IMG/VR virus record: IMGVR_UViG_3300032782_000001
Location: 186,001 to 250,000 of that record
DNA: 64,000 nt
Direction: 5' to 3' (one strand)
Notes under the pieces: model-generated
Told to the model about the DNA's origin: nothing
Seen by the model: only the letters and a program-made list of their open reading frames with translations
The model's database searches: none
Translations under genes and position numbers: made by a program
In this document: positions 1 through 64,000 of the stretch, piece by piece
How positions within the stretch are numbered: the first letter of the stretch is position 1
How the letters are laid out: each line of letters starts with the position of its first letter

Positions 1-1007
1 TTGCGTCGAATGTCTTCGGATGACACAGCTTCAGGAGGATGCCAGATATACGGTTTGCCTTTACAATTTGCTTTGAAATCTTGAGCAATGATCTTCAATC
101 GTTTCTTGTCTTCCGGAGAAAGTTCACCATCTCGGACCTTCCCAAAATCAAGACCGGTATAACACTGTTCAGGAGGTTTACCCGCTTTCCTGTCCTGTTC
201 ATACCAATCCGTCACGAATTTTCCATTGGAAGAATGAATGACATAGATTTGATTGCGGAGATTCTTATATTTCATCTCCAAGATTGCATAGAAAATATTC
301 TTGCCGTATAGATAACAATTGTTGTAAAGATAGTTCAGAGCAAGAGTGGTCTTGAGTTCTCCGCTGAATGCACAATGGATCCAATATTCACCCTGCCTAT
401 GTCCTTTACAAACTGAGTCCACTGGCTCGAGGCCGAATAACAACCGCCCTGCATATTGATTCGACTTCTCTTGAGCCTCATATTCATCGACTACTTCATC
501 GGCATCATCAGAGACTACTCCTTCGAGCTTCTCCCCGACCTCAATATGATAAATATGAGCCATCTTCTCATAGAGAAACGTGATGGCATCAGTGACTCCA
601 CGCATGACCTTCTTGCCGTTAATGGGCTTCTCTAGATTCCTACCATGTTCGGCAATTGCAGAAGCATCTCTGCAAGCTAATGAGAAAGCTTTGATCTGCT
701 GTTGTTCTTGCTCAGACTTGACAATAGCAAGATAATTTGTCCTGATGTAAGGCTGGGCCTTCCGGACTTCCTCTAGTCTATCGCAGACTTCAACGTCGTC
801 CAATTTCTCAAAGTATTCTTTAACCAGAGAGAAATCCGGCGGAGCGGACATCTGATCGTAGAATGTCTTGAGATAACCGACGATCTTTTTATCTTCTTCC
901 GATCGGAAGTCAAGGTTGTACTCTTGGAACCTATTCCAGTTATGGAAACAGTCTTCCCCTTCAGGAATATTGCCGACCTGGATTACGCTCCTTAAGATGC
1001 GTTCCAC
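1..1007 (-). CDS. DnaB-like (SF4) replicative helicase, 5' part (runs off window start)
   Basis: Not in the ORF track because it has no stop in the window. Manual translation from GTG at 1007 gives MERILRSVIQVGNIPEG...LLFGLEPVDSVCKGHRQGEYWIHCAFSGELKTTLALNY...NIFYAILEM..., matching DnaB motif H1 (G-x-x-x-L/V-D...G...GE...A-x-x-x-x-x-K-T) and H1a (F-x-x-LEM). The start overlaps the upstream gene's TAG by 1 nt. Confidence 0.85.
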   Translation of the reverse strand, partial: MERILRSVIQVGNIPEGEDCFHNWNRFQEYNLDFRSEEDKKIVGYLKTFYDQMSAPPDFSLVKEYFEKLDDVEVCDRLEEVRKAQPYIRTNYLAIVKSEQEQQQIKAFSLACRDASAIAEHGRNLEKPINGKKVMRGVTDAITFLYEKMAHIYHIEVGEKLEGVVSDDADEVVDEYEAQEKSNQYAGRLLFGLEPVDSVCKGHRQGEYWIHCAFSGELKTTLALNYLYNNCYLYGKNIFYAILEMKYKNLRNQIYVIHSSNGKFVTDWYEQDRKAGKPPEQCYTGLDFGKVRDGELSPEDKKRLKIIAQDFKANCKGKPYIWHPPEAVSSEDIRR

Positions 1008-1837
1008 TAGTGACTCCTCCTGAATTGTTTCTTCGGGCCAAGACCTGTTCCATATTCAGGCAATAAATCTCCTTCATCAGGTGCTGACTGAATTTTCGGG
1101 CGTGGTTTCTTTTCAGAATCACGAGCAGGTTCGCTTTGCACGAGCCTATTTTGAACCTTTGGACCGTTATCAGTCGTCGTCTGATGCGGTAATGGATCCG
1201 GATTCAATGAACTGTCGAGAGTCATTCTAGGAAGAATTCTCGGAATTCGAACTGTTGGCATAGTCGACTTAATGTAATACATTAGTGATTCGGAGTAAGC
1301 TTTGCTGCTCTCCACGAAAGGCTTGTCTAGATCTGAAAACAACCATGTTGGTTTTTCTTGATCGATCCTATAACAAACAGCCTCTTCTAGAACTTCCGCT
1401 GCAGCTTTGTTCTTATATCCAATTTTATTCAACCAAATGATGGCCAGATCGGGAGGTTCCATCAGTTCTTGAAGACTGTTATAAATATCTCCAACCCGTT
1501 CAATGACGTCCGATCCTTTTACTTGCCGAGCTTTTTTTCCCAGGTAGACGTCAAGAATTTCACTATCTGTAATGAGTTTAATGAATTTGGAGCGACTCGC
1601 GATCATGGCTAGTTTAATGATAGCCCACATATCTGGAGCAGCCGCCAAAATGAACATGGACTTACTAACAGATCGGACTGGTATCTGTTTTACATGTTCA
1701 TCTAGAACCTTCGCCATGACGATTTGAGCCGGCATGTCGCTTTTCCGTCTACGAAGGTAAGCACATTCACATTCAATGATACGTCCGTCTTTATCGACGT
1801 ACCCGATCCCACCGCACATGCAAATTTGTGGGTCCAC
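1007..1837 (-). CDS. DnaC/IstB-like helicase-loader homolog with degenerate ATPase motifs
   Basis: N-terminal Zn-ribbon CMCGGIG...IECEC; C-terminal 'DLAII...VLEEAVCYRIDQEKPTWLFSDL' mirrors the DnaC pattern 'DLLILDD...LFEII..RY...PTIITSNL'; directly upstream of the helicase. No intact Walker A or B. Confidence 0.6.
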   Translation of the reverse strand: MDPQICMCGGIGYVDKDGRIIECECAYLRRRKSDMPAQIVMAKVLDEHVKQIPVRSVSKSMFILAAAPDMWAIIKLAMIASRSKFIKLITDSEILDVYLGKKARQVKGSDVIERVGDIYNSLQELMEPPDLAIIWLNKIGYKNKAAAEVLEEAVCYRIDQEKPTWLFSDLDKPFVESSKAYSESLMYYIKSTMPTVRIPRILPRMTLDSSLNPDPLPHQTTTDNGPKVQNRLVQSEPARDSEKKPRPKIQSAPDEGDLLPEYGTGLGPKKQFRRSH

Positions 1838-1846
1838 GATTGCGAT

Positions 1847-2347
1847 TTACACCGGGTTTTTCCGAAGTTCAGCTCGAACTTGCATGATGGCTTCCCCAAG
1901 CCAATTCTTTCCACGCCAGTGCTTGGGCTGAACAGCACGCGGGTCATCTTTTTGGAGTCCGATCCCCCAAATCTTATCATTCGGACTCGCTTCAACGATG
2001 GTGGCGCTTTCTGTCTCTTCTAAAATCTTTCGGAGGCCTTCATTCTGTGAAAATTTCGCCAAATTCCCTTCGAAGACAATTTGACGACAAACGCTCGTCC
2101 ATTGTCGTTCATTAAATCCTCGGACTTGTCTACCGATTCTTTTCTGTTCGGCCGGGTCCTTGGATCGCATGATCAAAGATAAGCTGTGTTTATCGTCGAA
2201 AGTTCGGGCCTTACCGGCCATCATGAATTGTTCTGCACAGTTATATTGGCGTCCTTCAATGACAAAAGGGGAAGGATGCCATTGACTAAACGGCCCACTC
2301 CAAAAAAGAACAAATCCGCTCTCCATCTTCATTCCGTGGAAATCCAT
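1847..2347 (-). CDS. NADAR (YbiA-like) family hydrolase
   Basis: Motifs FSQWHPSPF, AEQFMMAGKA..F.D, KRIGRQVRGF, GNLAKFSQN, IVEASP.DKIWGIG, WRGKNWLGEAIMQVR. Start moved to ATG 2347, which avoids overlap with the SNF2 gene and follows a -10-like box. Confidence 0.92.
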   Translation of the reverse strand: MDFHGMKMESGFVLFWSGPFSQWHPSPFVIEGRQYNCAEQFMMAGKARTFDDKHSLSLIMRSKDPAEQKRIGRQVRGFNERQWTSVCRQIVFEGNLAKFSQNEGLRKILEETESATIVEASPNDKIWGIGLQKDDPRAVQPKHWRGKNWLGEAIMQVRAELRKNPV

Positions 2348-2366
2348 CTGGAGACCGTACGCTGAA

Positions 2367-4481
2367 TCAGATATCCGATAGATCGATCGTATGAATAACA
2401 ATGGTTTCAGCGTCATCTGCACGAATAGGCATATCGACTTCTACGGGAGTGTTTGCAACTTTCTTAGAAGGTTTTGACCGACGTGAGGCCGAAGCGATTT
2501 TCTTATTTACTTCATCGAGAAGTGTCTTCTTATCCTTATGTTCACCTCGAATGAGTTGGAAAATATCCGCAACATCATTCCCTTGTACGAACTGAAGTCC
2601 ACCCTTTAATGATTCCCCTGCTACTTTATCGGCCAGGGCTTTCTTTCCCTTGAGAGTCTTGATGACATGATCGTCAATGGTCTTCCCTCCACCCTTCTTG
2701 ACAGCAACAAGATGCGTTGCCACAACCATTAAATGCAAACTTCCAATGCGAATGGGCCGACCGGTGATTTGTACATAGTCCCCCCAACTCCATGGTGAAT
2801 CCACAAAAATGAGATGCTCGGCCGCATGGAGGTTGATAGACTCCGCTCCGGCCATCGTAATGAGGATCACATTTACGCCGGATTTCACGTCCTGGAAAAC
2901 TTTCTTGGCCTTCTCTCGGTCGGAAGCTTTGTTTTCTTTCCCCGTAATACGAACGGTCCGAATCTTTTGTTTAGCAAGCGCCTTCTCGATGAGAGAAATC
3001 ATTTTTTCGAATTTGGAAAAAATAATTACCTTGATCCCATCAAGTTCATCTTCGAGCAGCTCAAGTAATGCGTCGATCTTGCACGACGGACCATCAAAAG
3101 GATTCCCATTCTCGTCAGCAATTAAGGCGGGCGAGTCTACTGCCTGTTGAACTAACGTCATCGCCTTAAGCATTTCAGACTCGTTTGCATCCGCTTGAGA
3201 TCCAGTCTCCAAAAGACCGACTTCTGCCAGGTCATAAAGTTCTTGCTGAACATCTGAAAGCTCACATCGGAGTTCTCGAGAAACGAGTTGAGGAAGTTCC
3301 TTCGCAACCTCATGCTTCCGCCGACTAAGGTAGTACGGTTCAATAAGTTCTACGAATTTGTCGAGGTGTTTGTAACCCACGACAATCGGGACCTTCCGAC
3401 CACCGCCGATTGGTTGAAGTTTCACAACGCAAAAATCATCGTGAAATTTTTTAATAGTCGGCATTAATCCGGGTCGTACGATGCGAAACAGACTGAAGAA
3501 CTCCATCAAACGGTTTTTTACTGCTGTAGCTGTCATACCGATAATTCGATCGCATTCAGATGAGATTTCAGCCACCGTTTGATGAATACGGCCTCGATGG
3601 TTTTTCAGTACATGTTGCTCATCCATGACGAGCATAAATTTCACTTCAGGCTGTCGATTTTTTAGTTCTCGAAGATATGAAAGGAATCCAGGGGTCTTCT
3701 TGGGAGGAGCTACAATGTCTCCCAGTCTCACGATTTCAGCATCCCCTGCTTTCTGGGAATCACGCAGAGTAATTAGCTTCTGAACAAATTCCATGTCTCC
3801 TTGCGTAAGCGGAGCAGGGAGATCTCGCGATGGGGCAGAGCCCGCCAGAACGGCTCGGAGATATTCACTGGCCTCATAAGGAAGTTCTCCGAATTTCCGA
3901 CGAAATTGATCTCGCGTGGCGTCAAGAAGAACGGCCGATTCTTTCAGAGATTTCCGAAGATCTTTTAGTTGTTTGACAATGTTTTTATCCGGCTTTTGAC
4001 TCTTGTCACGGACGACAGATTCCCCGGCGTCTCGAAGAACCATGTCGTAGGTCAGAATCAATAACTTCTTCTTAGAAGGATCATGGTTCAAGAAGAAATC
4101 TTCGTAGATAACCTGACGTTCGTAGGGTTCCCCGTCTACAGTCACTGCTTCCATGTTGTGCATGAATCGAGAAGTTTCATCTGCCCATTGGAATAATGCT
4201 GATTTTTTCGTGAAGACGATAGGAACGTACTCTGGTTCCTTCATCCAAATGTAGCCGATGGTACTTAGAACTTGAAGCGTTTTACCAAGTCCTGTATCGT
4301 CTCCGAGAATCATCCGCTCCACCATGAGCATGTTCATGATGCCTTGAGCTTGATAATTCCTAATTTGGACAGGACGTTCTTCGGTCTCGTCGTGATACAC
4401 TGATTTAAGATATGGTGATGGCTTCAATTTCAAATCTTGAGCCGACCGAAGCTGACGGAGCTTCCCCAAGATCTCTTGCAT
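2367..4481 (-). CDS. SNF2-family helicase/ATPase
   Basis: IRNYQ, ILGDDTGLGKT, MDEQH, MTATAVKNRLMEFFSL, KVIIFSKF, AGAESINL..AEHLIFVD.PW, QITGRPIRIG. Probable start is ATG 4481 (MQEILGK) rather than 4571. Confidence 0.9.
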   Translation of the reverse strand: MQEILGKLRQLRSAQDLKLKPSPYLKSVYHDETEERPVQIRNYQAQGIMNMLMVERMILGDDTGLGKTLQVLSTIGYIWMKEPEYVPIVFTKKSALFQWADETSRFMHNMEAVTVDGEPYERQVIYEDFFLNHDPSKKKLLILTYDMVLRDAGESVVRDKSQKPDKNIVKQLKDLRKSLKESAVLLDATRDQFRRKFGELPYEASEYLRAVLAGSAPSRDLPAPLTQGDMEFVQKLITLRDSQKAGDAEIVRLGDIVAPPKKTPGFLSYLRELKNRQPEVKFMLVMDEQHVLKNHRGRIHQTVAEISSECDRIIGMTATAVKNRLMEFFSLFRIVRPGLMPTIKKFHDDFCVVKLQPIGGGRKVPIVVGYKHLDKFVELIEPYYLSRRKHEVAKELPQLVSRELRCELSDVQQELYDLAEVGLLETGSQADANESEMLKAMTLVQQAVDSPALIADENGNPFDGPSCKIDALLELLEDELDGIKVIIFSKFEKMISLIEKALAKQKIRTVRITGKENKASDREKAKKVFQDVKSGVNVILITMAGAESINLHAAEHLIFVDSPWSWGDYVQITGRPIRIGSLHLMVVATHLVAVKKGGGKTIDDHVIKTLKGKKALADKVAGESLKGGLQFVQGNDVADIFQLIRGEHKDKKTLLDEVNKKIASASRRSKPSKKVANTPVEVDMPIRADDAETIVIHTIDLSDI

Positions 4482-4540
4482 ATCTTCACATCTTACAGAG
4501 AGCCGATGGCATGATGGGCTCTTTCTAGAACCCATCCGGT

Positions 4541-5059
4541 ATGAACCGGAACTTCCGATCTGCCATCGCATCCGTCTTGATCGTCACGTCCGTACCTACT
4601 TTGGGCCTTTCTACAGCCGGATGTAGTTCTTGGATCAGTAACTTCAAGAAGGATCCTGTCGGTCAGATTCAGAATGTCATCCAAATCGTAGAGACAATCA
4701 TCTCTGTCGGTACTCTTGTCTTCGGCCAAGTCAAGCAAGCGCTTCCGACTGATGCTCAAGCCAAGGCTCAAGCCGATTGGGATGAAGCACTGTTGAAGGT
4801 GAACTCCGCCGTAGCGGCACTCCAATCAGCAGTAAAAGTAGCAGCTGACGCCAATCAGCCTAATCCGGATTTGAGCAAGCTCGTGACGGATCTCATGGCA
4901 GCAATCGATGCTCTCCACGCTGTTGTAAACACGTACAGTGCAAAACCTTCGACTGGTAAATTGACGGCTGCAGTGAAGCCGAAGGGATATGATTTATTCG
5001 TACAGCAGATTGCGCTTCTAAAAAGCCAATCGCCAATGATCTCGTCTTCGACGAAGTAA
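4541..5059 (+). CDS. Predicted alpha-helical lipoprotein, unknown function
   Basis: Basic N-terminus, hydrophobic stretch and lipobox-like TAG|C; the rest is amphipathic helices. One of only two plausible plus-strand genes. Confidence 0.65.
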   Translation: MNRNFRSAIASVLIVTSVPTLGLSTAGCSSWISNFKKDPVGQIQNVIQIVETIISVGTLVFGQVKQALPTDAQAKAQADWDEALLKVNSAVAALQSAVKVAADANQPNPDLSKLVTDLMAAIDALHAVVNTYSAKPSTGKLTAAVKPKGYDLFVQQIALLKSQSPMISSSTK

Positions 5060-5064
5060 TTGCC

Positions 5065-6039
5065 CTATGGGCAACACATCACGTCCTTGCCTGAAATGAC
5101 CTGTTTCAGGTTTTGGCATCCAGGGTTGGACTGCGTGGTGTGAACGCAGATTCCTGCATTGCACTTATTTTCCAGACAATCGCTGTCGTATAGACATCCC
5201 TGTCCAACATCACACCTTGCCGGGTTGACTCCACCGCAGTCGATGTCGGTTTCGTAGGTGTCTTGAGTATTGTTGGCGTACGAAGCCGGGCAGGCATATC
5301 CATTTCCGGCCGTCCCACAGAATCCGTCAAACCCGGAGTCACGGTAGCATCCTTCGCAAATGCCCACGTGTGCCCAATTCGGCGGAGGATTGGCGTAAGG
5401 GACGTACGGAGGATCGCCAGAAGTGCAGTATTGCAACTCGATGACGAAAACTCCATCAACCAAACGTTGGCACTGCCCATTTGAGTTGGGCTGCGGAACG
5501 CAGTTCTGCGTATGACCGCAGTCATCGATGTAGCTGCCACAATTGTTGGATTGGCAGACTACGTTCGGAGTCTGAGTCGGAACGCACTGATGGCACTGAT
5601 GATCAGCCCCGCAAGTATCCGAACCTGAACACGGGTTGCATTGTACGGTGTTGCCGCACCCGTCGTCCCAAGCCCCGCAATACGCAGGACTCGGGCACCC
5701 ATCGGGCACACATCCCGTTCCGCTGGAACCGCCAACTCCGGAACCGCCACCGCCACCGCCACCGCCACCGCCACCGCCACTTCCGGAGGACACGCCGGTA
5801 CCACTTCCCGAATTACTGGCGCCACCAGAAGAACCCGTAGAACCCGTGGAGTTCGCAGATGAAGCCATAGCTCCACCAGAAGAGTCCGAATTACCTCCGC
5901 CAGCATTGCCTCCGCCCGACCCAGGAGACCCTGACCCGGCGGACGTGGGCTTGGTTTGGAACAAGTCACTCGTTCCAGGATCACCACACCCGAGGACCAC
6001 CGAAACCAAAATGGAAACCAAAAACAAACCCTGATTCAT
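5065..6039 (-). CDS. Myxobacterial-style Cys-rich surface lipoprotein with Gly/Ser linker
   Basis: Lipobox VLG|C, strong SD (AAGGAGG), long G/S linker, 28 further Cys in motifs C-x-P..C...CG..DGCG...C and ETDIDCGG...C..G..C..DSDC...C...C. Visibly GC-richer than the flanks. Confidence 0.75.
   Translation of the reverse strand: MNQGLFLVSILVSVVLGCGDPGTSDLFQTKPTSAGSGSPGSGGGNAGGGNSDSSGGAMASSANSTGSTGSSGGASNSGSGTGVSSGSGGGGGGGGGGGGSGVGGSSGTGCVPDGCPSPAYCGAWDDGCGNTVQCNPCSGSDTCGADHQCHQCVPTQTPNVVCQSNNCGSYIDDCGHTQNCVPQPNSNGQCQRLVDGVFVIELQYCTSGDPPYVPYANPPPNWAHVGICEGCYRDSGFDGFCGTAGNGYACPASYANNTQDTYETDIDCGGVNPARCDVGQGCLYDSDCLENKCNAGICVHTTQSNPGCQNLKQVISGKDVMCCP
5744..5779 (+). repeat. (CCGCCA)6 microsatellite encoding a Gly12 run
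   Basis: Six perfect hexamer copies inside the lipoprotein linker. Confidence 0.95.
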
Positions 6040-6090
6040 GAACCGTATCCTCCTTTAGGATAATCAGTTCTACGAAAGGGTGTTTGGTAT

Positions 6091-9000
6091 TTACGGAGTT
6101 TCCAAAGTAGCAATGTTATGGAGCATTGCGTTACCGGAAGTAAATACTCGGTCTCCGATCACTGTAATGCTGTAACCAGTCTCGCACCCGCGGAGACCGA
6201 GAGTGCTCACACTCGATGGAGTCGTCAATGCTACCTGAAGACTTCCGGCATCAAGCTGATTGACTTTAATGTGGCCTCCAGTATTACCATTCCGAACGTC
6301 ATTCCCCATGATCAGTCCATGAGGTTTGTTATTGGCAATGCCTCCAGCAGGAATTTCGAATTGAATCTGAACCGTCGACGTGTTGTTTCCGTAACAAAGA
6401 TTGTCCAGAATTTCGAATGGAGCGCTATCGCCTGATCCAACCAAACTCATGTAAATACCGGGGACATTGAAGAATTGTCCGCAATTCGTGATGAGATTTC
6501 CGTTGATAGACACGTTAAACCAGTTTCCAATTCCAGCAGAAGCAGCAGCAATTCCGCTGTTGGAACAGTCGATGATATGATTATTGAGAAATCGAATCTG
6601 AGATACGGCGGAATCTGCAACGAACATATTGAAGCCCATGCCAACTCTGGCTTCGCTGACATGACAATTTTCAATTGTCAAGTTACTAGCAAAATTGGAG
6701 GAACCGGTGTATAGCGAACCGGTAGCCACGGATGGGATTAAGAATCCCCAAGCTTGGGTTTGAGCCGGTGCGAATCCGGGTTGACGGTATAGCTGAATAA
6801 CTGAATTAATGATGTTGATTCCGGCCAAAGGACTGGGACTAAACAACGTGGAGTCCCAAGGTTCCAAAATCACAATTGCAGATTGTGCCCAGTCTCCGGT
6901 CGATGCCGTGGTCCCCGTCATACGCAAACCATCAATGTTAGCGTAGAAGACGTTCGGAACACCGCTGGCAACACGAGGTCGTAGCCTCAACCTGTGGAAG
7001 GGTTGGCCTCCAATCCCACCCAATACGTAATCCCGAATTGAAACATCCTTCATCACGAGTTCAGACCACCGCACAATAAGATCACCCGAAGCACCAAGCT
7101 GAGGGCAACCTTGGAATTGGACTCCATTCATTTCAATATGGAACGCATTGATTGCAAATGCTGACCATGCGTTGGCGTTGATGACATCACCAACTGCACC
7201 AAGCCACCAAAGCTTGGAATCAGCAGTCATGGTTCCGGAAACTGTAGCTCCTGGAGCCCCCCTGTCGAAGCCCATAGTCACATTCCGAATGAACACACCG
7301 CCCTGACCATCACCATAAGACCCAGGCTGGATCAGGTCGGCGCCTCCGACATCCGAAATAGTGAATGGATTGAAGAAAGTCGGGACTGCCGTGCAGAACC
7401 ACCGACCTCCTTCAATTTCAAGTCTGTGAACGGCTAGATATCCAGTTCCAGCATTCTGACCATTTGTCTGAGGTTGCAAATGGATGAGGATGGAATTGAT
7501 GCCACCATTAACATTTGCGACGACTTGGCAGTTCCTGTAGAGAAGCCGACTTACTGCTACCCCGGTCAAGGCAGTGGCATCAGATCCGGCGGGGTCAACA
7601 TCAATGACTCCGCAATTTCCTACCAAGTTCCCGCCAACACCCGTAGTCGACATTAAATTGAACGAGCATCGTTCGTATTCGATGTCACCAATAAGGGTGA
7701 GAGGAACGACAGCACTGGCTGAAACGAGCTTCAACGCCGGCTGATTTTGACCAACGTTGAAGGTACAGTCTAACGCCTTGAAAGGGCCATGGACGAGCCC
7801 ATTACCCATCGTCATGGTAATGCAAGGTTTGTCGGCACTAGCATTACCAGTATTGAATACACAACGGATGAGATTATATGCACCGCCATCCGTAATTTGC
7901 AAGACGGTGCCTGAAAATAGAACGTCTTCAGCGACCAAAATGACGTTTTTGTTGACATCTACACGAGCGAAGGGGGGACCAGCATGACTAATAGTAAGAT
8001 TCTTGAGCCAAACATTGGCTCCTGATACTCCTGTCCCGAATTGGATGGCGGGAGTCACGCCATCCGTCACATTAATGACGACGCCGTCCCTATGCATTCC
8101 TTCAATGACAACGCCTTTACCATCAGCGATAGAAATAGCACCAACACCCGTATTGATATTGTAAATGCCGCTCTTGACTTGGATTCGAATATGATTGAAT
8201 GGGGTGCTGGAATTCCAGAAAGCAATAGCTTGCTGGATAGCATTTACACCGTTGAAATCACCAAAGCTAATGTTCCCGTCACCGCATGTGACAGTCCATT
8301 TTGCGTTAACACGCTTAAATAGCGTCGGAGTAGGATCTGGGTCAGCATTATCTAGAACGTGGAGATTTTCAGCATTATCCGAACCTACGGAATTCGTAAG
8401 TTGAACCGGATCGACGGTGTTTTGATCTCGGAACAGAAGAGGTCCGGTAAGACATGCAAGAGCAGTTTTGGATCCGAGTTCTGCAGACCACTCAGTGTCG
8501 GCAACGTCGAAGACGCTAAGACGGACAGCGTGTTGATCCCAGTTACTTTCGTTCCATGTACCCGCAGATAGACGACCACGGGTAGCAACGTCCATGAAAT
8601 GTTGGCTTCCGGAATCATTCCCTGGAGCCAATGAGAGTTTCGTAGCGGCCAATGAAGCAACATCTTTAGCGTACGCCGTTCCATTCCATTTGGCGTTGAC
8701 CGTAAAGATCATTCTTCCACTGTCGTCTGTATACAGACGAAATGCAACATCTGTGGGAATGGCAGGAGCAGGAATCGCAATGGATTCCCAAATCAGGGTA
8801 TACTGACCAGACGAGACCGAATGGGGAGTCAGAATTCTGGGAGCAAGCGCAACCGCAGAAGGAGTTACATCAGCACCGAGCTGAATACTGGCAGCTTGAA
8901 TGAATCGTTGGAAAATTTCAAGGACCCCCGCAGGGATTTTGCCTTGATTGTTCAGACCGGCAAATCTACCGATGTTTTGGATACCATCATTAGGGTTGGC

Positions 9001-10641
9001 AGGAATTTCCTGCCGGTTGGAGAAGAAATCTTCGGAAGTCTTTTCTTCGTTCGCGGGGACCTCTCCAAATTCCATTACTTCTGGAATGAGAATGTCCAGA
9101 CCCGTATCGAAATCATTAGATGGAGGGGTGGCGGGTTCTTCTCCAACCGAGTTAGAGTATACCCCCGCCGTTAGACCCATCTTGGCTAGGGGTGTCCCAC
9201 TCAGATTACTAACTGAAATCGTGCTAGTTAAATCTGGGTTCCTATAAAGTCCAGACAGTGTGATTTCAGCTCCACCATAAAGGGTGGCAAGAACACTCCC
9301 GTGGTACTCACCAGGAATGATCCCGAGAGTATTGAGTGCACTGAGATTCTGGTTAGGATTGAGTTGTAGAATGACGGAGGACACAGTCCCGTCAATACTG
9401 GTGCTCCGAATTTCTACAAACTTCTGACCGTTAATTGTAACGGCAGAACATGTTCCTTGAGCCGCTTGAGAAGCCGCAGCAATGGCTGCAGTAACTGTTG
9501 CCGCTACGTCCTCTGCGGTAGTCTCCGGACCCAGATTAATGACGATCGGAGCGTTATTGTTGAGAATCAGTTGAAAGTTACTAGTATTGGTAAAGTTATA
9601 TGGTTCGGGTACATTAGATGTGACAATAGCGCGTCCAGCGCCCGTTCCGAAGCCGTCCGTAGCGTTATGCCATGATTGATTGATGGCATTAATGACATCT
9701 TGAACGGAAGTAATGGTCCCGAAAGCTGTGTCTACTGTAACTGAGTAGCTGGTATCAGGATCAGCTACGACAATTCGAAGAACATCGCCGGGGCCCAGAG
9801 ATGTGAAATTGCTCTGAGTAGTGGTGATGGAAGCGGGTACGGGTCCCGTAGTGAACCAAGAAAGCTGCCAAGTTGGAGTGTATGCCTGATGAGGATCGTA
9901 AGGCTTCTGCGGACTCCAACGTAACCTAGCGTAAACTGGCTGTGCGGGTCCAATATTGGGAACGAGAGTCCTGAACCCTGTCGACAACATCTGCAAAGGA
10001 GCTGTGAGCAGGATTTGTTCACGGGGACTGTAACGAGCTTGGACTGTTCCTCCCCTACCATCAGGAGTATTTGAATTAATCCCTCGTCGAGGCCCGGAAA
10101 ACCCCGTAGCAGTGGCCGTGGTTACAAGTCCATAACCAAGAATCTGAACAATTCCGGGGGTAACATCAGTAATAGTAACAAACGCATCATCGCCAGTAGT
10201 GAAATTACTACCATGAGCGCTTCGAATTTGAAGCCGTCCGTTATTATTACTAGCAGCATTTACAGTGACGCCGAATCCCGCAAGAGTAGCATTGATACGT
10301 GCTGCAATGCGGGAGGCTGTCAAAACCGAAATAGATGAAAGAGTTACAAAATCACCAGCCTGAATCGTGACAACAATGGGATTACCACTATTGACATTGG
10401 GCATGGTAATGGAAAATTGATTTCCAGTTCCAGCTCCAAAGAATGGTTCGTTGTTCAGACCAGTGAGGTAAGCACCAACATCCAGAGCAGCACCGTCAAC
10501 AATTTGACTGACGGTGTCGTTCAGGAAGCCGTTATACTGGCCTCCAGTGAGATTCCAGACCGGCCCCGTGTGGAACGGAACGGTATGGCGTGAAAACCTA
10601 AGCTGAAGGTCATCAATTTGTTGCGCGCGAGGCCTGGTCAT
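6091..10641 (-). CDS. Tailspike/tail fibre with C-terminal right-handed beta-helix (pectin-lyase-like) region
   Basis: 'NAIQQAIA...IQVKSGIYNI...VVIEG' beta-helix entry motif followed by many N-x-I-x-x-C / I-x-G-N rungs. N-terminal half carries repeated beta-sandwich adaptor domains. Confidence 0.75.
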   Translation of the reverse strand: MTRPRAQQIDDLQLRFSRHTVPFHTGPVWNLTGGQYNGFLNDTVSQIVDGAALDVGAYLTGLNNEPFFGAGTGNQFSITMPNVNSGNPIVVTIQAGDFVTLSSISVLTASRIAARINATLAGFGVTVNAASNNNGRLQIRSAHGSNFTTGDDAFVTITDVTPGIVQILGYGLVTTATATGFSGPRRGINSNTPDGRGGTVQARYSPREQILLTAPLQMLSTGFRTLVPNIGPAQPVYARLRWSPQKPYDPHQAYTPTWQLSWFTTGPVPASITTTQSNFTSLGPGDVLRIVVADPDTSYSVTVDTAFGTITSVQDVINAINQSWHNATDGFGTGAGRAIVTSNVPEPYNFTNTSNFQLILNNNAPIVINLGPETTAEDVAATVTAAIAAASQAAQGTCSAVTINGQKFVEIRSTSIDGTVSSVILQLNPNQNLSALNTLGIIPGEYHGSVLATLYGGAEITLSGLYRNPDLTSTISVSNLSGTPLAKMGLTAGVYSNSVGEEPATPPSNDFDTGLDILIPEVMEFGEVPANEEKTSEDFFSNRQEIPANPNDGIQNIGRFAGLNNQGKIPAGVLEIFQRFIQAASIQLGADVTPSAVALAPRILTPHSVSSGQYTLIWESIAIPAPAIPTDVAFRLYTDDSGRMIFTVNAKWNGTAYAKDVASLAATKLSLAPGNDSGSQHFMDVATRGRLSAGTWNESNWDQHAVRLSVFDVADTEWSAELGSKTALACLTGPLLFRDQNTVDPVQLTNSVGSDNAENLHVLDNADPDPTPTLFKRVNAKWTVTCGDGNISFGDFNGVNAIQQAIAFWNSSTPFNHIRIQVKSGIYNINTGVGAISIADGKGVVIEGMHRDGVVINVTDGVTPAIQFGTGVSGANVWLKNLTISHAGPPFARVDVNKNVILVAEDVLFSGTVLQITDGGAYNLIRCVFNTGNASADKPCITMTMGNGLVHGPFKALDCTFNVGQNQPALKLVSASAVVPLTLIGDIEYERCSFNLMSTTGVGGNLVGNCGVIDVDPAGSDATALTGVAVSRLLYRNCQVVANVNGGINSILIHLQPQTNGQNAGTGYLAVHRLEIEGGRWFCTAVPTFFNPFTISDVGGADLIQPGSYGDGQGGVFIRNVTMGFDRGAPGATVSGTMTADSKLWWLGAVGDVINANAWSAFAINAFHIEMNGVQFQGCPQLGASGDLIVRWSELVMKDVSIRDYVLGGIGGQPFHRLRLRPRVASGVPNVFYANIDGLRMTGTTASTGDWAQSAIVILEPWDSTLFSPSPLAGINIINSVIQLYRQPGFAPAQTQAWGFLIPSVATGSLYTGSSNFASNLTIENCHVSEARVGMGFNMFVADSAVSQIRFLNNHIIDCSNSGIAAASAGIGNWFNVSINGNLITNCGQFFNVPGIYMSLVGSGDSAPFEILDNLCYGNNTSTVQIQFEIPAGGIANNKPHGLIMGNDVRNGNTGGHIKVNQLDAGSLQVALTTPSSVSTLGLRGCETGYSITVIGDRVFTSGNAMLHNIATLETP

Positions 10642-10696
10642 GATGCTCCCGTCACAGCAAAACGCACTATAGACCTAGAATAGATCAAAAGAGTAT

Positions 10697-13600
10697 TCAC
10701 AGGAGTACGTACCAGACTTCCACCACGTCAGTGACGATGAGGTTTGGAGCAGTTGGAGGATCTGGGATATACGTCAAGTCTTGATTTGTGATTCCATCAA
10801 CGGTGTAATTCAGTCCGTATGCTTGCTTGACACCATTAATCCACATAATAACTGTAGTCGGATCAACGGGCCTAAGACTGAGAGAAAACGCAGTCTGACC
10901 ATTGGTAGTCACAGGTAGAGTTTCCTGCTTCACCGAAGTCAAACTAATGTCACTGGACCCAAAGAAAATCGGATTATCGTAAATATTGTTTACGAATACC
11001 GGGGGCTCCGTCGGAATTTGAGTCAGATCAATGTTCCGACGACGCTTCTCCAAGGGACGCCCCCACACTCTGAACCTGTCCACAGCCGTATAACCTTCAT
11101 TCGTCCCATTAGCTGAATGGACGACATCAGTATCACGGAAATAAGACGGCATTGCGTGAGTCACGACTATCATCTGCAATTCGAACCCAGCGTGGACTTC
11201 AACAGAAGAAACCACTTCCGGATGGGATTTCACTAAATACGCCACACCAGCGAGAACCGAACCCGCTTCAATGTTGGGTCGAGCTCGAGGAAGCTTGGCA
11301 GAAATTACTCCGCCTGGCCACGGCCCGGTAACAGACCAAGCCGCTCCACCACGAGTGGTCTTGAAGTTGACGACATCTGAGAAACTGTTCGTTCCGTCTA
11401 CCTTTATGATGGACTCTCCGCCCACACCAGATGTGCCTGATGCATGACCACAGAGGAATTCAGTTCCCTCCCAAGTGGACTGCCCGGAGCCGATCGGAGG
11501 ATTGGAGGCCTGGAAAGCAGGGAATGAAAGAGTTCCCATGGGGATGATTCCAACACCGCTTGTACTGCGGGTTTGATAGAGGGACTTACCGACGAAGTCC
11601 TTATCGCGGAACCAAATTCCGAGCGGAAGATTGACCGTGCATCCTGCAAATTCAGGATGAACATCGCGGTCAAATACCTCAGAAATAGCCAAACGAACCG
11701 TAGAAGGCCTGGCAACAAAACCCCCATCTGGTACAACTACGGGGAATCTTGGGGTGGACCAATCTTCATAACCGGTCCTATTGGCAGAGTACCTGCGGTT
11801 CAAATCTACAATTGTTCCCGCATAATCAGGCGGCTGGCTGGGATTTTCTACCGTATTGAGCAGAGGAATTGGATTAGATCCTGAAAGCCTTCCGGTGCCA
11901 AGAGAAGTGACAAAATTCCTGGACGCCAGGACTTCAAATCCAGCTTTATTATTGAACGCGAGCGTGTTTACAGGTCCAACAGGATTTGCCTGAATACTAT
12001 TAGACTCGGACAACGCCAGCGGTCCTAACCGATAAACGTCGTCGGAATAAGCGGATTGCGTACCAAAGATATCTCCTTGATACGGAGACCGACTGTAATA
12101 AACGGTCAGTTCGTTATTGACCGAGTCCACAGACATGGGTGCAGGAGTAATGATCCCGATCTTATTGTCGCCAGTGGAAGTAAAAGTGTTAATCGGAGCT
12201 TCAATGCTTCCACCACCACTGGTTCTGGCTCCAAGGATCCGACCGTTGGTTTGCAAAAACCCGCGATCGAATCCGAAGAGAGTGCACTCAACCAGGAATT
12301 CGGAGTTATCAAATGTGGTTCCAGATGGAGCCTTCGAGAAATCGATAACATCAGCATTCAAGACGAACGTAATGTCACCGTTGTCTCCAACTTCCAATAG
12401 GAACGTTGGACCATCAAAGTCATCTTTGAGAAGATTCGTATCTGTTCCGGCTCCTCCTACAAATTTGCGATCAGTGCTAAAAGGAGAAGCCGCTGGCACA
12501 GTGGGATAGGGGCCAGGACCCGTCGTATTCCTCTTGTAAACCCCCGTAATACGAGCAGGACCATAAAATGGAGGGAACTGAATCCCACGGAAAATGCCGC
12601 CGCCTGAACCTGGAATTCGCTTATTTGAGTATTTTTGCCCGAATACTGAAGGCAGTGTTCCAGTTCCATAAGTTTCTCCAACTACAGGAGTTACAATATA
12701 ATAACCAGCCGTACTTGGATAGCTGACCAGGTTCCTATTCCAGTCGGAGCTGTCTACACCTCCAAATGGACCTTCCTTCGACATCATGATGCAGTTAATT
12801 CCTGAAGGAAACACTGCATTCGTAACTGGAACGATAGGTACATGATGCAGACCAGGCCTCGGAAGGAAGGCCATGTCGATTTCAGCGTACCTAGTTGAAA
12901 CGCCTACGAAGAACAGGTTGAGAGGGTCTACTACCGTATGAACTGTAGTATTCCCCGCTTGATTCAAATGAGGCATAGCCCCTTGGAAAGTGGGAACAAC
13001 CCCATACCAATTGAGCTGGGAACCATCTCTAACAAGGAGCGCAGGAACTAAAACATTCCTGTAAGGAGCCGCATAGACCGTCTTAGACCCTGGGTCGATC
13101 ATGACCTCAGAAGTTTTAGCAACATCTCTGTTGATCCCGGTTTGAACGTACGGGGAATCACTTAGATATGTAGGAATCATGCGATTCCGATCTGAAAGAC
13201 CGGGACGGAGGATAACTTTCGAAGAGTTCGTCGGACTGCCACGATAATGAACAGTGTGTACGTAATCTGGCCTATGAGATAACCCTCGGCCTGCTCCGTA
13301 CACAACTGCAAACTGCACATGCATGACAGTTTTAGTTGCTAAATCTGTGCTGGGAGGCGTCGGAACTGCATCCGTGAACTCTTGTAGTAATGATCCAGGA
13401 GTATTAGGGCCGAATACCCCAATAATATCAATTACAAGATTCCCAGAACCATCTAATGAAACATTCAGTCCTTGACCATGCTTCAGAATCCTTGCACCCA
13501 AAGTAACCAAATTCGGATTGGTAGAAGTGGGAGAAGTCATTAAAGGAGGCGCAGTGGGAACCCCACCATTGGGGTCCGTCGTCATTCCTTCAAATCTGAT

Positions 13601-15355
13601 TAGAACAGCGTCAGGATCCTCGGACGGTAGTACGAATCGGACCTGATCTGAATCAGAAACCGGCATACCTACTTTGAATTCATCCAGACCAATAGTGATT
13701 TGATCGCCGACATACCACCAAGGCGTCGAACCGTTGAGTCGGAAGCCGGGACCACGACCCGGAGCTGCCGCAGTCCATTCCACATTGACAGTATATGGGC
13801 TGACTGCTACTTCAATGCTGTCATCAATGGCATTGGAATTAGATGGAACTTGAACCGGGACGTCATACCTTTCAGTAACAACGGCATCCGAGAACATTCT
13901 CCGATTACCATTGGGTCCATCTAGCCTTGTCAGACCTCCGACAAAGATAGTCCCATCAGTAATCCGATCTCCGTAGAAAACAACAGTGCCAGCAGAATTG
14001 GTTGATCCGTACCTCTTCCACGCCGTACGAAGGTTCCCCTTCATGAGCTGTGTTAGAGCAGTCTCCAACATTGCTTCATAATCGAATTTATCGGCTACAG
14101 AATGGCGAAGGTCGAGAATGTCGGTGGAAGTGATCTGGTCCGCGAAAAGTCCATCCGGCCGAACAGTGTACAGGATTACTGGAGTCCCTTGCTTATGAGA
14201 TCGGACTGTGGTTTGAAGCTGACCACGATCCATTGTAACAACGAAGGATGTAGGACTCGTTTGTGTGATGTTATTAACACGGACAATTTCTTGGTTGATC
14301 TTAAAATATGCTTCACCGAAATTGTTCATCGTGGAGAGCACAGTTCCGGAAATGCTCGTCAACGTGAACTGAACGTCAGTCTCTACGATGTCATTCGGCA
14401 ACAGGACTGTGTTAGTGTAGACGGTTGCACCATCACGAGTCGTGGCCTTACTATTCCGGTTGAAGGCACCTGCAAGGTTGCCTACATCTGAAAAACCCGC
14501 CCCATTCCTTCGGAACACAACGCAAATAGGGATGGCATACGAATATCCATCCACAGTCCCGAAAGTAGTCGGGTCTCCCGACCCAGCCCTCCAAAGACCA
14601 GGATCTCCCAAGAGCTGCCGCATGTTGGTGAAAGGAACAGCACTAGGGACACTCAGGAGGCCTTGAGCAAATACGAGCGATGGATCGAATCCATCTGGAT
14701 TCTGGGCAATGTTGACATTGGTGACAACACGAATTCTATACTGAACCTGAACCCTCTTCGTGGTTTCAAAATTGACATCAGGATCAATCAAATCATCAGG
14801 GAGGAAAGAGAACCCGCCTTCCACATTCCCGAACTTGTAAATGAAACCACGTTGAGGTTTGCCAGGCGCAACGCCAGGAGGCGCCGGATCAACATCGATA
14901 CGCGCGAGCCAAGCTTCCAGGAACACAAATTCCGCTTGATTCCCGCCTGTTGAAGTATTCGGTGGGTTTAGTTGAATTCGATTCCAACTATCAACGTTAT
15001 CCGCCGCAAGAGGCGGCTGTCCAGTGCGAGTCCCCGTGACAGGAACCGGCCAACCATTTACAATAGCCCATGTAACATCACGAATCTCTTGAGGAGAATT
15101 CCTGCCAAAGTAAAATAGATTAGAATAACTTTGTTGAGTAATGAAGTCTCCCCGAGGGGATGCTTCATTCATGAGCCAACCCGAAGCGACTCGAGATCTA
15201 ACTTCCTCCGCTCGGGACTCAAGGTCGATCAGAGCAGCGAGGTTGAGCTCGGAGTCAAGAGGGGGCTTATTTCCCTGGAAGACAACTGCAGCAAGTTGCT
15301 TATCCCGGTCATCAATGAACCGGGTGACTCCAGGGCCTAGAGGGTTCGGCGGCAT
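10697..15355 (-). CDS. Large baseplate/fibre-attachment virion protein (DUF4815/DUF6519-like N-terminus), paralog of 17242..19890
   Basis: VVFQGNKPPLDSELN, FVFLEAW, DDLIDP...ETTKRVQVQYR, GTVDG..YAIPIC.VFRRN and RPDGL.ADQI...DILDLR are shared with the 882-aa protein. Confidence 0.65.
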   Translation of the reverse strand: MPPNPLGPGVTRFIDDRDKQLAAVVFQGNKPPLDSELNLAALIDLESRAEEVRSRVASGWLMNEASPRGDFITQQSYSNLFYFGRNSPQEIRDVTWAIVNGWPVPVTGTRTGQPPLAADNVDSWNRIQLNPPNTSTGGNQAEFVFLEAWLARIDVDPAPPGVAPGKPQRGFIYKFGNVEGGFSFLPDDLIDPDVNFETTKRVQVQYRIRVVTNVNIAQNPDGFDPSLVFAQGLLSVPSAVPFTNMRQLLGDPGLWRAGSGDPTTFGTVDGYSYAIPICVVFRRNGAGFSDVGNLAGAFNRNSKATTRDGATVYTNTVLLPNDIVETDVQFTLTSISGTVLSTMNNFGEAYFKINQEIVRVNNITQTSPTSFVVTMDRGQLQTTVRSHKQGTPVILYTVRPDGLFADQITSTDILDLRHSVADKFDYEAMLETALTQLMKGNLRTAWKRYGSTNSAGTVVFYGDRITDGTIFVGGLTRLDGPNGNRRMFSDAVVTERYDVPVQVPSNSNAIDDSIEVAVSPYTVNVEWTAAAPGRGPGFRLNGSTPWWYVGDQITIGLDEFKVGMPVSDSDQVRFVLPSEDPDAVLIRFEGMTTDPNGGVPTAPPLMTSPTSTNPNLVTLGARILKHGQGLNVSLDGSGNLVIDIIGVFGPNTPGSLLQEFTDAVPTPPSTDLATKTVMHVQFAVVYGAGRGLSHRPDYVHTVHYRGSPTNSSKVILRPGLSDRNRMIPTYLSDSPYVQTGINRDVAKTSEVMIDPGSKTVYAAPYRNVLVPALLVRDGSQLNWYGVVPTFQGAMPHLNQAGNTTVHTVVDPLNLFFVGVSTRYAEIDMAFLPRPGLHHVPIVPVTNAVFPSGINCIMMSKEGPFGGVDSSDWNRNLVSYPSTAGYYIVTPVVGETYGTGTLPSVFGQKYSNKRIPGSGGGIFRGIQFPPFYGPARITGVYKRNTTGPGPYPTVPAASPFSTDRKFVGGAGTDTNLLKDDFDGPTFLLEVGDNGDITFVLNADVIDFSKAPSGTTFDNSEFLVECTLFGFDRGFLQTNGRILGARTSGGGSIEAPINTFTSTGDNKIGIITPAPMSVDSVNNELTVYYSRSPYQGDIFGTQSAYSDDVYRLGPLALSESNSIQANPVGPVNTLAFNNKAGFEVLASRNFVTSLGTGRLSGSNPIPLLNTVENPSQPPDYAGTIVDLNRRYSANRTGYEDWSTPRFPVVVPDGGFVARPSTVRLAISEVFDRDVHPEFAGCTVNLPLGIWFRDKDFVGKSLYQTRSTSGVGIIPMGTLSFPAFQASNPPIGSGQSTWEGTEFLCGHASGTSGVGGESIIKVDGTNSFSDVVNFKTTRGGAAWSVTGPWPGGVISAKLPRARPNIEAGSVLAGVAYLVKSHPEVVSSVEVHAGFELQMIVVTHAMPSYFRDTDVVHSANGTNEGYTAVDRFRVWGRPLEKRRRNIDLTQIPTEPPVFVNNIYDNPIFFGSSDISLTSVKQETLPVTTNGQTAFSLSLRPVDPTTVIMWINGVKQAYGLNYTVDGITNQDLTYIPDPPTAPNLIVTDVVEVWYVLL

Positions 15356-15441
15356 CTCAGGTTGACTCCGTCATCTTGACCGTGCTCAAAGAGACGGTCT
15401 GCATTACCGCCCCATGAACGGCCTACGCCCACCATACCCGG

Positions 15442-16089
15442 TCATTGATAAAGAAACGTCCAGTCAGATAAATACCAAATATGGTTCGGGTCGTTGTTTG
15501 TGAAACGGAGTCTAAAGTTGAAATTTGGACCCCCAGCAAATGGAACCTTCACATCTGGGCTAAGAGTAAAAAGCGTCGAAGTATCAGTGGTATCTCTAAC
15601 TTCAGCCAAAAATATGTTCGGATCAAAATCCGTAAACATGCTTGTGACTGTATCCCAGTTGTAAAGAGCTGGAGGCGCAGGAGTGGATGGTGCGTTAGTA
15701 GGTTCCGTCGAAGGAAAAAACAAAAACGCATACCAATGAGCAAAAATCTGCGTAAAAGCGGGAGTTATGGTCAAAATATTAGTTGTGATCCATCCTTGTT
15801 GGAGGATCAAGCTTCTTTTATTAGGACCCACTCCATATCGATACGATTTAGTGGAATCGATATTTGGAGTAGTTAACAATTCGTCATTCAAACCATCTAC
15901 CATCCCCTGAGATTGAATGAAAGCAGTCGTCTTGGCGCTGATGAGATCGGAAACGGAATCTGTAGAAGCTTGGACCCCCACACTGTCAGGGACATCAATA
16001 ACATATCGTCCGGAAATAGAAAAATTTAAAGGCGCCAGGTAAGTGCCTCGAATTTTGTTTGTTTGAGAATCAACCAAAATCTTGGTCAT
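15442..16089 (-). CDS. Hypothetical virion protein
   Basis: 215-aa beta-rich ORF tightly coupled to the fibre genes. Confidence 0.6.
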   Translation of the reverse strand: MTKILVDSQTNKIRGTYLAPLNFSISGRYVIDVPDSVGVQASTDSVSDLISAKTTAFIQSQGMVDGLNDELLTTPNIDSTKSYRYGVGPNKRSLILQQGWITTNILTITPAFTQIFAHWYAFLFFPSTEPTNAPSTPAPPALYNWDTVTSMFTDFDPNIFLAEVRDTTDTSTLFTLSPDVKVPFAGGPNFNFRLRFTNNDPNHIWYLSDWTFLYQ

Positions 16090-16090
16090 A

Positions 16091-17242
16091 TCAATAACCA
16101 GCAGAGAACACTATGACGTTTATTTTACCGGTGCTACTGTTGTAGAAGCCTAACAGCATAGTATGACTGTTGGCACCTGAGCTGACAGTATGGGAAAGCG
16201 GTCCAAAATTGAAAATGGAAGCGAATGACACTGTTCTGCCTCCAGTAGCATCTTGGACAATTTCAATGGCCACCATCTGCCCATTGGCCATATTGACGGC
16301 ACCGATAGTTGTTGAAGCTTGATCTAGTATGAACCGATGGAAGTTGCTCTGTGCACCATCAGCGTTAGGGAATCCAAATGCTGCAGAAGAATTTTGAGTA
16401 TAAGGGACGGTCCACATCCCCATCTTATTAACTTCAATTCCAGATACTGAAGTCGAGAACCCGCCGATATATCCCATATACATGTACGAAGTTGCAGCAT
16501 CGCGCGGGGTATCTCCAATTCCATAAAAGCCCATCTGGATGTACCCGTTAATACCTCCTGAACTAATCATGTCAATACTGCCACGAGTGGCGCCGAATTT
16601 CTGGACCTTGATTTCCGCGTATGGAAATGAATCATCGCCAGCGAAAATATCAACGAACGGGTTGGCATTATTCTCACTAATATTGACTCGACCATGAGTC
16701 GTGGGAGTAGAGCCAATCAAATTAATGTCAAATTCTGGATGAGTAGATGTTTCTTCGGTTCCAATAGTGGCGTAGGTTTTCCCTGAAACATTGATTGTTG
16801 CCTGACCGGTTCCGTCATAAGCCCAAACCGTTGCATCAGCACCACCACCACTTACGGTTTGCCACGTAGCGGATCCGGCACCCGTTACGACTAGAGCTTT
16901 CCCAACATCGCCACCGGCCGTTACTGGGATGGTAGTACCATTGATTTTTATGACCGTCTGATTTGTATTGCTGCCGGAAAGATCTCCACCAGCTGTAAAA
17001 CCAGTGGCAGTTTGCCAAGCTGCAGCTCCTGCCCCGGTAACAGTCAGCGCTTTCCCAACATCAGGTGCAGAGGTCGTAGGGACGGTTGTTCCGTTAATCT
17101 TGAGGACGTTGGGATTGGGGTAAGAACCACCAAGATCACCTCCAGCTGACCCAGTCACGGCCCCCGGAGGACCTTGAGGACCCGGGGGCCCAATAAGAAG
17201 TCCTAGATTGGCGGAAAGCCCATTGGAAACGGGAAGAGGCAT
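16091..17242 (-). CDS. Tail fibre protein (GGDL repeats, QDATGGRT-type C-terminal domain)
   Basis: Short collagen stub GPPGPQGPPG, two AGGDL(S/G)G...V.KING...WQT repeats, C-terminal 'IVQDATGGRTVSF' motif common in phage fibre tips. Confidence 0.7.
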   Translation of the reverse strand: MPLPVSNGLSANLGLLIGPPGPQGPPGAVTGSAGGDLGGSYPNPNVLKINGTTVPTTSAPDVGKALTVTGAGAAAWQTATGFTAGGDLSGSNTNQTVIKINGTTIPVTAGGDVGKALVVTGAGSATWQTVSGGGADATVWAYDGTGQATINVSGKTYATIGTEETSTHPEFDINLIGSTPTTHGRVNISENNANPFVDIFAGDDSFPYAEIKVQKFGATRGSIDMISSGGINGYIQMGFYGIGDTPRDAATSYMYMGYIGGFSTSVSGIEVNKMGMWTVPYTQNSSAAFGFPNADGAQSNFHRFILDQASTTIGAVNMANGQMVAIEIVQDATGGRTVSFASIFNFGPLSHTVSSGANSHTMLLGFYNSSTGKINVIVFSAGY

Positions 17243-19890
17243 TATGGATTACTCCTCTTCGGATTCATGAGATTACCGCGGACTTTGTATACTGCTGCGC
17301 AAGTATCTCCGGGAGTAGAAGTCAAACTCACACTGTTTTGATTGTCATACTCCAACCACCTAGTCACAATCACTAGAACAAGAGTTCCTTTGCGACCAAT
17401 GGATGGGAAATCCTGCCTTAGCTCCATGAGGACTGGCAACACAACCTTATGTCGTTGATTATTTGCCAAAGGAGGGCCATATGCAATTGGTGAATAAATA
17501 GGAGTAAGTCCGTTATCAGATTTCGGCCAGAAATTCCGGTTATCTCCGTCGACTGTTGTGTCCAGTCCACTGCTGTATAGAGTAACTTGGCCGGGACTAG
17601 GAGAATATGGAACGTTGGCTACCACTTGCACGAAACCGGTATTAATCCCGAACCCGATCATCGTGATGGAATTTGGGGTATCAAGCCGGCTCTCCGGATA
17701 ATTCCCGGACGGCAGAAGTCCTACCGGAATTTGAGAACTAGCAGCAGCGTACGGAAATCCAGCATCCGGAGAACCGGAGCCATTTGTAATAACGTATAAA
17801 CTCTTCCCAATCTTTCGAGGTGTAATACTGAGAGTCTGACTCCCCGCCGGAACGGGAAGGGATTGAATAGCAGCTGACTGATAAAACAATTGGAAAGAGT
17901 CAAATGGAGCTGCAGCTACTGGAGGGAGAGCTCTGATAGCTTTGTATGTAACCGTGACTGCTGATCCTGCAGGAATCGTAATGGCGCCTGTCAAAATGAT
18001 CACGGAATGCATGAGAGAAAAATAATTTGTGGTGTTATAGATAGGATTAACACCATCATTAATTGTAACTGGGTCACCATTAAGCCTCTCCCAAACGAAT
18101 AAGATGTTCCCTTCTGCTGTGTAGAAGGTATTCGTCTGAGTAACAGAAGTCATCTGGACTGCCAATTCTCGATGACCTGGGTCTATCCACCAGCTAGTGG
18201 TAGGAAGACTAGACCTGTTGGGATCGGAAGTGGCCGTCCACCCAGTTTGATCAATCCACGCTGGTGCTCCAACAGGAGACATCCAGAATTGGTAAGCACT
18301 CAGCATATTCCGGTTGACACCATTGTCTGCCGGGTATTCGATTACAAGATCTGCGTATACGGTTACATTGGAAATCGGAACATCAAATGTGATTGTGACT
18401 TCATCAATAGCAGGACCAACTGCCACATGGAAATTCATCGACGTGACGAGAGGACTACCAATGCTCAAAGCCCAATGATCCGTATGGGCCGTTGTGTCCG
18501 TAATACGGACTGATAGAACTGTGACTATATTTGTCCCCGTAGGACTCAAAGACAAGAGGTTAACAGGGGACGAATCCCAAGATAAAGTAATGGCAGATAA
18601 ATTAAAACTGACAGTTGAAGTAGCTCCAACGACATCATGCTTAGCGACAATCGATTCACTGTAGCTTCTATCGGTGAAATATCGGCGAACAGAGTCCGAA
18701 GTCCCAATATGGTTTCCGACCCCGATAGACGCTTTAGCGAAAATAGAAGTCCCACCTGGACCTGTTGCAGTAATTTCTTGATGAGTAGTCATGGTGTTAT
18801 CGAAGACCTGTTGAAGGGCCTTCTCCATGACTTCTTCCCAAGAATTAGTCACACCTTTACGAAGATCCAGGATATCCGAAGCAACTATTTGATCAGCATA
18901 AAGACCATCCGGTCGACCGGAAACACCCGAAGCCATCAAACCAGCTCCATTCATATTGGAGCTTCGTTGGAAAGCCGAGCTGTTTCTTCGGAAAACAGCA
19001 CAAATGGGGATCGCGTATATGAAACCGTCGACGGTCCCAAGAGTTGTTACAGACCCCGGAGTCCCATTGCCAGCCACCCACAAACCTGCATCAACCGTAG
19101 ATGGAATATAATTGAATGCAGTCACATTTCCATCTACGGTTGATCCACCGAGATACGGAACTGTGTTAGCAAACAGAGCAGGAGAATCTAGTCCATCCGG
19201 ATAAGTGGACAAATCAATTCCTGATACAACCCGATAGCGATATTGAATTTGGACTCGGCGAGTCGTTTCCATGATGGGAACGGTCATTGCCGCAAAATTG
19301 GGATCGATAAGATCATCAGCAAGATTTTCGTTCCCTGGTGGGAACGAATCTGATGCTTTAGCATTCCCGTACCTCAGAATTTGACCAGTCGGACTTTTGT
19401 TATCTGGGATTCCGGGCGATACGAGAGCTCGCCAAACTTCAAGAAAAACAAAATCTGTCCGAGTCGTGTTCGCCCCCACCGGAGGTGCCGGGAGCTGAAG
19501 GAGATTCACGCCAATGGTTGCACTGGCGGTGAGATCAAATCTCACCAACCAACCATTAACGTTCAGATCTGCAGCTGCTAGTTGGAATTGATTGGCAGTA
19601 GTTGCAGCGGGAGGATCCGGTGTTAAGAAGGAATATGAACCAGTTTCATCGGAAGTCTCTAAGAAATCTCCCGTCAGAAAGCACGATGGCATGCTTTTCT
19701 GAGTCAGAAGCCTCTGACCAGAAGCGCCGAAAATTTCGGATTGGAGATTCAGTTCCCAATCGGCAATTGGCTTGTTAGTTTGGAAAACGACCTGTTCAAA
19801 TGAATGGTCCTCAGCCGTGAATTGGCCGCCACCAGGCACGATGGCCTGCGGTTTTTGCGAAACGTTCGGTCCGAGATCCTTGTAGGCCAT
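17242..19890 (-). CDS. Baseplate/fibre-attachment virion protein (DUF4815/DUF6519-like), paralog of 10697..15355
   Basis: VVFQTNKPIADWELN, RTDFVFLEVW, ETTRRVQIQYR, GTVDGFIYAIPICAVFRRN, RPDGLYADQI. Confidence 0.65.
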   Translation of the reverse strand: MAYKDLGPNVSQKPQAIVPGGGQFTAEDHSFEQVVFQTNKPIADWELNLQSEIFGASGQRLLTQKSMPSCFLTGDFLETSDETGSYSFLTPDPPAATTANQFQLAAADLNVNGWLVRFDLTASATIGVNLLQLPAPPVGANTTRTDFVFLEVWRALVSPGIPDNKSPTGQILRYGNAKASDSFPPGNENLADDLIDPNFAAMTVPIMETTRRVQIQYRYRVVSGIDLSTYPDGLDSPALFANTVPYLGGSTVDGNVTAFNYIPSTVDAGLWVAGNGTPGSVTTLGTVDGFIYAIPICAVFRRNSSAFQRSSNMNGAGLMASGVSGRPDGLYADQIVASDILDLRKGVTNSWEEVMEKALQQVFDNTMTTHQEITATGPGGTSIFAKASIGVGNHIGTSDSVRRYFTDRSYSESIVAKHDVVGATSTVSFNLSAITLSWDSSPVNLLSLSPTGTNIVTVLSVRITDTTAHTDHWALSIGSPLVTSMNFHVAVGPAIDEVTITFDVPISNVTVYADLVIEYPADNGVNRNMLSAYQFWMSPVGAPAWIDQTGWTATSDPNRSSLPTTSWWIDPGHRELAVQMTSVTQTNTFYTAEGNILFVWERLNGDPVTINDGVNPIYNTTNYFSLMHSVIILTGAITIPAGSAVTVTYKAIRALPPVAAAPFDSFQLFYQSAAIQSLPVPAGSQTLSITPRKIGKSLYVITNGSGSPDAGFPYAAASSQIPVGLLPSGNYPESRLDTPNSITMIGFGINTGFVQVVANVPYSPSPGQVTLYSSGLDTTVDGDNRNFWPKSDNGLTPIYSPIAYGPPLANNQRHKVVLPVLMELRQDFPSIGRKGTLVLVIVTRWLEYDNQNSVSLTSTPGDTCAAVYKVRGNLMNPKRSNP

Positions 19891-20014
19891 CCGTCTTCCT
19901 ACCCACCGAGGACAATAAGAACTCCCTTCATCCTACCAGACAGGAAGTTCAACTAGCACGATGGGATGGCGCGCAAAAAAGACAAATGCATCGCCAACCG
20001 GTCTTTGATGTTTA

Positions 20015-20674
20015 CTAAAAGGTAAGACGCCAAGTCCAGCTAAGAGTGCTAGTCGGGGGCTTGGATATAGCCGGAAAGGTTACATAATTTACAAGAGTGT
20101 CCTTTCCGACCAAGTTGACTGTTGGATCGTAGGTTCCATTTGGAGGAAGGACAGGATTTGTAACAGACATATTAGTGTCGACGTCGCCCCCAAGGAGCCC
20201 CATTTCAGTGAGAACGCCGACAGCTTCGGACTCGGAATACGTTGTCGTAAAATCTACAACATTCGTCGGAACACCAGAAATGGCTCCATCTCCATCAATG
20301 AAACTAGTTGTGGCGATTTGTTTACGTGCCAATTCATTGAAAAGGGACCGTTGAGTATTCGTTGCAGGAGGTGGATTGAGCGGATTCCAGCCAATATCGC
20401 CCGTACCAACGGCCAGAGCGAATACCCCAAAGTTAGGTTCACATTGATGGGCAATTGGGGCCCCAGTTCCCTTCATGAGACGAGCAATCAAGATACTTGC
20501 ATCCAATGTCACAACATTCAGTTTGCCGCCTTTGGTAACCCCGGTCTGGGCATCTCGGAGCTCCCAGAAGATCTCACCTTTGATTTTGCAACCGTAATAG
20601 TGGTCATGTAGCAGGGTCTTGAGGACAAAGGAGAATGCGGCATCCTTCGCCTTCTTGAATTTTTGCTGGATCAT
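20015..20674 (-). CDS. Baseplate/tail-collar fibre-attachment protein (DUF3751-like pattern)
   Basis: LAVGTG...TQRSLFNELARK...EAVG.LTEMGL pattern typical of phage fibre-anchoring subunits; SD AGGAG upstream. Confidence 0.55.
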   Translation of the reverse strand: MIQQKFKKAKDAAFSFVLKTLLHDHYYGCKIKGEIFWELRDAQTGVTKGGKLNVVTLDASILIARLMKGTGAPIAHQCEPNFGVFALAVGTGDIGWNPLNPPPATNTQRSLFNELARKQIATTSFIDGDGAISGVPTNVVDFTTTYSESEAVGVLTEMGLLGGDVDTNMSVTNPVLPPNGTYDPTVNLVGKDTLVNYVTFPAISKPPTSTLSWTWRLTF

Positions 20675-20735
20675 CCGGTTCTCCTATCGACCCTACCATC
20701 CCATGAGTGTCTTAAAAGAAGAACACGTATAAAAA

Positions 20736-21656
20736 TCACTGGAATTTCGCCTTCCTACGGCGTTCTCTTTGTTTGATAGCACTCCTAATTTTCTGTTCTG
20801 AATAACAAACCCCGCAAATTATATACGGATGTCCGCGTTTCTGGACCTGATGGCATTCATTGATAGGAACTAGGCCATGCTTTCTACAAAACCTTTCTTG
20901 CAATAGCGCTCGTATGCGCCTCTTTTCTTCATTGATGGCTCGAATCTTAACTTTGGATTCAGTGGACTGTTTCCGTCCCGTATTGGATGATGCTATTCTT
21001 TCGATAATATGTTGATCACGAGAACCGACGATCGCGCTAATTTTGGCGCAGTGGGCTTCACTCAGTTTCCTACCAAGAAGCGAAGATGCTATTTTCTTCT
21101 TGGTTTCGTATTTATGATGTTTACCGGAAAAAGTCCCATCACACCGAGATTTAACTTCTGGCCTCATCCGCGTTTCTTTAGAAGAATCGGAACGTTTAGA
21201 ACGAGATTCAGAAGTTTGGAACGTGGACTTTCTTTTAAACCGGGCTTCAGCAGTCTGAGATAGTTGGTGAATATTTTTTAAATTTTCGAGAGCCTTCTCT
21301 CGGTATTCTATTCGATCCCACGGATTCTTGATCGGATGCGGAACATGAGATCCGCCTTTAACGAGATTGAAACCCTTAGCGGGGTTTCTCGTGTCGTAAA
21401 ATTCAATTCGGTCCTCTTCTAAAAGATTAGCCTCTTCTAGAGTATTGCAAAATCCTAGAACTTCATGCGAGAAGGCTTCCTTGCCATACGCACGGATGGC
21501 ATTCGCGAAGTGGGAAACGCCCTTCCCGACCTTCGTTCGGTTCGCCGTGTAGACGTGCTGATTCCAGCGCTGAAGAAGCGTCTTCTTCGTCAAACCGACG
21601 TAACGGCGGCCAGTGGCAGCATGAATGTGGCAATAGACTGTCCAGCGGGATTCCAT
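20736..21656 (-). mobile_element. Free-standing GIY-YIG homing endonuclease with NUMOD3-like repeats (copy 1)
   Basis: TVY...GRRYVGLT, RWNQH, AIRAYG...F, E...I..YDT...KGFNL..GG; repeats GKHHKYETKKKI, GRKLSEAHCAKIS, GRKQSTESKVKI; C-terminal CxxH...CxxC. Confidence 0.88.
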
Positions 21657-21661
21657 GGGAA

Positions 21662-21672
21662 ACCCTACCGGA
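21662..21672 (-). promoter_or_regulatory. TCCGGTAGGGT box, -10-like, upstream of endonuclease copy 1
   Basis: Identical 11-mer upstream of both endonucleases, 5-6 nt before the ATG, with no SD. Confidence 0.55.
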
Positions 21673-21689
21673 TAGCAATCTCAAAGTCG

Positions 21690-22481
21690 CTAATAGAGAA
21701 TCACCGAAGTCTCCAAAGAAACGGAGTCAAACATGACTCCCCGAACAGTCGGTTTGGTGTTCATTAAGGCATAATTCGGGTCATTGAGAACAGGAATATA
21801 GCTGTCGGAAAATTGGGGCGGGAACGGAGGAGGAGAAATTGGGGGGACTGGTAATGGCGGTCCCACCAGGAAAGGCCTCGGATTAGGTGTTTGGGCCAGC
21901 TCATACGGATCAGAAGTTATGACTCTTGATTCCAAAGAGTCAATATCGACTTCGTTGCCGGAATTTGCAGTTTGAAGGGCTGGAGACATGAAAACAAGCC
22001 CTTGAGAACCTGAGAGAAGACCCTCCTGCGATTCACCTGAAAATCGATTCAGGAAAATTTCACCAATAACCGCGCCGAATGGAGTCGGAGGATAATCAGG
22101 TCCTCCACGGAATGAATACGTCTGCGTGCTATCCGTACCATCAGTGGTGGAAGTAGATACTTCCACCACTGCCATGGCTTCGAGATGAACCAATGGGACT
22201 TGGATATCGAACGCATATCCGTTATTGGGAGCATCATAAATAAAACTGGATCCCGTCACAAAATCGGGAGTAAATGTGACAGTGGACCCATCAAATACGA
22301 GCAAAAAGCTCAGATAAATCTTGGTCTTAGATAAATCGATGAGAGAACCTTGAACTCCGACCGTTAAGTGAACATGAAGATCGTTTGGGATGAAGTCTTC
22401 TGGTAGAGGAGTAAGATCCGTGAGATACGGGATTCCGCCTCCACCAACATTCTGACCTACATTTTGTCCGAATCCAGACAT
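21690..22481 (-). CDS. Virion structural protein, Ig-like N-terminal domain predicted
   Basis: Acidic beta-rich ORF in the structural operon with a Pro-rich C-terminal segment. Confidence 0.5.
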   Translation of the reverse strand: MSGFGQNVGQNVGGGGIPYLTDLTPLPEDFIPNDLHVHLTVGVQGSLIDLSKTKIYLSFLLVFDGSTVTFTPDFVTGSSFIYDAPNNGYAFDIQVPLVHLEAMAVVEVSTSTTDGTDSTQTYSFRGGPDYPPTPFGAVIGEIFLNRFSGESQEGLLSGSQGLVFMSPALQTANSGNEVDIDSLESRVITSDPYELAQTPNPRPFLVGPPLPVPPISPPPFPPQFSDSYIPVLNDPNYALMNTKPTVRGVMFDSVSLETSVILY

Positions 22482-22484
22482 AAT

Positions 22485-22775
22485 TTACGATACGTAATCT
22501 TCTTCTACTGTGGCGCCTGAAATGGCTGTACTACCGGATTTTGTTCCCGTATAATAGACTCCAGTAGGATCTGGAAGGTCAGTAACAACCCAAACTCTGT
22601 AAATAATTGATGGTAATGCGTCTACGTCTAGCCAACGCATTTTGATCCTTCGAACGGGCCCTTGAGTGGATGGCTCTTGGAATGTGGCTGGAAAGGCATA
22701 TGAAGTAACAACAGGGGCGTAATAACTAGCCTGAGCCACAGTGTACGTCCACCCTTGAGTAGTAAAATCAGCCAT
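22485..22775 (-). CDS. Small virion protein, possible adaptor of the paralog array
   Basis: 96 aa, with gaps of only 1-3 nt to both neighbours. Confidence 0.55.
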   Translation of the reverse strand: MADFTTQGWTYTVAQASYYAPVVTSYAFPATFQEPSTQGPVRRIKMRWLDVDALPSIIYRVWVVTDLPDPTGVYYTGTKSGSTAISGATVEEDYVS

Positions 22776-22776
22776 A

Positions 22777-23715
22777 CTAAACCGCTACGGGAGTTCCGTC
22801 CCATGGTAGATTGACGTCACTAATGACTATCCTGTCGCCTGTACTGAGATAGCTCAATAGCTGTCCAGACTGTTTCCGCATCCCGTGCCACATCATAACA
22901 TACCCCACGCCCTTGATCCCGATAGGTTCTGAGGTAGTTGTATTATGACCGTAGATAACGGGGCCAACCTCTTCGTCCATAGAATGAGGATTTATTCCAA
23001 GTAGATTAGGAAACATGAAATTTCCTGCACTAGGATTACCAACCCCTAATGGATTGCAAGCAGACCAAGCTTCTGCTGGAGTCCCTTTTCCAAACCAGGC
23101 ACCACCGCCTGAAGCACTTGATACGTTTCCAATTGAAAAACCGTTTGTACCTGGGACTGTCCAAACAAAGGGATCTGGGTCATTTGGAGACCCCGTATTG
23201 GCCATGATTGCATCCAATACAATTCCTCCTCCTGGAGCGCTGCCGGGGTTCCCGTCTGATATAATAGCGAGGAAAAATCCATAAGGAGCTGCGTTATCAG
23301 CTCCCATATTTACATGATAACTATTATCGCTCAAGAATCCTGTGAATGTTCCACGAATATTCTGAGAATCTGTAGCCGTAGGGATGACAGTAGCACTAGG
23401 ACTGCCGCCTGTATACCCAGCAGAATAACTATATGTGAGTGTGCTAACATTGGAAATTCCTGACATCTGTAAAAGCATTTCTCGAGTAACCCCGAGATAA
23501 GAAGGCATCTGGATGCGAAACCAAGCGTTGGCGTTACCAAGGCCTCCAGCTCCAGAAGATGCCGTTGTCAAAATATCACTGGAACTCGAGAACAGACTAA
23601 GTCCGTCCCCTGAAGATTTAACAGTCCATCCAGCGGTTTTGAGAAGCTCCTTCAAATTGAAAAGAGCTCCCGCTCCCGTTACAAGACCAATATTCTTCCG
23701 GAATATGAACGACAT
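22777..23715 (-). CDS. Tandem paralog 4 of 4, putative receptor-binding/virion protein
   Basis: Start at ATG 23715 (MSFIFRKN) by alignment with paralogs; LK..L..AGW.VKSSGDG, AWFRIQMP, GGSP..TATD, AAPYGF, D.DP.V, KG...M.W.G, D.NLPWDG. Confidence 0.75.
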   Translation of the reverse strand: MSFIFRKNIGLVTGAGALFNLKELLKTAGWTVKSSGDGLSLFSSSSDILTTASSGAGGLGNANAWFRIQMPSYLGVTREMLLQMSGISNVSTLTYSYSAGYTGGSPSATVIPTATDSQNIRGTFTGFLSDNSYHVNMGADNAAPYGFFLAIISDGNPGSAPGGGIVLDAIMANTGSPNDPDPFVWTVPGTNGFSIGNVSSASGGGAWFGKGTPAEAWSACNPLGVGNPSAGNFMFPNLLGINPHSMDEEVGPVIYGHNTTTSEPIGIKGVGYVMMWHGMRKQSGQLLSYLSTGDRIVISDVNLPWDGTPVAV

Positions 23716-23720
23716 ATTGC

Positions 23721-24668
23721 CTAGAGAAGGGGGTAACTGCCGTTCCACGGCAAGTTTATATCACCAAAACAAATCCTGTCTCGAGCAGTATTGATTCCGA
23801 TAGCTGTTCCTGTAGCAAACCTGGAACTGTTGAACTTGAAAATTGAACTCATTCCTTTCCATCCGTTAGGGGCGGCTTGGCTTCCTGAAGTGGTTCGACC
23901 CCAGAACAGCGGATAAGAAAATTTCTTATTGAAATAAGTCAACAAAACTTCTGCTTGTGCAGGAATTAATGGAGTGCTAGAAGCCCCATATTGCATGGCT
24001 TGAATTTGTTGGAATGTGGCTCCAGTTTGCCCGTAGTTGTACCAGGCTCTCTGAGTGTTACTTTGAGTAGTTAATGAAGTAAATGGAGTACCCGACGTAC
24101 TGGCAATGAGAACCACAGGATCCGCATCGCTGACAGGATATGTGCCCGTCACCATCGGGTCCATGACGAGAACTCCGTCTAAAGTGGTTCCATCAATCGA
24201 ATTAGGTCTAAATCCGACACTCCAAAAACCATAAGGAGCAGCTGCATCAGCAGCTGCATTCCATCTATATGTTGCATCAGTGCTATTCATCCAAGATACG
24301 AATGTACCTGAAGTACCGATCAAAAATTGTTCATCGGTAGCGGTCGGCATTACAGTAGCACTTGGACTACCGCCAGTAAACTTTGCCTGCGCCGAGTATT
24401 TTACTCTCCATTGCCCAATGGATCCGTTTGTCTGCATGCAGAATTCCCGAGTACCTCCCGGGTCTTGAATTCGGAACCATGAATTGGCATTTGCCATACC
24501 ACCAGAGCCAGTTGTAGCACTAGTAATTTGGTCTCCTGATGAGTTAAAAGTAGTTCCATCCCCAGACGACTTCACGATCCAACCTACGAGCTTTAGCAGT
24601 GCTTTGAACCTGAATACAAGTTGCCAGCTCGTGGTCACCGCGGTGTTAGAATCATAGGAGAAAGCCAT
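23721..24668 (-). CDS. Tandem paralog 3 of 4
   Basis: Same conserved blocks (GWIVKSSGDG, SWFRIQDP, TGGSPSAT, ADAAAPYGFW, GWKG, DINLPWNGS). Confidence 0.75.
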   Translation of the reverse strand: MAFSYDSNTAVTTSWQLVFRFKALLKLVGWIVKSSGDGTTFNSSGDQITSATTGSGGMANANSWFRIQDPGGTREFCMQTNGSIGQWRVKYSAQAKFTGGSPSATVMPTATDEQFLIGTSGTFVSWMNSTDATYRWNAAADAAAPYGFWSVGFRPNSIDGTTLDGVLVMDPMVTGTYPVSDADPVVLIASTSGTPFTSLTTQSNTQRAWYNYGQTGATFQQIQAMQYGASSTPLIPAQAEVLLTYFNKKFSYPLFWGRTTSGSQAAPNGWKGMSSIFKFNSSRFATGTAIGINTARDRICFGDINLPWNGSYPLL

Positions 24669-24670
24669 GA

Positions 24671-25630
24671 CTAAATCGTTGGAGTGGACCCATTCCAGGG
24701 AAGATTAACGTCTCGATACACGATTCTATCCTTAGCACCAGGAGAAGAGATAGAAAGTGTGTCGCCTGTGGTCCTAGATGAGCCATTCCATTTCATGAAG
24801 GAACACATCCCTTTAAAACCTCCAGGCCAACGAGCTTCTCCAGAGATAACTTGTCCAGGAGAACCGACAGGAATATCAAAGACGTCATCGTTCCCGTTGT
24901 GAGGATTGGGCCCGACGTTATTAGGAATGGTGGAAGATCCATTGTAGAAAGAAAAACACCAAGTTGGGACCCCAGAGGTAAAAGCGGAATTAAAACGCTC
25001 TCCTGTAAGTCCTTTGCGGAAATAAGCAGCAAGACCGTTTCCGCCACCCGCAAGATCGCTTCCAGCGGAAAAAGTGGAAGTGACAATCGAAATATAGAAA
25101 ACATACGGATCTGCATCAGACGGGTCAGTTTGATTCAACGGAAACATGCAAATGCACCCGTTCGGATTTCCTCCGCCGATAGCGAACTGACTAGCCCAAA
25201 ATCCATAGGGAGCAGCATCATCAGCAGCTGCATTCCATCGATACGTGCTATTGCCAGGGAAAATGCTGAACCCATTAGATAGGCTAATGCTGTCAGTTGC
25301 CGTAGCAGGCACGGAAGCAGAACCACCAGAGAAATGAGCAGAATATGAGTATTTGATAACCCAAGAAGTGTCGTTACTACGCTCAAACATGAGCTGCCGA
25401 TTGACCCCATTCATGGTCGGCATCTCAATCACGAACCAAGCAGTTCCGTTCCCGAGCCCACCCGCTCCAGTGTTACCAGAAGTTATGACGTCACCGGAAG
25501 AACTGAAAGCACTGAGACTGTCCCCGGATGATCTGACAACCCATCCGGCGGCTACCAACAGAGTCTTCAGCTTGAAGACAGCCTGAGGCCCCGTAATGGC
25601 TGCGTTGTTGACGTCATAATGGAATGCCAT
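24671..25630 (-). CDS. Tandem paralog 2 of 4
   Basis: Same conserved blocks (AGWVVRSSGD, AWFVIEMP, ADDAAPYGFW, DADP, GFKG, DVNLPWNGS). Confidence 0.75.
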   Translation of the reverse strand: MAFHYDVNNAAITGPQAVFKLKTLLVAAGWVVRSSGDSLSAFSSSGDVITSGNTGAGGLGNGTAWFVIEMPTMNGVNRQLMFERSNDTSWVIKYSYSAHFSGGSASVPATATDSISLSNGFSIFPGNSTYRWNAAADDAAPYGFWASQFAIGGGNPNGCICMFPLNQTDPSDADPYVFYISIVTSTFSAGSDLAGGGNGLAAYFRKGLTGERFNSAFTSGVPTWCFSFYNGSSTIPNNVGPNPHNGNDDVFDIPVGSPGQVISGEARWPGGFKGMCSFMKWNGSSRTTGDTLSISSPGAKDRIVYRDVNLPWNGSTPTI

Positions 25631-25636
25631 AATTCC

Positions 25637-26566
25637 TCAGGTCAGGATTTTGCTGCCATTCCAAGGCAAAGCAATGTCACCAACCGTCACAGTATCTCGT
25701 GTCGTAGAAACTGAAAGAAGAGTGGGAGTAACATAAGCCTGTCCAACCATTTTCATTAGACTGGAAACTCCTTTCCAACCGACAGGGGCCGTTTTTCCAG
25801 TATCTCTTGCGTAGAACACGGGAAACATCACTTCATTGAATGAATGAGAATGATTACCGGCTCCTCCCGGGAACAGAATCGGTGATGACCCTAGAGCCAC
25901 TCTCATCCAGGGAATGTTAACAAATCCTTCCCCCGCCAATCCCTTCTTCAAATACCCAAGTGGTGAACCAGGAGTGCCGACGGAAAAAGCACTGCTGCCG
26001 ACAAAAATAAACACCATCGGATCGTTATCGGCCGCAGGATAAGATCCTGCGAGCAGAGGGTCCATGACAAGAGAACAAGTTATGGACGAATTGAACTGAC
26101 CGCCAAAGGTGTAGGCAAACATGTAAAAACCATATGGAGCAGCATTGTCACACGCGATCTGGATTCGATAAGTATTATCAGTAGTGAAAAGAGTAGTGGC
26201 ATTTAACAGAGTTTGACTATCAGTTGCAGTCCCAGGTGTCGTGGAATTTGGTGAACCGCCGGTAAATCCTGCTGAAAATGAATACTTAGAAGTCCAAACA
26301 GGATTGGAAGAACCTCTTTGAAATATGAGTTCACGAGAACCTGCACCGGCAGGTGATTGCATTCGAACCCAAGCACTTGTATTTGCGAATCCATTGGCGC
26401 CTGAATTCCCGGAGGTAATAATATCACCTGAACTAGAGAAAGCACTCAACCCGTCTCCGGATGACTGCGTAGTCCATCCTGCAGCTATGAGCGCTTGCTT
26501 GAAGCGGTACATAGCTTGAGACCCCGTCAGGGGTAGAGGATAGTTGATGTCAAATACGAGTGCCAT
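25637..26566 (-). CDS. Tandem paralog 1 of 4
   Basis: Same conserved blocks (AGWTTQSSGDG, AWVRMQSP, TGGSP, CDNAAPYGF, DNDP, GWKG, DIALPWNGS). Start overlaps the upstream stop by 1 nt. Confidence 0.75.
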   Translation of the reverse strand: MALVFDINYPLPLTGSQAMYRFKQALIAAGWTTQSSGDGLSAFSSSGDIITSGNSGANGFANTSAWVRMQSPAGAGSRELIFQRGSSNPVWTSKYSFSAGFTGGSPNSTTPGTATDSQTLLNATTLFTTDNTYRIQIACDNAAPYGFYMFAYTFGGQFNSSITCSLVMDPLLAGSYPAADNDPMVFIFVGSSAFSVGTPGSPLGYLKKGLAGEGFVNIPWMRVALGSSPILFPGGAGNHSHSFNEVMFPVFYARDTGKTAPVGWKGVSSLMKMVGQAYVTPTLLSVSTTRDTVTVGDIALPWNGSKILT

Positions 26567-27891
26567 TAGCTGTAAAGAACCTCAAGCTGCGCGAGCTTGC
26601 ACGTGCAACCATCTCCAGCGCCCGCAGGATTGGGGGTGAAGACTTGAAGTTGGACCTCGTAAGTTCTCAAAGCGTTTTTAATATTCCCAGCAGCACCGCC
26701 TACGGTGAGAGTCCCGGAAATAAGACGAGAAGGTGTCGTGGATGCCACAGACAACGCCGTCCCGGTAACATCTTCTGCGTCGTCTACGTTAAATAATTTC
26801 ACCTGGGCAGTAACGCCAGGGGTTCCTTCCAACACCGCTCGGAACTTGATTGTCCTCGTGAATCCTGAAGATCCAGCTCCAGCGGCAATTACGGAAGGAT
26901 CGAAAACAATGCAACCAATACCTTTATAAGTATTGGAGCCTGTGCCGGAATTAGACTGAGACCCTGTGACACCTGGGAAAGTGAAAATTGCAGGGACAGT
27001 AGCCAGGGAAGAAGGAGTCCATTGTGCTCCGTCCCAAAGAACCACATTGCCGGTTGATGGAGCCGCAGAATTAAAATTCCTACCTTGAATTTTTACAACG
27101 GTGTTAGACCCTATAGTCCCGGTTACATCTCCAGAAAGAGTCAAATTCAAAGTAGTGGGGGCCCATTTGGAACCATCCCATTCCAAAACTTGACTGGAGG
27201 TAGGAGCTGTCGAATCGACCGCCCTACCTTGAAGCTTGATAACAGTTGCACTAGCAATAGTCCCGGAAAGGTCTCCTCCTACTGCAGGATTGGTTGGAGT
27301 CCAAGCCGAACCATTCCACTCCAGGATATCTCCTGAAGACGGAGAACTTGCGCTTATTGGGTGGGATTGTAATCCCACTACCACTGCATCGTTGAGAGGC
27401 CCGGAAAGATCCCCACCAGCGCCTGCCGAAGTATTTAAGACGACATCCCAAATGTCTTCAATAACGTAAAGCCACGCATCCAGTTCTGTCATGGCTCCAC
27501 GGGAGCCCGTTTCAGATCCTTCAGTATAAGCAGGATGACGGCGGGGAAGCGTAGCAGTAGCTGCAATGACCGGATCGCCGGGGTTCCTGGCGTAGAACCA
27601 TAGTTCTGAAATTTTGTTGAGACCTACTCCACCATCAGCAATAAACCGGACTTTATACGTACCCTTGAAAGTAGGAGTGATGGTAACAGCAGGAAGCGTC
27701 AAAGGTGGAACTAAATTATCCCCAGATTCTATTAAACTGTGATCGACAGGACGACTAATTAACTGCCATTCATAAATACCGAAAGCAGACGTCAGAGAAA
27801 AGGTCACGGGGGTCCCCGTAACCACATCGTAGTTCGGGACTCCGGTGGTGACCGACAGACCCTGAGTTATGACGATGACCGGGCCTGGCAT
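26566..27891 (-). CDS. Fibre protein with three GGDL/W repeats and a C-terminal domain shared with the collagen-like protein
   Basis: Three (A/V/L)(G/S)GD(L/V)(S/T)G...V..(L/I)Q...P..G..L.W.G..W.P repeats; C-terminal FPGV.G.Q...GIG.I..DP...AV(L/I)E.TP...YEVQL...TCKLAQ. Confidence 0.7.
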   Translation of the reverse strand: MPGPVIVITQGLSVTTGVPNYDVVTGTPVTFSLTSAFGIYEWQLISRPVDHSLIESGDNLVPPLTLPAVTITPTFKGTYKVRFIADGGVGLNKISELWFYARNPGDPVIAATATLPRRHPAYTEGSETGSRGAMTELDAWLYVIEDIWDVVLNTSAGAGGDLSGPLNDAVVVGLQSHPISASSPSSGDILEWNGSAWTPTNPAVGGDLSGTIASATVIKLQGRAVDSTAPTSSQVLEWDGSKWAPTTLNLTLSGDVTGTIGSNTVVKIQGRNFNSAAPSTGNVVLWDGAQWTPSSLATVPAIFTFPGVTGSQSNSGTGSNTYKGIGCIVFDPSVIAAGAGSSGFTRTIKFRAVLEGTPGVTAQVKLFNVDDAEDVTGTALSVASTTPSRLISGTLTVGGAAGNIKNALRTYEVQLQVFTPNPAGAGDGCTCKLAQLEVLYS

Positions 27892-27924
27892 TCTTCCCGG
27901 ATCGTCCGATTAGGCTCTTAGGGA

Positions 27925-30900
27925 TCAGTTGAGAATAATAAGTTGTAGAGAATTGCGTTTGAGATCCCGCACCAATCGATAAGTGTGGAAGTTTCCATCT
28001 TCCCAGTCAAAAGGACGACGGAACAAAGTTTTGCCTGAATTTAGATCTTGAACTTTGACGAAACGAAATGAACCAAGCTTTTCAAAGCCGATACCAGCTG
28101 TAAAGCCGAAAGGTCCGGCAATTCCGGAAAAACCAACATAGATTCCTGAGTCCAAATTAGTGGATGGAGAGAATACGGAATTGATTCGAATGGAAAGAGT
28201 CATTTCAAACTTGACGGAAATAGAATCAGGGAGCCCCGAGCGGCTCTCATATGCCGTTCTCGTAGTTCCAATAGTTCCGTAACGCATGAAGTCTATTGGA
28301 CCTGCACTCATCATGGTGACGGACACAGAAGAGGGATCGTCTGACAAAATGAACCAGGGCGTGTATTGAGGAACGTCTAGTCCCAACAAGAAAATGGCTG
28401 AACCACTAAGAATCATTACTTTGGACGAGGGACCAGACGTCGGGCTAATAAGCCTAATGCGTCCATCGATCTCAGATGAGGCAAGAGATGAAGGGAGTCC
28501 CGGCGCAGAGTTGATTCGTGAAACAACAGCCCCCGAAGTCGTATCACCCGCTTGGAAAGTCACGAGAACAGGATCCGCTTGATCTACCTGAATCGTGATG
28601 GTTTCTCCTCCTACGATATTGAACGGCGGGGTCAGATTCCCAACAAGCTGAGCATTCTCAGGAAGAGCCGCACCAGTGAAAGTAAGCGTCTGATCTTGTT
28701 GCGCTTTAAATCCATCAATATGCCACGTTTCATCATCCGAGAACGGTGAAACGTGACCAGGTTCCCCCGTCGGAGTCCGGAAGAATTTCATTCCTTCATA
28801 CAAAACACGTGATGGCGGATCTAGTCTAATGAACACGGTTCCGCCGTGAACACCAGGCTGGACTCTATGAAGTTCATACTTTGTCCTAATCTCATTAAGT
28901 AAATCCACCGCCGTAATCAAATCCACAGCATCGGGGGATGTGACTACATTCACAGTGTCATCTGTTACGTGCACGTCATCTGCCGTCCGATGAATGTTAA
29001 ATTTGAGTTTAAGCTGATTGGTGGTAAGAATAAGACTGGCAAGATCAGAAGGTGGGGGCAAGAACACATGATCTTGAATGTCTTCCGTCACGTGGGTTCG
29101 AGGTCGAACCAAATGCATGTTGAATTGATTCAACAGATCAGCAGCAAGGGTCAAAGCAGTAACGGTCGGTCCATCGATAGAGCTGACTGACAGCACGGGG
29201 GAGAAGCCAAAATGATAAAGGTTTCCAACTCTATGAAGGTTATACTCTGACTTGAGCTCATTGAGAAGTGTAATCGCGGTATTCAAGTCAAATGCATCTG
29301 GAGATACAACAGCATATCTAATGTCAAGATCTTCATGCAGTTCCACTTGGGACTCGATGAGTGTCCTGTGCCGATTGAATTTCAGCTTCATATCATTGAT
29401 CAATCCAATAATGGATGGCAAATCCAAAACTGGTTGACCTGCGACAATTCGAGTGAAGGAACTTGGAGAAGAATCCGGAGTCGCATAAGGAGCAGATGCA
29501 GTAAAGAATCCGGCACCTACAGCAATAACGACCCTGAACGATCCAGCATTTGGACCCGTGAGAAATTCGATAGAGTTCCCGATTCCCAAAGGAATGGTCG
29601 GATTTTCGACAGTAACCAGATCAGCTTGGACCGATCCATACCCCAGACCCGGAATCCGTAGAATCGTTTCAGCATCGAGAATGTCAGAGAAGAAATGGAA
29701 TGATGTGGCCAATACGTGGGCACTCATTTGAACTCGAACTTCGTCAGCGAGAATCGCCAGACTAGTAATATCGGAAGCGTCAGCTGCCGTCACGATATTT
29801 GTGACATCAGGCGTGATGTGGAGCGGGCCGCCGTTCCTATGACCTGTGTACTGAACAATCAAGTCATCTGCCAGTACGACAGCTGAATCAATATCAGTCG
29901 CATCGGCGGATGTAACTATGTCTTGGTTGTCATCGAAATCATGAATACCAGGTTGAGTCCTGTGGGCGTTAAATTTAGCTTTCAGTTCATTGAGTAGTGC
30001 GATGGCCGACGACAGATCTAAAGCTGCTGGAAGAATCGAAGCGTTTACGAGATCATTGGATACATGCAAACCTGGCTGCACGCGATGTGAATTATACTTA
30101 GATTGAACATCATTTGCAATAGAAATAACATCAGAAATAGCATCGGAAACTGTTGTAGCTGATGGTTCAGTAACAACGTCATCAATATCATCTTCAAGGT
30201 CAGAAATGAATCCTTTAGTATTAACAAGATCTACGGACGGAATATTTTCTACGGGAGTAACGACACGAGTTAGCCCTCCCCTAGACTCAAGATTTTGAGT
30301 CTTCGGGACTGGCGGAGTGCCTTCGCCGAGAATAGTAAAAGCAGCAACATCCGCATCGCTCATGAAATCGTCCAGAGGAGTGCCACCAGAATAAATCCGG
30401 AAGCCAAAATGTTGATGAGTCTTGGCAGTAAAAAGATGATCGGGAGACGCTACAGCATTTGCCCGATTAGTAACTTGACCGGGAGAAATAAGTCGATCGC
30501 TCAAAGTGAGTTTGCCGATGGAATACTTAATGAAATCCCATCGAGTCCGGACGATCTCTTGCGGATTGAAACTACCGAAGGCTACGGCTTGATGGCCGCT
30601 TGTGATTCCTTTCAAAAAACTTGTGGAGGATGATGGAAGTCGCAAAGAGTCGTAATTTGTGCTGATTACAGGAACTTGTCCCCCATCCACATAAACGGAA
30701 ACGGCAGACACGGGGTCACGAACAATTCGATAAGTGTGGAGCGCTGTCCAATCAACTTGATATAAATAGTATGAGTCGAGAATCGTAGGATCTCCACCCA
30801 TGAAAATTCCCACGAATCTACGACTAGAAGCGCTGGGATCAGAAATCTTACTATCACGGAAAACTGTCACAGTATTCCAATCCACCACAGACATGGCAGA

Positions 30901-33900
30901 ACGCATGTCACTTCCGTTTACTGGAGCACTTCCGGATCCAAACGACAAAGAAGGACCTGCCAATCCAGTATTTAATCCAGAATAAGTCGGTGACGGTTGT
31001 CCCGATAACGGACTAAGAAGAGATCCGTCTGCGAGGACAAAAATGGAATCGGCGTTCTTGGACGTGTAGACATCATAAGAGTGAGTTTGCCCGTCTCCCC
31101 AGTTGAAAGCGTACTGAGCTTTCACGTCCAAAGAACCGGTAGACGTATTGAAAGACACAAGATTTAGGTATTTATTGTTGGTTATCGGATCAATAGCAGT
31201 CTGCAGTTCTAAAGACTTACCGGAAGGGCCTTCATCAACGGATACTAAAGCACCACAGAAATGATATGTATTGTACGGGGGCGCCGCCGGGATACTATCA
31301 CCAGGCACGAATGAAAGAACTGCGAATCTGCAGTCCATCTTCCAATCCACAGATGAATTGAATGCTTGATTTGTAACTACAGGATCAGCAAGATTAAATA
31401 CAACATAATCAGAAACGTCTGAATCGGTCAGACGCATAGTCCGACCAAGCATTTCAGAAGACTGGGTACCGGCTCTAGTCCAAACTGGGCTATCGAGGTC
31501 AGGAAGATTCTCGCCGAACCAACTTACTCTTGGTTCCGGATTCGAGTCCTTGCCTCGATAAACTCCAGGACTGAATCCAAGTTTGGACAGCGAACTCCCG
31601 GAAATGATCTGAATACTGGATTGAATACCAACATCTGAGCTAGTGAGGGTGACTCGGCCTCCTGCTGCAGAAGCTAAAGTGAAACCAGCTGCAGTATTGA
31701 TAGTCGAAGCCACATTCACGGCAGTGGAATCAGATGGTGAGAAATTCACAGTAAAGGGAGGAGCTCCATCCAGACTAATGACGATGGAGTCACCTGAAAC
31801 CATCGGAAACGGTTCGGTAGACGATCCTGTGATAGTAGCCGGAGATGGCGAAAATTGAAGGAAACAGAATTGAACTGAAAAATTTTCGTCGTCGAGGAAA
31901 ACCCCCGCAGCTCGATTATCCAGGCTATGGGTCCAAAAATCAATCGAAGCAGCGAATTCGAAACTACAGGCAGTGTTTACAGAAAGAATAGGTTCAAGTC
32001 GTAGACATCCTCTATACGCACCAGAGCTCAAGCCTAGAGCTTGAACACTAGCAGAAGGAGCTGACGCCGTGGAATCAATCGTCAAAATTCCTGAAGCTAC
32101 TCGTTCCACGCCTCCTTGGCCAACAGTGATCCAAGGAGCTTGAGGATCCAATTCCGGAAGAGTATCAGCTTCGTAATCTACTCTCTTATTATCCCCGATT
32201 AAGTTTGCATCCACAGGGCTCATGTTGGAACGAACGAAAGCCCAATTGCTAGTTGATGTTGAATTTCTACCAATTGACCCGAAGAAAATTTGTTGTAGTG
32301 GGTCGAATTGTCCATCCAAATCGCTAATGGATGGGAGTTCCGTAACCGACGCTGTAGTAATAGGTGAAAGCCCACCGCTCAAGAAGAGTGAAATATCTCC
32401 GTCAGAATCACGGAAAATACGGTAAGTGGTAAGAACAGTCCAATCGACGCTAGCAGCATTCCAACTTTCTTGGAATTCCGCGAATCCTCGATTAGTAAGA
32501 ATCCCGGCTTGGCGAACTTGGTTGACAACGTTAGTTACGTCATTGACGAAGTGAATTCCAGGTTGTGTTTCATGTGCATTGAGTTTAGTCCTAATTTCAT
32601 TCACAAGAGTAAGAGACGTGGGCAGGTCATCCGCATCCGGAGACACAATGGGGTCAATCGTGTCTGGGATAATATGAACACCACTGGCTCCACCTTTTGC
32701 CATGTGGAGGTTCATTTTAGATTTCAGGTCATTCAATAAGATGACCAAAGATACTAGATCTGTCGCATCAACGATAACGACTGTATCATCAGGATCGTTG
32801 GGGATATGAGATCCTAGATTCGTAAGGTGTGAATTAAATTTAGCCTTCGCATCATTGACCATCACAATAGCTGACGATAGATTAATAGCGTCAGTCAGAA
32901 TGAATCCAATAACAGCCACTTTCTGGCCATCAGAAACTCCGAAAGAAACCCCTGTGAAAACTCCATCATTGACAGATTCTTCTACGAACATACGGAATGC
33001 TGCCGACAAAATAGCCGGTGCCCGCATGTCAATAGTATGAGTAAAGAACGGAGGTTGACTCGACGGTCCAGTCTGAATATTGGAATCGACGATGGTCAGT
33101 TGATTCCCTCCGGGAGCGAGAATAAACGTACCGTCACCTTCAAGAGTCCAAGGGTTATGGGCATTTTGAGGGAGTGTGATCGGGTCGTATCGAATGGTAG
33201 TTTCGAAGAAAGTTTGGAATAGGACAGGATATGCAAGACGATTGGTAGGAACGTTCAAAAGAAGGGTGCTGGGATCATTCAGAACAGCGGAATACCTCCT
33301 TTCAAGGCCTTTATACTTCCAGCCAACTTTTTGCGGCTGATAGGGGGACGTGAAATCAGGACTGGTGACTGGGTCAATAAGAAAAGACCGAGATCGATAC
33401 CTGTGTTCTGGGAATCCAGCATACCCGCGATTCCCAGCCTGATTCAGATTGAATTCTGGAGAATTTAGTCTGAGTAACTTGGCCGGCGGATTATTCAAAA
33501 ATGCATAGTTGATCGAGACTATATCTGTGGGGCTCGGTTTATTTGTAAGAACAACTGCCCCGAGAAGTCCGAATACTGCATCAACCGCAGCAGGAGACCC
33601 ATTCACAATTACGTCTACGTCCGCAGAATCATCTGCAACCATTCCAGGCCGAGGATCTTTGAGAATCCAAGAAAAAGGTCCAGTAAGGGGGCCCGGATAT
33701 AGACCCGTAATTGGTTTTACTTCTGAAATCGTGACCCGATTAACGGAATCCCCGACTTGATGAGATTTAAGGTTTTGCCTATGAGATTCAAATTTCCTAC
33801 GTAAATCATTGACAAGAATAACCGCACTAGCCAATGACGTTGCCGCAGGCGATAGAATCACATCATCCGTATCCGCAACTTTGTGAACAGGCGGAACACC

Positions 33901-34413
33901 TGATACGTCCACTACGTGTAAATTAAATTGGGTACGAATATCATTTAACATGATGATAGCCGATGCCAGATCAACAGCAATCGGGCTAGTTACTATGTTC
34001 ACGGTATCATCGGTCCCGTGGACTCCGATGATAGTAGTCCCCTGAGTAATTTTCTGAATCCTGTGAGAGTTATACCGAGCTTTGAGCTCGTTGGTTAAAC
34101 CCACGACAAGATTAGTAGTGATCCCAACATCAGAAATATCAAAACTAGCGTTTTCAAGTTGAAGAAGTTGATTATTGATGGCCTTCTTAATGTAGAAGAC
34201 CCCGTCGTTGCGGCCTCCGGCACTTCCCGTGATTGCAATTTGCTGACCCACATTGAGGGAATTGAAACTGCCAGTCGGAATTGAAACCTGCGTTTCCGAC
34301 ATAATTCGGAGGTTACTTCCGGCCAATAAATCAGCTGGCCTCTTGACAATAGGGCCTCGATTGGTAAAGAGAGTCCTATCGAGAACAGAGCTGAGACCAG
34401 TAAAGGTGATCAT
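27925..34413 (-). CDS. Giant virion protein with 15 helix-His-loop-His repeats, lectin-like (ConA/LamG-type) domains and adaptor domains
   Basis: Repeats such as LNELKAKFNAHRTQPGIHDFDD; four (D/N)W...(H/T)(T/S)Y lectin-like segments; two adaptor-domain copies. Confidence 0.7.
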   Translation of the reverse strand: MITFTGLSSVLDRTLFTNRGPIVKRPADLLAGSNLRIMSETQVSIPTGSFNSLNVGQQIAITGSAGGRNDGVFYIKKAINNQLLQLENASFDISDVGITTNLVVGLTNELKARYNSHRIQKITQGTTIIGVHGTDDTVNIVTSPIAVDLASAIIMLNDIRTQFNLHVVDVSGVPPVHKVADTDDVILSPAATSLASAVILVNDLRRKFESHRQNLKSHQVGDSVNRVTISEVKPITGLYPGPLTGPFSWILKDPRPGMVADDSADVDVIVNGSPAAVDAVFGLLGAVVLTNKPSPTDIVSINYAFLNNPPAKLLRLNSPEFNLNQAGNRGYAGFPEHRYRSRSFLIDPVTSPDFTSPYQPQKVGWKYKGLERRYSAVLNDPSTLLLNVPTNRLAYPVLFQTFFETTIRYDPITLPQNAHNPWTLEGDGTFILAPGGNQLTIVDSNIQTGPSSQPPFFTHTIDMRAPAILSAAFRMFVEESVNDGVFTGVSFGVSDGQKVAVIGFILTDAINLSSAIVMVNDAKAKFNSHLTNLGSHIPNDPDDTVVIVDATDLVSLVILLNDLKSKMNLHMAKGGASGVHIIPDTIDPIVSPDADDLPTSLTLVNEIRTKLNAHETQPGIHFVNDVTNVVNQVRQAGILTNRGFAEFQESWNAASVDWTVLTTYRIFRDSDGDISLFLSGGLSPITTASVTELPSISDLDGQFDPLQQIFFGSIGRNSTSTSNWAFVRSNMSPVDANLIGDNKRVDYEADTLPELDPQAPWITVGQGGVERVASGILTIDSTASAPSASVQALGLSSGAYRGCLRLEPILSVNTACSFEFAASIDFWTHSLDNRAAGVFLDDENFSVQFCFLQFSPSPATITGSSTEPFPMVSGDSIVISLDGAPPFTVNFSPSDSTAVNVASTINTAAGFTLASAAGGRVTLTSSDVGIQSSIQIISGSSLSKLGFSPGVYRGKDSNPEPRVSWFGENLPDLDSPVWTRAGTQSSEMLGRTMRLTDSDVSDYVVFNLADPVVTNQAFNSSVDWKMDCRFAVLSFVPGDSIPAAPPYNTYHFCGALVSVDEGPSGKSLELQTAIDPITNNKYLNLVSFNTSTGSLDVKAQYAFNWGDGQTHSYDVYTSKNADSIFVLADGSLLSPLSGQPSPTYSGLNTGLAGPSLSFGSGSAPVNGSDMRSAMSVVDWNTVTVFRDSKISDPSASSRRFVGIFMGGDPTILDSYYLYQVDWTALHTYRIVRDPVSAVSVYVDGGQVPVISTNYDSLRLPSSSTSFLKGITSGHQAVAFGSFNPQEIVRTRWDFIKYSIGKLTLSDRLISPGQVTNRANAVASPDHLFTAKTHQHFGFRIYSGGTPLDDFMSDADVAAFTILGEGTPPVPKTQNLESRGGLTRVVTPVENIPSVDLVNTKGFISDLEDDIDDVVTEPSATTVSDAISDVISIANDVQSKYNSHRVQPGLHVSNDLVNASILPAALDLSSAIALLNELKAKFNAHRTQPGIHDFDDNQDIVTSADATDIDSAVVLADDLIVQYTGHRNGGPLHITPDVTNIVTAADASDITSLAILADEVRVQMSAHVLATSFHFFSDILDAETILRIPGLGYGSVQADLVTVENPTIPLGIGNSIEFLTGPNAGSFRVVIAVGAGFFTASAPYATPDSSPSSFTRIVAGQPVLDLPSIIGLINDMKLKFNRHRTLIESQVELHEDLDIRYAVVSPDAFDLNTAITLLNELKSEYNLHRVGNLYHFGFSPVLSVSSIDGPTVTALTLAADLLNQFNMHLVRPRTHVTEDIQDHVFLPPPSDLASLILTTNQLKLKFNIHRTADDVHVTDDTVNVVTSPDAVDLITAVDLLNEIRTKYELHRVQPGVHGGTVFIRLDPPSRVLYEGMKFFRTPTGEPGHVSPFSDDETWHIDGFKAQQDQTLTFTGAALPENAQLVGNLTPPFNIVGGETITIQVDQADPVLVTFQAGDTTSGAVVSRINSAPGLPSSLASSEIDGRIRLISPTSGPSSKVMILSGSAIFLLGLDVPQYTPWFILSDDPSSVSVTMMSAGPIDFMRYGTIGTTRTAYESRSGLPDSISVKFEMTLSIRINSVFSPSTNLDSGIYVGFSGIAGPFGFTAGIGFEKLGSFRFVKVQDLNSGKTLFRRPFDWEDGNFHTYRLVRDLKRNSLQLIILN

Positions 34414-36908
34414 GGAATTACCGCATTCCCTGCCGTATCAGTGAGACCAACGGCTTGAAGGGTATATGAGATGGGTTCCATGCTGGTTACTCGAATTGAC
34501 ACAACTTGCGGATCTCTCCAACTCATTTCTTTGACCACAATAGATCCACCTGTAAGGACTAAGTTAGATGAATCGAGTGGGACTTGATACATTGGCTTAG
34601 AAAAGTATACTTCTACAGTGTCGGCTTCCAGTCGAACACCGGCATCAGTGTCAACAATTCCAGGCCTAGGGAGTGCGGATGCCAAAGAGGGGGTGGACGC
34701 AACACCTTCAATGGGGAATTGGATCGATACTTGATGGTGATGATCTGCCCCTAAATGCCTACCATCAAATGTACCGGGGGTCAAATCACCATCGGAATTA
34801 TCATGATACACATCTTTGAAATTAGCAGAAAAAGTATACGTCATGCTATCGATCATTGAATCAGTCTCAATGATGATTCCATCAAAGAGTCGAGCTGAAT
34901 AAATACGCCATCCCGGTGCAGAATGAACTCCCAATTTAATATTGTGAGCCAAGAATTTCTTACGAATTTCGGCCACTAGCGCCACCAAAGTATCCATATC
35001 AGAAGCAATTGGTGCCTGGACGATATCGAAATCTGATTGGAAATGATAAAAATTACTCGACATATGATTGTTGAGATTGATAACAAATGAATTGACAGAT
35101 ATGATTGCATCTTCTAAAGTAGGAGAAACGGCGTAAACCGGATTATTCATGAAATCAATATTCTGGTGACCAGCTCCTGTATTAGGGAATCCTGAAACAT
35201 GTTGTGAGAATGCAAATGCAAGTTGATTGAATGCCCACATAACACCAGGGAGAGTAGCTGAAACTCTAACTGAATTAGACTCAACAATATTCCCACTAGA
35301 ATCCAGAAGTTTGACTGAACTGGAAGAGTCAAGAAGCGGTTCTCTATCGAAGAAGAGAGCTGCTGATTCATCCACTACTTCCTGATCGAAAATCTGAGTA
35401 ACCTGCGTATTGACTGCACGGGCAATAATGCTGCCTGTGTAATCACCAGGATTGGTCATACTACCGGCGTCATCACTTGTAAGCGTGGCTGCAATCGTAA
35501 CGGGTATTTCATTGGAATTCATGACTAGATGTAAATCCGCGTAATAAGTATAGGGGGTTTCCGCAGGGAACACTTGCGGAAACAAATCTGTGGACGCACT
35601 TAATTGAGTCCTGTCTAAAATTTCTGGTCCAATCTGGAATGGGTACCTAATAGAAAAAGGGACAGAATAAATAGGAGCCAAATGACCATTATAAGCCGGC
35701 TTCAAATTCTGGTTCATCACAGCCACGGCGAATCCGAGTTGACCATGAGGAACGGACAAGAATCCGAATGTGTTGTATAAGTCATTGTAAACATGAACAC
35801 CGGACGCCACAAAGTGAGATAGAACTTTCAGTTGTCCTTCATTCAAGATGTCGATACCGCTGTCTGTATCAACAGCGTCAGGTGATGTGACCGTATCAGT
35901 AGGATCATTGTTGACATGTATTCCGGCTGCCACCAGATGAGCATTGAATTTTGCCTTGAAGTCATTCATGAGAGTGACAAATGTGGGCTCATCAATTGCG
36001 TCGGGGGCTGTAATTAGATCAACCGTATCTGTATGGACGTGCGGACCTTGCTGAGTCACTGACCAATTCGTTTGAGTTCGAGCATCTCCAACTGGTCCGT
36101 TGAAATAAACACGAACAGTGCCAGTCATGATGAAATCGTTACTAACATCTGCTACGTATGCATCAATAATCTGAAGTTGAGTAATTTTTGTGTAGTCATA
36201 CGGAAGAGGAGACCTTAAAACTAGGTCTAAATCAGTGCTACCAGTAGCCGAATTGAAAGACTGGTCTACGACACCTGAGAAGTCAATCGCATAGGAATTA
36301 GCCGCCGCCATTCCTGGAGGAAGTGCAAATCTCAAAGAGGATTCAGGTAGAACGAGTTCCGAAGACCAAACTTGAAGCGTCATAGCGACGCCTCCGCCAC
36401 CATTCGAATCTCTGATTGTTGCTGTTGCAGCAGGAGAAGTGGGTCCTACGGATCGATCAAAAACAATATCCACACAACCACGACGGGACAGATAAGCTCC
36501 GAGAACATGAGGAGGGTCAATAACATTAGCAGTAAAATTGCGAGCTGCCCCAGAAACTCCTTCGCCTGCAGCATCTTCCACACCAAACACTTGAACGGAA
36601 TAAGCCGTACCTGAGGTAAGGCTGAGAGAAAGGTTCAAAACAACAGAGCGTCGAGTTTCATCATAAAACTCGACTGAAAGAATGGCTGGAACTATGGCTG
36701 TCCCTGGAGGAGCCAAAGACGACATGAAATACATACCAACAGGGAGTGCTGAATCTGTAACAGGAACGTCGAATACAATTCGGACTTTCCGGGCACCAAT
36801 CTGATGGGCCGTAAACCCGAACGTGCCGAGACCGAATGAATCAACAATCCCGAGAACGATGTTCCCGAGTTGACTGTTCGGAGTGCCGAGCCTTCCAGTA
36901 AAGGGCAT
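34410..36908 (-). CDS. Virion protein with Ig-like (Big-type) domains and 6 helix-His-loop-His repeats
   Basis: V.I.FD.PV...Y...V.GV.D.AG Ig-like segments at both ends; two His-repeat triplets; ATGA overlap with the 2162-aa gene. Confidence 0.7.
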   Translation of the reverse strand: MPFTGRLGTPNSQLGNIVLGIVDSFGLGTFGFTAHQIGARKVRIVFDVPVTDSALPVGMYFMSSLAPPGTAIVPAILSVEFYDETRRSVVLNLSLSLTSGTAYSVQVFGVEDAAGEGVSGAARNFTANVIDPPHVLGAYLSRRGCVDIVFDRSVGPTSPAATATIRDSNGGGGVAMTLQVWSSELVLPESSLRFALPPGMAAANSYAIDFSGVVDQSFNSATGSTDLDLVLRSPLPYDYTKITQLQIIDAYVADVSNDFIMTGTVRVYFNGPVGDARTQTNWSVTQQGPHVHTDTVDLITAPDAIDEPTFVTLMNDFKAKFNAHLVAAGIHVNNDPTDTVTSPDAVDTDSGIDILNEGQLKVLSHFVASGVHVYNDLYNTFGFLSVPHGQLGFAVAVMNQNLKPAYNGHLAPIYSVPFSIRYPFQIGPEILDRTQLSASTDLFPQVFPAETPYTYYADLHLVMNSNEIPVTIAATLTSDDAGSMTNPGDYTGSIIARAVNTQVTQIFDQEVVDESAALFFDREPLLDSSSSVKLLDSSGNIVESNSVRVSATLPGVMWAFNQLAFAFSQHVSGFPNTGAGHQNIDFMNNPVYAVSPTLEDAIISVNSFVINLNNHMSSNFYHFQSDFDIVQAPIASDMDTLVALVAEIRKKFLAHNIKLGVHSAPGWRIYSARLFDGIIIETDSMIDSMTYTFSANFKDVYHDNSDGDLTPGTFDGRHLGADHHHQVSIQFPIEGVASTPSLASALPRPGIVDTDAGVRLEADTVEVYFSKPMYQVPLDSSNLVLTGGSIVVKEMSWRDPQVVSIRVTSMEPISYTLQAVGLTDTAGNAVIP

Positions 36909-36911
36909 GAA

Positions 36912-37769
36912 TCAACTAGTCCTGGACCGACGTGCTAGTTTCTTCCTTGCAAAAACAACTAAAGCACGTGCCTTTCGGCATACTATGCATTCGTATCGAA
37001 CCTTTAAGCCAATTTTCTTATGGCATTCTCCGATCGGGATTGGACCGTGGACCTTGCAGTTGAAATGAGTCCGTTCTAATGATAACCTCTTGAGAGTCGC
37101 ACCACCGTTCTTGATCGCGGCATCTGACGGACGACGACCTTTCATGGCTGCAGAGATTTTAGCTCTCGCTTCCGTGGATAGCTTTCTGCCTGACGACGCC
37201 TGCCGGATTTTTTCTTTATGGTCATTGGAGAGCTTCTTCCCCCGTTGCACTTCGGAAATTTTCCGCTTAGACTCGTCGGAATGGTGTTTTCCTTTGAAAG
37301 AAGAACCGAGAGCCACAATCTCCGGACGAGAATGAACTTCCTTGGAAATTTTGGACATCTTCTGACGATATTCAGGCGTCCATGATGCCTTACTAACTGC
37401 AGACGCCTTCTCTCGGAAGCCCGGACGGTTCCAGTAATCAGTTTTAACTGAATGTGGGGTATGAAGTCCTCCCTGCATAAGATTGAAACCCTTCTCGGAA
37501 TTCCTTGTGTCGTAGAATTCAATCCAACTCTCTTCAGCTAGATTCGCAACTCCGAGCTCAGAGCAAACTTCAAGCACCTCGTGCAAAAAAGCATCCTTCC
37601 CATATTTCCGAATTGCACTCCAAAAATAACGACATCCTTTGCCGAGTTTGGACTTCGCATTATGAAGATGTTGATTCCATCGCTTCATCATTGTGAGCTT
37701 CGTCAGCCCAATATAGCGACGTCCAGATTCAGTATGCGTATGACAGTAAATAGTCCAGCGAGTCCCCAT
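36912..37769 (-). mobile_element. Free-standing GIY-YIG homing endonuclease with NUMOD3-like repeats (copy 2)
   Basis: TIY...GRRYIGLT, RWNQH, AIRKYGKDAF, KGFNL..GG; GKHHSDESKRKIS, GKKLSNDHKEKI, GRKLSTEARAKIS; C-terminal CxxH...CxxC. Confidence 0.88.
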
Positions 37770-37775
37770 GAGGAC

Positions 37776-37786
37776 ACCCTACCGGA
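37776..37786 (-). promoter_or_regulatory. TCCGGTAGGGT box, -10-like, upstream of endonuclease copy 2
   Basis: Second copy of the same 11-mer. Confidence 0.55.
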
Positions 37787-37796
37787 CCAATATTCG

Positions 37797-40550
37797 TCAT
37801 GCCCAGGTAAATACGATTTGTGCCAGTTTGCAGGTAGCCTGATCCGAAGGCCCAGGACCAGTAGGACCAGAAGGTCCCGTCGGATAGCATCTAAGCTGAA
37901 CTTCGTAGAGTTGCATCTGGTTATCCAAGTCGGCCGGCACGGTCAGTATCTGTCGAACGAGTGTGGGAGTGGTATTGATCAAGTTCTTCGTAGTTCCCGA
38001 AATACCAGTACCGACGCCAAGGTTATAGAGACGAATCTCTGCATACATGCTTGGCGTGGACTCAATAACAGCTTGCCATTCGATTTGTCGACCACTGACT
38101 TGAGTTTTGGTTGGATCTACTGCGATGGCTCCAATACCAACGAAGCCAGTTTGACCAGTTTGTTGAGCTCCAACCACCCCCGGGAAAACAACAGAAATTG
38201 GGAATGGTCCAGATCCGCCCCCACCACCTCCACCAGGACCAGTTGCACCTTGAGGACCCGTCGCTCCGGTAGCTCCGGCGGGTCCGGTAGCTCCGGCGGG
38301 TCCGGTAGCTCCCGTTACGCCTGGAGATCCTTGCGAACCAATAGCTCCTTGCGGTCCAGTGGCTCCTGTAACTCCTGGAAGGCCGATCGGACCTGTGGAT
38401 CCCTGAGGTCCGGTAGGTCCCGCAGGTCCAATTGCACCTTGAGGACCAGTCGCCCCCGTCAACCCCGGAGATCCTTGAGGAGCTCCGGCGGGTCCGGTAG
38501 CTCCAGTGACCCCGTCCATGCCGGCAGGACCCGTAGCCCCCTGAGGACCCGTAGCCCCCGGAGCTCCAGTTACTCCGTCCGCACCTTGTGGTCCAGTGGC
38601 TCCAGTGACGCCGGGTGACCCTTGAGGAGCTCCCGCAGGTCCAGTTACTCCAGTGACCCCAGGTGAGCCCTGAACGCCCTGCGACCCAGTAGGGCCAACC
38701 GCACCCGTCGCCCCAGTTGCACCAGCATTTCCAATGGGTCCGGTTGCACCTTGTGGACCGGTTGCACCTTGTGGACCGGTTGGACCAGTTACTCCAGTTA
38801 AACCTGGAGACCCTTGCGGACCTGTTGCTCCTTGTGGCCCCGTAGATCCTTGTGGCCCCGTAGATCCTTGTGGTCCAGTCGCCCCAGTTGCTCCTTGGGG
38901 ACCAGTTGCTCCTTGGGGACCAAGGGGCCCTGTAACGCCATCAATTCCCGTTGCACCTTGAAGGCCCGTTGCACCTTGTGGACCGGTTACTCCCTGCGCT
39001 CCGGTTGTACCGACAGGTCCAGTTGGGCCAGTTGCTCCAGTGGCCCCTTGTGGACCGGTTGCACCTTGTGGACCGGTTGTACCAATAGGTCCAGTCGGGC
39101 CAGTTGCTCCAGTGACTCCGTCTACACCGGTGGCGCCTTGTGGACCAGTTACACCATCAGCTCCTGTTGAGCCCTGCGGCCCTGTGGGGCCAGTAGCCCC
39201 CGTTGCACCTGGGGGCCCACCAAAGGGACCCGTAGGCCCTTGAGGACCAGTGGAACCGGTAACACCTTGTGGGCCTGCAGGACCTGTCGGACCAGTAGTT
39301 CCCGTAAAACCTGGAGAACCTTGCGGCCCGATTGAACCAGTAGGTCCTTGGGGACCTGTGGGGCCAGTTGCACCTTGCGGGCCAGTTGGTCCAATTGGAC
39401 CACCAGAAGGTCCAGTCGGGCCAGTAGCACCAACGGCACCAACCAAACCAATCGCAGAAATTTCGCCTGTTAAGAAATTGACAGTTCCGGAGTTAGCAAG
39501 CCATTGAACCTTTACGGTATAAGTTCCAGCTGACAAGGCCGTGGACGTAAACGTCCCGGCCACAATGCTCATGGAAGTGGATTCTCCATCCTCTTGGAGA
39601 GATGGACCGTTTTGGGAGTCAATAACGAGTCGAAAAACGGCAGAACTTGAAAGAACATCAGGCTGCCACTGGAGAGAGAACGACGCCGAAATAGGCGCCG
39701 TACTTCCAATAGTGACGCTCGTAGACATACCCGGGATGTCTACGAATCCGACACTCGTAGTCTGAGCAAATGTCGGAGTGCTAATATATCCGAAGGGAAT
39801 TGGAGCGGGGGCTGGTGCCGGACCCTGAATACCCGTAGCGCCTTGTAAACCTGTAGCTCCTTGTGGTCCAGTGACTCCCGGAGAACCTTGAGGCCCAGTC
39901 GGCCCCGTGGCACCAGTCGCTCCAACTGGCCCAGCAGCACCTGTGACTCCAGCGGGTCCAGTGACTCCCGGAGAACCTTGAGGCCCAGTCGTTCCAGGAC
40001 TACCTTGGGGACCTGTGGTTCCTGCAATACCAGGAGAACCTTGAGTTCCTTGGGATCCCGTAGCTCCTCTCGGTCCCGTTGGTCCAGTCGCCCCCGTCGA
40101 TCCGACAGGTCCGGTGGCTCCAGTTGGTCCCTGAGGACCTCCAAAAGGCCCCGTGGGACCCTGGGCACCAGTAGGACCCACAGGGCCCGTGACACCAGTA
40201 GGACCCGCAGGTCCCGCAGGTCCTATGGGACCCGTAGAACCAGCAGGACCGGTAATTCCGGTGATGTCTGTTTTAAGTTGATCAATGGCCCCTGCAGTCA
40301 AAATATGAGTGACTGTCGCGCCGAAAGCGTGGGTCGCTGCGGAAGTTCCCTCTTGACCACGGAGAACTGTAAATAAATTCCCGGCGACTCCAGTGACGAT
40401 CAAAATCTCATCGTCAATCCGAATACGGAATTGCGGGAGAGGAGGAAACAACGCAGCGCTGGCGACAGTAACATTCGTCGCCACGGGGCTAATGCCGCCG
40501 AGCTGGTTGATAGTCGTCTGTGCGCCGTTGGAGAATTTCTCGGTGGTCAC
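37797..40550 (-). CDS. Collagen-like fibre protein (two Gly-X-Y blocks, internal BclA-CTD-like domain)
   Basis: About 50 and about 135 G-X-Y triplets rich in GPT/GAT/GPQ; N-terminal '[10 protein letters not shown]...[15 protein letters not shown]' domain; middle '[12 protein letters not shown]...FRLVID...[10 protein letters not shown]'; GTG start. Confidence 0.88.
38230..40265. repeat. Coding tandem repeats (9/18-bp periodicity) of the collagen region
   Basis: For example (GGTCCGGTAGCTCCGGCG)n near 38265-38312, (GGACCGGTTGCACCTTGT)n near 38737-38782, and a 36-bp duplicate GGTCCAGTGACTCCCGGAGAACCTTGAGGCCCAGTC near 39865 and 39955. Confidence 0.9.
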
Positions 40551-40626
40551 GAGCTACCCTCGCTGACGCAGGAGCGGCCGTTCATGGTCACACCGACGTC
40601 GGCGATAAGAATCCCAGACCGGGGGT

Positions 40627-41439
40627 CTAAAACGAACCAGAATGGTCTTCGTTTGTCACAAAGACCGCCCTTTTTGTACCGAGAACATCGATCCGTTCCA
40701 CACCTTCAACGAATTTACGAAAATCTTCGTAACCATAATTCGACAAATCGAAAGTAAAAGTGTCGGTCACTTTATTGGGCTGGAACTCATCCAAATTCTG
40801 TTGGCCCGTGTAAACATCTTGAAGGATGAACCTGAGTCTATACAAAGTGTGAGCGGGTCGAATGATATTCAAAAGGATACGGATATTCTTGTCTGCTAGG
40901 AAAACATCCGTAGCACCTGGAGAAGCAAGAAAAACATCAATGTCAAATCCAAATTCATCTGAGATATCCAGTCCAGATGCTGGATTACGAGCTTCCAAGA
41001 AGTTTTCCCTGACAACCACTGTTCCATTCACGAACAGTTCTGCAGATTTCTTAATGGAACTCGGTACACTTCCCGCAAAATAAATATCGATGATTTTGAG
41101 TAAGAAATCTCGAAAATCTAAATCTGCAAGCTGAGGATCCGGAGCTCCCGCTTTCTGCGGGAACAAAATGGATGTGACCATCTGATAGAGGAAGTCAGTT
41201 CTGGTCGTGGCGTAATAAGTATCACTACGGACATCATCGAGAGACAATCGAACCCTGGCAAGAGCCAGAGCCATCGCCTTAATCTCCCGAGTATAATTCG
41301 GTCCGTCGATAGTTGACTGCCAATATGAAGACAGTAAAGCCAGGAAAACTTTGAAATGCTTGTCGGCCTCGTCGTTGAGACGATTTAGATACTCTTCACC
41401 GGCTTCATAAGTGTTGAAGTTAATCCTTACAATAGCCAC
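40627..41439 (-). CDS. Baseplate wedge subunit (P2 gpI / T4 gp7-like)
   Basis: Follows baseplate J; 'D..FR..L..I..IYF.GS...SI' and 'LLNIIRPAHT' motifs. Confidence 0.7.
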   Translation of the reverse strand: MAIVRINFNTYEAGEEYLNRLNDEADKHFKVFLALLSSYWQSTIDGPNYTREIKAMALALARVRLSLDDVRSDTYYATTRTDFLYQMVTSILFPQKAGAPDPQLADLDFRDFLLKIIDIYFAGSVPSSIKKSAELFVNGTVVVRENFLEARNPASGLDISDEFGFDIDVFLASPGATDVFLADKNIRILLNIIRPAHTLYRLRFILQDVYTGQQNLDEFQPNKVTDTFTFDLSNYGYEDFRKFVEGVERIDVLGTKRAVFVTNEDHSGSF

Positions 41440-41458
41440 TTCTTCCCTCAGTATGAGA

Positions 41459-44400
41459 TCAGCTTGCCGGCCGATAGGTCAAAGTGATGTCCCCCGGAGT
41501 CAAGAATTCAATTTGAGATGTATTGATATCTTGAACTCCCTTATCACCACTCACTACATAGGTTGCAGAAAATGCATGGTTGCCGGGAACGTCTGGTGGA
41601 GTCGCACCAGCGTCGAGTGAGACCACCACCCGATTAGCAGTCCTACGGACTCTCTCAGCGGGAATAGCAGAAGCCACGAATACAACGGGCAAAAGAGTAG
41701 CGTCGTCCGAATACCCTTGAATAACAGCACCGTTCTGACCAATAATCCAAGATTGATTTACAGCATTTCCCACGGATTCCAAAGAATCTGCCATTTTCAT
41801 GATGAGGTCATCTTTGAAAACACCATGATGAATATTATTAGCACCTCCACCGTCAGTGGTATTGAATGGAAGCGCTTGAGTCAGAAGATAAACAGCGTTA
41901 GCGAATGCGTTCAAAGACGGCAGAGCCACAGATTCGGGCAGAATTTCATCTCGAATTCGAACGGCTCCATCTTGGAGGGATAAACGAGAGAACGGCTGGA
42001 CGACAAAATCTACTCCCGTTGTGTCGTCAATAACGGATGTTACGTCTGATTGATGGATGGAACCACCAACACCTTTGGAGTCAGTCAAAATAGTGAACGA
42101 AGTTCGAATGGCGGAGTCAACTGTGGCTTGATTTGCATTTGGAAGCAGCTGGACAGTAGCTTCTACCGATATCGGATTCTCAAGAGCTTGCTTCACTACA
42201 ACATCCGCAGTAACATGCCGCATCGTTTGGATTTTGGCTTGCAGCTGTTGTAGAACATCGTTCACCACATAGGTAACGGAAAAATTTTCATCTTTCTGAT
42301 AATCGACCGATATTGTCGCACCGCTTGCGATGTTGGATAAAGTCGTTCGAATAATCTTGATAGGTGTGGTCTGTGATCCACCAACGACAAGATAATCTGG
42401 ATTGGCATTATCAGGGCCGTTATATTGAATAGTCCTGTCTTTACTATAGACCACCAGAGTAAAGCTATTGATACCAACGGAATCGAGAGGCTCCTGGAAT
42501 TCACCAATCAATACATGTTGTTCGTCATTGACCTGGAGTGAATTCCCGGAAGGAACATTCCCAACTTGATTGATCGTAATGAAGTCCTTAGCAATAGTGC
42601 TCTCTCCTTCAAGGAGAGGATCTTGGATCTTGAAAATGGTGAAGCCTAATACAGAATCAAGCGCTCCTGAAACTTCGCCAGTTACAGATGAAACCCTTAG
42701 GATCGGTTGAATCGATGGAATGAATTTGTTGTTACTACGGAATCTATAATCACCTTCCACGAAGTCATCGAGAAGGGTCTGCGGCTGCGGAATGGATTGG
42801 CTGAGACGAATTGTCCTATAGTCAACGAGAGTAACTCCCGTCAGATCATAAGAAGCGGTGGGAAGATCCGAATGATTTCTCAACCCGAGTCCTTGGCTCG
42901 GGTTGAAGAGCATTTCTACGATCGGATTGGATGGGGTGAGTCTTGAATCTCTGGCTCGAAACGTGAGAGTAGTGACGTCAATAACATCAAACCTTATGTT
43001 TTTTGCAATCTCAAACTGGAAAGCAAATGTTTCCGTAGTGGTCCTCTCAAGAGTCCCTTTCACATAAATATCGACTTTGCCGCCAATGTGCTTTTTGCGG
43101 ACTTCATCATAGTCACGCATCATGAAAGGATCGCCCGATTTAATTACGCGCGTCTCGAGAACACCAGGCACAGAAATAGAATTCTCTTCGTAACCACCTT
43201 CGGTACCAGTATCCAAAGAAGAAAGTGCGTTTTGTGCGCTCTCTGCGAGTTCCAAGTTACTCTGAACGTCTCGACCAAAATCTGCAGCTACTTCATTGAT
43301 AGTATTGAAACCACTCGCGCCAGATACGACTGTATCAATACTCCCAGCGGGGATATTGCCTGCCGAACCCGGGGTATCGGCAAACATTTGGACTTTGATC
43401 TCATATCTACGAGTATCTTGATTGTAGAAACTCTGAGCATTGGCCGCGGTAAGTGTAGCCGCACCTTTAGCTCTATAACGTGGAGCCGTACTGACAGTGG
43501 ACGAAGAAACGATAGCGTTTTGCGCCACAATCAGGTCACGTGTCGGTTTCGTAGTCGTATAGAATGTCTGGTTAACAACCGACGGCCGACTACCAAGGCG
43601 GGGGATTCCGAAATTTTTTGCTAGAGAGTCAAACGCGGAATCAATTAACCCTTGGGTGGCAGCGTCCGTAGACAGGCTCAAAGCCGCCTTCAGTGCTTGT
43701 TTATACTGAGAATTAGATACTGGAATGCTCGTCCCCGTGAGACCAGGGTCGTCGATTTGAAGGAGAGCGGAGAAAGACTTAGCTCGATGGACAAAGTCCA
43801 TCAAAAAATAAGCCTTTTGCATTTCATTAGCAAAAGGTTCAATATGAACTTCCCGAACTGTGGACCCAGGAATCAAAGAAAGAGTTGGCTGAACTGTTGA
43901 AATCTCTCGAATATAATTATTAACGACCGCATCTTGTTGACGGATCTGGATACCGCGAACAGTTGCGTCTAAAGCTAGAGGGTTCCCAGAAATTTCTTGA
44001 GAGAACCTACTCTCTTGGAGAAGACCGGTGGATTTATTGAAGAAGACAGATGTTATGACGTAGAAGAGGGGATCTTCAGACGCAACTGCCGCAAATGTAT
44101 CGGAGTTGAGAGTGTTGTTAACGATCCCATTATTGCGATTATGATTGAAGGTAAAAAAATTGGTCTCTTCCAGAGCGGAAACGGATACGGTTAGTCTGAA
44201 ATTAGGCTGACCAAGAAGTGAATATCGATTATCTGACGTCTGAGTGATGACCTCATTTGTAACTGGGTCAAGAATTTGTGAAACAATCCTGACATCATTT
44301 CCAGAAAAAGGCGTGATTTGAGGTGCGGAATCAGTAAGATCATAACTTACTGATGAGCTCGGAATTTCTTCCACTACGGTGGTCGTTGGAGAGGTGAAAG

Positions 44401-44911
44401 GAATCGTATCTTTGTTGATACGAAGATACCCCGATCCTGTTCCGCCTTCTCCTGTAGAAGCATACACATTATATCCAGTAATGGACGAAGAAGAAGAAAC
44501 ATCAGACCAAGTAATATCAACTGAGCTAGCACGACGTTTAAGAACGATCCCCGTTGGAGGAGTCAACAAGTTTTTCAGGTCGGACTCAGCAACGACCGTA
44601 GCACTGATAGTTGCTGCGGGACTAACAGCGCCTGTGATATCAACTGCCCTGAGTCTAATGACATTCAGACCCTTGTCCAGTTTGAGACCGTCTGGAAAAC
44701 TGGACAAGTTAGGAACCGTGAAATTCGGGAGCGCAAGATCGACCAAAGAAGGATCCGACACAAACCCAGCGTCGTTGACATCAATTTGAACGTCAATGAC
44801 ATTCGGACCCACGGAACCAGTAAAAACCAGCCCGAACAAATTCGTAGTGATGGTTAGGGATGAGGTTGTCCCGGAACCGTCAAAATAATTCAGCTGCGGC
44901 GTGGCCGTCAT
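41459..44911 (-). CDS. Baseplate J-like wedge protein (T4 gp6 analog) with N-terminal Ig/Fn3 extension
   Basis: PGSTVREVHIEP, FDSLAKNFGIPR, A..PGSAGNIPAGSI, FGRDVQSNLEL, GT..GY...SVPGV, GGKVDIYV, IHQSDV...IDDTTGVDFV. Confidence 0.85.
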   Translation of the reverse strand: MTATPQLNYFDGSGTTSSLTITTNLFGLVFTGSVGPNVIDVQIDVNDAGFVSDPSLVDLALPNFTVPNLSSFPDGLKLDKGLNVIRLRAVDITGAVSPAATISATVVAESDLKNLLTPPTGIVLKRRASSVDITWSDVSSSSSITGYNVYASTGEGGTGSGYLRINKDTIPFTSPTTTVVEEIPSSSVSYDLTDSAPQITPFSGNDVRIVSQILDPVTNEVITQTSDNRYSLLGQPNFRLTVSVSALEETNFFTFNHNRNNGIVNNTLNSDTFAAVASEDPLFYVITSVFFNKSTGLLQESRFSQEISGNPLALDATVRGIQIRQQDAVVNNYIREISTVQPTLSLIPGSTVREVHIEPFANEMQKAYFLMDFVHRAKSFSALLQIDDPGLTGTSIPVSNSQYKQALKAALSLSTDAATQGLIDSAFDSLAKNFGIPRLGSRPSVVNQTFYTTTKPTRDLIVAQNAIVSSSTVSTAPRYRAKGAATLTAANAQSFYNQDTRRYEIKVQMFADTPGSAGNIPAGSIDTVVSGASGFNTINEVAADFGRDVQSNLELAESAQNALSSLDTGTEGGYEENSISVPGVLETRVIKSGDPFMMRDYDEVRKKHIGGKVDIYVKGTLERTTTETFAFQFEIAKNIRFDVIDVTTLTFRARDSRLTPSNPIVEMLFNPSQGLGLRNHSDLPTASYDLTGVTLVDYRTIRLSQSIPQPQTLLDDFVEGDYRFRSNNKFIPSIQPILRVSSVTGEVSGALDSVLGFTIFKIQDPLLEGESTIAKDFITINQVGNVPSGNSLQVNDEQHVLIGEFQEPLDSVGINSFTLVVYSKDRTIQYNGPDNANPDYLVVGGSQTTPIKIIRTTLSNIASGATISVDYQKDENFSVTYVVNDVLQQLQAKIQTMRHVTADVVVKQALENPISVEATVQLLPNANQATVDSAIRTSFTILTDSKGVGGSIHQSDVTSVIDDTTGVDFVVQPFSRLSLQDGAVRIRDEILPESVALPSLNAFANAVYLLTQALPFNTTDGGGANNIHHGVFKDDLIMKMADSLESVGNAVNQSWIIGQNGAVIQGYSDDATLLPVVFVASAIPAERVRRTANRVVVSLDAGATPPDVPGNHAFSATYVVSGDKGVQDINTSQIEFLTPGDITLTYRPAS

Positions 44912-44941
44912 GTTCAGTCACGATACGGCATTAGAACCGTC

Positions 44942-46093
44942 TCAAGCACGAAGCTGGAATGTTGGAGATCCTTGACCAAACGTAAAGGGATTGGGAGTAC
45001 CGATAACGCGCTTAAGAGGGACAGGGACACGACTCCGACTATCGATAGTCGTAACTACGATAGCGACAGTCGGGTCATCCGTCGGACTCCGAACAGAAAC
45101 GCTAATGAGTTTGGCCGGATATTCAGCATCCGAGACTTGTTGGATTGGGAATCGAGAGTCTTGTTGCTGTTTGATATTCTGATAGGTTCGGAAAGCCTGG
45201 GTCACGTCGAGGTTGATCATTGCATTGATCGTCGTTAACCCCGTAGTTCCTTTCCCACCTACTCTGTTGATGAGACCTGATCCCAACCAGGCCCATTTGA
45301 AATGAGAACCAATTCGTGTGAACAGGAATTTATCAAATTCTTGCGCAAGCAGATCGGTATCCTGAACCGTGTCATAGCTCCCATTGAGAATGCCATAATC
45401 AAATTCAATTTTTGAACCAAAACATCTACGACAGTTCTGAGGAGCAGTCACATAACTGAGTCGAATTACGGGATCATGATTCAGAAGAGGAGATTCGAAT
45501 TGGATGAGTCTACCGGTCCCGTCACCTGAGTTAGGGTCCAGCACCAAAGACCAACCGGGGAATAACTTTTTACCAGTTACTGCTCTCCCAGGAACGATGC
45601 CAAGTTTAGAATAGGCCCCCAAGATTCTTCCAGTGGAAGGTAGAGAACTGGTCTTGTCAGTCCATCGGGGATCAGGAAAAGAGAATGAGGTCCCGGTAGA
45701 CGGCTGACGTGCAGCAAGTACCACGCGATTGTTCTGAACCGAAATATTGAGTGCTGGAAGTTTCTTTTGAAGGTCTTGCGCTAAGTCCGAAGCTTTCAGA
45801 TTAGATCCGGAAATGATCTGGATCATCTGCGGCGGATCGAATCCGATTCGTACGAAAATGAGGTCGTTTACTCCCGCTGTGATTCGATATGGTTCGGGCT
45901 TGGAAAAAGGAAGAGTGGCTACAGAATAAAGCCCTCCGGGCGGAATGTCTACTCCGTCGATTTCTACCCTCACAGATTTATTTACTGGAGGACGTTGGAA
46001 AGAAGCCGTTAGATGCGAATTAACGTTCAAAGTGCTCGCTTCACGAACAACTTCATGAGTACAAATTTGTTCCGTAGCAAAATCGTAACTCAT
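44942..46093 (-). CDS. gp25-like baseplate wedge/sheath-initiator protein with N-terminal extension
   Basis: C-terminal 'LLAQEFDKFLFTRIGSH...WLGS.L...G' gp25-like pattern; internal CRRC; directly upstream of baseplate J. Confidence 0.7.
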   Translation of the reverse strand: MSYDFATEQICTHEVVREASTLNVNSHLTASFQRPPVNKSVRVEIDGVDIPPGGLYSVATLPFSKPEPYRITAGVNDLIFVRIGFDPPQMIQIISGSNLKASDLAQDLQKKLPALNISVQNNRVVLAARQPSTGTSFSFPDPRWTDKTSSLPSTGRILGAYSKLGIVPGRAVTGKKLFPGWSLVLDPNSGDGTGRLIQFESPLLNHDPVIRLSYVTAPQNCRRCFGSKIEFDYGILNGSYDTVQDTDLLAQEFDKFLFTRIGSHFKWAWLGSGLINRVGGKGTTGLTTINAMINLDVTQAFRTYQNIKQQQDSRFPIQQVSDAEYPAKLISVSVRSPTDDPTVAIVVTTIDSRSRVPVPLKRVIGTPNPFTFGQGSPTFQLRA

Positions 46094-46806
46094 CGTTCTG
46101 CGTCCTCTGAGTCTTCAGTGATTGCAGAATCTCGAGTGAAGTCCGAAGGCACACCAACATTCAGTCCGAAGATATCAGTGGTGTCATCTACCGTGTTCTG
46201 GGCATCGGGAGTATCGATTTGGACGTCCACAGCCAAAACTTGGTCGGAGGCGCTACCTAGACCCTCGGCGGTGAGTTGATCGATCAATGCCATTTCTTTT
46301 TGGATCTGGTCGGAGTAGTCCAACGCTCGCTTGATCTTATATTCGATTCTCTCTCGCTTTAGCTTAATGGCTTCTAACTGCCATTTCTTGAGCCTTTCAA
46401 CCAAAATCCCTAAATCCCGATCGAAAATTTGACTCCCACGGAACCTTCGGTTATTGGAGAAAGTATCCGCTACTCCACCTGTCACTTCACCATTCTCATC
46501 GGTAGTAAGTGGCACAGTGCGGGATGCGTATACAGGGATGTCTGAGGTCCTGAGAAGCATGTCCCTCTCGGGGATACCTCCCAAGATTCTGTATGCAGTC
46601 ATGAGTTTGTCTGCGTAGCTTCCAGCAACAGCCGCAAAACCCGTAGGATTAGGGCCATCATAATCAGTAATGAATACGCCAACTCGAGTTAGCTCCCTTT
46701 GGAGCCAAGCCTTGCGTTGAATGAGGTCAATTTGTTGGATAGCAACGAAATTTTTGAATTCTTCCCATTGACCCGTGGTGAAGGTCCCATAAAAATTAAA
46801 CGCCAT
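46090..46806 (-). CDS. Hypothetical helical/coiled-coil virion protein
   Basis: Probable start ATG 46806 (MAFNFYG) after SD-like GGAAAGGA; ATGA overlap with the gp25-like gene. Confidence 0.6.
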   Translation of the reverse strand: MAFNFYGTFTTGQWEEFKNFVAIQQIDLIQRKAWLQRELTRVGVFITDYDGPNPTGFAAVAGSYADKLMTAYRILGGIPERDMLLRTSDIPVYASRTVPLTTDENGEVTGGVADTFSNNRRFRGSQIFDRDLGILVERLKKWQLEAIKLKRERIEYKIKRALDYSDQIQKEMALIDQLTAEGLGSASDQVLAVDVQIDTPDAQNTVDDTTDIFGLNVGVPSDFTRDSAITEDSEDAER

Positions 46807-46887
46807 GTTTACATCCTTTCCTCTGATGGATATAAAGTCCACCACCAGGATGTTTGCAAAAATTTGGAAAGAATTGAAGGTTCATTA

Positions 46888-49035
46888 TCAGAATCCGAAA
46901 ATGAAAGACAATGCGTCGATGATGCCGGTGCCAGGACCACCTGCTGTTATGACGAGCCCAGAGTGGAGACCGAATGGAGAGTCTCCTGGTTTATCAGTAG
47001 AAGCTTGAAGATCGGAAGCCAGCTGATCTGCGCTCCCAGCAGAATTGACGTCCACGAAGACACTGACGGTTAAGTCAATACTCAAGATGGCCAAAATATC
47101 GAGAATTGTCTGAACAAGTTGTTCTAGTTGGACGACCTTTTGAATCAGTGTTTGAATAATTTCCGTAATTTCTTTTACGGCGTCCTGAATGGCTTTAAGT
47201 AAAGCCAAAATGAATTGTTCCAACCAGTTCAACAACTTACGAAGGTCAGGGAGAAGGTCTCCAAGAGTAACAGAATACCAATGAAGATATGAAGTGTTGA
47301 AAGATAATAGAGCCAGAGCCAATCTGAGAAAATCAGCCAAGTCTTTGCGTTGTTGAGCCGCAATTCCGCCGGGAATGGCAGGACTGATCGGATAAGGTCC
47401 TTTAAAAGGTGAACTGGTATTAGTGGAAGTATAATTATTTTCTAGTGCCAAGTATGCATTGATCTTGGTACCACTCGTAGTAGTAATTCCGCCAATGATC
47501 CCTATGAAACTCCAGATATCTGTGGTATTGATGATGGTATTTACGGTAACATTAACTCCTGCCGTCCATTTATCCGTCAGGTTCTGCAGAAGTGTCGGCT
47601 GAGCATAAAGCTTGTCCAAAACCATGTTCGACAATCGTCGAGACATGGAAGTAAACAAAAAAGCATTTTTAAGCTGATCCGATGTATTGTAAGCTGCTTT
47701 CAGTGGTCCCATTTGACCACCAATCATCGTCAGCGTACCCCAACCAGTTTTTTGCTGCTGTTGCTGAACGTTATCTGTGGAAGAAGCTTGAGGGAAATCA
47801 AAATTCAATAGAATCCCGGCTTTGACAGCGTTATTTAGATCATTATATGGGTCAAAGTCCCCAGTCGGGATGACCGGTACTACTCCCTTAACGATAGCGC
47901 TAGCTTTCCCGAGAGTAACACCTGGTTCGGTCCTGAAATACCATTGGACTCCGGAACGGAATAGCAAAGTATTCTGAGCAGCAATTACGTCATCGGGGGA
48001 CTTGAGAGCTAAATACTGGGTCGGCTCGCCGAAAAACGCACGAATTCTATAATAATAGGTAGCCCCTTGAACGAGCGCGGGATCATTATCAATGTATGTA
48101 TAAGTGCCAGTCAAATTTCCTTCTACAAGACTAGCACCATCTACACGAATTTTGGTACCAAAATCTCTGTAAGTGCTCCCCGTCCAATCTCGAACAAGAT
48201 ATTTGGTCTTGACAGCGGGAAATGAATACCTATCCAAGATAGGATTAACACTATTGCCGAGAACAGAAGTATCAGGGAGAATTGATACCAACTGACCACG
48301 CGGATTAAGTGCATCTGTACGTTCGACAATGAAGCTCGGGAAGCTGAACGATGTATATAATGAAGTAGCTTGACCAATGAGCCCGGTCAATCCGCTTCCT
48401 GCAGGGGAATCTGGCATGCGCCATTGCAATGCAACAGCTTTCTGCAAATCCGGACTGAAAACACTGGCAAATTGAGTAACAGCAGCGGCAGCACTGCCTT
48501 CGGTTTGAGTCACAGGACGTGCAGTTACTGCAACAGGAGCAGGAAGTTGAATCTGCAACGGATGCTTCAGCAAATACAAGAGCTCAAAAATTAGTCCGAG
48601 CAAGTCGCCGGGGGAATCAGCACCAATATACAGAATGAGCATGGCGACGGCCGAGCCGTCAGGATACATGGGCCGAAAAACATCGGCAGTATCATAAAAT
48701 TTACCAACAACTTTAGTTTCAAACCCAGGATACGCTCCAGATACAGAATTGAATACACCAGTAATATCAGCCTGACTGAAGTCAGGATGAACTAGAAGGA
48801 TAGAAAATCCAGTCGCTGCAATTTGATCAAGCAAAAGCTCAATCGCGGCAAGGATCAAATAAACAGCTGCAATAATAGGACTTAGCAGAGCTAGTAAGAA
48901 GATCTGAATGATCTCTAGGAAGGCTTCTAATACGGCTTCGACGACTTGAAGAACTATGAGGAGACCTTCGAAAACCGGGATGAGCGGATCGAACGGAGCA
49001 AAATGAAAAGTTACTGTTGCGATCCAGTCAGCCAT
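46888..49035 (-). CDS. Baseplate-associated protein with long hydrophobic/amphipathic terminal helices and a central Fn3-like domain
   Basis: N-terminal ~60-aa hydrophobic helix, C-terminal amphipathic helix, 'VALQW...LVQGATYYYRIRAF' Fn3 pattern. Confidence 0.6.
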   Translation of the reverse strand: MADWIATVTFHFAPFDPLIPVFEGLLIVLQVVEAVLEAFLEIIQIFLLALLSPIIAAVYLILAAIELLLDQIAATGFSILLVHPDFSQADITGVFNSVSGAYPGFETKVVGKFYDTADVFRPMYPDGSAVAMLILYIGADSPGDLLGLIFELLYLLKHPLQIQLPAPVAVTARPVTQTEGSAAAAVTQFASVFSPDLQKAVALQWRMPDSPAGSGLTGLIGQATSLYTSFSFPSFIVERTDALNPRGQLVSILPDTSVLGNSVNPILDRYSFPAVKTKYLVRDWTGSTYRDFGTKIRVDGASLVEGNLTGTYTYIDNDPALVQGATYYYRIRAFFGEPTQYLALKSPDDVIAAQNTLLFRSGVQWYFRTEPGVTLGKASAIVKGVVPVIPTGDFDPYNDLNNAVKAGILLNFDFPQASSTDNVQQQQQKTGWGTLTMIGGQMGPLKAAYNTSDQLKNAFLFTSMSRRLSNMVLDKLYAQPTLLQNLTDKWTAGVNVTVNTIINTTDIWSFIGIIGGITTTSGTKINAYLALENNYTSTNTSSPFKGPYPISPAIPGGIAAQQRKDLADFLRLALALLSFNTSYLHWYSVTLGDLLPDLRKLLNWLEQFILALLKAIQDAVKEITEIIQTLIQKVVQLEQLVQTILDILAILSIDLTVSVFVDVNSAGSADQLASDLQASTDKPGDSPFGLHSGLVITAGGPGTGIIDALSFIFGF

Positions 49036-49051
49036 TTTAACAGTTCAACAA

Positions 49052-49345
49052 TTAGCGTTTGCTAATACTATCTCTAACTCCAATAAGATGATCGATTCTA
49101 GATCTTTCCACTTTGATCAAATTCTCCATTCGTTCTTTCACGGTCTGAAGATGAGCTTTGACTCTTCCGAAGTGAATCCTTTGGTTATGCTTCCATGGGA
49201 TTCCCTTCTCTACCCCAGAGCCAGCGCAATCAGAAGCTTCTGCTGATCGTCCAGAAGCTTCTGAAGATTCTCCACTCTCGTATCCGCTGCCTGCTTCAGC
49301 TGCGTCAACGATCCCGTTTTCCGATTGATCCTCTGGTCGATCCAT
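49052..49345 (-). CDS. Small protein overlapping the end of the 1752-aa gene (start uncertain)
   Basis: Fills the 158-nt gap with a plausible helical C-terminus (WKHNQRIHFGRVKAHLQTVKERMENL). The only upstream ATG lies 136 nt inside the previous gene. Confidence 0.45.
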   Translation of the reverse strand: MDRPEDQSENGIVDAAEAGSGYESGESSEASGRSAEASDCAGSGVEKGIPWKHNQRIHFGRVKAHLQTVKERMENLIKVERSRIDHLIGVRDSISKR

Positions 49346-52300
49346 AGGTACCTGGTGTCGTATAGCTTATCGCCATTTTTCAAGATAGACGCGATCTTCT
49401 TCGTAAAAGAAGTCACATCGGAGATGCGTTGTGCAATAAGCGTTTGCCTAGCTACGCTACCGGACGGATCCGGCGCAGCTGCCCAAGCTTCAGTGGCAGA
49501 CAGGAAGGCAAGAGTTTTTTGGAAATACCCCGCCATGAATTGAGGACCTTTAGTACCTAGGAATGAGTATTTTTGGATAATAATATACTGAGTGGGACCC
49601 GAAGACGGGAAAGCGTAAAATGGAGAAGAAGTGGATACGGTAATAGTTGTGGTCGTCTTGCTCTTAATTTCGTAGACTCCTTGGTTTGGACCGGAAGGGA
49701 CATAAAGAACATACTTTGTAGTCACGTCCGAGAAATCAGTTGAATTATCAGTAAGGACAGCACCAGACGCCGTTCCAGTCCCGGATTGACCTACAGGACC
49801 CCAATCTCGAATAATTTGATCCACAATCGGAAGTTCTGCGTTCAGAGTTCCAATAATAGCAAGAGGAACCGGAGGAGCAGCTACATTGTTGACAAGGATC
49901 CCGAGTTCCTTGGTCAGAATGTCAGGGAGAGCTCCATCAATAGTTACTTTTACAAGATTGCTGCCGGTTGTATCTAGAGAAGTAAATGGAATTGTAACCG
50001 TCGCAGTAACTCCCGATACTGCGGAAATAACTTTATCTTGATTAGCATTCGGTCCATTAATGAACCGGACAGTATCTCCGACTGCTACACTGAATGGTAA
50101 ACCGGAAATAGTAGTTGTCGTCGGAGATACCGTAGCAACACCGAAAGTATCAAGTGCGGTTGCTTCAAGTGCCAGGTATCGGGACTCTGATCCATATTTC
50201 ATCTGCGGCCTGGAAAGCCGTCCGTCATCCAATTGTTCAATCCCATCCAAAGCGGGGATACGTGTGGCCTTGGTGTTTTGAGGAATATAGAATACCAAAG
50301 TTTCTACAATTTCATTCCCAACCGGAGGGAACTGGAAAGCAGAACTGGGATCAGCCTGAGTAATGTTGTCGATTCCACCGGAATCACCATCAACAAACAC
50401 GTCTCGTTGATCAAAGTAGAACCTGAATGTGGTGTCGTTAGCGGCCAGAAGAGAATGTTGCAAACTGCCAGAAGTCAAAGTGGTGGGCGTATCAATGGTA
50501 ATGGCAGTACCTGAGATGTTTGTCACATTAGCGATGACGTCAGGGGTCCCATCAGGCGCAAAAATGTGAACAGGCTGCATCAATTCAAATGGAGGAGTCA
50601 AAGTTTTAGTATCACCATTTTTGTCAATATTTAGAACAGTGCCGCCAGCAGAAGTAGAAGAGAAAATGGCGTTAGATAAACCAGACGTCACGACAAATGC
50701 ATATAGGAGATTGGATACTGGTTGTCCGAGAACAGAGAGTGTTCCCATGACAGCTCCATAATCGTCACTCGTTACTTGATCATTCAATGCTGCAGTGGCC
50801 ACAACCAAAGTCCTGAAGAATCTCCCGAATCGGTTGATTCCTCCCATATACCCGTAAAATGGAGCGAGTTCGAAATCAAAAAAGTCAACAAGCTCGAAGA
50901 AATCGAAAAGCTTAATCTGATCGTCAATATCATTAGTGACTTGAGTCAGATCGGCTCTCGGAGGATTGGCAGTATTTCCATCAAAACGGAAACGACCGTC
51001 GGTACCACCAACCACACGACCGTCTAGGTTAGCAAGAAGATCCTCCCATGCATTAGTCAAATCGTTATACCACTTGAGAAGGCGAATAGCGACAAGGTCA
51101 ATATTGGAATAATGTTGTTCTGGAAAGAAAAGACTCGGATTCCCGAAATCTTTTGCTTTCATGGAACTCCTACTTGCGGTATCTGGTCCGGAAGAGCCTC
51201 CGGCTTGAGCACTTTGTTGAAGAAGTGCTTGGACTTCCGGCAGGAATGTGTTGAATGATTCAATTCTATAAAAGAAGCTATCGGGTGCGTACAGAGTATA
51301 TGAAGCTACCAATTGCTGAGTCAAAATTCCATTGGAATCGCTAGGTGCAATAGCATGAGAATAGTTTAGATGGAATACGGACCCAGCAGGCTTCGATACC
51401 CTTGCCACGTAAAGGACCTGTAGAGAATCACCAAACACAGCATCAGTGCTGAGTTTAATGAGACCACCCTCTGCAACGGTGTAATCAACATTGTTTGCGA
51501 GGACCGCCCGATTCGGTCCCATTCGAATAAGAGTAACAGGAAAATCGACGTCTAACGGCTTGTCTGTTTGGAATTTCCCATCCGTTTTCAACACGGGACG
51601 AACAGTTCTAGTAATATTCGGAATAATGTAATTCCTGACGGCAGCAGAAGCCAATGTGATCTTGGTCGTATTGGCTTTAGTGTCTTTCAAAACTGAAAGA
51701 ACATAATACGGGTCTCCGTCAACAGTGATGACTGTCCCAATCCTATACGGCAAGTCCCCGGTAAGGGTTATGGAATTCGTGCCCTTCGTGAAGGAATCAG
51801 AAGGAGCAGTTTCATGAACCCTATAATCTCCATTAATCGGCTCACAAACGAGAATAGGAGAACTTCCAGAATCTGCAATGGCGGCATTTTCAAATACAAC
51901 TTCAGTAGTATCGGTACTGCTGTTGTATGTCACAAGCTTTGCAATTACAACATCTTTATCAGAGAGAAGGAATGCTGACCCCGGGGAAACTGTGGACGTT
52001 TGATCCCCATTGAAAGATGCTTGCGTAGATCCTTTAGTAATAACTGGCGGGTCTTGATCAATAGGAGCAAAAATAAGATTGAACATCCCGTTACCACCGG
52101 GTGCATTTTGAACCCAGTAGTCGAGAACAACTGAATCACCGGCTTTGGAAGGGTTTGTCAGATTGATAGTTCCGGGAGGAACAAAAGTGAAGTCAGTAGA
52201 TTTTTGAGTGAAACCGTTGATGGCCACCTGAATTGGCCTATCCAGGCTTACAATATCTCCATCCGGATTGAAGGTGACTTTCGTTGAACCGGTGGTGACT

Positions 52301-54468
52301 ACGCCATTTTCCTGGCGGATTTTGAAAATAGCTTTTTCGACCTTCGGGATAGGTGTGAAATTAATGTTATCAGTAGAGCTCAAGAAGATATAATGAGCTT
52401 CAAAAGATTGACCGGCCTTTGCCGGATTAGTAAGATTGACTTGACCAACTGATGCCAGAATCGAGTATTCTGACTCATCCATCAGTGTGTAAGGACCAGC
52501 AGGACTGTCAGCCTTATATAAGGTGAATTTCTTCATCTTTGGCTTAAAATCTGTCCAAAATCTGTCTGCTACAATCTCCCTATCTTGCCTTAAATCGACG
52601 GAATCAGGTCCAGCATTAGACAAATTCGGGGAAACAGTAACCTGCCTTGGAGTGTCCACCGTGAGGATCTTGTAGATCCCGGAATTGCCACCAGCCGGGA
52701 AAAGTAAGAACTTCCCAATATGGGAAGGAGTAAACACAGGAGAATCTGAAACGAACGTATCCGGAAGATGGACAGTCCCAACAATCCCGAGAATATTTTT
52801 GGGATCATCTTCACCAATCGGTTCAATGAATTCTAAAAGACCGGTGTCTTCATCGAAATTAAAATCAACACCAGGAATAATTGGATGTCCATTCAGAGAG
52901 ACTTCGAATCCCTGTTTGGTGATGGCGCCTTCAGCTAATTTCACTACTGGTGAATCTTTGGCCAGTACGATGTCTACAGTCTTGCGGAAGCAAAATTTGA
53001 ATTGATGGGAATCAAGATCTAGAAGATATCCGTAACCTTGCTTAGTAGGATCTGTCCCATCTCTTAATTCTCCACTCAAAGTCCCGGTGGAACCGGGACC
53101 TGGAAGAATGAAAAATTGCAGGGTAGAATCAACAATGGGTGTAGTTGGGAGCATAACGAAAGGCCCTGCTCCAATACCATCTACGATTACCTGATCAACT
53201 ACGGAGTAGAGGATGACAAAATCCTTGACTGCCTCCTCTCCAGAACCATTGATACCGGATCTGTAAACCTGGAAAGAAACCCCCCTTTCTACAATTTGAG
53301 CTGCATGAACATATGAAATAGTCCACCCAAGGTAATTACCGATATCGTCTGAAGAAAAATAAACTGCCCCGGTAGATACATCGCCGAAAACAGTTCCGCT
53401 TGAAGGTTCATCATCGGGTGTAGATACAGACGAATCGAACAGACTCATTGGGAAATAGTTGCGTAACTGACCGACGAGTTCAGCAAACACAACATATCGA
53501 CTATTTTCATCAGTCGTAAGTCCAACCAAACCAGGAATGAAGAATTGTGGAGTAGGGAAACTCGTAGTGATGGGACCGACATTGGTCCGATCAAGTTGGA
53601 AGCTATCCATGATTACCCCGTCATAGTAGACGGTAGCTTCCAAGTTGGAGTTAATGTCAAAGTCGGAAAATTTTACTCGACCGGTGTCGAGAGACCAGGT
53701 AAAAGTCCCTGGAGCAGGAGTTCCAAGAGAACCTTCATTAGGAACTTCAATGGCTTGCAACAACGGCCCGTACCCGATCCGAATCCGAGGAGTTTGTCCG
53801 GGAGCCGGTAGAGGGTTCAGGAATAAGAAATAGGATGAAGCAGATGAAAGAGGAAGTTGACCAATAGACCCTTTCCTCTGAGTCCTATCAAAGAAATTCT
53901 GTCTCTGACCGTAAACAGTTTGACCTGAATATGTTGCGAGATCTGAAGCACTGAAATTAAGCGATCCGGTATCTTTAGCTATTTGGAGTTTTCCGGCAGT
54001 CAAAGATGACGGATTAGTGAAGTCAGATTCATGATTCACTACGTGAACGTCAAATGTGACAAGTCGTACGGGGGTTCCAACGTAGAAAGAGAATGGGGCC
54101 GTAGCAATAGTCGGATCAGGAACTGCTGCCACCAGTCGTGGGTTATTTCCGATAATTCCAACATTGTCCGGAGGACCGCCAGGGGACGGCATCCACCTAC
54201 GATTAAATCCATCCCAGTCAAATCGATTTACACCGGGTTCATTTTTCGTCCAACGGAAAATGAGATCAGGATTTCCAATCTCAATTTCTTGTTCACCTGC
54301 TAAAAGACTGTCAGCTAGAATAACATATTCAGCACGACTAGTAGTAGCTTGGAAAGTGTCATTATTTTCAGGGAGAACGTAATTACGTGGAGGAAATGAG
54401 AACAGGTTATTACCTGAACTCACTCGAACACCTTCTAGCAGCATTCCACTAGTGTCAATTAGGGACAT
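49210..54468 (-). CDS. Giant baseplate structural protein (1752 aa)
   Basis: Repeated 'DF..D..TG.L.F' beta-domains and 'GPN.G.Y.I' segments typical of large phage baseplate proteins; position between spike and wedge genes. Confidence 0.6.
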   Translation of the reverse strand: MSLIDTSGMLLEGVRVSSGNNLFSFPPRNYVLPENNDTFQATTSRAEYVILADSLLAGEQEIEIGNPDLIFRWTKNEPGVNRFDWDGFNRRWMPSPGGPPDNVGIIGNNPRLVAAVPDPTIATAPFSFYVGTPVRLVTFDVHVVNHESDFTNPSSLTAGKLQIAKDTGSLNFSASDLATYSGQTVYGQRQNFFDRTQRKGSIGQLPLSSASSYFLFLNPLPAPGQTPRIRIGYGPLLQAIEVPNEGSLGTPAPGTFTWSLDTGRVKFSDFDINSNLEATVYYDGVIMDSFQLDRTNVGPITTSFPTPQFFIPGLVGLTTDENSRYVVFAELVGQLRNYFPMSLFDSSVSTPDDEPSSGTVFGDVSTGAVYFSSDDIGNYLGWTISYVHAAQIVERGVSFQVYRSGINGSGEEAVKDFVILYSVVDQVIVDGIGAGPFVMLPTTPIVDSTLQFFILPGPGSTGTLSGELRDGTDPTKQGYGYLLDLDSHQFKFCFRKTVDIVLAKDSPVVKLAEGAITKQGFEVSLNGHPIIPGVDFNFDEDTGLLEFIEPIGEDDPKNILGIVGTVHLPDTFVSDSPVFTPSHIGKFLLFPAGGNSGIYKILTVDTPRQVTVSPNLSNAGPDSVDLRQDREIVADRFWTDFKPKMKKFTLYKADSPAGPYTLMDESEYSILASVGQVNLTNPAKAGQSFEAHYIFLSSTDNINFTPIPKVEKAIFKIRQENGVVTTGSTKVTFNPDGDIVSLDRPIQVAINGFTQKSTDFTFVPPGTINLTNPSKAGDSVVLDYWVQNAPGGNGMFNLIFAPIDQDPPVITKGSTQASFNGDQTSTVSPGSAFLLSDKDVVIAKLVTYNSSTDTTEVVFENAAIADSGSSPILVCEPINGDYRVHETAPSDSFTKGTNSITLTGDLPYRIGTVITVDGDPYYVLSVLKDTKANTTKITLASAAVRNYIIPNITRTVRPVLKTDGKFQTDKPLDVDFPVTLIRMGPNRAVLANNVDYTVAEGGLIKLSTDAVFGDSLQVLYVARVSKPAGSVFHLNYSHAIAPSDSNGILTQQLVASYTLYAPDSFFYRIESFNTFLPEVQALLQQSAQAGGSSGPDTASRSSMKAKDFGNPSLFFPEQHYSNIDLVAIRLLKWYNDLTNAWEDLLANLDGRVVGGTDGRFRFDGNTANPPRADLTQVTNDIDDQIKLFDFFELVDFFDFELAPFYGYMGGINRFGRFFRTLVVATAALNDQVTSDDYGAVMGTLSVLGQPVSNLLYAFVVTSGLSNAIFSSTSAGGTVLNIDKNGDTKTLTPPFELMQPVHIFAPDGTPDVIANVTNISGTAITIDTPTTLTSGSLQHSLLAANDTTFRFYFDQRDVFVDGDSGGIDNITQADPSSAFQFPPVGNEIVETLVFYIPQNTKATRIPALDGIEQLDDGRLSRPQMKYGSESRYLALEATALDTFGVATVSPTTTTISGLPFSVAVGDTVRFINGPNANQDKVISAVSGVTATVTIPFTSLDTTGSNLVKVTIDGALPDILTKELGILVNNVAAPPVPLAIIGTLNAELPIVDQIIRDWGPVGQSGTGTASGAVLTDNSTDFSDVTTKYVLYVPSGPNQGVYEIKSKTTTTITVSTSSPFYAFPSSGPTQYIIIQKYSFLGTKGPQFMAGYFQKTLAFLSATEAWAAAPDPSGSVARQTLIAQRISDVTSFTKKIASILKNGDKLYDTRYLWIDQRINRKTGSLTQLKQAADTRVENLQKLLDDQQKLLIALALG

Positions 54469-54484
54469 TGATCTGAACCGTACC

Positions 54485-55060
54485 TTAGCTCATGACGCCG
54501 ACGCCAGCACCGGCTCCAGGGAATGGGCTAGGAGCACCAGCTATTACGGTAACCCCTTTTGCGGTCGGCAAAGCAGTGTCTAAGCCAATGGCAACTGCTG
54601 TCGCCATTGTAACGGAAGCGATTCCAAGCAATCCAGCTGCTTTAAATCCTGCAATGAATGCAGGGACAGAAATTCCAGGGTTAGGAATTGCTGTAACAAC
54701 ACCCGCTCCTACTCCTACTAAAGGGTCTACGGTATTGATGATTGCAGTTGCAAAAATTTGAGTAAGACCGAGTGCGACAGCCGTGGCAGCTGGAGCTGAG
54801 AATATTCCAACTAATACGGAAGACGCGAAAGCTGCGACCATTTGGCCTACGGGAGGTGGCATGATGAGTCCAATTCCCGTTCCCTTTCCAACGCCTAACG
54901 TCCCCGTGTCCACCGTAGCGATTACGATGCCAGGAGCATATGTTGCAAGACCTGTGGCAATGCCAAGTGCGACTTGAGCCGTAGATATGCCATGGAAAGA
55001 AGCTCCTGCCATGCTCGCTGCTATAATGGCAGCATTTGCTGGAACAGCTAGAAGAGGCAT
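54485..55060 (-). CDS. Ala/Gly-rich hydrophobic three-repeat protein, candidate spike-tip cap
   Basis: Three ~58-aa repeats (..A.F/M....GI.S...A.(A/G)(V/I)A.GL......TV....G.G.G); directly downstream of the spike gene. Confidence 0.55.
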   Translation of the reverse strand: MPLLAVPANAAIIAASMAGASFHGISTAQVALGIATGLATYAPGIVIATVDTGTLGVGKGTGIGLIMPPPVGQMVAAFASSVLVGIFSAPAATAVALGLTQIFATAIINTVDPLVGVGAGVVTAIPNPGISVPAFIAGFKAAGLLGIASVTMATAVAIGLDTALPTAKGVTVIAGAPSPFPGAGAGVGVMS

Positions 55061-55084
55061 CAGTAAACCAATCCCGAGTTCGGG

Positions 55085-57400
55085 CTAACCGACCAATACT
55101 GTGGGAACACCCAATAGAGGAATCCCCACTAAATAATCTAGATGCGGCGCAGGCGGACCAGGTATGCCAGCAATAGCGAACCCAACGCCAGTCGGGCCAA
55201 CTTTGCACAGTGGAGCAATCATACTCGCAATACCAGCCGCCACGACGCTGGCCACAGGACCTCCAACAAAGGAGGCAGTTCCAGCCGCGCACGTCAAAGC
55301 AAGATTTCCAGCACCAACAGTGGCCGCAAGGTTCCCGGCACCAACAGTGATAGCAGTATTTCCTGCCGCAGTAGAAAGAGCATAATTTCCTGCAGCAACA
55401 GTATCAGCCATTGCGCCAGCTACAACTGTACGAGTCATGGCTCCAGCTAAAATCATGTAGACGTCCAGACCAGCCACGACAGTCTTGATGTCACCAAGTG
55501 CGAATGCAGTAATTCTAGGTTGAGCAAAAAGTTCCGTAGTGAGTCCGAGAATTGTCTGATTGACGTTCCCGGCAAATTTCATTTTGCAACCACCAACGCC
55601 AGCATTGAGTGTGATGGTATTGGCTTCTACGGCCCAGGCTCCACCCACGTTTTGAACGGAACTACCTTGGATGAGATCCATGGAAGTCCCAGTCATTGTT
55701 CTTAAATCATCTCCTGTCAAAACAGTTTCCCGACCACCGACACCTGCATATGTAGTCTTAATCTTCCCTGCGAGAGTAAGATCGATAGAAATAGGATCCA
55801 GATCATCGTCAGGGTCTTCCTTCATGAAAGCACCGACTTTGATCTTCATACCACCTTGGAGAGATGCATCCAAGCTCACACGGGATTGATCCATTCCAAG
55901 GATTGTTTTAACGGCGCCAAGAATGTTGGCGTCAATAGACTTACCCGATTCATCAGGCTGAGAACCCGTGCTAGCGGGCACATGTAAAAGAACCCGGCCT
56001 TCTTTCGTGATACCGAAAGCATACTGATTACTATTCATGGGGCTTTGAACCCTGAATAGCCTGCAAAGAGCCTTCGTATCAGCGTCAGACTGGCTAGTTA
56101 CAGTGTCAATCGGGTCAAATTTAGGACCATTGGAAGGAGAAGCTTCGTCAGGACTATCAAAGACCCTCATGGTGAGGATCCGTTTGTAAAGAGCTCGACC
56201 CGGAACGGTGTATGGATCGTTTCCTACTACGGTTCCGTAGACATCTTCAATGAATGATTGTGGGTATCCGATGGGATCAATTTGAATCCCATCTCCATCG
56301 GCCGTAACGGCCATAGTTCCATCGCTAGTGTGTCGAATCTCTCTCCGATCTTCCACATAGCAATCAGAGGCTTCGTCAAAGCTTAGGCCATGTTCTCCCG
56401 TGACAATGTAACTCGCACGTTGTCCATCAGGGTGAACTACGTAAGGATAGAAAGGATCATTAGGATCGTCAGGAAATGATTTGGTTCCATCTTCATTAAT
56501 GAGACCAAAAATGAGAAGTTGATTGTAAGCAGGACTATTGATTGGGACGCCTTTAGCCCCAATCACAGAACGTGAAGCAACAGGATTCCCGTCAGAGTCA
56601 ACAACGGGATTCCCAGAAGAATCGAGTAAATCTTGAGTGTCAAATGGATTTGCGGCTAGGAAATCGTCGAAGGACTGGGTTCCAGTAGGATCGAAGCCAG
56701 AAGTGATTAGATCAGGAAGAAGATTGAAAGCATCTCTTCGAATGAGACCTCGTCGATAATAACCAGCGGCATTACTTATGAACTCATTACTGGTTTGCAT
56801 GACGTATGTTTGGTCTGCGTCACGCAACCGGATTTCATTGCCTGCACGATTCGTGGCATAGAAATCTCTATCTAAAATAATATCGGCTCCAGAGCTAGAA
56901 GAAGCAATGAAGTCCCCGGGATAGCCTTTACGAGCCTTGACTCGAGTGACTTCCAAATTCAGATGAGGGTCATCTGCCAATTCCGGCATGATGGAGAGGA
57001 CAGAAGCAATGTCACCAGGATCTGCCGTAGAGAAGGGAGTATAATCACGAGCTGATAGCGTCCCAACGGTCATTACGGAAATGATGTAAGGGACGTAAGC
57101 TCGTGCCCCCAATTTCTTCCATCCAAGAATAACTCTAGACCCGGGTTCTAGAATGGAACCGGACCAAGAGCGGGGGCCACCGCCACCAGAAGCCGGAAGC
57201 GGTACGTCATGGCGTTCCCCGTTCCCCGTTTCGAGACGAACAGAACAGACCATCTGTTCCGTATCGACGTGAATAACACGACCAGCCCACAGATAAGCCC
57301 GAGCATCAGGTCCGTCCAGGGAATGCGCCCTGGCTCCGCCCATCGCCCGAGGATCTGGCGTCATGGGTACCGGAGGTCGGAAATTATTTTCGTTCGCCAC
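55085..57400 (-). CDS. Baseplate central spike (gp5/VgrG/gpV-like)
   Basis: N-terminal OB-fold pattern GRVIHVD...CSVRL...EPGSRVILGW; C-terminal 9-residue beta-helix repeats (TVVAG, TVAAGN, TVGAGN); follows the hub. Confidence 0.8.
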   Translation of the reverse strand: MANENNFRPPVPMTPDPRAMGGARAHSLDGPDARAYLWAGRVIHVDTEQMVCSVRLETGNGERHDVPLPASGGGGPRSWSGSILEPGSRVILGWKKLGARAYVPYIISVMTVGTLSARDYTPFSTADPGDIASVLSIMPELADDPHLNLEVTRVKARKGYPGDFIASSSSGADIILDRDFYATNRAGNEIRLRDADQTYVMQTSNEFISNAAGYYRRGLIRRDAFNLLPDLITSGFDPTGTQSFDDFLAANPFDTQDLLDSSGNPVVDSDGNPVASRSVIGAKGVPINSPAYNQLLIFGLINEDGTKSFPDDPNDPFYPYVVHPDGQRASYIVTGEHGLSFDEASDCYVEDRREIRHTSDGTMAVTADGDGIQIDPIGYPQSFIEDVYGTVVGNDPYTVPGRALYKRILTMRVFDSPDEASPSNGPKFDPIDTVTSQSDADTKALCRLFRVQSPMNSNQYAFGITKEGRVLLHVPASTGSQPDESGKSIDANILGAVKTILGMDQSRVSLDASLQGGMKIKVGAFMKEDPDDDLDPISIDLTLAGKIKTTYAGVGGRETVLTGDDLRTMTGTSMDLIQGSSVQNVGGAWAVEANTITLNAGVGGCKMKFAGNVNQTILGLTTELFAQPRITAFALGDIKTVVAGLDVYMILAGAMTRTVVAGAMADTVAAGNYALSTAAGNTAITVGAGNLAATVGAGNLALTCAAGTASFVGGPVASVVAAGIASMIAPLCKVGPTGVGFAIAGIPGPPAPHLDYLVGIPLLGVPTVLVG

Positions 57401-57433
57401 GATAAACGATACTCAAGAGTAACGTTTTAGAGC

Positions 57434-57841
57434 ATGCTAATTGTCCAAGTCAACACTTTGCGTGACGGATCCCGGATTGAAGGGGCCAGGTGGGAAATCA
57501 AAAGCCTGACAAATGTTAGAGAAGGTCATCACATGCAAGTGAGCCTTCCCACGTCAGACGTCCACGTAATCAGTTACGTGAAGAAGCAGGCCAAACAAGA
57601 ACTCGGATTGGAGAAGGATGAAAATAAAGGGAAAAATGCCCACTCCGTGATTCTCAAATTCGTAGTAAAAGAAATTCGACATTTACTAGACACGACCACT
57701 AGTGATATGGATACAATGGTAACACTAGTACCCGTAGACAGGGTCGTGGAAGGCGTACTTACGTATCTACTTCACCCTGAGAAATGCGATCCTCGGTGGG
57801 TGCAAGTCATGAGAGGCAGCGCAACTGCTAATCCTACTTAG
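57434..57841 (+). CDS. Orphan 135-aa protein inserted on the opposite strand between hub and spike
   Basis: Exactly fills the gap; its stop overlaps the hub stop; -10-like TAACGT lies 8 nt before the ATG. Confidence 0.65.
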   Translation: MLIVQVNTLRDGSRIEGARWEIKSLTNVREGHHMQVSLPTSDVHVISYVKKQAKQELGLEKDENKGKNAHSVILKFVVKEIRHLLDTTTSDMDTMVTLVPVDRVVEGVLTYLLHPEKCDPRWVQVMRGSATANPT

Positions 57842-60800
57842 CCTTGACCAAGCCGAGTGCTATCACTTGAATAACCGGAAGGCGGAAGGCCCTTCGGATT
57901 CAGGACACTTGAAAGACTAGGTCCTGCGGCAGGTGGTTGGAATTGCGTTGCTTGAGATCCAGTGCTAACCCCGACCGGAATGAAAGCACCGGATGCCACT
58001 TGAGATCCAAGGCTGGAAAAAGCAGCACTGGCTTGTTGATTAATACTATCAATTTGCTGATTGAATGCCGTCAGTGCACTTTGGGCTTGTGTTAGATCAG
58101 GGGTGGCATCCGCATGAAGTGCCGCTAATGCATCTGTATCGCCTGAAGCGGCCCTATCAAAGAGACTTTGATATGGATTCCCGAGCATATTACTGAATGG
58201 AGATCCCGGACCACCAGCCGAATCTTCGGTAGTGAAGTCAATAGGTGCGCGACCAGCATTCGTCGCAAATTCTTCTCGTTGAAGGTTTTGCTGGTAATCC
58301 GTGTCGAATTTCTGAGAAAGATACTGATGTAAAATATTGAAGAATCCACTCGGATCTTGAAGTGCCTGGCTTACACCTGTAGCCACAAGAATGTCGGCTT
58401 GGGCGGTGTCAGCAAATGGGACACCAGTATTCGGATCAATATCAGGTACTTGAGCAGTCTTTTGAGTAACTCCAAGGACCTGGGAAATGAAAGACTGAGG
58501 AAGAACCGAAATCCAATTACTATTTCCGAGAGCGCAAGAACACGTGTTGGATTGAGATGAGTCCAGTCCATTTGTTTCAGTGGGACATAGATCTGATAGA
58601 AGTTGAGCCCGACTTGTAGCATCGGCCTCAGCATACACAGCTGTGCTAGAAGTAGTTACAGTCCCGCTACTATTCGATTTACTGACAGTGCTATTGATTG
58701 AAGCCGTGTATGTAGTCTGACTTGTGTAATTGATAGTGCTGGGGTCCACATTCCCATTCGGATAGTTTCCGCCCTTGAATGACGCTCCAGTCACATAATC
58801 ATCTGGTTGCATTTGATTAAATGCAACGTCAAATGATTGTGAATCGGGGCCTAAGGTAGTAGGTGGATTACTCGTCAGAAGACCACCTGTAGGGGCGAAT
58901 TGGATATTGATCTGATTGACAGTCCCGCTCGTGACCGGATCTTGAAGAGTAACTTTCCCACGGTCAATGAAGCATCCACGTCCATATCGATAATGACCGA
59001 TCAATTCAAATCCATATTCATCTGAAACGGGACGAACCATAATATTGATGTCTGGAAGAGTTTGGGTACTGCCAGCACTCTGAGCCTGAGCGAAAGCAAT
59101 GACGGTTCGTTGAGCGCTGACGGCTTGTTGAGCAGTTTGCAATGCAGATTTCGCAGTATCAGCGATAGCCTTTAAACTAGTATCAGTAGGATTGGCTAAA
59201 GAAGCGTTCTGTGCGGCAAGGAATGCTTTTTGTTTTGTGGCTAGGTCACTGACAAGTGGTTTTAGCGCATCGGTTGCACTTTGAACGCTTGTAGTGCTGC
59301 CAGCGGCTGAAGCTCCTGCCGCAGAAGTGCTTGAGCTAATGACAGCAGCAGTAGGACCACCGTCCGTACCGGTTCCCCAAGTTACAGAACCGGCGGGAAC
59401 TACTAAAAACTCTTTGAAATATGCATTTTGATCAAATGCGTAATCATAAAGACCCGCGTTACTAAACCCGGCTTCATATCGATGACACCTCAATCGATCA
59501 ATCAGCTGGGCCCTATTTCCATTCGCAATGGTTTTAAGAATGTCGCTCTGTTGATTCGCAGCTGCAAGAGGATTGAGTCCCTGTTGTGCAGCTTGCGTAG
59601 CCGTCGTACTACCAGCTTTTTGTTGTGCAACAGCCAGAAGGGTGTTATTTACAGACTGTCGGTATACCATGACAGCATTGGGGTATCCGAGAAGCTTGCC
59701 GGTCTTAGGATCACGAATGATAGCGGGTCCGCCAGATTGATCGTTGGAAGCTCCAGTATTATTGACAGTCTCACCGACTCCCGAAGGAAACTCAACCGAG
59801 AAAGTCGGTTGAGTTACCATGATGGGTTTGTTGGTCTTAGGATCCAAAGGTCCAGGAACACTCTTGGATCCGAGGCTGGTGATGCTACCAATATTGGTAG
59901 GAGCAATAAATTTAGATCGTTTAGCAGTCAAAGTTAAAGTAGTAGTAGCTTGTCCTCCAGGCGAGAAATTGTGAGAAATTCCTTGGATGTAGAAGAAAGA
60001 GTCATACTTGGGAAACCAGATGGGGAATCCCATCCGGAGTTCGGGGCGCATTGGAATAGTAACAGTCCCATTCTTGCGTTTGGAATTCACCCTATCAAGA
60101 TAATCAAGGAGATGATAGAAAAGCCTTCGCCCATTGGAAACCCACTCACATTGATAATCGAGACGTCGCCATCCATAACGGCGAAGAAGATGATAATCCA
60201 CAACACCCGTGCGGGGTGTAGTAATGTCATCGTTCAATCCGAGATCGTCGATACCGGCTGCACCGCTAAAAGCATTGCCGCTCCCCGTAATATGAGTATA
60301 AACCTCTGCCTCTGAATCAGTCACAGAGTCATCCATGACTTCAAAGTCTTGGACCCAACTTACGGGCTTGTTGGGAATGACGTTTAGATTATAAAACGGG
60401 GGTTTGAAGATAATATCCCCAGTCGTGTCACAGTAAAATTCAAACCCGGCCTGATCGCGAACTGTCATAGCAATGTTGAGTTTGCTCTGCATTTCGCTCT
60501 GAAGCATATTTACTTCGCCTGCTTTATTCAAATCAGTTTTGAAAGCATGGACTTGACTCGGGTCAATTCGGAACTGGGAAGTCAAAGGATTTAAGGTACT
60601 GGTATTTTTGGCTTCCTGCTCAAAAATGGTTTGCGAGATTTTGACTGGAGATACGGTAGCGGTATCTCCCGTAAATGTATACGCCTGTCCTGAAGATCCA
60701 TAGATAACGAGACTATTCCAAATGTTACCAAATTTGAGTTGCCAATAACCCATAATATCTTTCGCGTAAGAAGCGACAGACTGAGTTTCCGGACCCTTCT

Positions 60801-61416
60801 CTGGAAGATAGGAAGAATTGAATGAACCAGTGGTGAGTGACATATCGCCCATTGCATCTTTTGCTAGTGCAATGATGACAGTATATGGATTAGCACCGGC
60901 AAAAACATGTTGCCAGAGTTGGAATCCATTCTGTGACATGCTGGAATCGAGATAGGCAGGATTCACATTCACATTCGTGACTTCCCACCATCGCAAAATA
61001 TCTTTGCAATTTAGTGTAATACTAGTTACGCCATTCGACCAGTTCTTCGTAACTGAAGAAACCATTCCCCAGAAAATTCGATAATATTGAGGAATTCCGC
61101 CGATGAGGAAATAACCTTTCGCAAAAATTTCAATTTCCATCATCGGAATGATGATGAATTCACCATCAGAATAGAAATCGTTCTTGTCATTGTCCGGGAT
61201 CGACAAGTTAATAGTTGCGCTTCCAGGAGGGGAGTCAACTGTGGCCTCGGTACTGATACCGGTCACATAGGCATTAATGTCGATTTTCCGCTGACATTCA
61301 CCGCACGCAATGACGCTCGTCTCGCCTTGAACGGAGACATAGCAGTCGGGAGCCACGACAACGTATGGCCGGGCATTGGGAGTAAAACTTCCTCGAAAGG
61401 CAGAAGTCCTAGGCAT
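57838..61416 (-). CDS. Baseplate hub (gp27 / late-control D-like) with long C-terminal extension
   Basis: PGSATINL, MMEIEIFAKG, FWGMVSSV, FEFYCDTTGDIIFKPPFYN, RRYGWR, GTVTIPMRPELRMGFPI, FYIQGISHNF...TTTLTL. Confidence 0.82.
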   Translation of the reverse strand: MPRTSAFRGSFTPNARPYVVVAPDCYVSVQGETSVIACGECQRKIDINAYVTGISTEATVDSPPGSATINLSIPDNDKNDFYSDGEFIIIPMMEIEIFAKGYFLIGGIPQYYRIFWGMVSSVTKNWSNGVTSITLNCKDILRWWEVTNVNVNPAYLDSSMSQNGFQLWQHVFAGANPYTVIIALAKDAMGDMSLTTGSFNSSYLPEKGPETQSVASYAKDIMGYWQLKFGNIWNSLVIYGSSGQAYTFTGDTATVSPVKISQTIFEQEAKNTSTLNPLTSQFRIDPSQVHAFKTDLNKAGEVNMLQSEMQSKLNIAMTVRDQAGFEFYCDTTGDIIFKPPFYNLNVIPNKPVSWVQDFEVMDDSVTDSEAEVYTHITGSGNAFSGAAGIDDLGLNDDITTPRTGVVDYHLLRRYGWRRLDYQCEWVSNGRRLFYHLLDYLDRVNSKRKNGTVTIPMRPELRMGFPIWFPKYDSFFYIQGISHNFSPGGQATTTLTLTAKRSKFIAPTNIGSITSLGSKSVPGPLDPKTNKPIMVTQPTFSVEFPSGVGETVNNTGASNDQSGGPAIIRDPKTGKLLGYPNAVMVYRQSVNNTLLAVAQQKAGSTTATQAAQQGLNPLAAANQQSDILKTIANGNRAQLIDRLRCHRYEAGFSNAGLYDYAFDQNAYFKEFLVVPAGSVTWGTGTDGGPTAAVISSSTSAAGASAAGSTTSVQSATDALKPLVSDLATKQKAFLAAQNASLANPTDTSLKAIADTAKSALQTAQQAVSAQRTVIAFAQAQSAGSTQTLPDINIMVRPVSDEYGFELIGHYRYGRGCFIDRGKVTLQDPVTSGTVNQINIQFAPTGGLLTSNPPTTLGPDSQSFDVAFNQMQPDDYVTGASFKGGNYPNGNVDPSTINYTSQTTYTASINSTVSKSNSSGTVTTSSTAVYAEADATSRAQLLSDLCPTETNGLDSSQSNTCSCALGNSNWISVLPQSFISQVLGVTQKTAQVPDIDPNTGVPFADTAQADILVATGVSQALQDPSGFFNILHQYLSQKFDTDYQQNLQREEFATNAGRAPIDFTTEDSAGGPGSPFSNMLGNPYQSLFDRAASGDTDALAALHADATPDLTQAQSALTAFNQQIDSINQQASAAFSSLGSQVASGAFIPVGVSTGSQATQFQPPAAGPSLSSVLNPKGLPPSGYSSDSTRLGQG

Positions 61417-63173
61417 TAGATTCCCGCAGCTCCAGTAGGTGATTGACCGACGAATGAAACGCTTGAAGCAGGAGATGCAAAAGAAGAAATAACAGTCCTA
61501 TTGAAGCCAGGTTGAGTAGCTGCCACCGCAATATCGTTGATCTGATTCATGCCGTCCATTTCAATGTCATATCGGACGTTGAATTTGAAGCTATAACTCA
61601 AATTGTATGGCTTGTCAGCGTCATCATCTACTGAGAATTCATCAAAAGATCCGATGTACATATGATCGTCGTAATAAATATACAGACTAATACCAAGCAT
61701 GAGCACGCCAACAGACCCAGGAACTTCGGTGCCTGTGAAGATGGATCCGTTATTTTTGTAAATCATGACTAGAGATAGGAGATTCCTATACGCAATGCTT
61801 TGAATACGATTGAAGTTACTGAGACCACCGTTGGACCCTGAATCCATAACATACTGGGCCGCAGAAACACCGTTCCCCGAGATGGAAAGGGGCCGTTCCA
61901 ACCATAAATGGACGATATTCCCTTGACGGGTCTTGGGGCTATCGTCGGCAGAATATTCATAATCTCGAGTGAATTCACTCGGATTGATCATCATAAGCAA
62001 AGCTGGCATATCGTTCAAAGTCTGAATCTGAGCTTGAAGAGCAGAAGTCGTATCTTGGGCACTCTTAAGCCTGTCCCCGTCTTGGGAAGCCTGGACTGTC
62101 CTACCTAATCGAGTAGCTAGAGGATCCGCTGATTCATAATCCGTGATAACGCCAGAAGTCATCACGGCCGGAGCCATATTATCAGGCGTGGACAGACTTG
62201 TTTGAGGAGAGCCAGTAGACCCGAGAGGACTGTCACCAAATCGTTGATTATACCCAGCCAATTTGGAATCAAGAGCCTTCTGGTATTCTGCAGGATCCAA
62301 TCCGAAATAACCGGCCCGGCCTGGTGCATCAGGATTAGCAGCTGTAGGCCTAGGACCAGGAATAGGCTTCGTTGCATCAACAAATTCCTGAGAAGTCTGA
62401 GCGTTTGCCACTCCAGGCCAACCACGAATAATATTGGCAACTTGGAAATTGGCGCCATCTTGGAGGTTGTTGAAAGAGTTAAAGGCTACCTTAAAAGCCC
62501 TGCTTCCCGGACGTGGAGTCGTCGTATCTGATTCAAATCCTTTGGTACTATCTCTCCATATATAATAAGTCCCCGACGATGGAGGAACGAACCCAGGTGC
62601 GTCATTATTTACGTTATTGTCATCGAAGAATCCAATCGTCTGGCCGTAAGCATGGGTAGAACCCAGATTGAAATTGGTTGCACTAATCGTGTTCGGGTTA
62701 TTCCCTGCTCCGTTTTCTGTAAGGGTCTGCGCATACAGGAGAGAAAGGGTAGCTTCGGTAGGAGCTTGTCCAGTGGCGTTCACATAGCCGTTGTAAAGAG
62801 CCTGTCTCAGATCGCTTGCCGAGAAAGATTGATAGGCTCTAGGTTGCTCTCCACCGTTTCCTACGGATGGAACTTGACTCACCAGTCCAGCAGTACCTGT
62901 AGTTGATGGGGTAGTGCTAACCGCGGGAGGAACAGCGGTAGAAACTTTCTGGAATGGGACGTAGTTAACAGGAACGTCCGGAGGAATGATTCCCACCACG
63001 AATAACTTAGCATTCCGACGAGAAGCAGTGCCGGAAGAAAATTCACCGATGTCGGAATCTGAAGCCGCTGTATCAAAAGCAATTTGCTTTGCCAGAGCAT
63101 CAAGATATACGAGTACGTCCAGTGACGGAACTTGAATCTTCGGAACGATAGTGTTGGGTGCTGAAGTCGTCAC
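61416..63173 (-). CDS. Tail-tube-initiator-like protein fused to a GH73/FlgJ-like peptidoglycan hydrolase domain
   Basis: Middle: LYAQTLTENG...NFNLG...F..F..LQDG...EF...GYFGLDPAEY. C-terminus: LLMMINPSEF...K.TRQG.IVH.W...ISGNG...YIGSFDEFSV.DDA.KPY.L.YSFKF.V. Confidence 0.65.
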   Translation of the reverse strand: MTTSAPNTIVPKIQVPSLDVLVYLDALAKQIAFDTAASDSDIGEFSSGTASRRNAKLFVVGIIPPDVPVNYVPFQKVSTAVPPAVSTTPSTTGTAGLVSQVPSVGNGGEQPRAYQSFSASDLRQALYNGYVNATGQAPTEATLSLLYAQTLTENGAGNNPNTISATNFNLGSTHAYGQTIGFFDDNNVNNDAPGFVPPSSGTYYIWRDSTKGFESDTTTPRPGSRAFKVAFNSFNNLQDGANFQVANIIRGWPGVANAQTSQEFVDATKPIPGPRPTAANPDAPGRAGYFGLDPAEYQKALDSKLAGYNQRFGDSPLGSTGSPQTSLSTPDNMAPAVMTSGVITDYESADPLATRLGRTVQASQDGDRLKSAQDTTSALQAQIQTLNDMPALLMMINPSEFTRDYEYSADDSPKTRQGNIVHLWLERPLSISGNGVSAAQYVMDSGSNGGLSNFNRIQSIAYRNLLSLVMIYKNNGSIFTGTEVPGSVGVLMLGISLYIYYDDHMYIGSFDEFSVDDDADKPYNLSYSFKFNVRYDIEMDGMNQINDIAVAATQPGFNRTVISSFASPASSVSFVGQSPTGAAGI

Positions 63174-63176
63174 CGA

Positions 63177-63953
63177 TCACCTCAAGTTAGTGTTCGTATT
63201 GTTGTTCAACACGAAATTCGGACTGAAATTCGAGGCTTGATCCAGAGTCGGAGCTGGAATGTTGGGAGCACTAGCAGGACCAACTGTTGGAGCTCCCGTA
63301 TTCTGGAATACTTGAGTACCGGCCCCAATGGACAATCCGGTCTGAAGAGCATTTTGAGACCCGGCGAATCGATAGAGCGTAGCTTCTACTTTGAACTCCC
63401 AAGTAAGCTCAAAAGAATATGCATGAGAATCGTCTTCTTTAACTTGGAAAGTCCTGAAGCTCCCGAGATAAATCCCGCGGTCATAAACACACATGACACG
63501 ACCACGAATAGCGGGAGAACCGAAACCATCAAAAACGATCCCGTTATGTCGGAAGACGTCGAGCATGTCTTCTTGACGTTCCCAGGCCATCGATCCGTGT
63601 CTGCCAGTGGCACCTGGTTGAGAATCAAATCCACCAATATTGGATCCTGTGCCATCTGATCCAGAAGCAAGACCAATCAGTGGCCCTAAAAACGCACCTG
63701 TGGTACCTTCGGCAGAAAGTGTATCCAGTTCATCTGGCCAGATGAACTCAACAAATCCACCATAAGTCATGACGACGTTTTTGCTCTTCGTGAATTTTTC
63801 TCCGAAAGTCTTCGGATTCACATGCATTGCCAACAAGAAATTCCATATTGGTTGATTTGCGGGATCTACTACTTGAAATAGAATAGGCCTCCCAATTTGG
63901 CCAGTAAATGAATTATAAGAATCATTGATTGACGGGTTCGGCGTCCGAGGCAT
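63177..63953 (-). CDS. Tail-tube-initiator-like baseplate protein (gp48/gp54 analog)
   Basis: LAMHVNP..F...F.K...T.GGFVEF.W.DELDTLSAEGTTG...YLGSF..FQV.EDD.HAY.F...WEFKV; paralogous to the C-terminus of the next gene. The frame stays open to the window edge, so the start may lie further upstream. Confidence 0.7.
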   Translation of the reverse strand: MPRTPNPSINDSYNSFTGQIGRPILFQVVDPANQPIWNFLLAMHVNPKTFGEKFTKSKNVVMTYGGFVEFIWPDELDTLSAEGTTGAFLGPLIGLASGSDGTGSNIGGFDSQPGATGRHGSMAWERQEDMLDVFRHNGIVFDGFGSPAIRGRVMCVYDRGIYLGSFRTFQVKEDDSHAYSFELTWEFKVEATLYRFAGSQNALQTGLSIGAGTQVFQNTGAPTVGPASAPNIPAPTLDQASNFSPNFVLNNNTNTNLR

Positions 63954-64000
63954 GCGGACGTCGCCAGGGACAGTTAACCCCGTCGTCTGATTTTGTTGAA

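What the first reader, a model, noticed from the sequence alone, without database searches (positions are those of the whole stretch)
54485..55060. Three-repeat hydrophobic protein in the PAAR slot: possible new spike-tip family
Seen: 191 aa, very few charged residues, three aligned repeats (IIAASMAGASFHGISTAQVALGIATGL..TVDTGTLGVGKG / MVAAFASSVLVGIFSAPAATAVALGL..TVDPLVGVGAG / FIAGFKAAGLLGIASVTMATAVAIGL..TVIAG...GAGAG), immediately downstream of the spike. I saw no PAAR gene in the window. Established: PAAR/gp5.4 proteins are pseudo-threefold monomers capping trimeric spikes. Inference: a non-homologous pseudo-trimeric cap with membrane-inserting helices.
Basis: partly seen in the sequence, partly recalled or inferred. 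Interest (0 to 1): 0.62.

Follow-up and report, generated by a model that had tools for sequence, protein, structure and literature searches.

The report
Non-PAAR spike-tip cap of huge phages
A small, almost uncharged protein built of three repeats, encoded right after the tail spike gene of a 436-kb phage, is most likely a new kind of single-copy cap on the tip of the three-chain spike, filling the role that PAAR proteins fill in other phages.

Summary
Window 54485-55060 (minus strand) encodes a 191-aa protein with GRAVY 1.19, 6 charged residues and three real repeats (profile comparison z 11-17 over column shuffles). It belongs to an unnamed family of about 445 clusters, nearly all 185-200 aa, found almost only in uncultivated huge phages.

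AlphaFold2 gives a confident model (pLDDT 95.9) of 3 x (helix-helix-beta hairpin). No match turned up in the PDB or Pfam.

The upstream 771-aa gene is a central spike: an OB fold most like P2 gpV, Mu and pyocin spikes, then 8- and 9-residue beta-helix repeats, with no HxH apex motif. The cap gene follows the spike gene in 65 of 66 loci found from the spike side. No PAAR gene was found in this complete genome or in six related records.

A 3:1 complex prediction passes its controls (0.66 against 0.00). The invariant-glycine loop of each repeat grips the invariant LDYxTG motif of one spike chain.

So the "non-homologous pseudo-trimeric cap" reading is supported. The "membrane-inserting helices" part is not: no family member has a segment hydrophobic enough for a transmembrane helix. 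What is unusual is that the whole distal spike plus cap is nearly uncharged. All of this is computational.

The parts
54485..55060 (-). Cap gene (P0001, 191 aa plus stop): the three-repeat, nearly uncharged protein and proposed monomeric spike tip.
   Evidence: for ORF and composition. for the family (445 clusters at E<=1e-3). for the AF2 model (pLDDT 95.9, pTM 0.89); single copy in the genome.
54863..55060 (-). Repeat 1 (aa 1-66): helix 6-19, loop with invariant G24, helix 25-44, beta hairpin 46-63 carrying D51-x-G53-x-x-G56-x-G58.
54680..54862 (-). Repeat 2 (aa 67-127): helix 71-80, loop with invariant G85, helix 88-104, beta hairpin 107-125 carrying V115-G116-x-G118-x-G120.
54488..54679 (-). 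Repeat 3 (aa 128-191): helix 128-141, loop with G143/G146, helix 147-166, beta hairpin 168-190 carrying G184-x-G186-x-G188.
54971..55000 (-). Cap aa 21-30: predicted contact loop of repeat 1 with one spike chain.
   Evidence: residues 21-27 and 29-30. G24 is invariant in 145 of 145 sequences.
54788..54817 (-). Cap aa 82-91: predicted contact loop of repeat 2 with the second spike chain.
   Evidence: residues 82-88 and 91. G85 is invariant.
54605..54634 (-). Cap aa 143-152: predicted contact loop of repeat 3 with the third spike chain.
   Evidence: residues 143-149 and 151-152. G146 is present in 138 of 145 sequences. Column 148 covaries best with spike residue 756.
55085..57400 (-). Central spike gene (P0002, 771 aa).
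   Evidence: Family of at least 179 proteins on contigs up to about 400 kb. Fold matches to central spikes. Repeats and lack of HxH.
57071..57313 (-). Spike aa ~30-110: five-stranded OB-fold barrel.
   Evidence: for the model; best Z to P2 gpV 7.2, E217 8eon_F 6.6, Mu 9ki1_V 6.4 and R2 pyocin spike 6.3, all aligned on residues ~20-126.
55259..55768 (-). Spike aa 545-714: Gly-periodic repeats, 8-residue period at 545-619 and 9-residue period at 644-707. Read as a triple-stranded beta-helix.
   Evidence: invariant G653, 662, 671, 680, 689, 698. (repeat register). (weak, non-significant alignment to the T4 gp5 beta-helix 4jiw, E 0.78). (pLDDT 89-91 for the trimer).
55121..55141 (-). Spike aa 754-760 (LDYLVGI): predicted docking motif for the cap, one per chain.
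   Evidence: D755 and G759 are invariant in 43 of 43 sequences. The motif is kept as DLDPLTGIP in a distant homologue.
49210..54468 (-). 1752-aa protein (P0003), always the next gene after the cap. Function unknown, presumably a baseplate component.
   Evidence: In 25 of 25 loci a P0003 homologue is the next recognised gene after the cap.
57838..61416 (-). 1192-aa candidate tape measure protein upstream of the spike.
   Evidence: TMP_4, E 0.039, below the cut-off: weak. Position and size are conserved in relatives.
41459..44911 (-). Baseplate wedge protein (gp6/J-like). It fixes the region as the baseplate module of a contractile tail.
   Evidence: Baseplate_J, 1.7e-10. (phrog_6, 2.4e-21).

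Best explanation
The 191-aa protein is the monomeric spike-tip (cap) protein of the contractile tail of a 436-kb phage. It is one chain made of three helix-helix-beta-hairpin repeats arranged with pseudo-threefold symmetry.

One copy docks on the C-terminal, membrane-facing end of the trimeric central spike (the 771-aa upstream gene). The glycine-centred loop between the two helices of each repeat (around G24, G85 and G146) clasps the invariant LDY-x-T-G motif (residues 754-760) of one spike chain. This resolves the mismatch between three chains and one chain, as PAAR does on gp5 and VgrG.

Together with the last ~130 residues of each spike chain it forms a distal end that is almost free of charge. 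This end leads the tube through the host envelope on sheath contraction and probably leaves with the spike afterwards.

Shown by computation: the repeats, the family, the fold model, the gene order, the absence of PAAR and of an apex motif, and the predicted interface. Inferred: presence in the virion, 1:3 stoichiometry, and the role in penetration.
For: 1. Spike identity. The upstream protein has an N-terminal OB fold whose best structural matches are central spikes: P2 gpV Z 7.2, E217 6.6, Mu 6.4, R2 pyocin 6.3 (the same set appears). It then has Gly-periodic 8- and 9-residue repeats. It lies between a TMP-sized gene and the baseplate wedge genes.

2. Need for a separate tip. None of 119 family spikes has HxH in the last 120 aa. 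Spikes without that motif are proposed to carry a separate tip protein (PMC12407873).

3. No PAAR. PF05488, PF13665 and phrog_281 found nothing in the complete genome, although T4 gp5.4 matches PF05488 and phrog_281. PF05488 also found nothing in five related huge-phage records or in LR745208.1.

4. Gene order. The order is spike, then cap, in 25 of 25 loci found through the cap. It holds in 65 of 66 loci found through the spike, down to 25-30% spike identity. Stop and start mostly abut or overlap.

5. Complex prediction (3 x spike 590-771 plus 1 cap). Score 0.66, 0.68 and 0.66; best of 3 controls 0.00. That mark was reached by 58 of 80 solved complexes and 2 of 110 mismatched pairs. The runs agree in at least 95% of contacts and partner pLDDT is 89-90. 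The interface is threefold-equivalent and uses the invariant residues of both proteins.

6. Covariation. Spike residue 756 covaries best, among all 191 cap columns, with cap column 148, which is a predicted contact. Trp pairs with Gly in 20 of 21 cases; Tyr pairs with S, A or M.

7. Distant co-occurrence. A distant phage (LR745208.1) keeps both the cap homologue and the LD-x-L-T-G-I-P motif in its spike, although the two genes are ~245 kb apart.

8. Precedent. The tip gene lies in the locus just after the spike gene in T4 (5 to 5.4). phiKZ pairs spike gp164 with a monomeric tip gp163.1.
Against: - Nothing here is experimental. There is no virion proteomics and no density map.
- The complex job offered only the spike C-terminus, so other binding sites were never in competition. 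The tool's calibration applies only roughly to a 3+1 job run with my own alignments.
- The spike fold matches are middling (Z 6-7, a range in which generic OB folds also score). The beta-helix is inferred from periodicity, from a non-significant gp5 alignment and from the confident trimer in the complex job.
- The covariation is confounded by phylogeny. The strongest inter-protein pairs lie outside the confident interface.
- One locus (L089) has no cap gene within 3 kb downstream. In LR745208.1 the two genes are far apart.
Confidence: 0.68

Rival explanations
1. Assembly chaperone. The protein binds the C-terminal ends of the three spike chains to nucleate or register trimerisation of the beta-helix, as downstream-encoded fibre chaperones do, and is absent from the finished virion.
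For: It binds the spike C-terminus in the prediction. It is encoded directly downstream and is often translationally coupled. Fibre and spike chaperones are typically encoded just downstream of their client, which is established knowledge for Mu/P2 Tfa and T4 gp38.
Against: A rigid pseudo-threefold monomer that contacts three identical motifs symmetrically looks like a permanent structural cap. The spike lacks any other tip (no HxH apex, no PAAR). The sequence is strongly conserved at a fixed length of ~190 aa across 445 clusters. In T2-type phages gp38 also stays on the fibre, so the two roles do not exclude each other.
Confidence: 0.12
2. Membrane-active ejection protein. Whether or not it rides on the spike, its six helices unfold into the host membrane to form or seed a channel or an anchor.
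For: GRAVY is 1.19, 3% of residues are charged, and the family median GRAVY is 0.85. The weak best structural matches are helical membrane transporters (Z up to 4.9). The distal 128 residues of the spike are equally uncharged. That fits a tip meant to sit in or pass through lipid.
Against: No 19-aa window has a negative insertion energy in any of 145 members. The helices have N/Q/S/T faces and three of the six are only 10-14 residues long. Some members have up to 28 charged residues. The model is a confident compact alpha/beta domain. Z 4.9 is below the noise level the tool itself states.
Confidence: 0.08
3. Another baseplate-core component, such as a plug or adaptor associated with the 1752-aa downstream protein or with the tape measure. 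The predicted spike interface would then be a false positive.
For: The downstream 1752-aa gene is as strictly syntenic as the spike. Only one partner hypothesis could be tested. 2 of 110 mismatched pairs reach the mark in the tool's calibration.
Against: The predicted interface coincides with the invariant residues of both proteins and obeys the 3:1 symmetry, which a random false positive would not be expected to do. There is covariation at a predicted contact.
Confidence: 0.1

Closest known systems
PAAR-repeat spike tips (T4 gp5.4, T6SS PAAR, eCIS Afp10/Pvc10; Pfam PF05488)
   Same: Proposed role and logic are the same: one chain with internal threefold pseudo-symmetry caps the blunt C-terminal end of a trimeric beta-helical spike. 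In T4 the tip gene lies in the locus just after the spike gene (PMC12407873).
   Different: - No sequence relation: hhalign probability 0.4% to gp5.4 and no Pfam hit.
- About twice the size (191 against ~97 aa).
- Alpha/beta repeats with six helices instead of an all-beta cone.
- No conserved Cys or His for a metal site; only H112, in 56% of members.
- 3% charged residues against 18.6% in gp5.4.
- Docking is predicted through helix-loop-helix loops onto an LDYxTG motif that follows the beta-helix repeats, not onto the last beta-helix turn.
Fused apex domain of P2 gpV / phi92 gp138 spikes
   Same: It also forms the membrane-attacking end of a central spike. The spike OB fold here is most similar to P2 gpV (Z 7.2).
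   Different: The apex is part of the spike chain and holds an Fe ion through three HxH motifs (PMC12407873). None of 119 spikes of this family has HxH near the C-terminus, and here the tip is a separate gene.
RB43 orf205w / KP15_158-type putative non-PAAR tip (~690 aa)
   Same: It is a precedent for a non-PAAR protein, encoded right after the spike gene, that occupies the tip (gene order in KP15).
   Different: Unrelated in sequence: hhalign probability 0.1%. It is 3.6 times longer and mostly helical, with no three-repeat architecture reported.
phiKZ gp164 spike with monomeric tip gp163.1
   Same: A jumbo-phage example of a trimeric spike whose beta-helix C-terminus carries a monomeric tip (PMC13250141).
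   Different: No homologue of the present family was found among PDB sequences or folds, so the present protein does not appear to be of the gp163.1 type. I did not check whether the phiKZ baseplate entry is in the PDB copy searched, and I did not compare the two proteins directly.

Membership tests
PAAR-repeat proteins (PF05488 / phrog_281) | Sequence match to the PAAR_motif profile | tested here: not met
   P0001 has no Pfam or PHROG hit. None of 25 family members hits PAAR. hhalign of the family profile against T4 gp5.4 gives probability 0.4%. T4 gp5.4 as a positive control hits PF05488 at 9.4e-10 and phrog_281 at 2.9e-37.
PAAR-repeat proteins (PF05488 / phrog_281) | All-beta conical fold of three PAAR lobes | tested here: not met
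   The AF2 model has six helices and three hairpins. No PDB fold match was found, PAAR structures included: Foldseek E >= 0.7 and VIA best Z 4.9.
PAAR-repeat proteins (PF05488 / phrog_281) | Conserved His/Cys metal site near the apex | tested here: not met
   No column has Cys above 10%. The only column with His above 10% is position 112, at 56%.
PAAR-repeat proteins (PF05488 / phrog_281) | One monomer binds the C-terminal end of a trimeric spike (functional feature) | tested here: met
   By prediction only: score 0.66 against a best control of 0.00, with three equivalent contacts.
Central spike proteins (gp5 / gpV / VgrG C-terminal part), for the upstream gene P0002 | N-terminal OB fold | tested here: met
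   Five-stranded barrel at aa 38-109. The best VIA matches are P2 gpV, E217, Mu and R2 pyocin spikes, Z 6.3-7.2. Generic OB folds score nearly as high, so the match is moderate.
Central spike proteins (gp5 / gpV / VgrG C-terminal part), for the upstream gene P0002 | C-terminal triple-stranded beta-helix | tested here: inconclusive
   Invariant Gly every 8 and then every 9 residues. The trimer of residues 590-771 folds with pLDDT 89-91. The profile alignment to the gp5 beta-helix has only E 0.78. Coordinates were not inspectable.
Apex-domain spikes (P2 gpV type) | HxH motif near the C-terminus | tested here: not met
   0 of 119 family members.
Integral membrane / pore-forming helical proteins | At least one segment hydrophobic enough for a transmembrane helix | tested here: not met
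   Simple sum of Hessa-scale values (taken from memory of Hessa et al. 2005) over 19-aa windows: minimum +1.1 in P0001, and above 0 in all 145 members. No dedicated TM predictor was available.

The most novel reading that the evidence does not exclude
The cap and the equally uncharged last ~130 residues of each spike chain may form a lipid-compatible 'greasy' tip that does more than pierce. After contraction it would partition into the host membrane, and the cap's helical hairpins would open to anchor the spike or seed the channel through which the tape measure and the DNA leave. That would be a membrane-active spike tip with a fold seen nowhere else.
Probability: 0.1. Interest if true: 0.85.

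Novelty: new variant of a known kind. Interest (0 to 1): 0.62.

Why it matters
Monomeric spike tips decide whether a contractile tail can breach a given envelope. In T4, gp5.4 is needed for fitness and for infecting deep-rough LPS mutants (PMC12407873). Almost all known tips are PAAR proteins or fused Fe-binding apex domains.

This is a third solution, with a fold that has no match in the PDB. It is used by a very large and entirely uncultivated clade of 200-530-kb phages: about 445 clusters at 50% identity.

Three things follow:
- It gives a name and a testable role to a widespread family of hypothetical proteins.
- It supplies a simple annotation rule for huge-phage baseplates: the spike ends in LDYxTG and is followed by a ~190-aa three-repeat gene.
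- Its almost charge-free tip raises the question of what envelope these phages cross and how.

Tried and rejected
- Similarity to cultured phages. Megablast of the 9-kb region and tblastn of the cap against 50,697 phage records found nothing. tblastn of the spike found only the uncultured LR745208.1. So no cultured relative is available.
- Known families. Pfam and PHROGs on the cap, the spike and the 1752-aa protein gave nothing. PDB sequence searches with profiles gave nothing for the cap and only non-significant gp5 beta-helix rows for the spike.
- Fold searches on the cap model. Foldseek against the PDB gave no hit. The wide VIA search gave a best Z of 4.9 to membrane transporters, below the noise level the tool states, so I rejected it as evidence of kinship. 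BFVD and the Atlas returned only unnamed viral clusters.
- Kinship with the RB43/KP15 non-PAAR tip candidate: rejected.
- P0142, a 295-aa family member with an N-terminal extension, was checked as a possible fusion. The extension looks like an over-extended ORF call and was not pursued.
Occurrence in bacterial genomes, hinted at by an Atlas cluster that is 62% Bacteria and mostly Myxococcota, was therefore not examined.
- DUF4280 (PF14107) search of the genome: silent, but its control was silent too, so it is uninformative.
- Source names for homologues: none exist.
I could not measure the pseudo-symmetry, the surface or which end is distal.

Full report
**What the window is.** The window is bases 186001-250000 of a 436,316-bp virus record with direct terminal repeats, rated 100% complete. 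All long ORFs lie on the minus strand. The region is the baseplate and fibre module of a contractile tail. It contains:
- a gp6/J-like wedge protein at 41459-44911 (Baseplate_J 1.7e-10, phrog_6 2.4e-21);
- a collagen-repeat fibre protein at 37797-40550;
- a TMP-sized 1192-aa gene at 57838-61416 with a weak TMP_4 match;
- GIY-YIG homing endonuclease genes.

No cultured phage is similar at the DNA level.

**The observation.** The ORF at 54485-55060 is on the minus strand and encodes 191 aa (P0001). It has 40 Ala, 28 Gly, 22 Val and only six charged residues, with GRAVY 1.19.

I built a 25-member family alignment and compared the three segments as profiles. The results were P = 7.5e-10, 4.8e-6 and 2.9e-9. 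Column-shuffled controls, which keep composition and conservation, never came near these scores: z = 17.3, 11.3 and 14.1, with 0 of 150 shuffles reaching the observed value. So the repeats are not a by-product of the skewed composition. The most conserved residues also recur in register: G24/G85/G146 and three GxGxG-type motifs at 53-58, 116-120 and 184-188.

**The family.** A word-based search found 24 homologues of 189-194 aa, none named. An exhaustive profile search of 1.84 billion representatives found 445 clusters at E <= 1e-3 and 241 at E <= 1e-10. Nearly all are 185-200 aa. Atlas neighbours are unnamed clusters, mostly labelled Uroviricota. No member matches a Pfam family convincingly. 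The gene is single-copy in this genome.

**The fold.** With a 145-sequence alignment, AlphaFold2 gives pLDDT 95.9 and pTM 0.89. Each repeat is helix, loop, helix, beta hairpin: H6-19, H25-44, E46-54, E58-63; H71-80, H88-104, E107-112, E118-125; H128-141, H147-166, E168-175, E181-190.

Foldseek against the PDB found nothing (best E 0.7). A wide search independent of Foldseek found no chain with Z >= 5. BFVD held one unnamed relative. I therefore found no solved structure with this fold. I could not inspect the coordinates.

**The upstream gene is a central spike.** P0002 (55085-57400, 771 aa) belongs to a large, well-conserved and unnamed family found on contigs of up to ~400 kb.
- Its monomer model is only moderately confident (pLDDT 60), but it has a five-stranded barrel at residues 38-109.
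- Foldseek's list, though not significant, is full of central spikes.
- In the VIA second look the four best chains are P2 gpV (Z 7.2), E217 8eon_F (6.6), Mu 9ki1_V (6.4) and the R2 pyocin spike (6.3). All align to residues ~20-126, just above generic OB folds.
- The C-terminal third has invariant glycines every 8 residues (545-619) and then every 9 residues (644-707). This is the signature of a triple-stranded beta-helix.
- The profile aligns to the T4 gp5 beta-helix fragment, but without significance (E 0.78).
- None of 119 family members has an HxH motif in the last 120 residues.

According to PMC12407873, a spike is an OB fold plus a beta-helix. Spikes with a C-terminal HxH carry a fused Fe-binding apex. 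Spikes without it are proposed to carry a separate monomeric tip, which is usually a PAAR protein.

**No PAAR.** PF05488, PF13665 and phrog_281 found nothing in the six-frame translation of the complete genome. T4 gp5.4, used as a positive control, matches PF05488 and phrog_281. PF05488 is also absent from five related huge-phage records, four of them at least 94% complete, and from LR745208.1. A DUF4280 search was uninformative because its control was silent.

**Gene order.**
- The order spike, cap, ~1750-2000-aa protein was seen in all five contigs looked up by identity. One had a 377-aa gene inserted between spike and cap.
- The same order was seen in 25 of 25 loci with DNA in hand.
- Starting from the spike side, which avoids circularity, 65 of 66 IMG/VR loci with enough downstream DNA carry the cap gene next on the same strand. 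This includes spikes only 25-30% identical to P0002.
- In most loci the stop and start abut or overlap.
- In five loci 0.7-1.2 kb is inserted between the two genes. One insert is a GIY-YIG gene.
- The exception is L089.
- In the distant LR745208.1 the cap homologue (E 2.7e-13) lies ~245 kb from the spike homologue and directly downstream of an HNH endonuclease gene. That spike still ends in DLDPLTGIP.

Co-occurrence therefore outlasts adjacency.

**The complex.** I folded three copies of spike residues 590-771 with one cap, using my own alignments. The scores were 0.66, 0.68 and 0.66, and the best of three controls was 0.00. That mark was reached by 58 of 80 solved complexes and 2 of 110 mismatched pairs. 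The runs agree in at least 95% of their contacts and partner pLDDT is 89-90. The tool warns that its calibration holds only roughly for this kind of job. The model supports binding; it does not show it.

The content of the interface is what makes it persuasive. Each spike copy contributes the same residues, 754-759/760 (LDYLVGI). The cap contributes three equivalent loops: 21-27 and 29-30, 82-88 and 91, 143-149 and 151-152. These are the helix-to-helix loops of the three repeats. They hold the cap's invariant G24 and G85 and the near-invariant G146, and they meet the spike's invariant D755 and G759.

I also tested covariation on 72 non-identical spike-cap pairs. Spike position 756 (Y, W or P) covaries best, of all 191 cap columns, with column 148, which is a predicted contact. 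Trp goes with Gly in 20 of 21 cases, while Tyr goes with Ser, Ala or Met. The equivalent column 26 ranks fourth. The interface block as a whole exceeds random blocks in all but 108 of 5000 draws. This is confounded by shared ancestry. The strongest pairs overall (spike 740/744/748/770 with cap 62/64/126/169) lie outside the confident interface and remain unexplained.

**Is it membrane-inserting?** Probably not in the usual sense.
- On a simple sum of Hessa-scale values (recalled from Hessa et al. 2005), no 19-residue window is below zero in P0001 (minimum +1.1) or in any of 145 members (median +3.2). The 715-aa protein at 46888-49035 does have such a window, at -2.1.
- The helices are amphipathic with an uncharged polar face. 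Positions such as 29, 36, 40 and 43 are mostly Q, N, T or S.
- Three of the six helices are only 10-14 residues long.
- The family ranges from GRAVY 0.32 to 1.33 and from 2 to 28 charged residues.

What is unusual is the lack of charge. The cap has 3.1% charged residues and spike residues 644-771 have 3.9% (GRAVY 1.07). Spike residues 1-500 have 22% and T4 gp5.4 has 18.6%. The whole distal end of the spike complex is therefore nearly charge-free. I read this as an adaptation for crossing or residing in a hydrophobic barrier, but that is inference.

**Comparison with known tips.** The protein works like PAAR: a pseudo-threefold monomer on a trimeric spike, encoded beside it. It is not a member of the family, because sequence, fold and metal site all fail the test. 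It is not the fused apex type. It is not the RB43/KP15 type of putative non-PAAR tip. phiKZ shows that jumbo phages also use a monomeric tip on the spike. I found no paper that describes this family.

**Verdict.** This is a real, widespread and unnamed protein family. It is most likely (about 0.7) a new, non-PAAR class of monomeric spike-tip protein in uncultivated huge phages. The main rivals are a non-virion assembly chaperone (0.12), another baseplate-core role (0.10) and a truly membrane-inserting protein (0.08). All the evidence is computational. Virion proteomics, or a structure of the co-expressed complex, would settle it.

Noticed in passing
window 57434-57841 (+): A 135-aa ORF on the opposite strand sits between the TMP-sized gene and the spike gene. 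Opposite-strand ORFs of 91-133 aa occupy the same place in three related contigs. It has no Pfam hit. It may be a conserved small gene embedded against the direction of the tail operon.
   Followed up: partly
window 46888-49035 (-): This 715-aa protein, the next gene after the 1752-aa protein that follows the cap, is the only protein in the module with a transmembrane-like window (simple Hessa sum -2.1 at residue ~45). Its GRAVY is 0.31 and it has no Pfam or PHROG hit.
   Followed up: no
window 55085-55468 (-), spike aa 644-771: The last 128 residues of the spike are as charge-poor as the cap: 3.9% charged and GRAVY 1.07, against 22% and -0.36 for residues 1-500. The whole distal spike is therefore nearly uncharged.
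   Followed up: partly
window 36912-37769 (-) and 20736-21656 (-): Two GIY-YIG/NUMOD3 homing-endonuclease-type genes lie inside the tail module. In relatives, inserts of 0.7-1.2 kb sit exactly between the spike and cap genes. L041 carries a GIY-YIG gene and L083 a weak D12 methyltransferase match. LR745208.1 has an HNH gene directly upstream of its cap homologue.
   Followed up: partly
window 37797-40550 (-): A 917-aa protein with about nine stretches of collagen triple-helix repeats (PF01391, 5e-70). It coincides with a local GC peak of 0.59 against ~0.47 elsewhere. It is presumably a tail fibre.
   Followed up: no
LR745208.1 226742-227263 (L032:12728-13306, -) and 471581-472816 (L030): In this 485-kb uncultured phage the cap homologue and the spike homologue are ~245 kb apart. 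The gene after the spike looks like a peptidoglycan amidase by eye (not scanned). Synteny is broken, but both genes and the LD-x-L-T-G-I-P spike motif are kept.
   Followed up: partly
L089 (IMGVR_UViG_3300017987_000070): This is the only one of 66 spike loci without a cap gene within ~3 kb downstream. Two unannotated opposite-strand ORFs of 211 and 546 aa lie there instead.
   Followed up: partly
spike aa 740-748 and 770 against cap aa 62, 64, 126, 169: These are the strongest inter-protein covariation pairs, and they lie outside the confident predicted interface. They may be clade markers or a second contact surface on the hairpin side of the cap.
   Followed up: no
window 1847-2422 (-) and 2367-4571 (-): A NADAR-domain protein (2.3e-52) lies next to an SNF2-family helicase. 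A NADAR gene also sits inside the baseplate module of a related contig.
   Followed up: no
Atlas cluster, row 2 of the structure search: A 200-aa cluster with the same predicted shape (TM 0.76) is labelled 62% Bacteria, mostly Myxococcota. The family may also occur in prophages or contractile injection systems of bacteria. The genome-contig scan could not be run.
   Followed up: no
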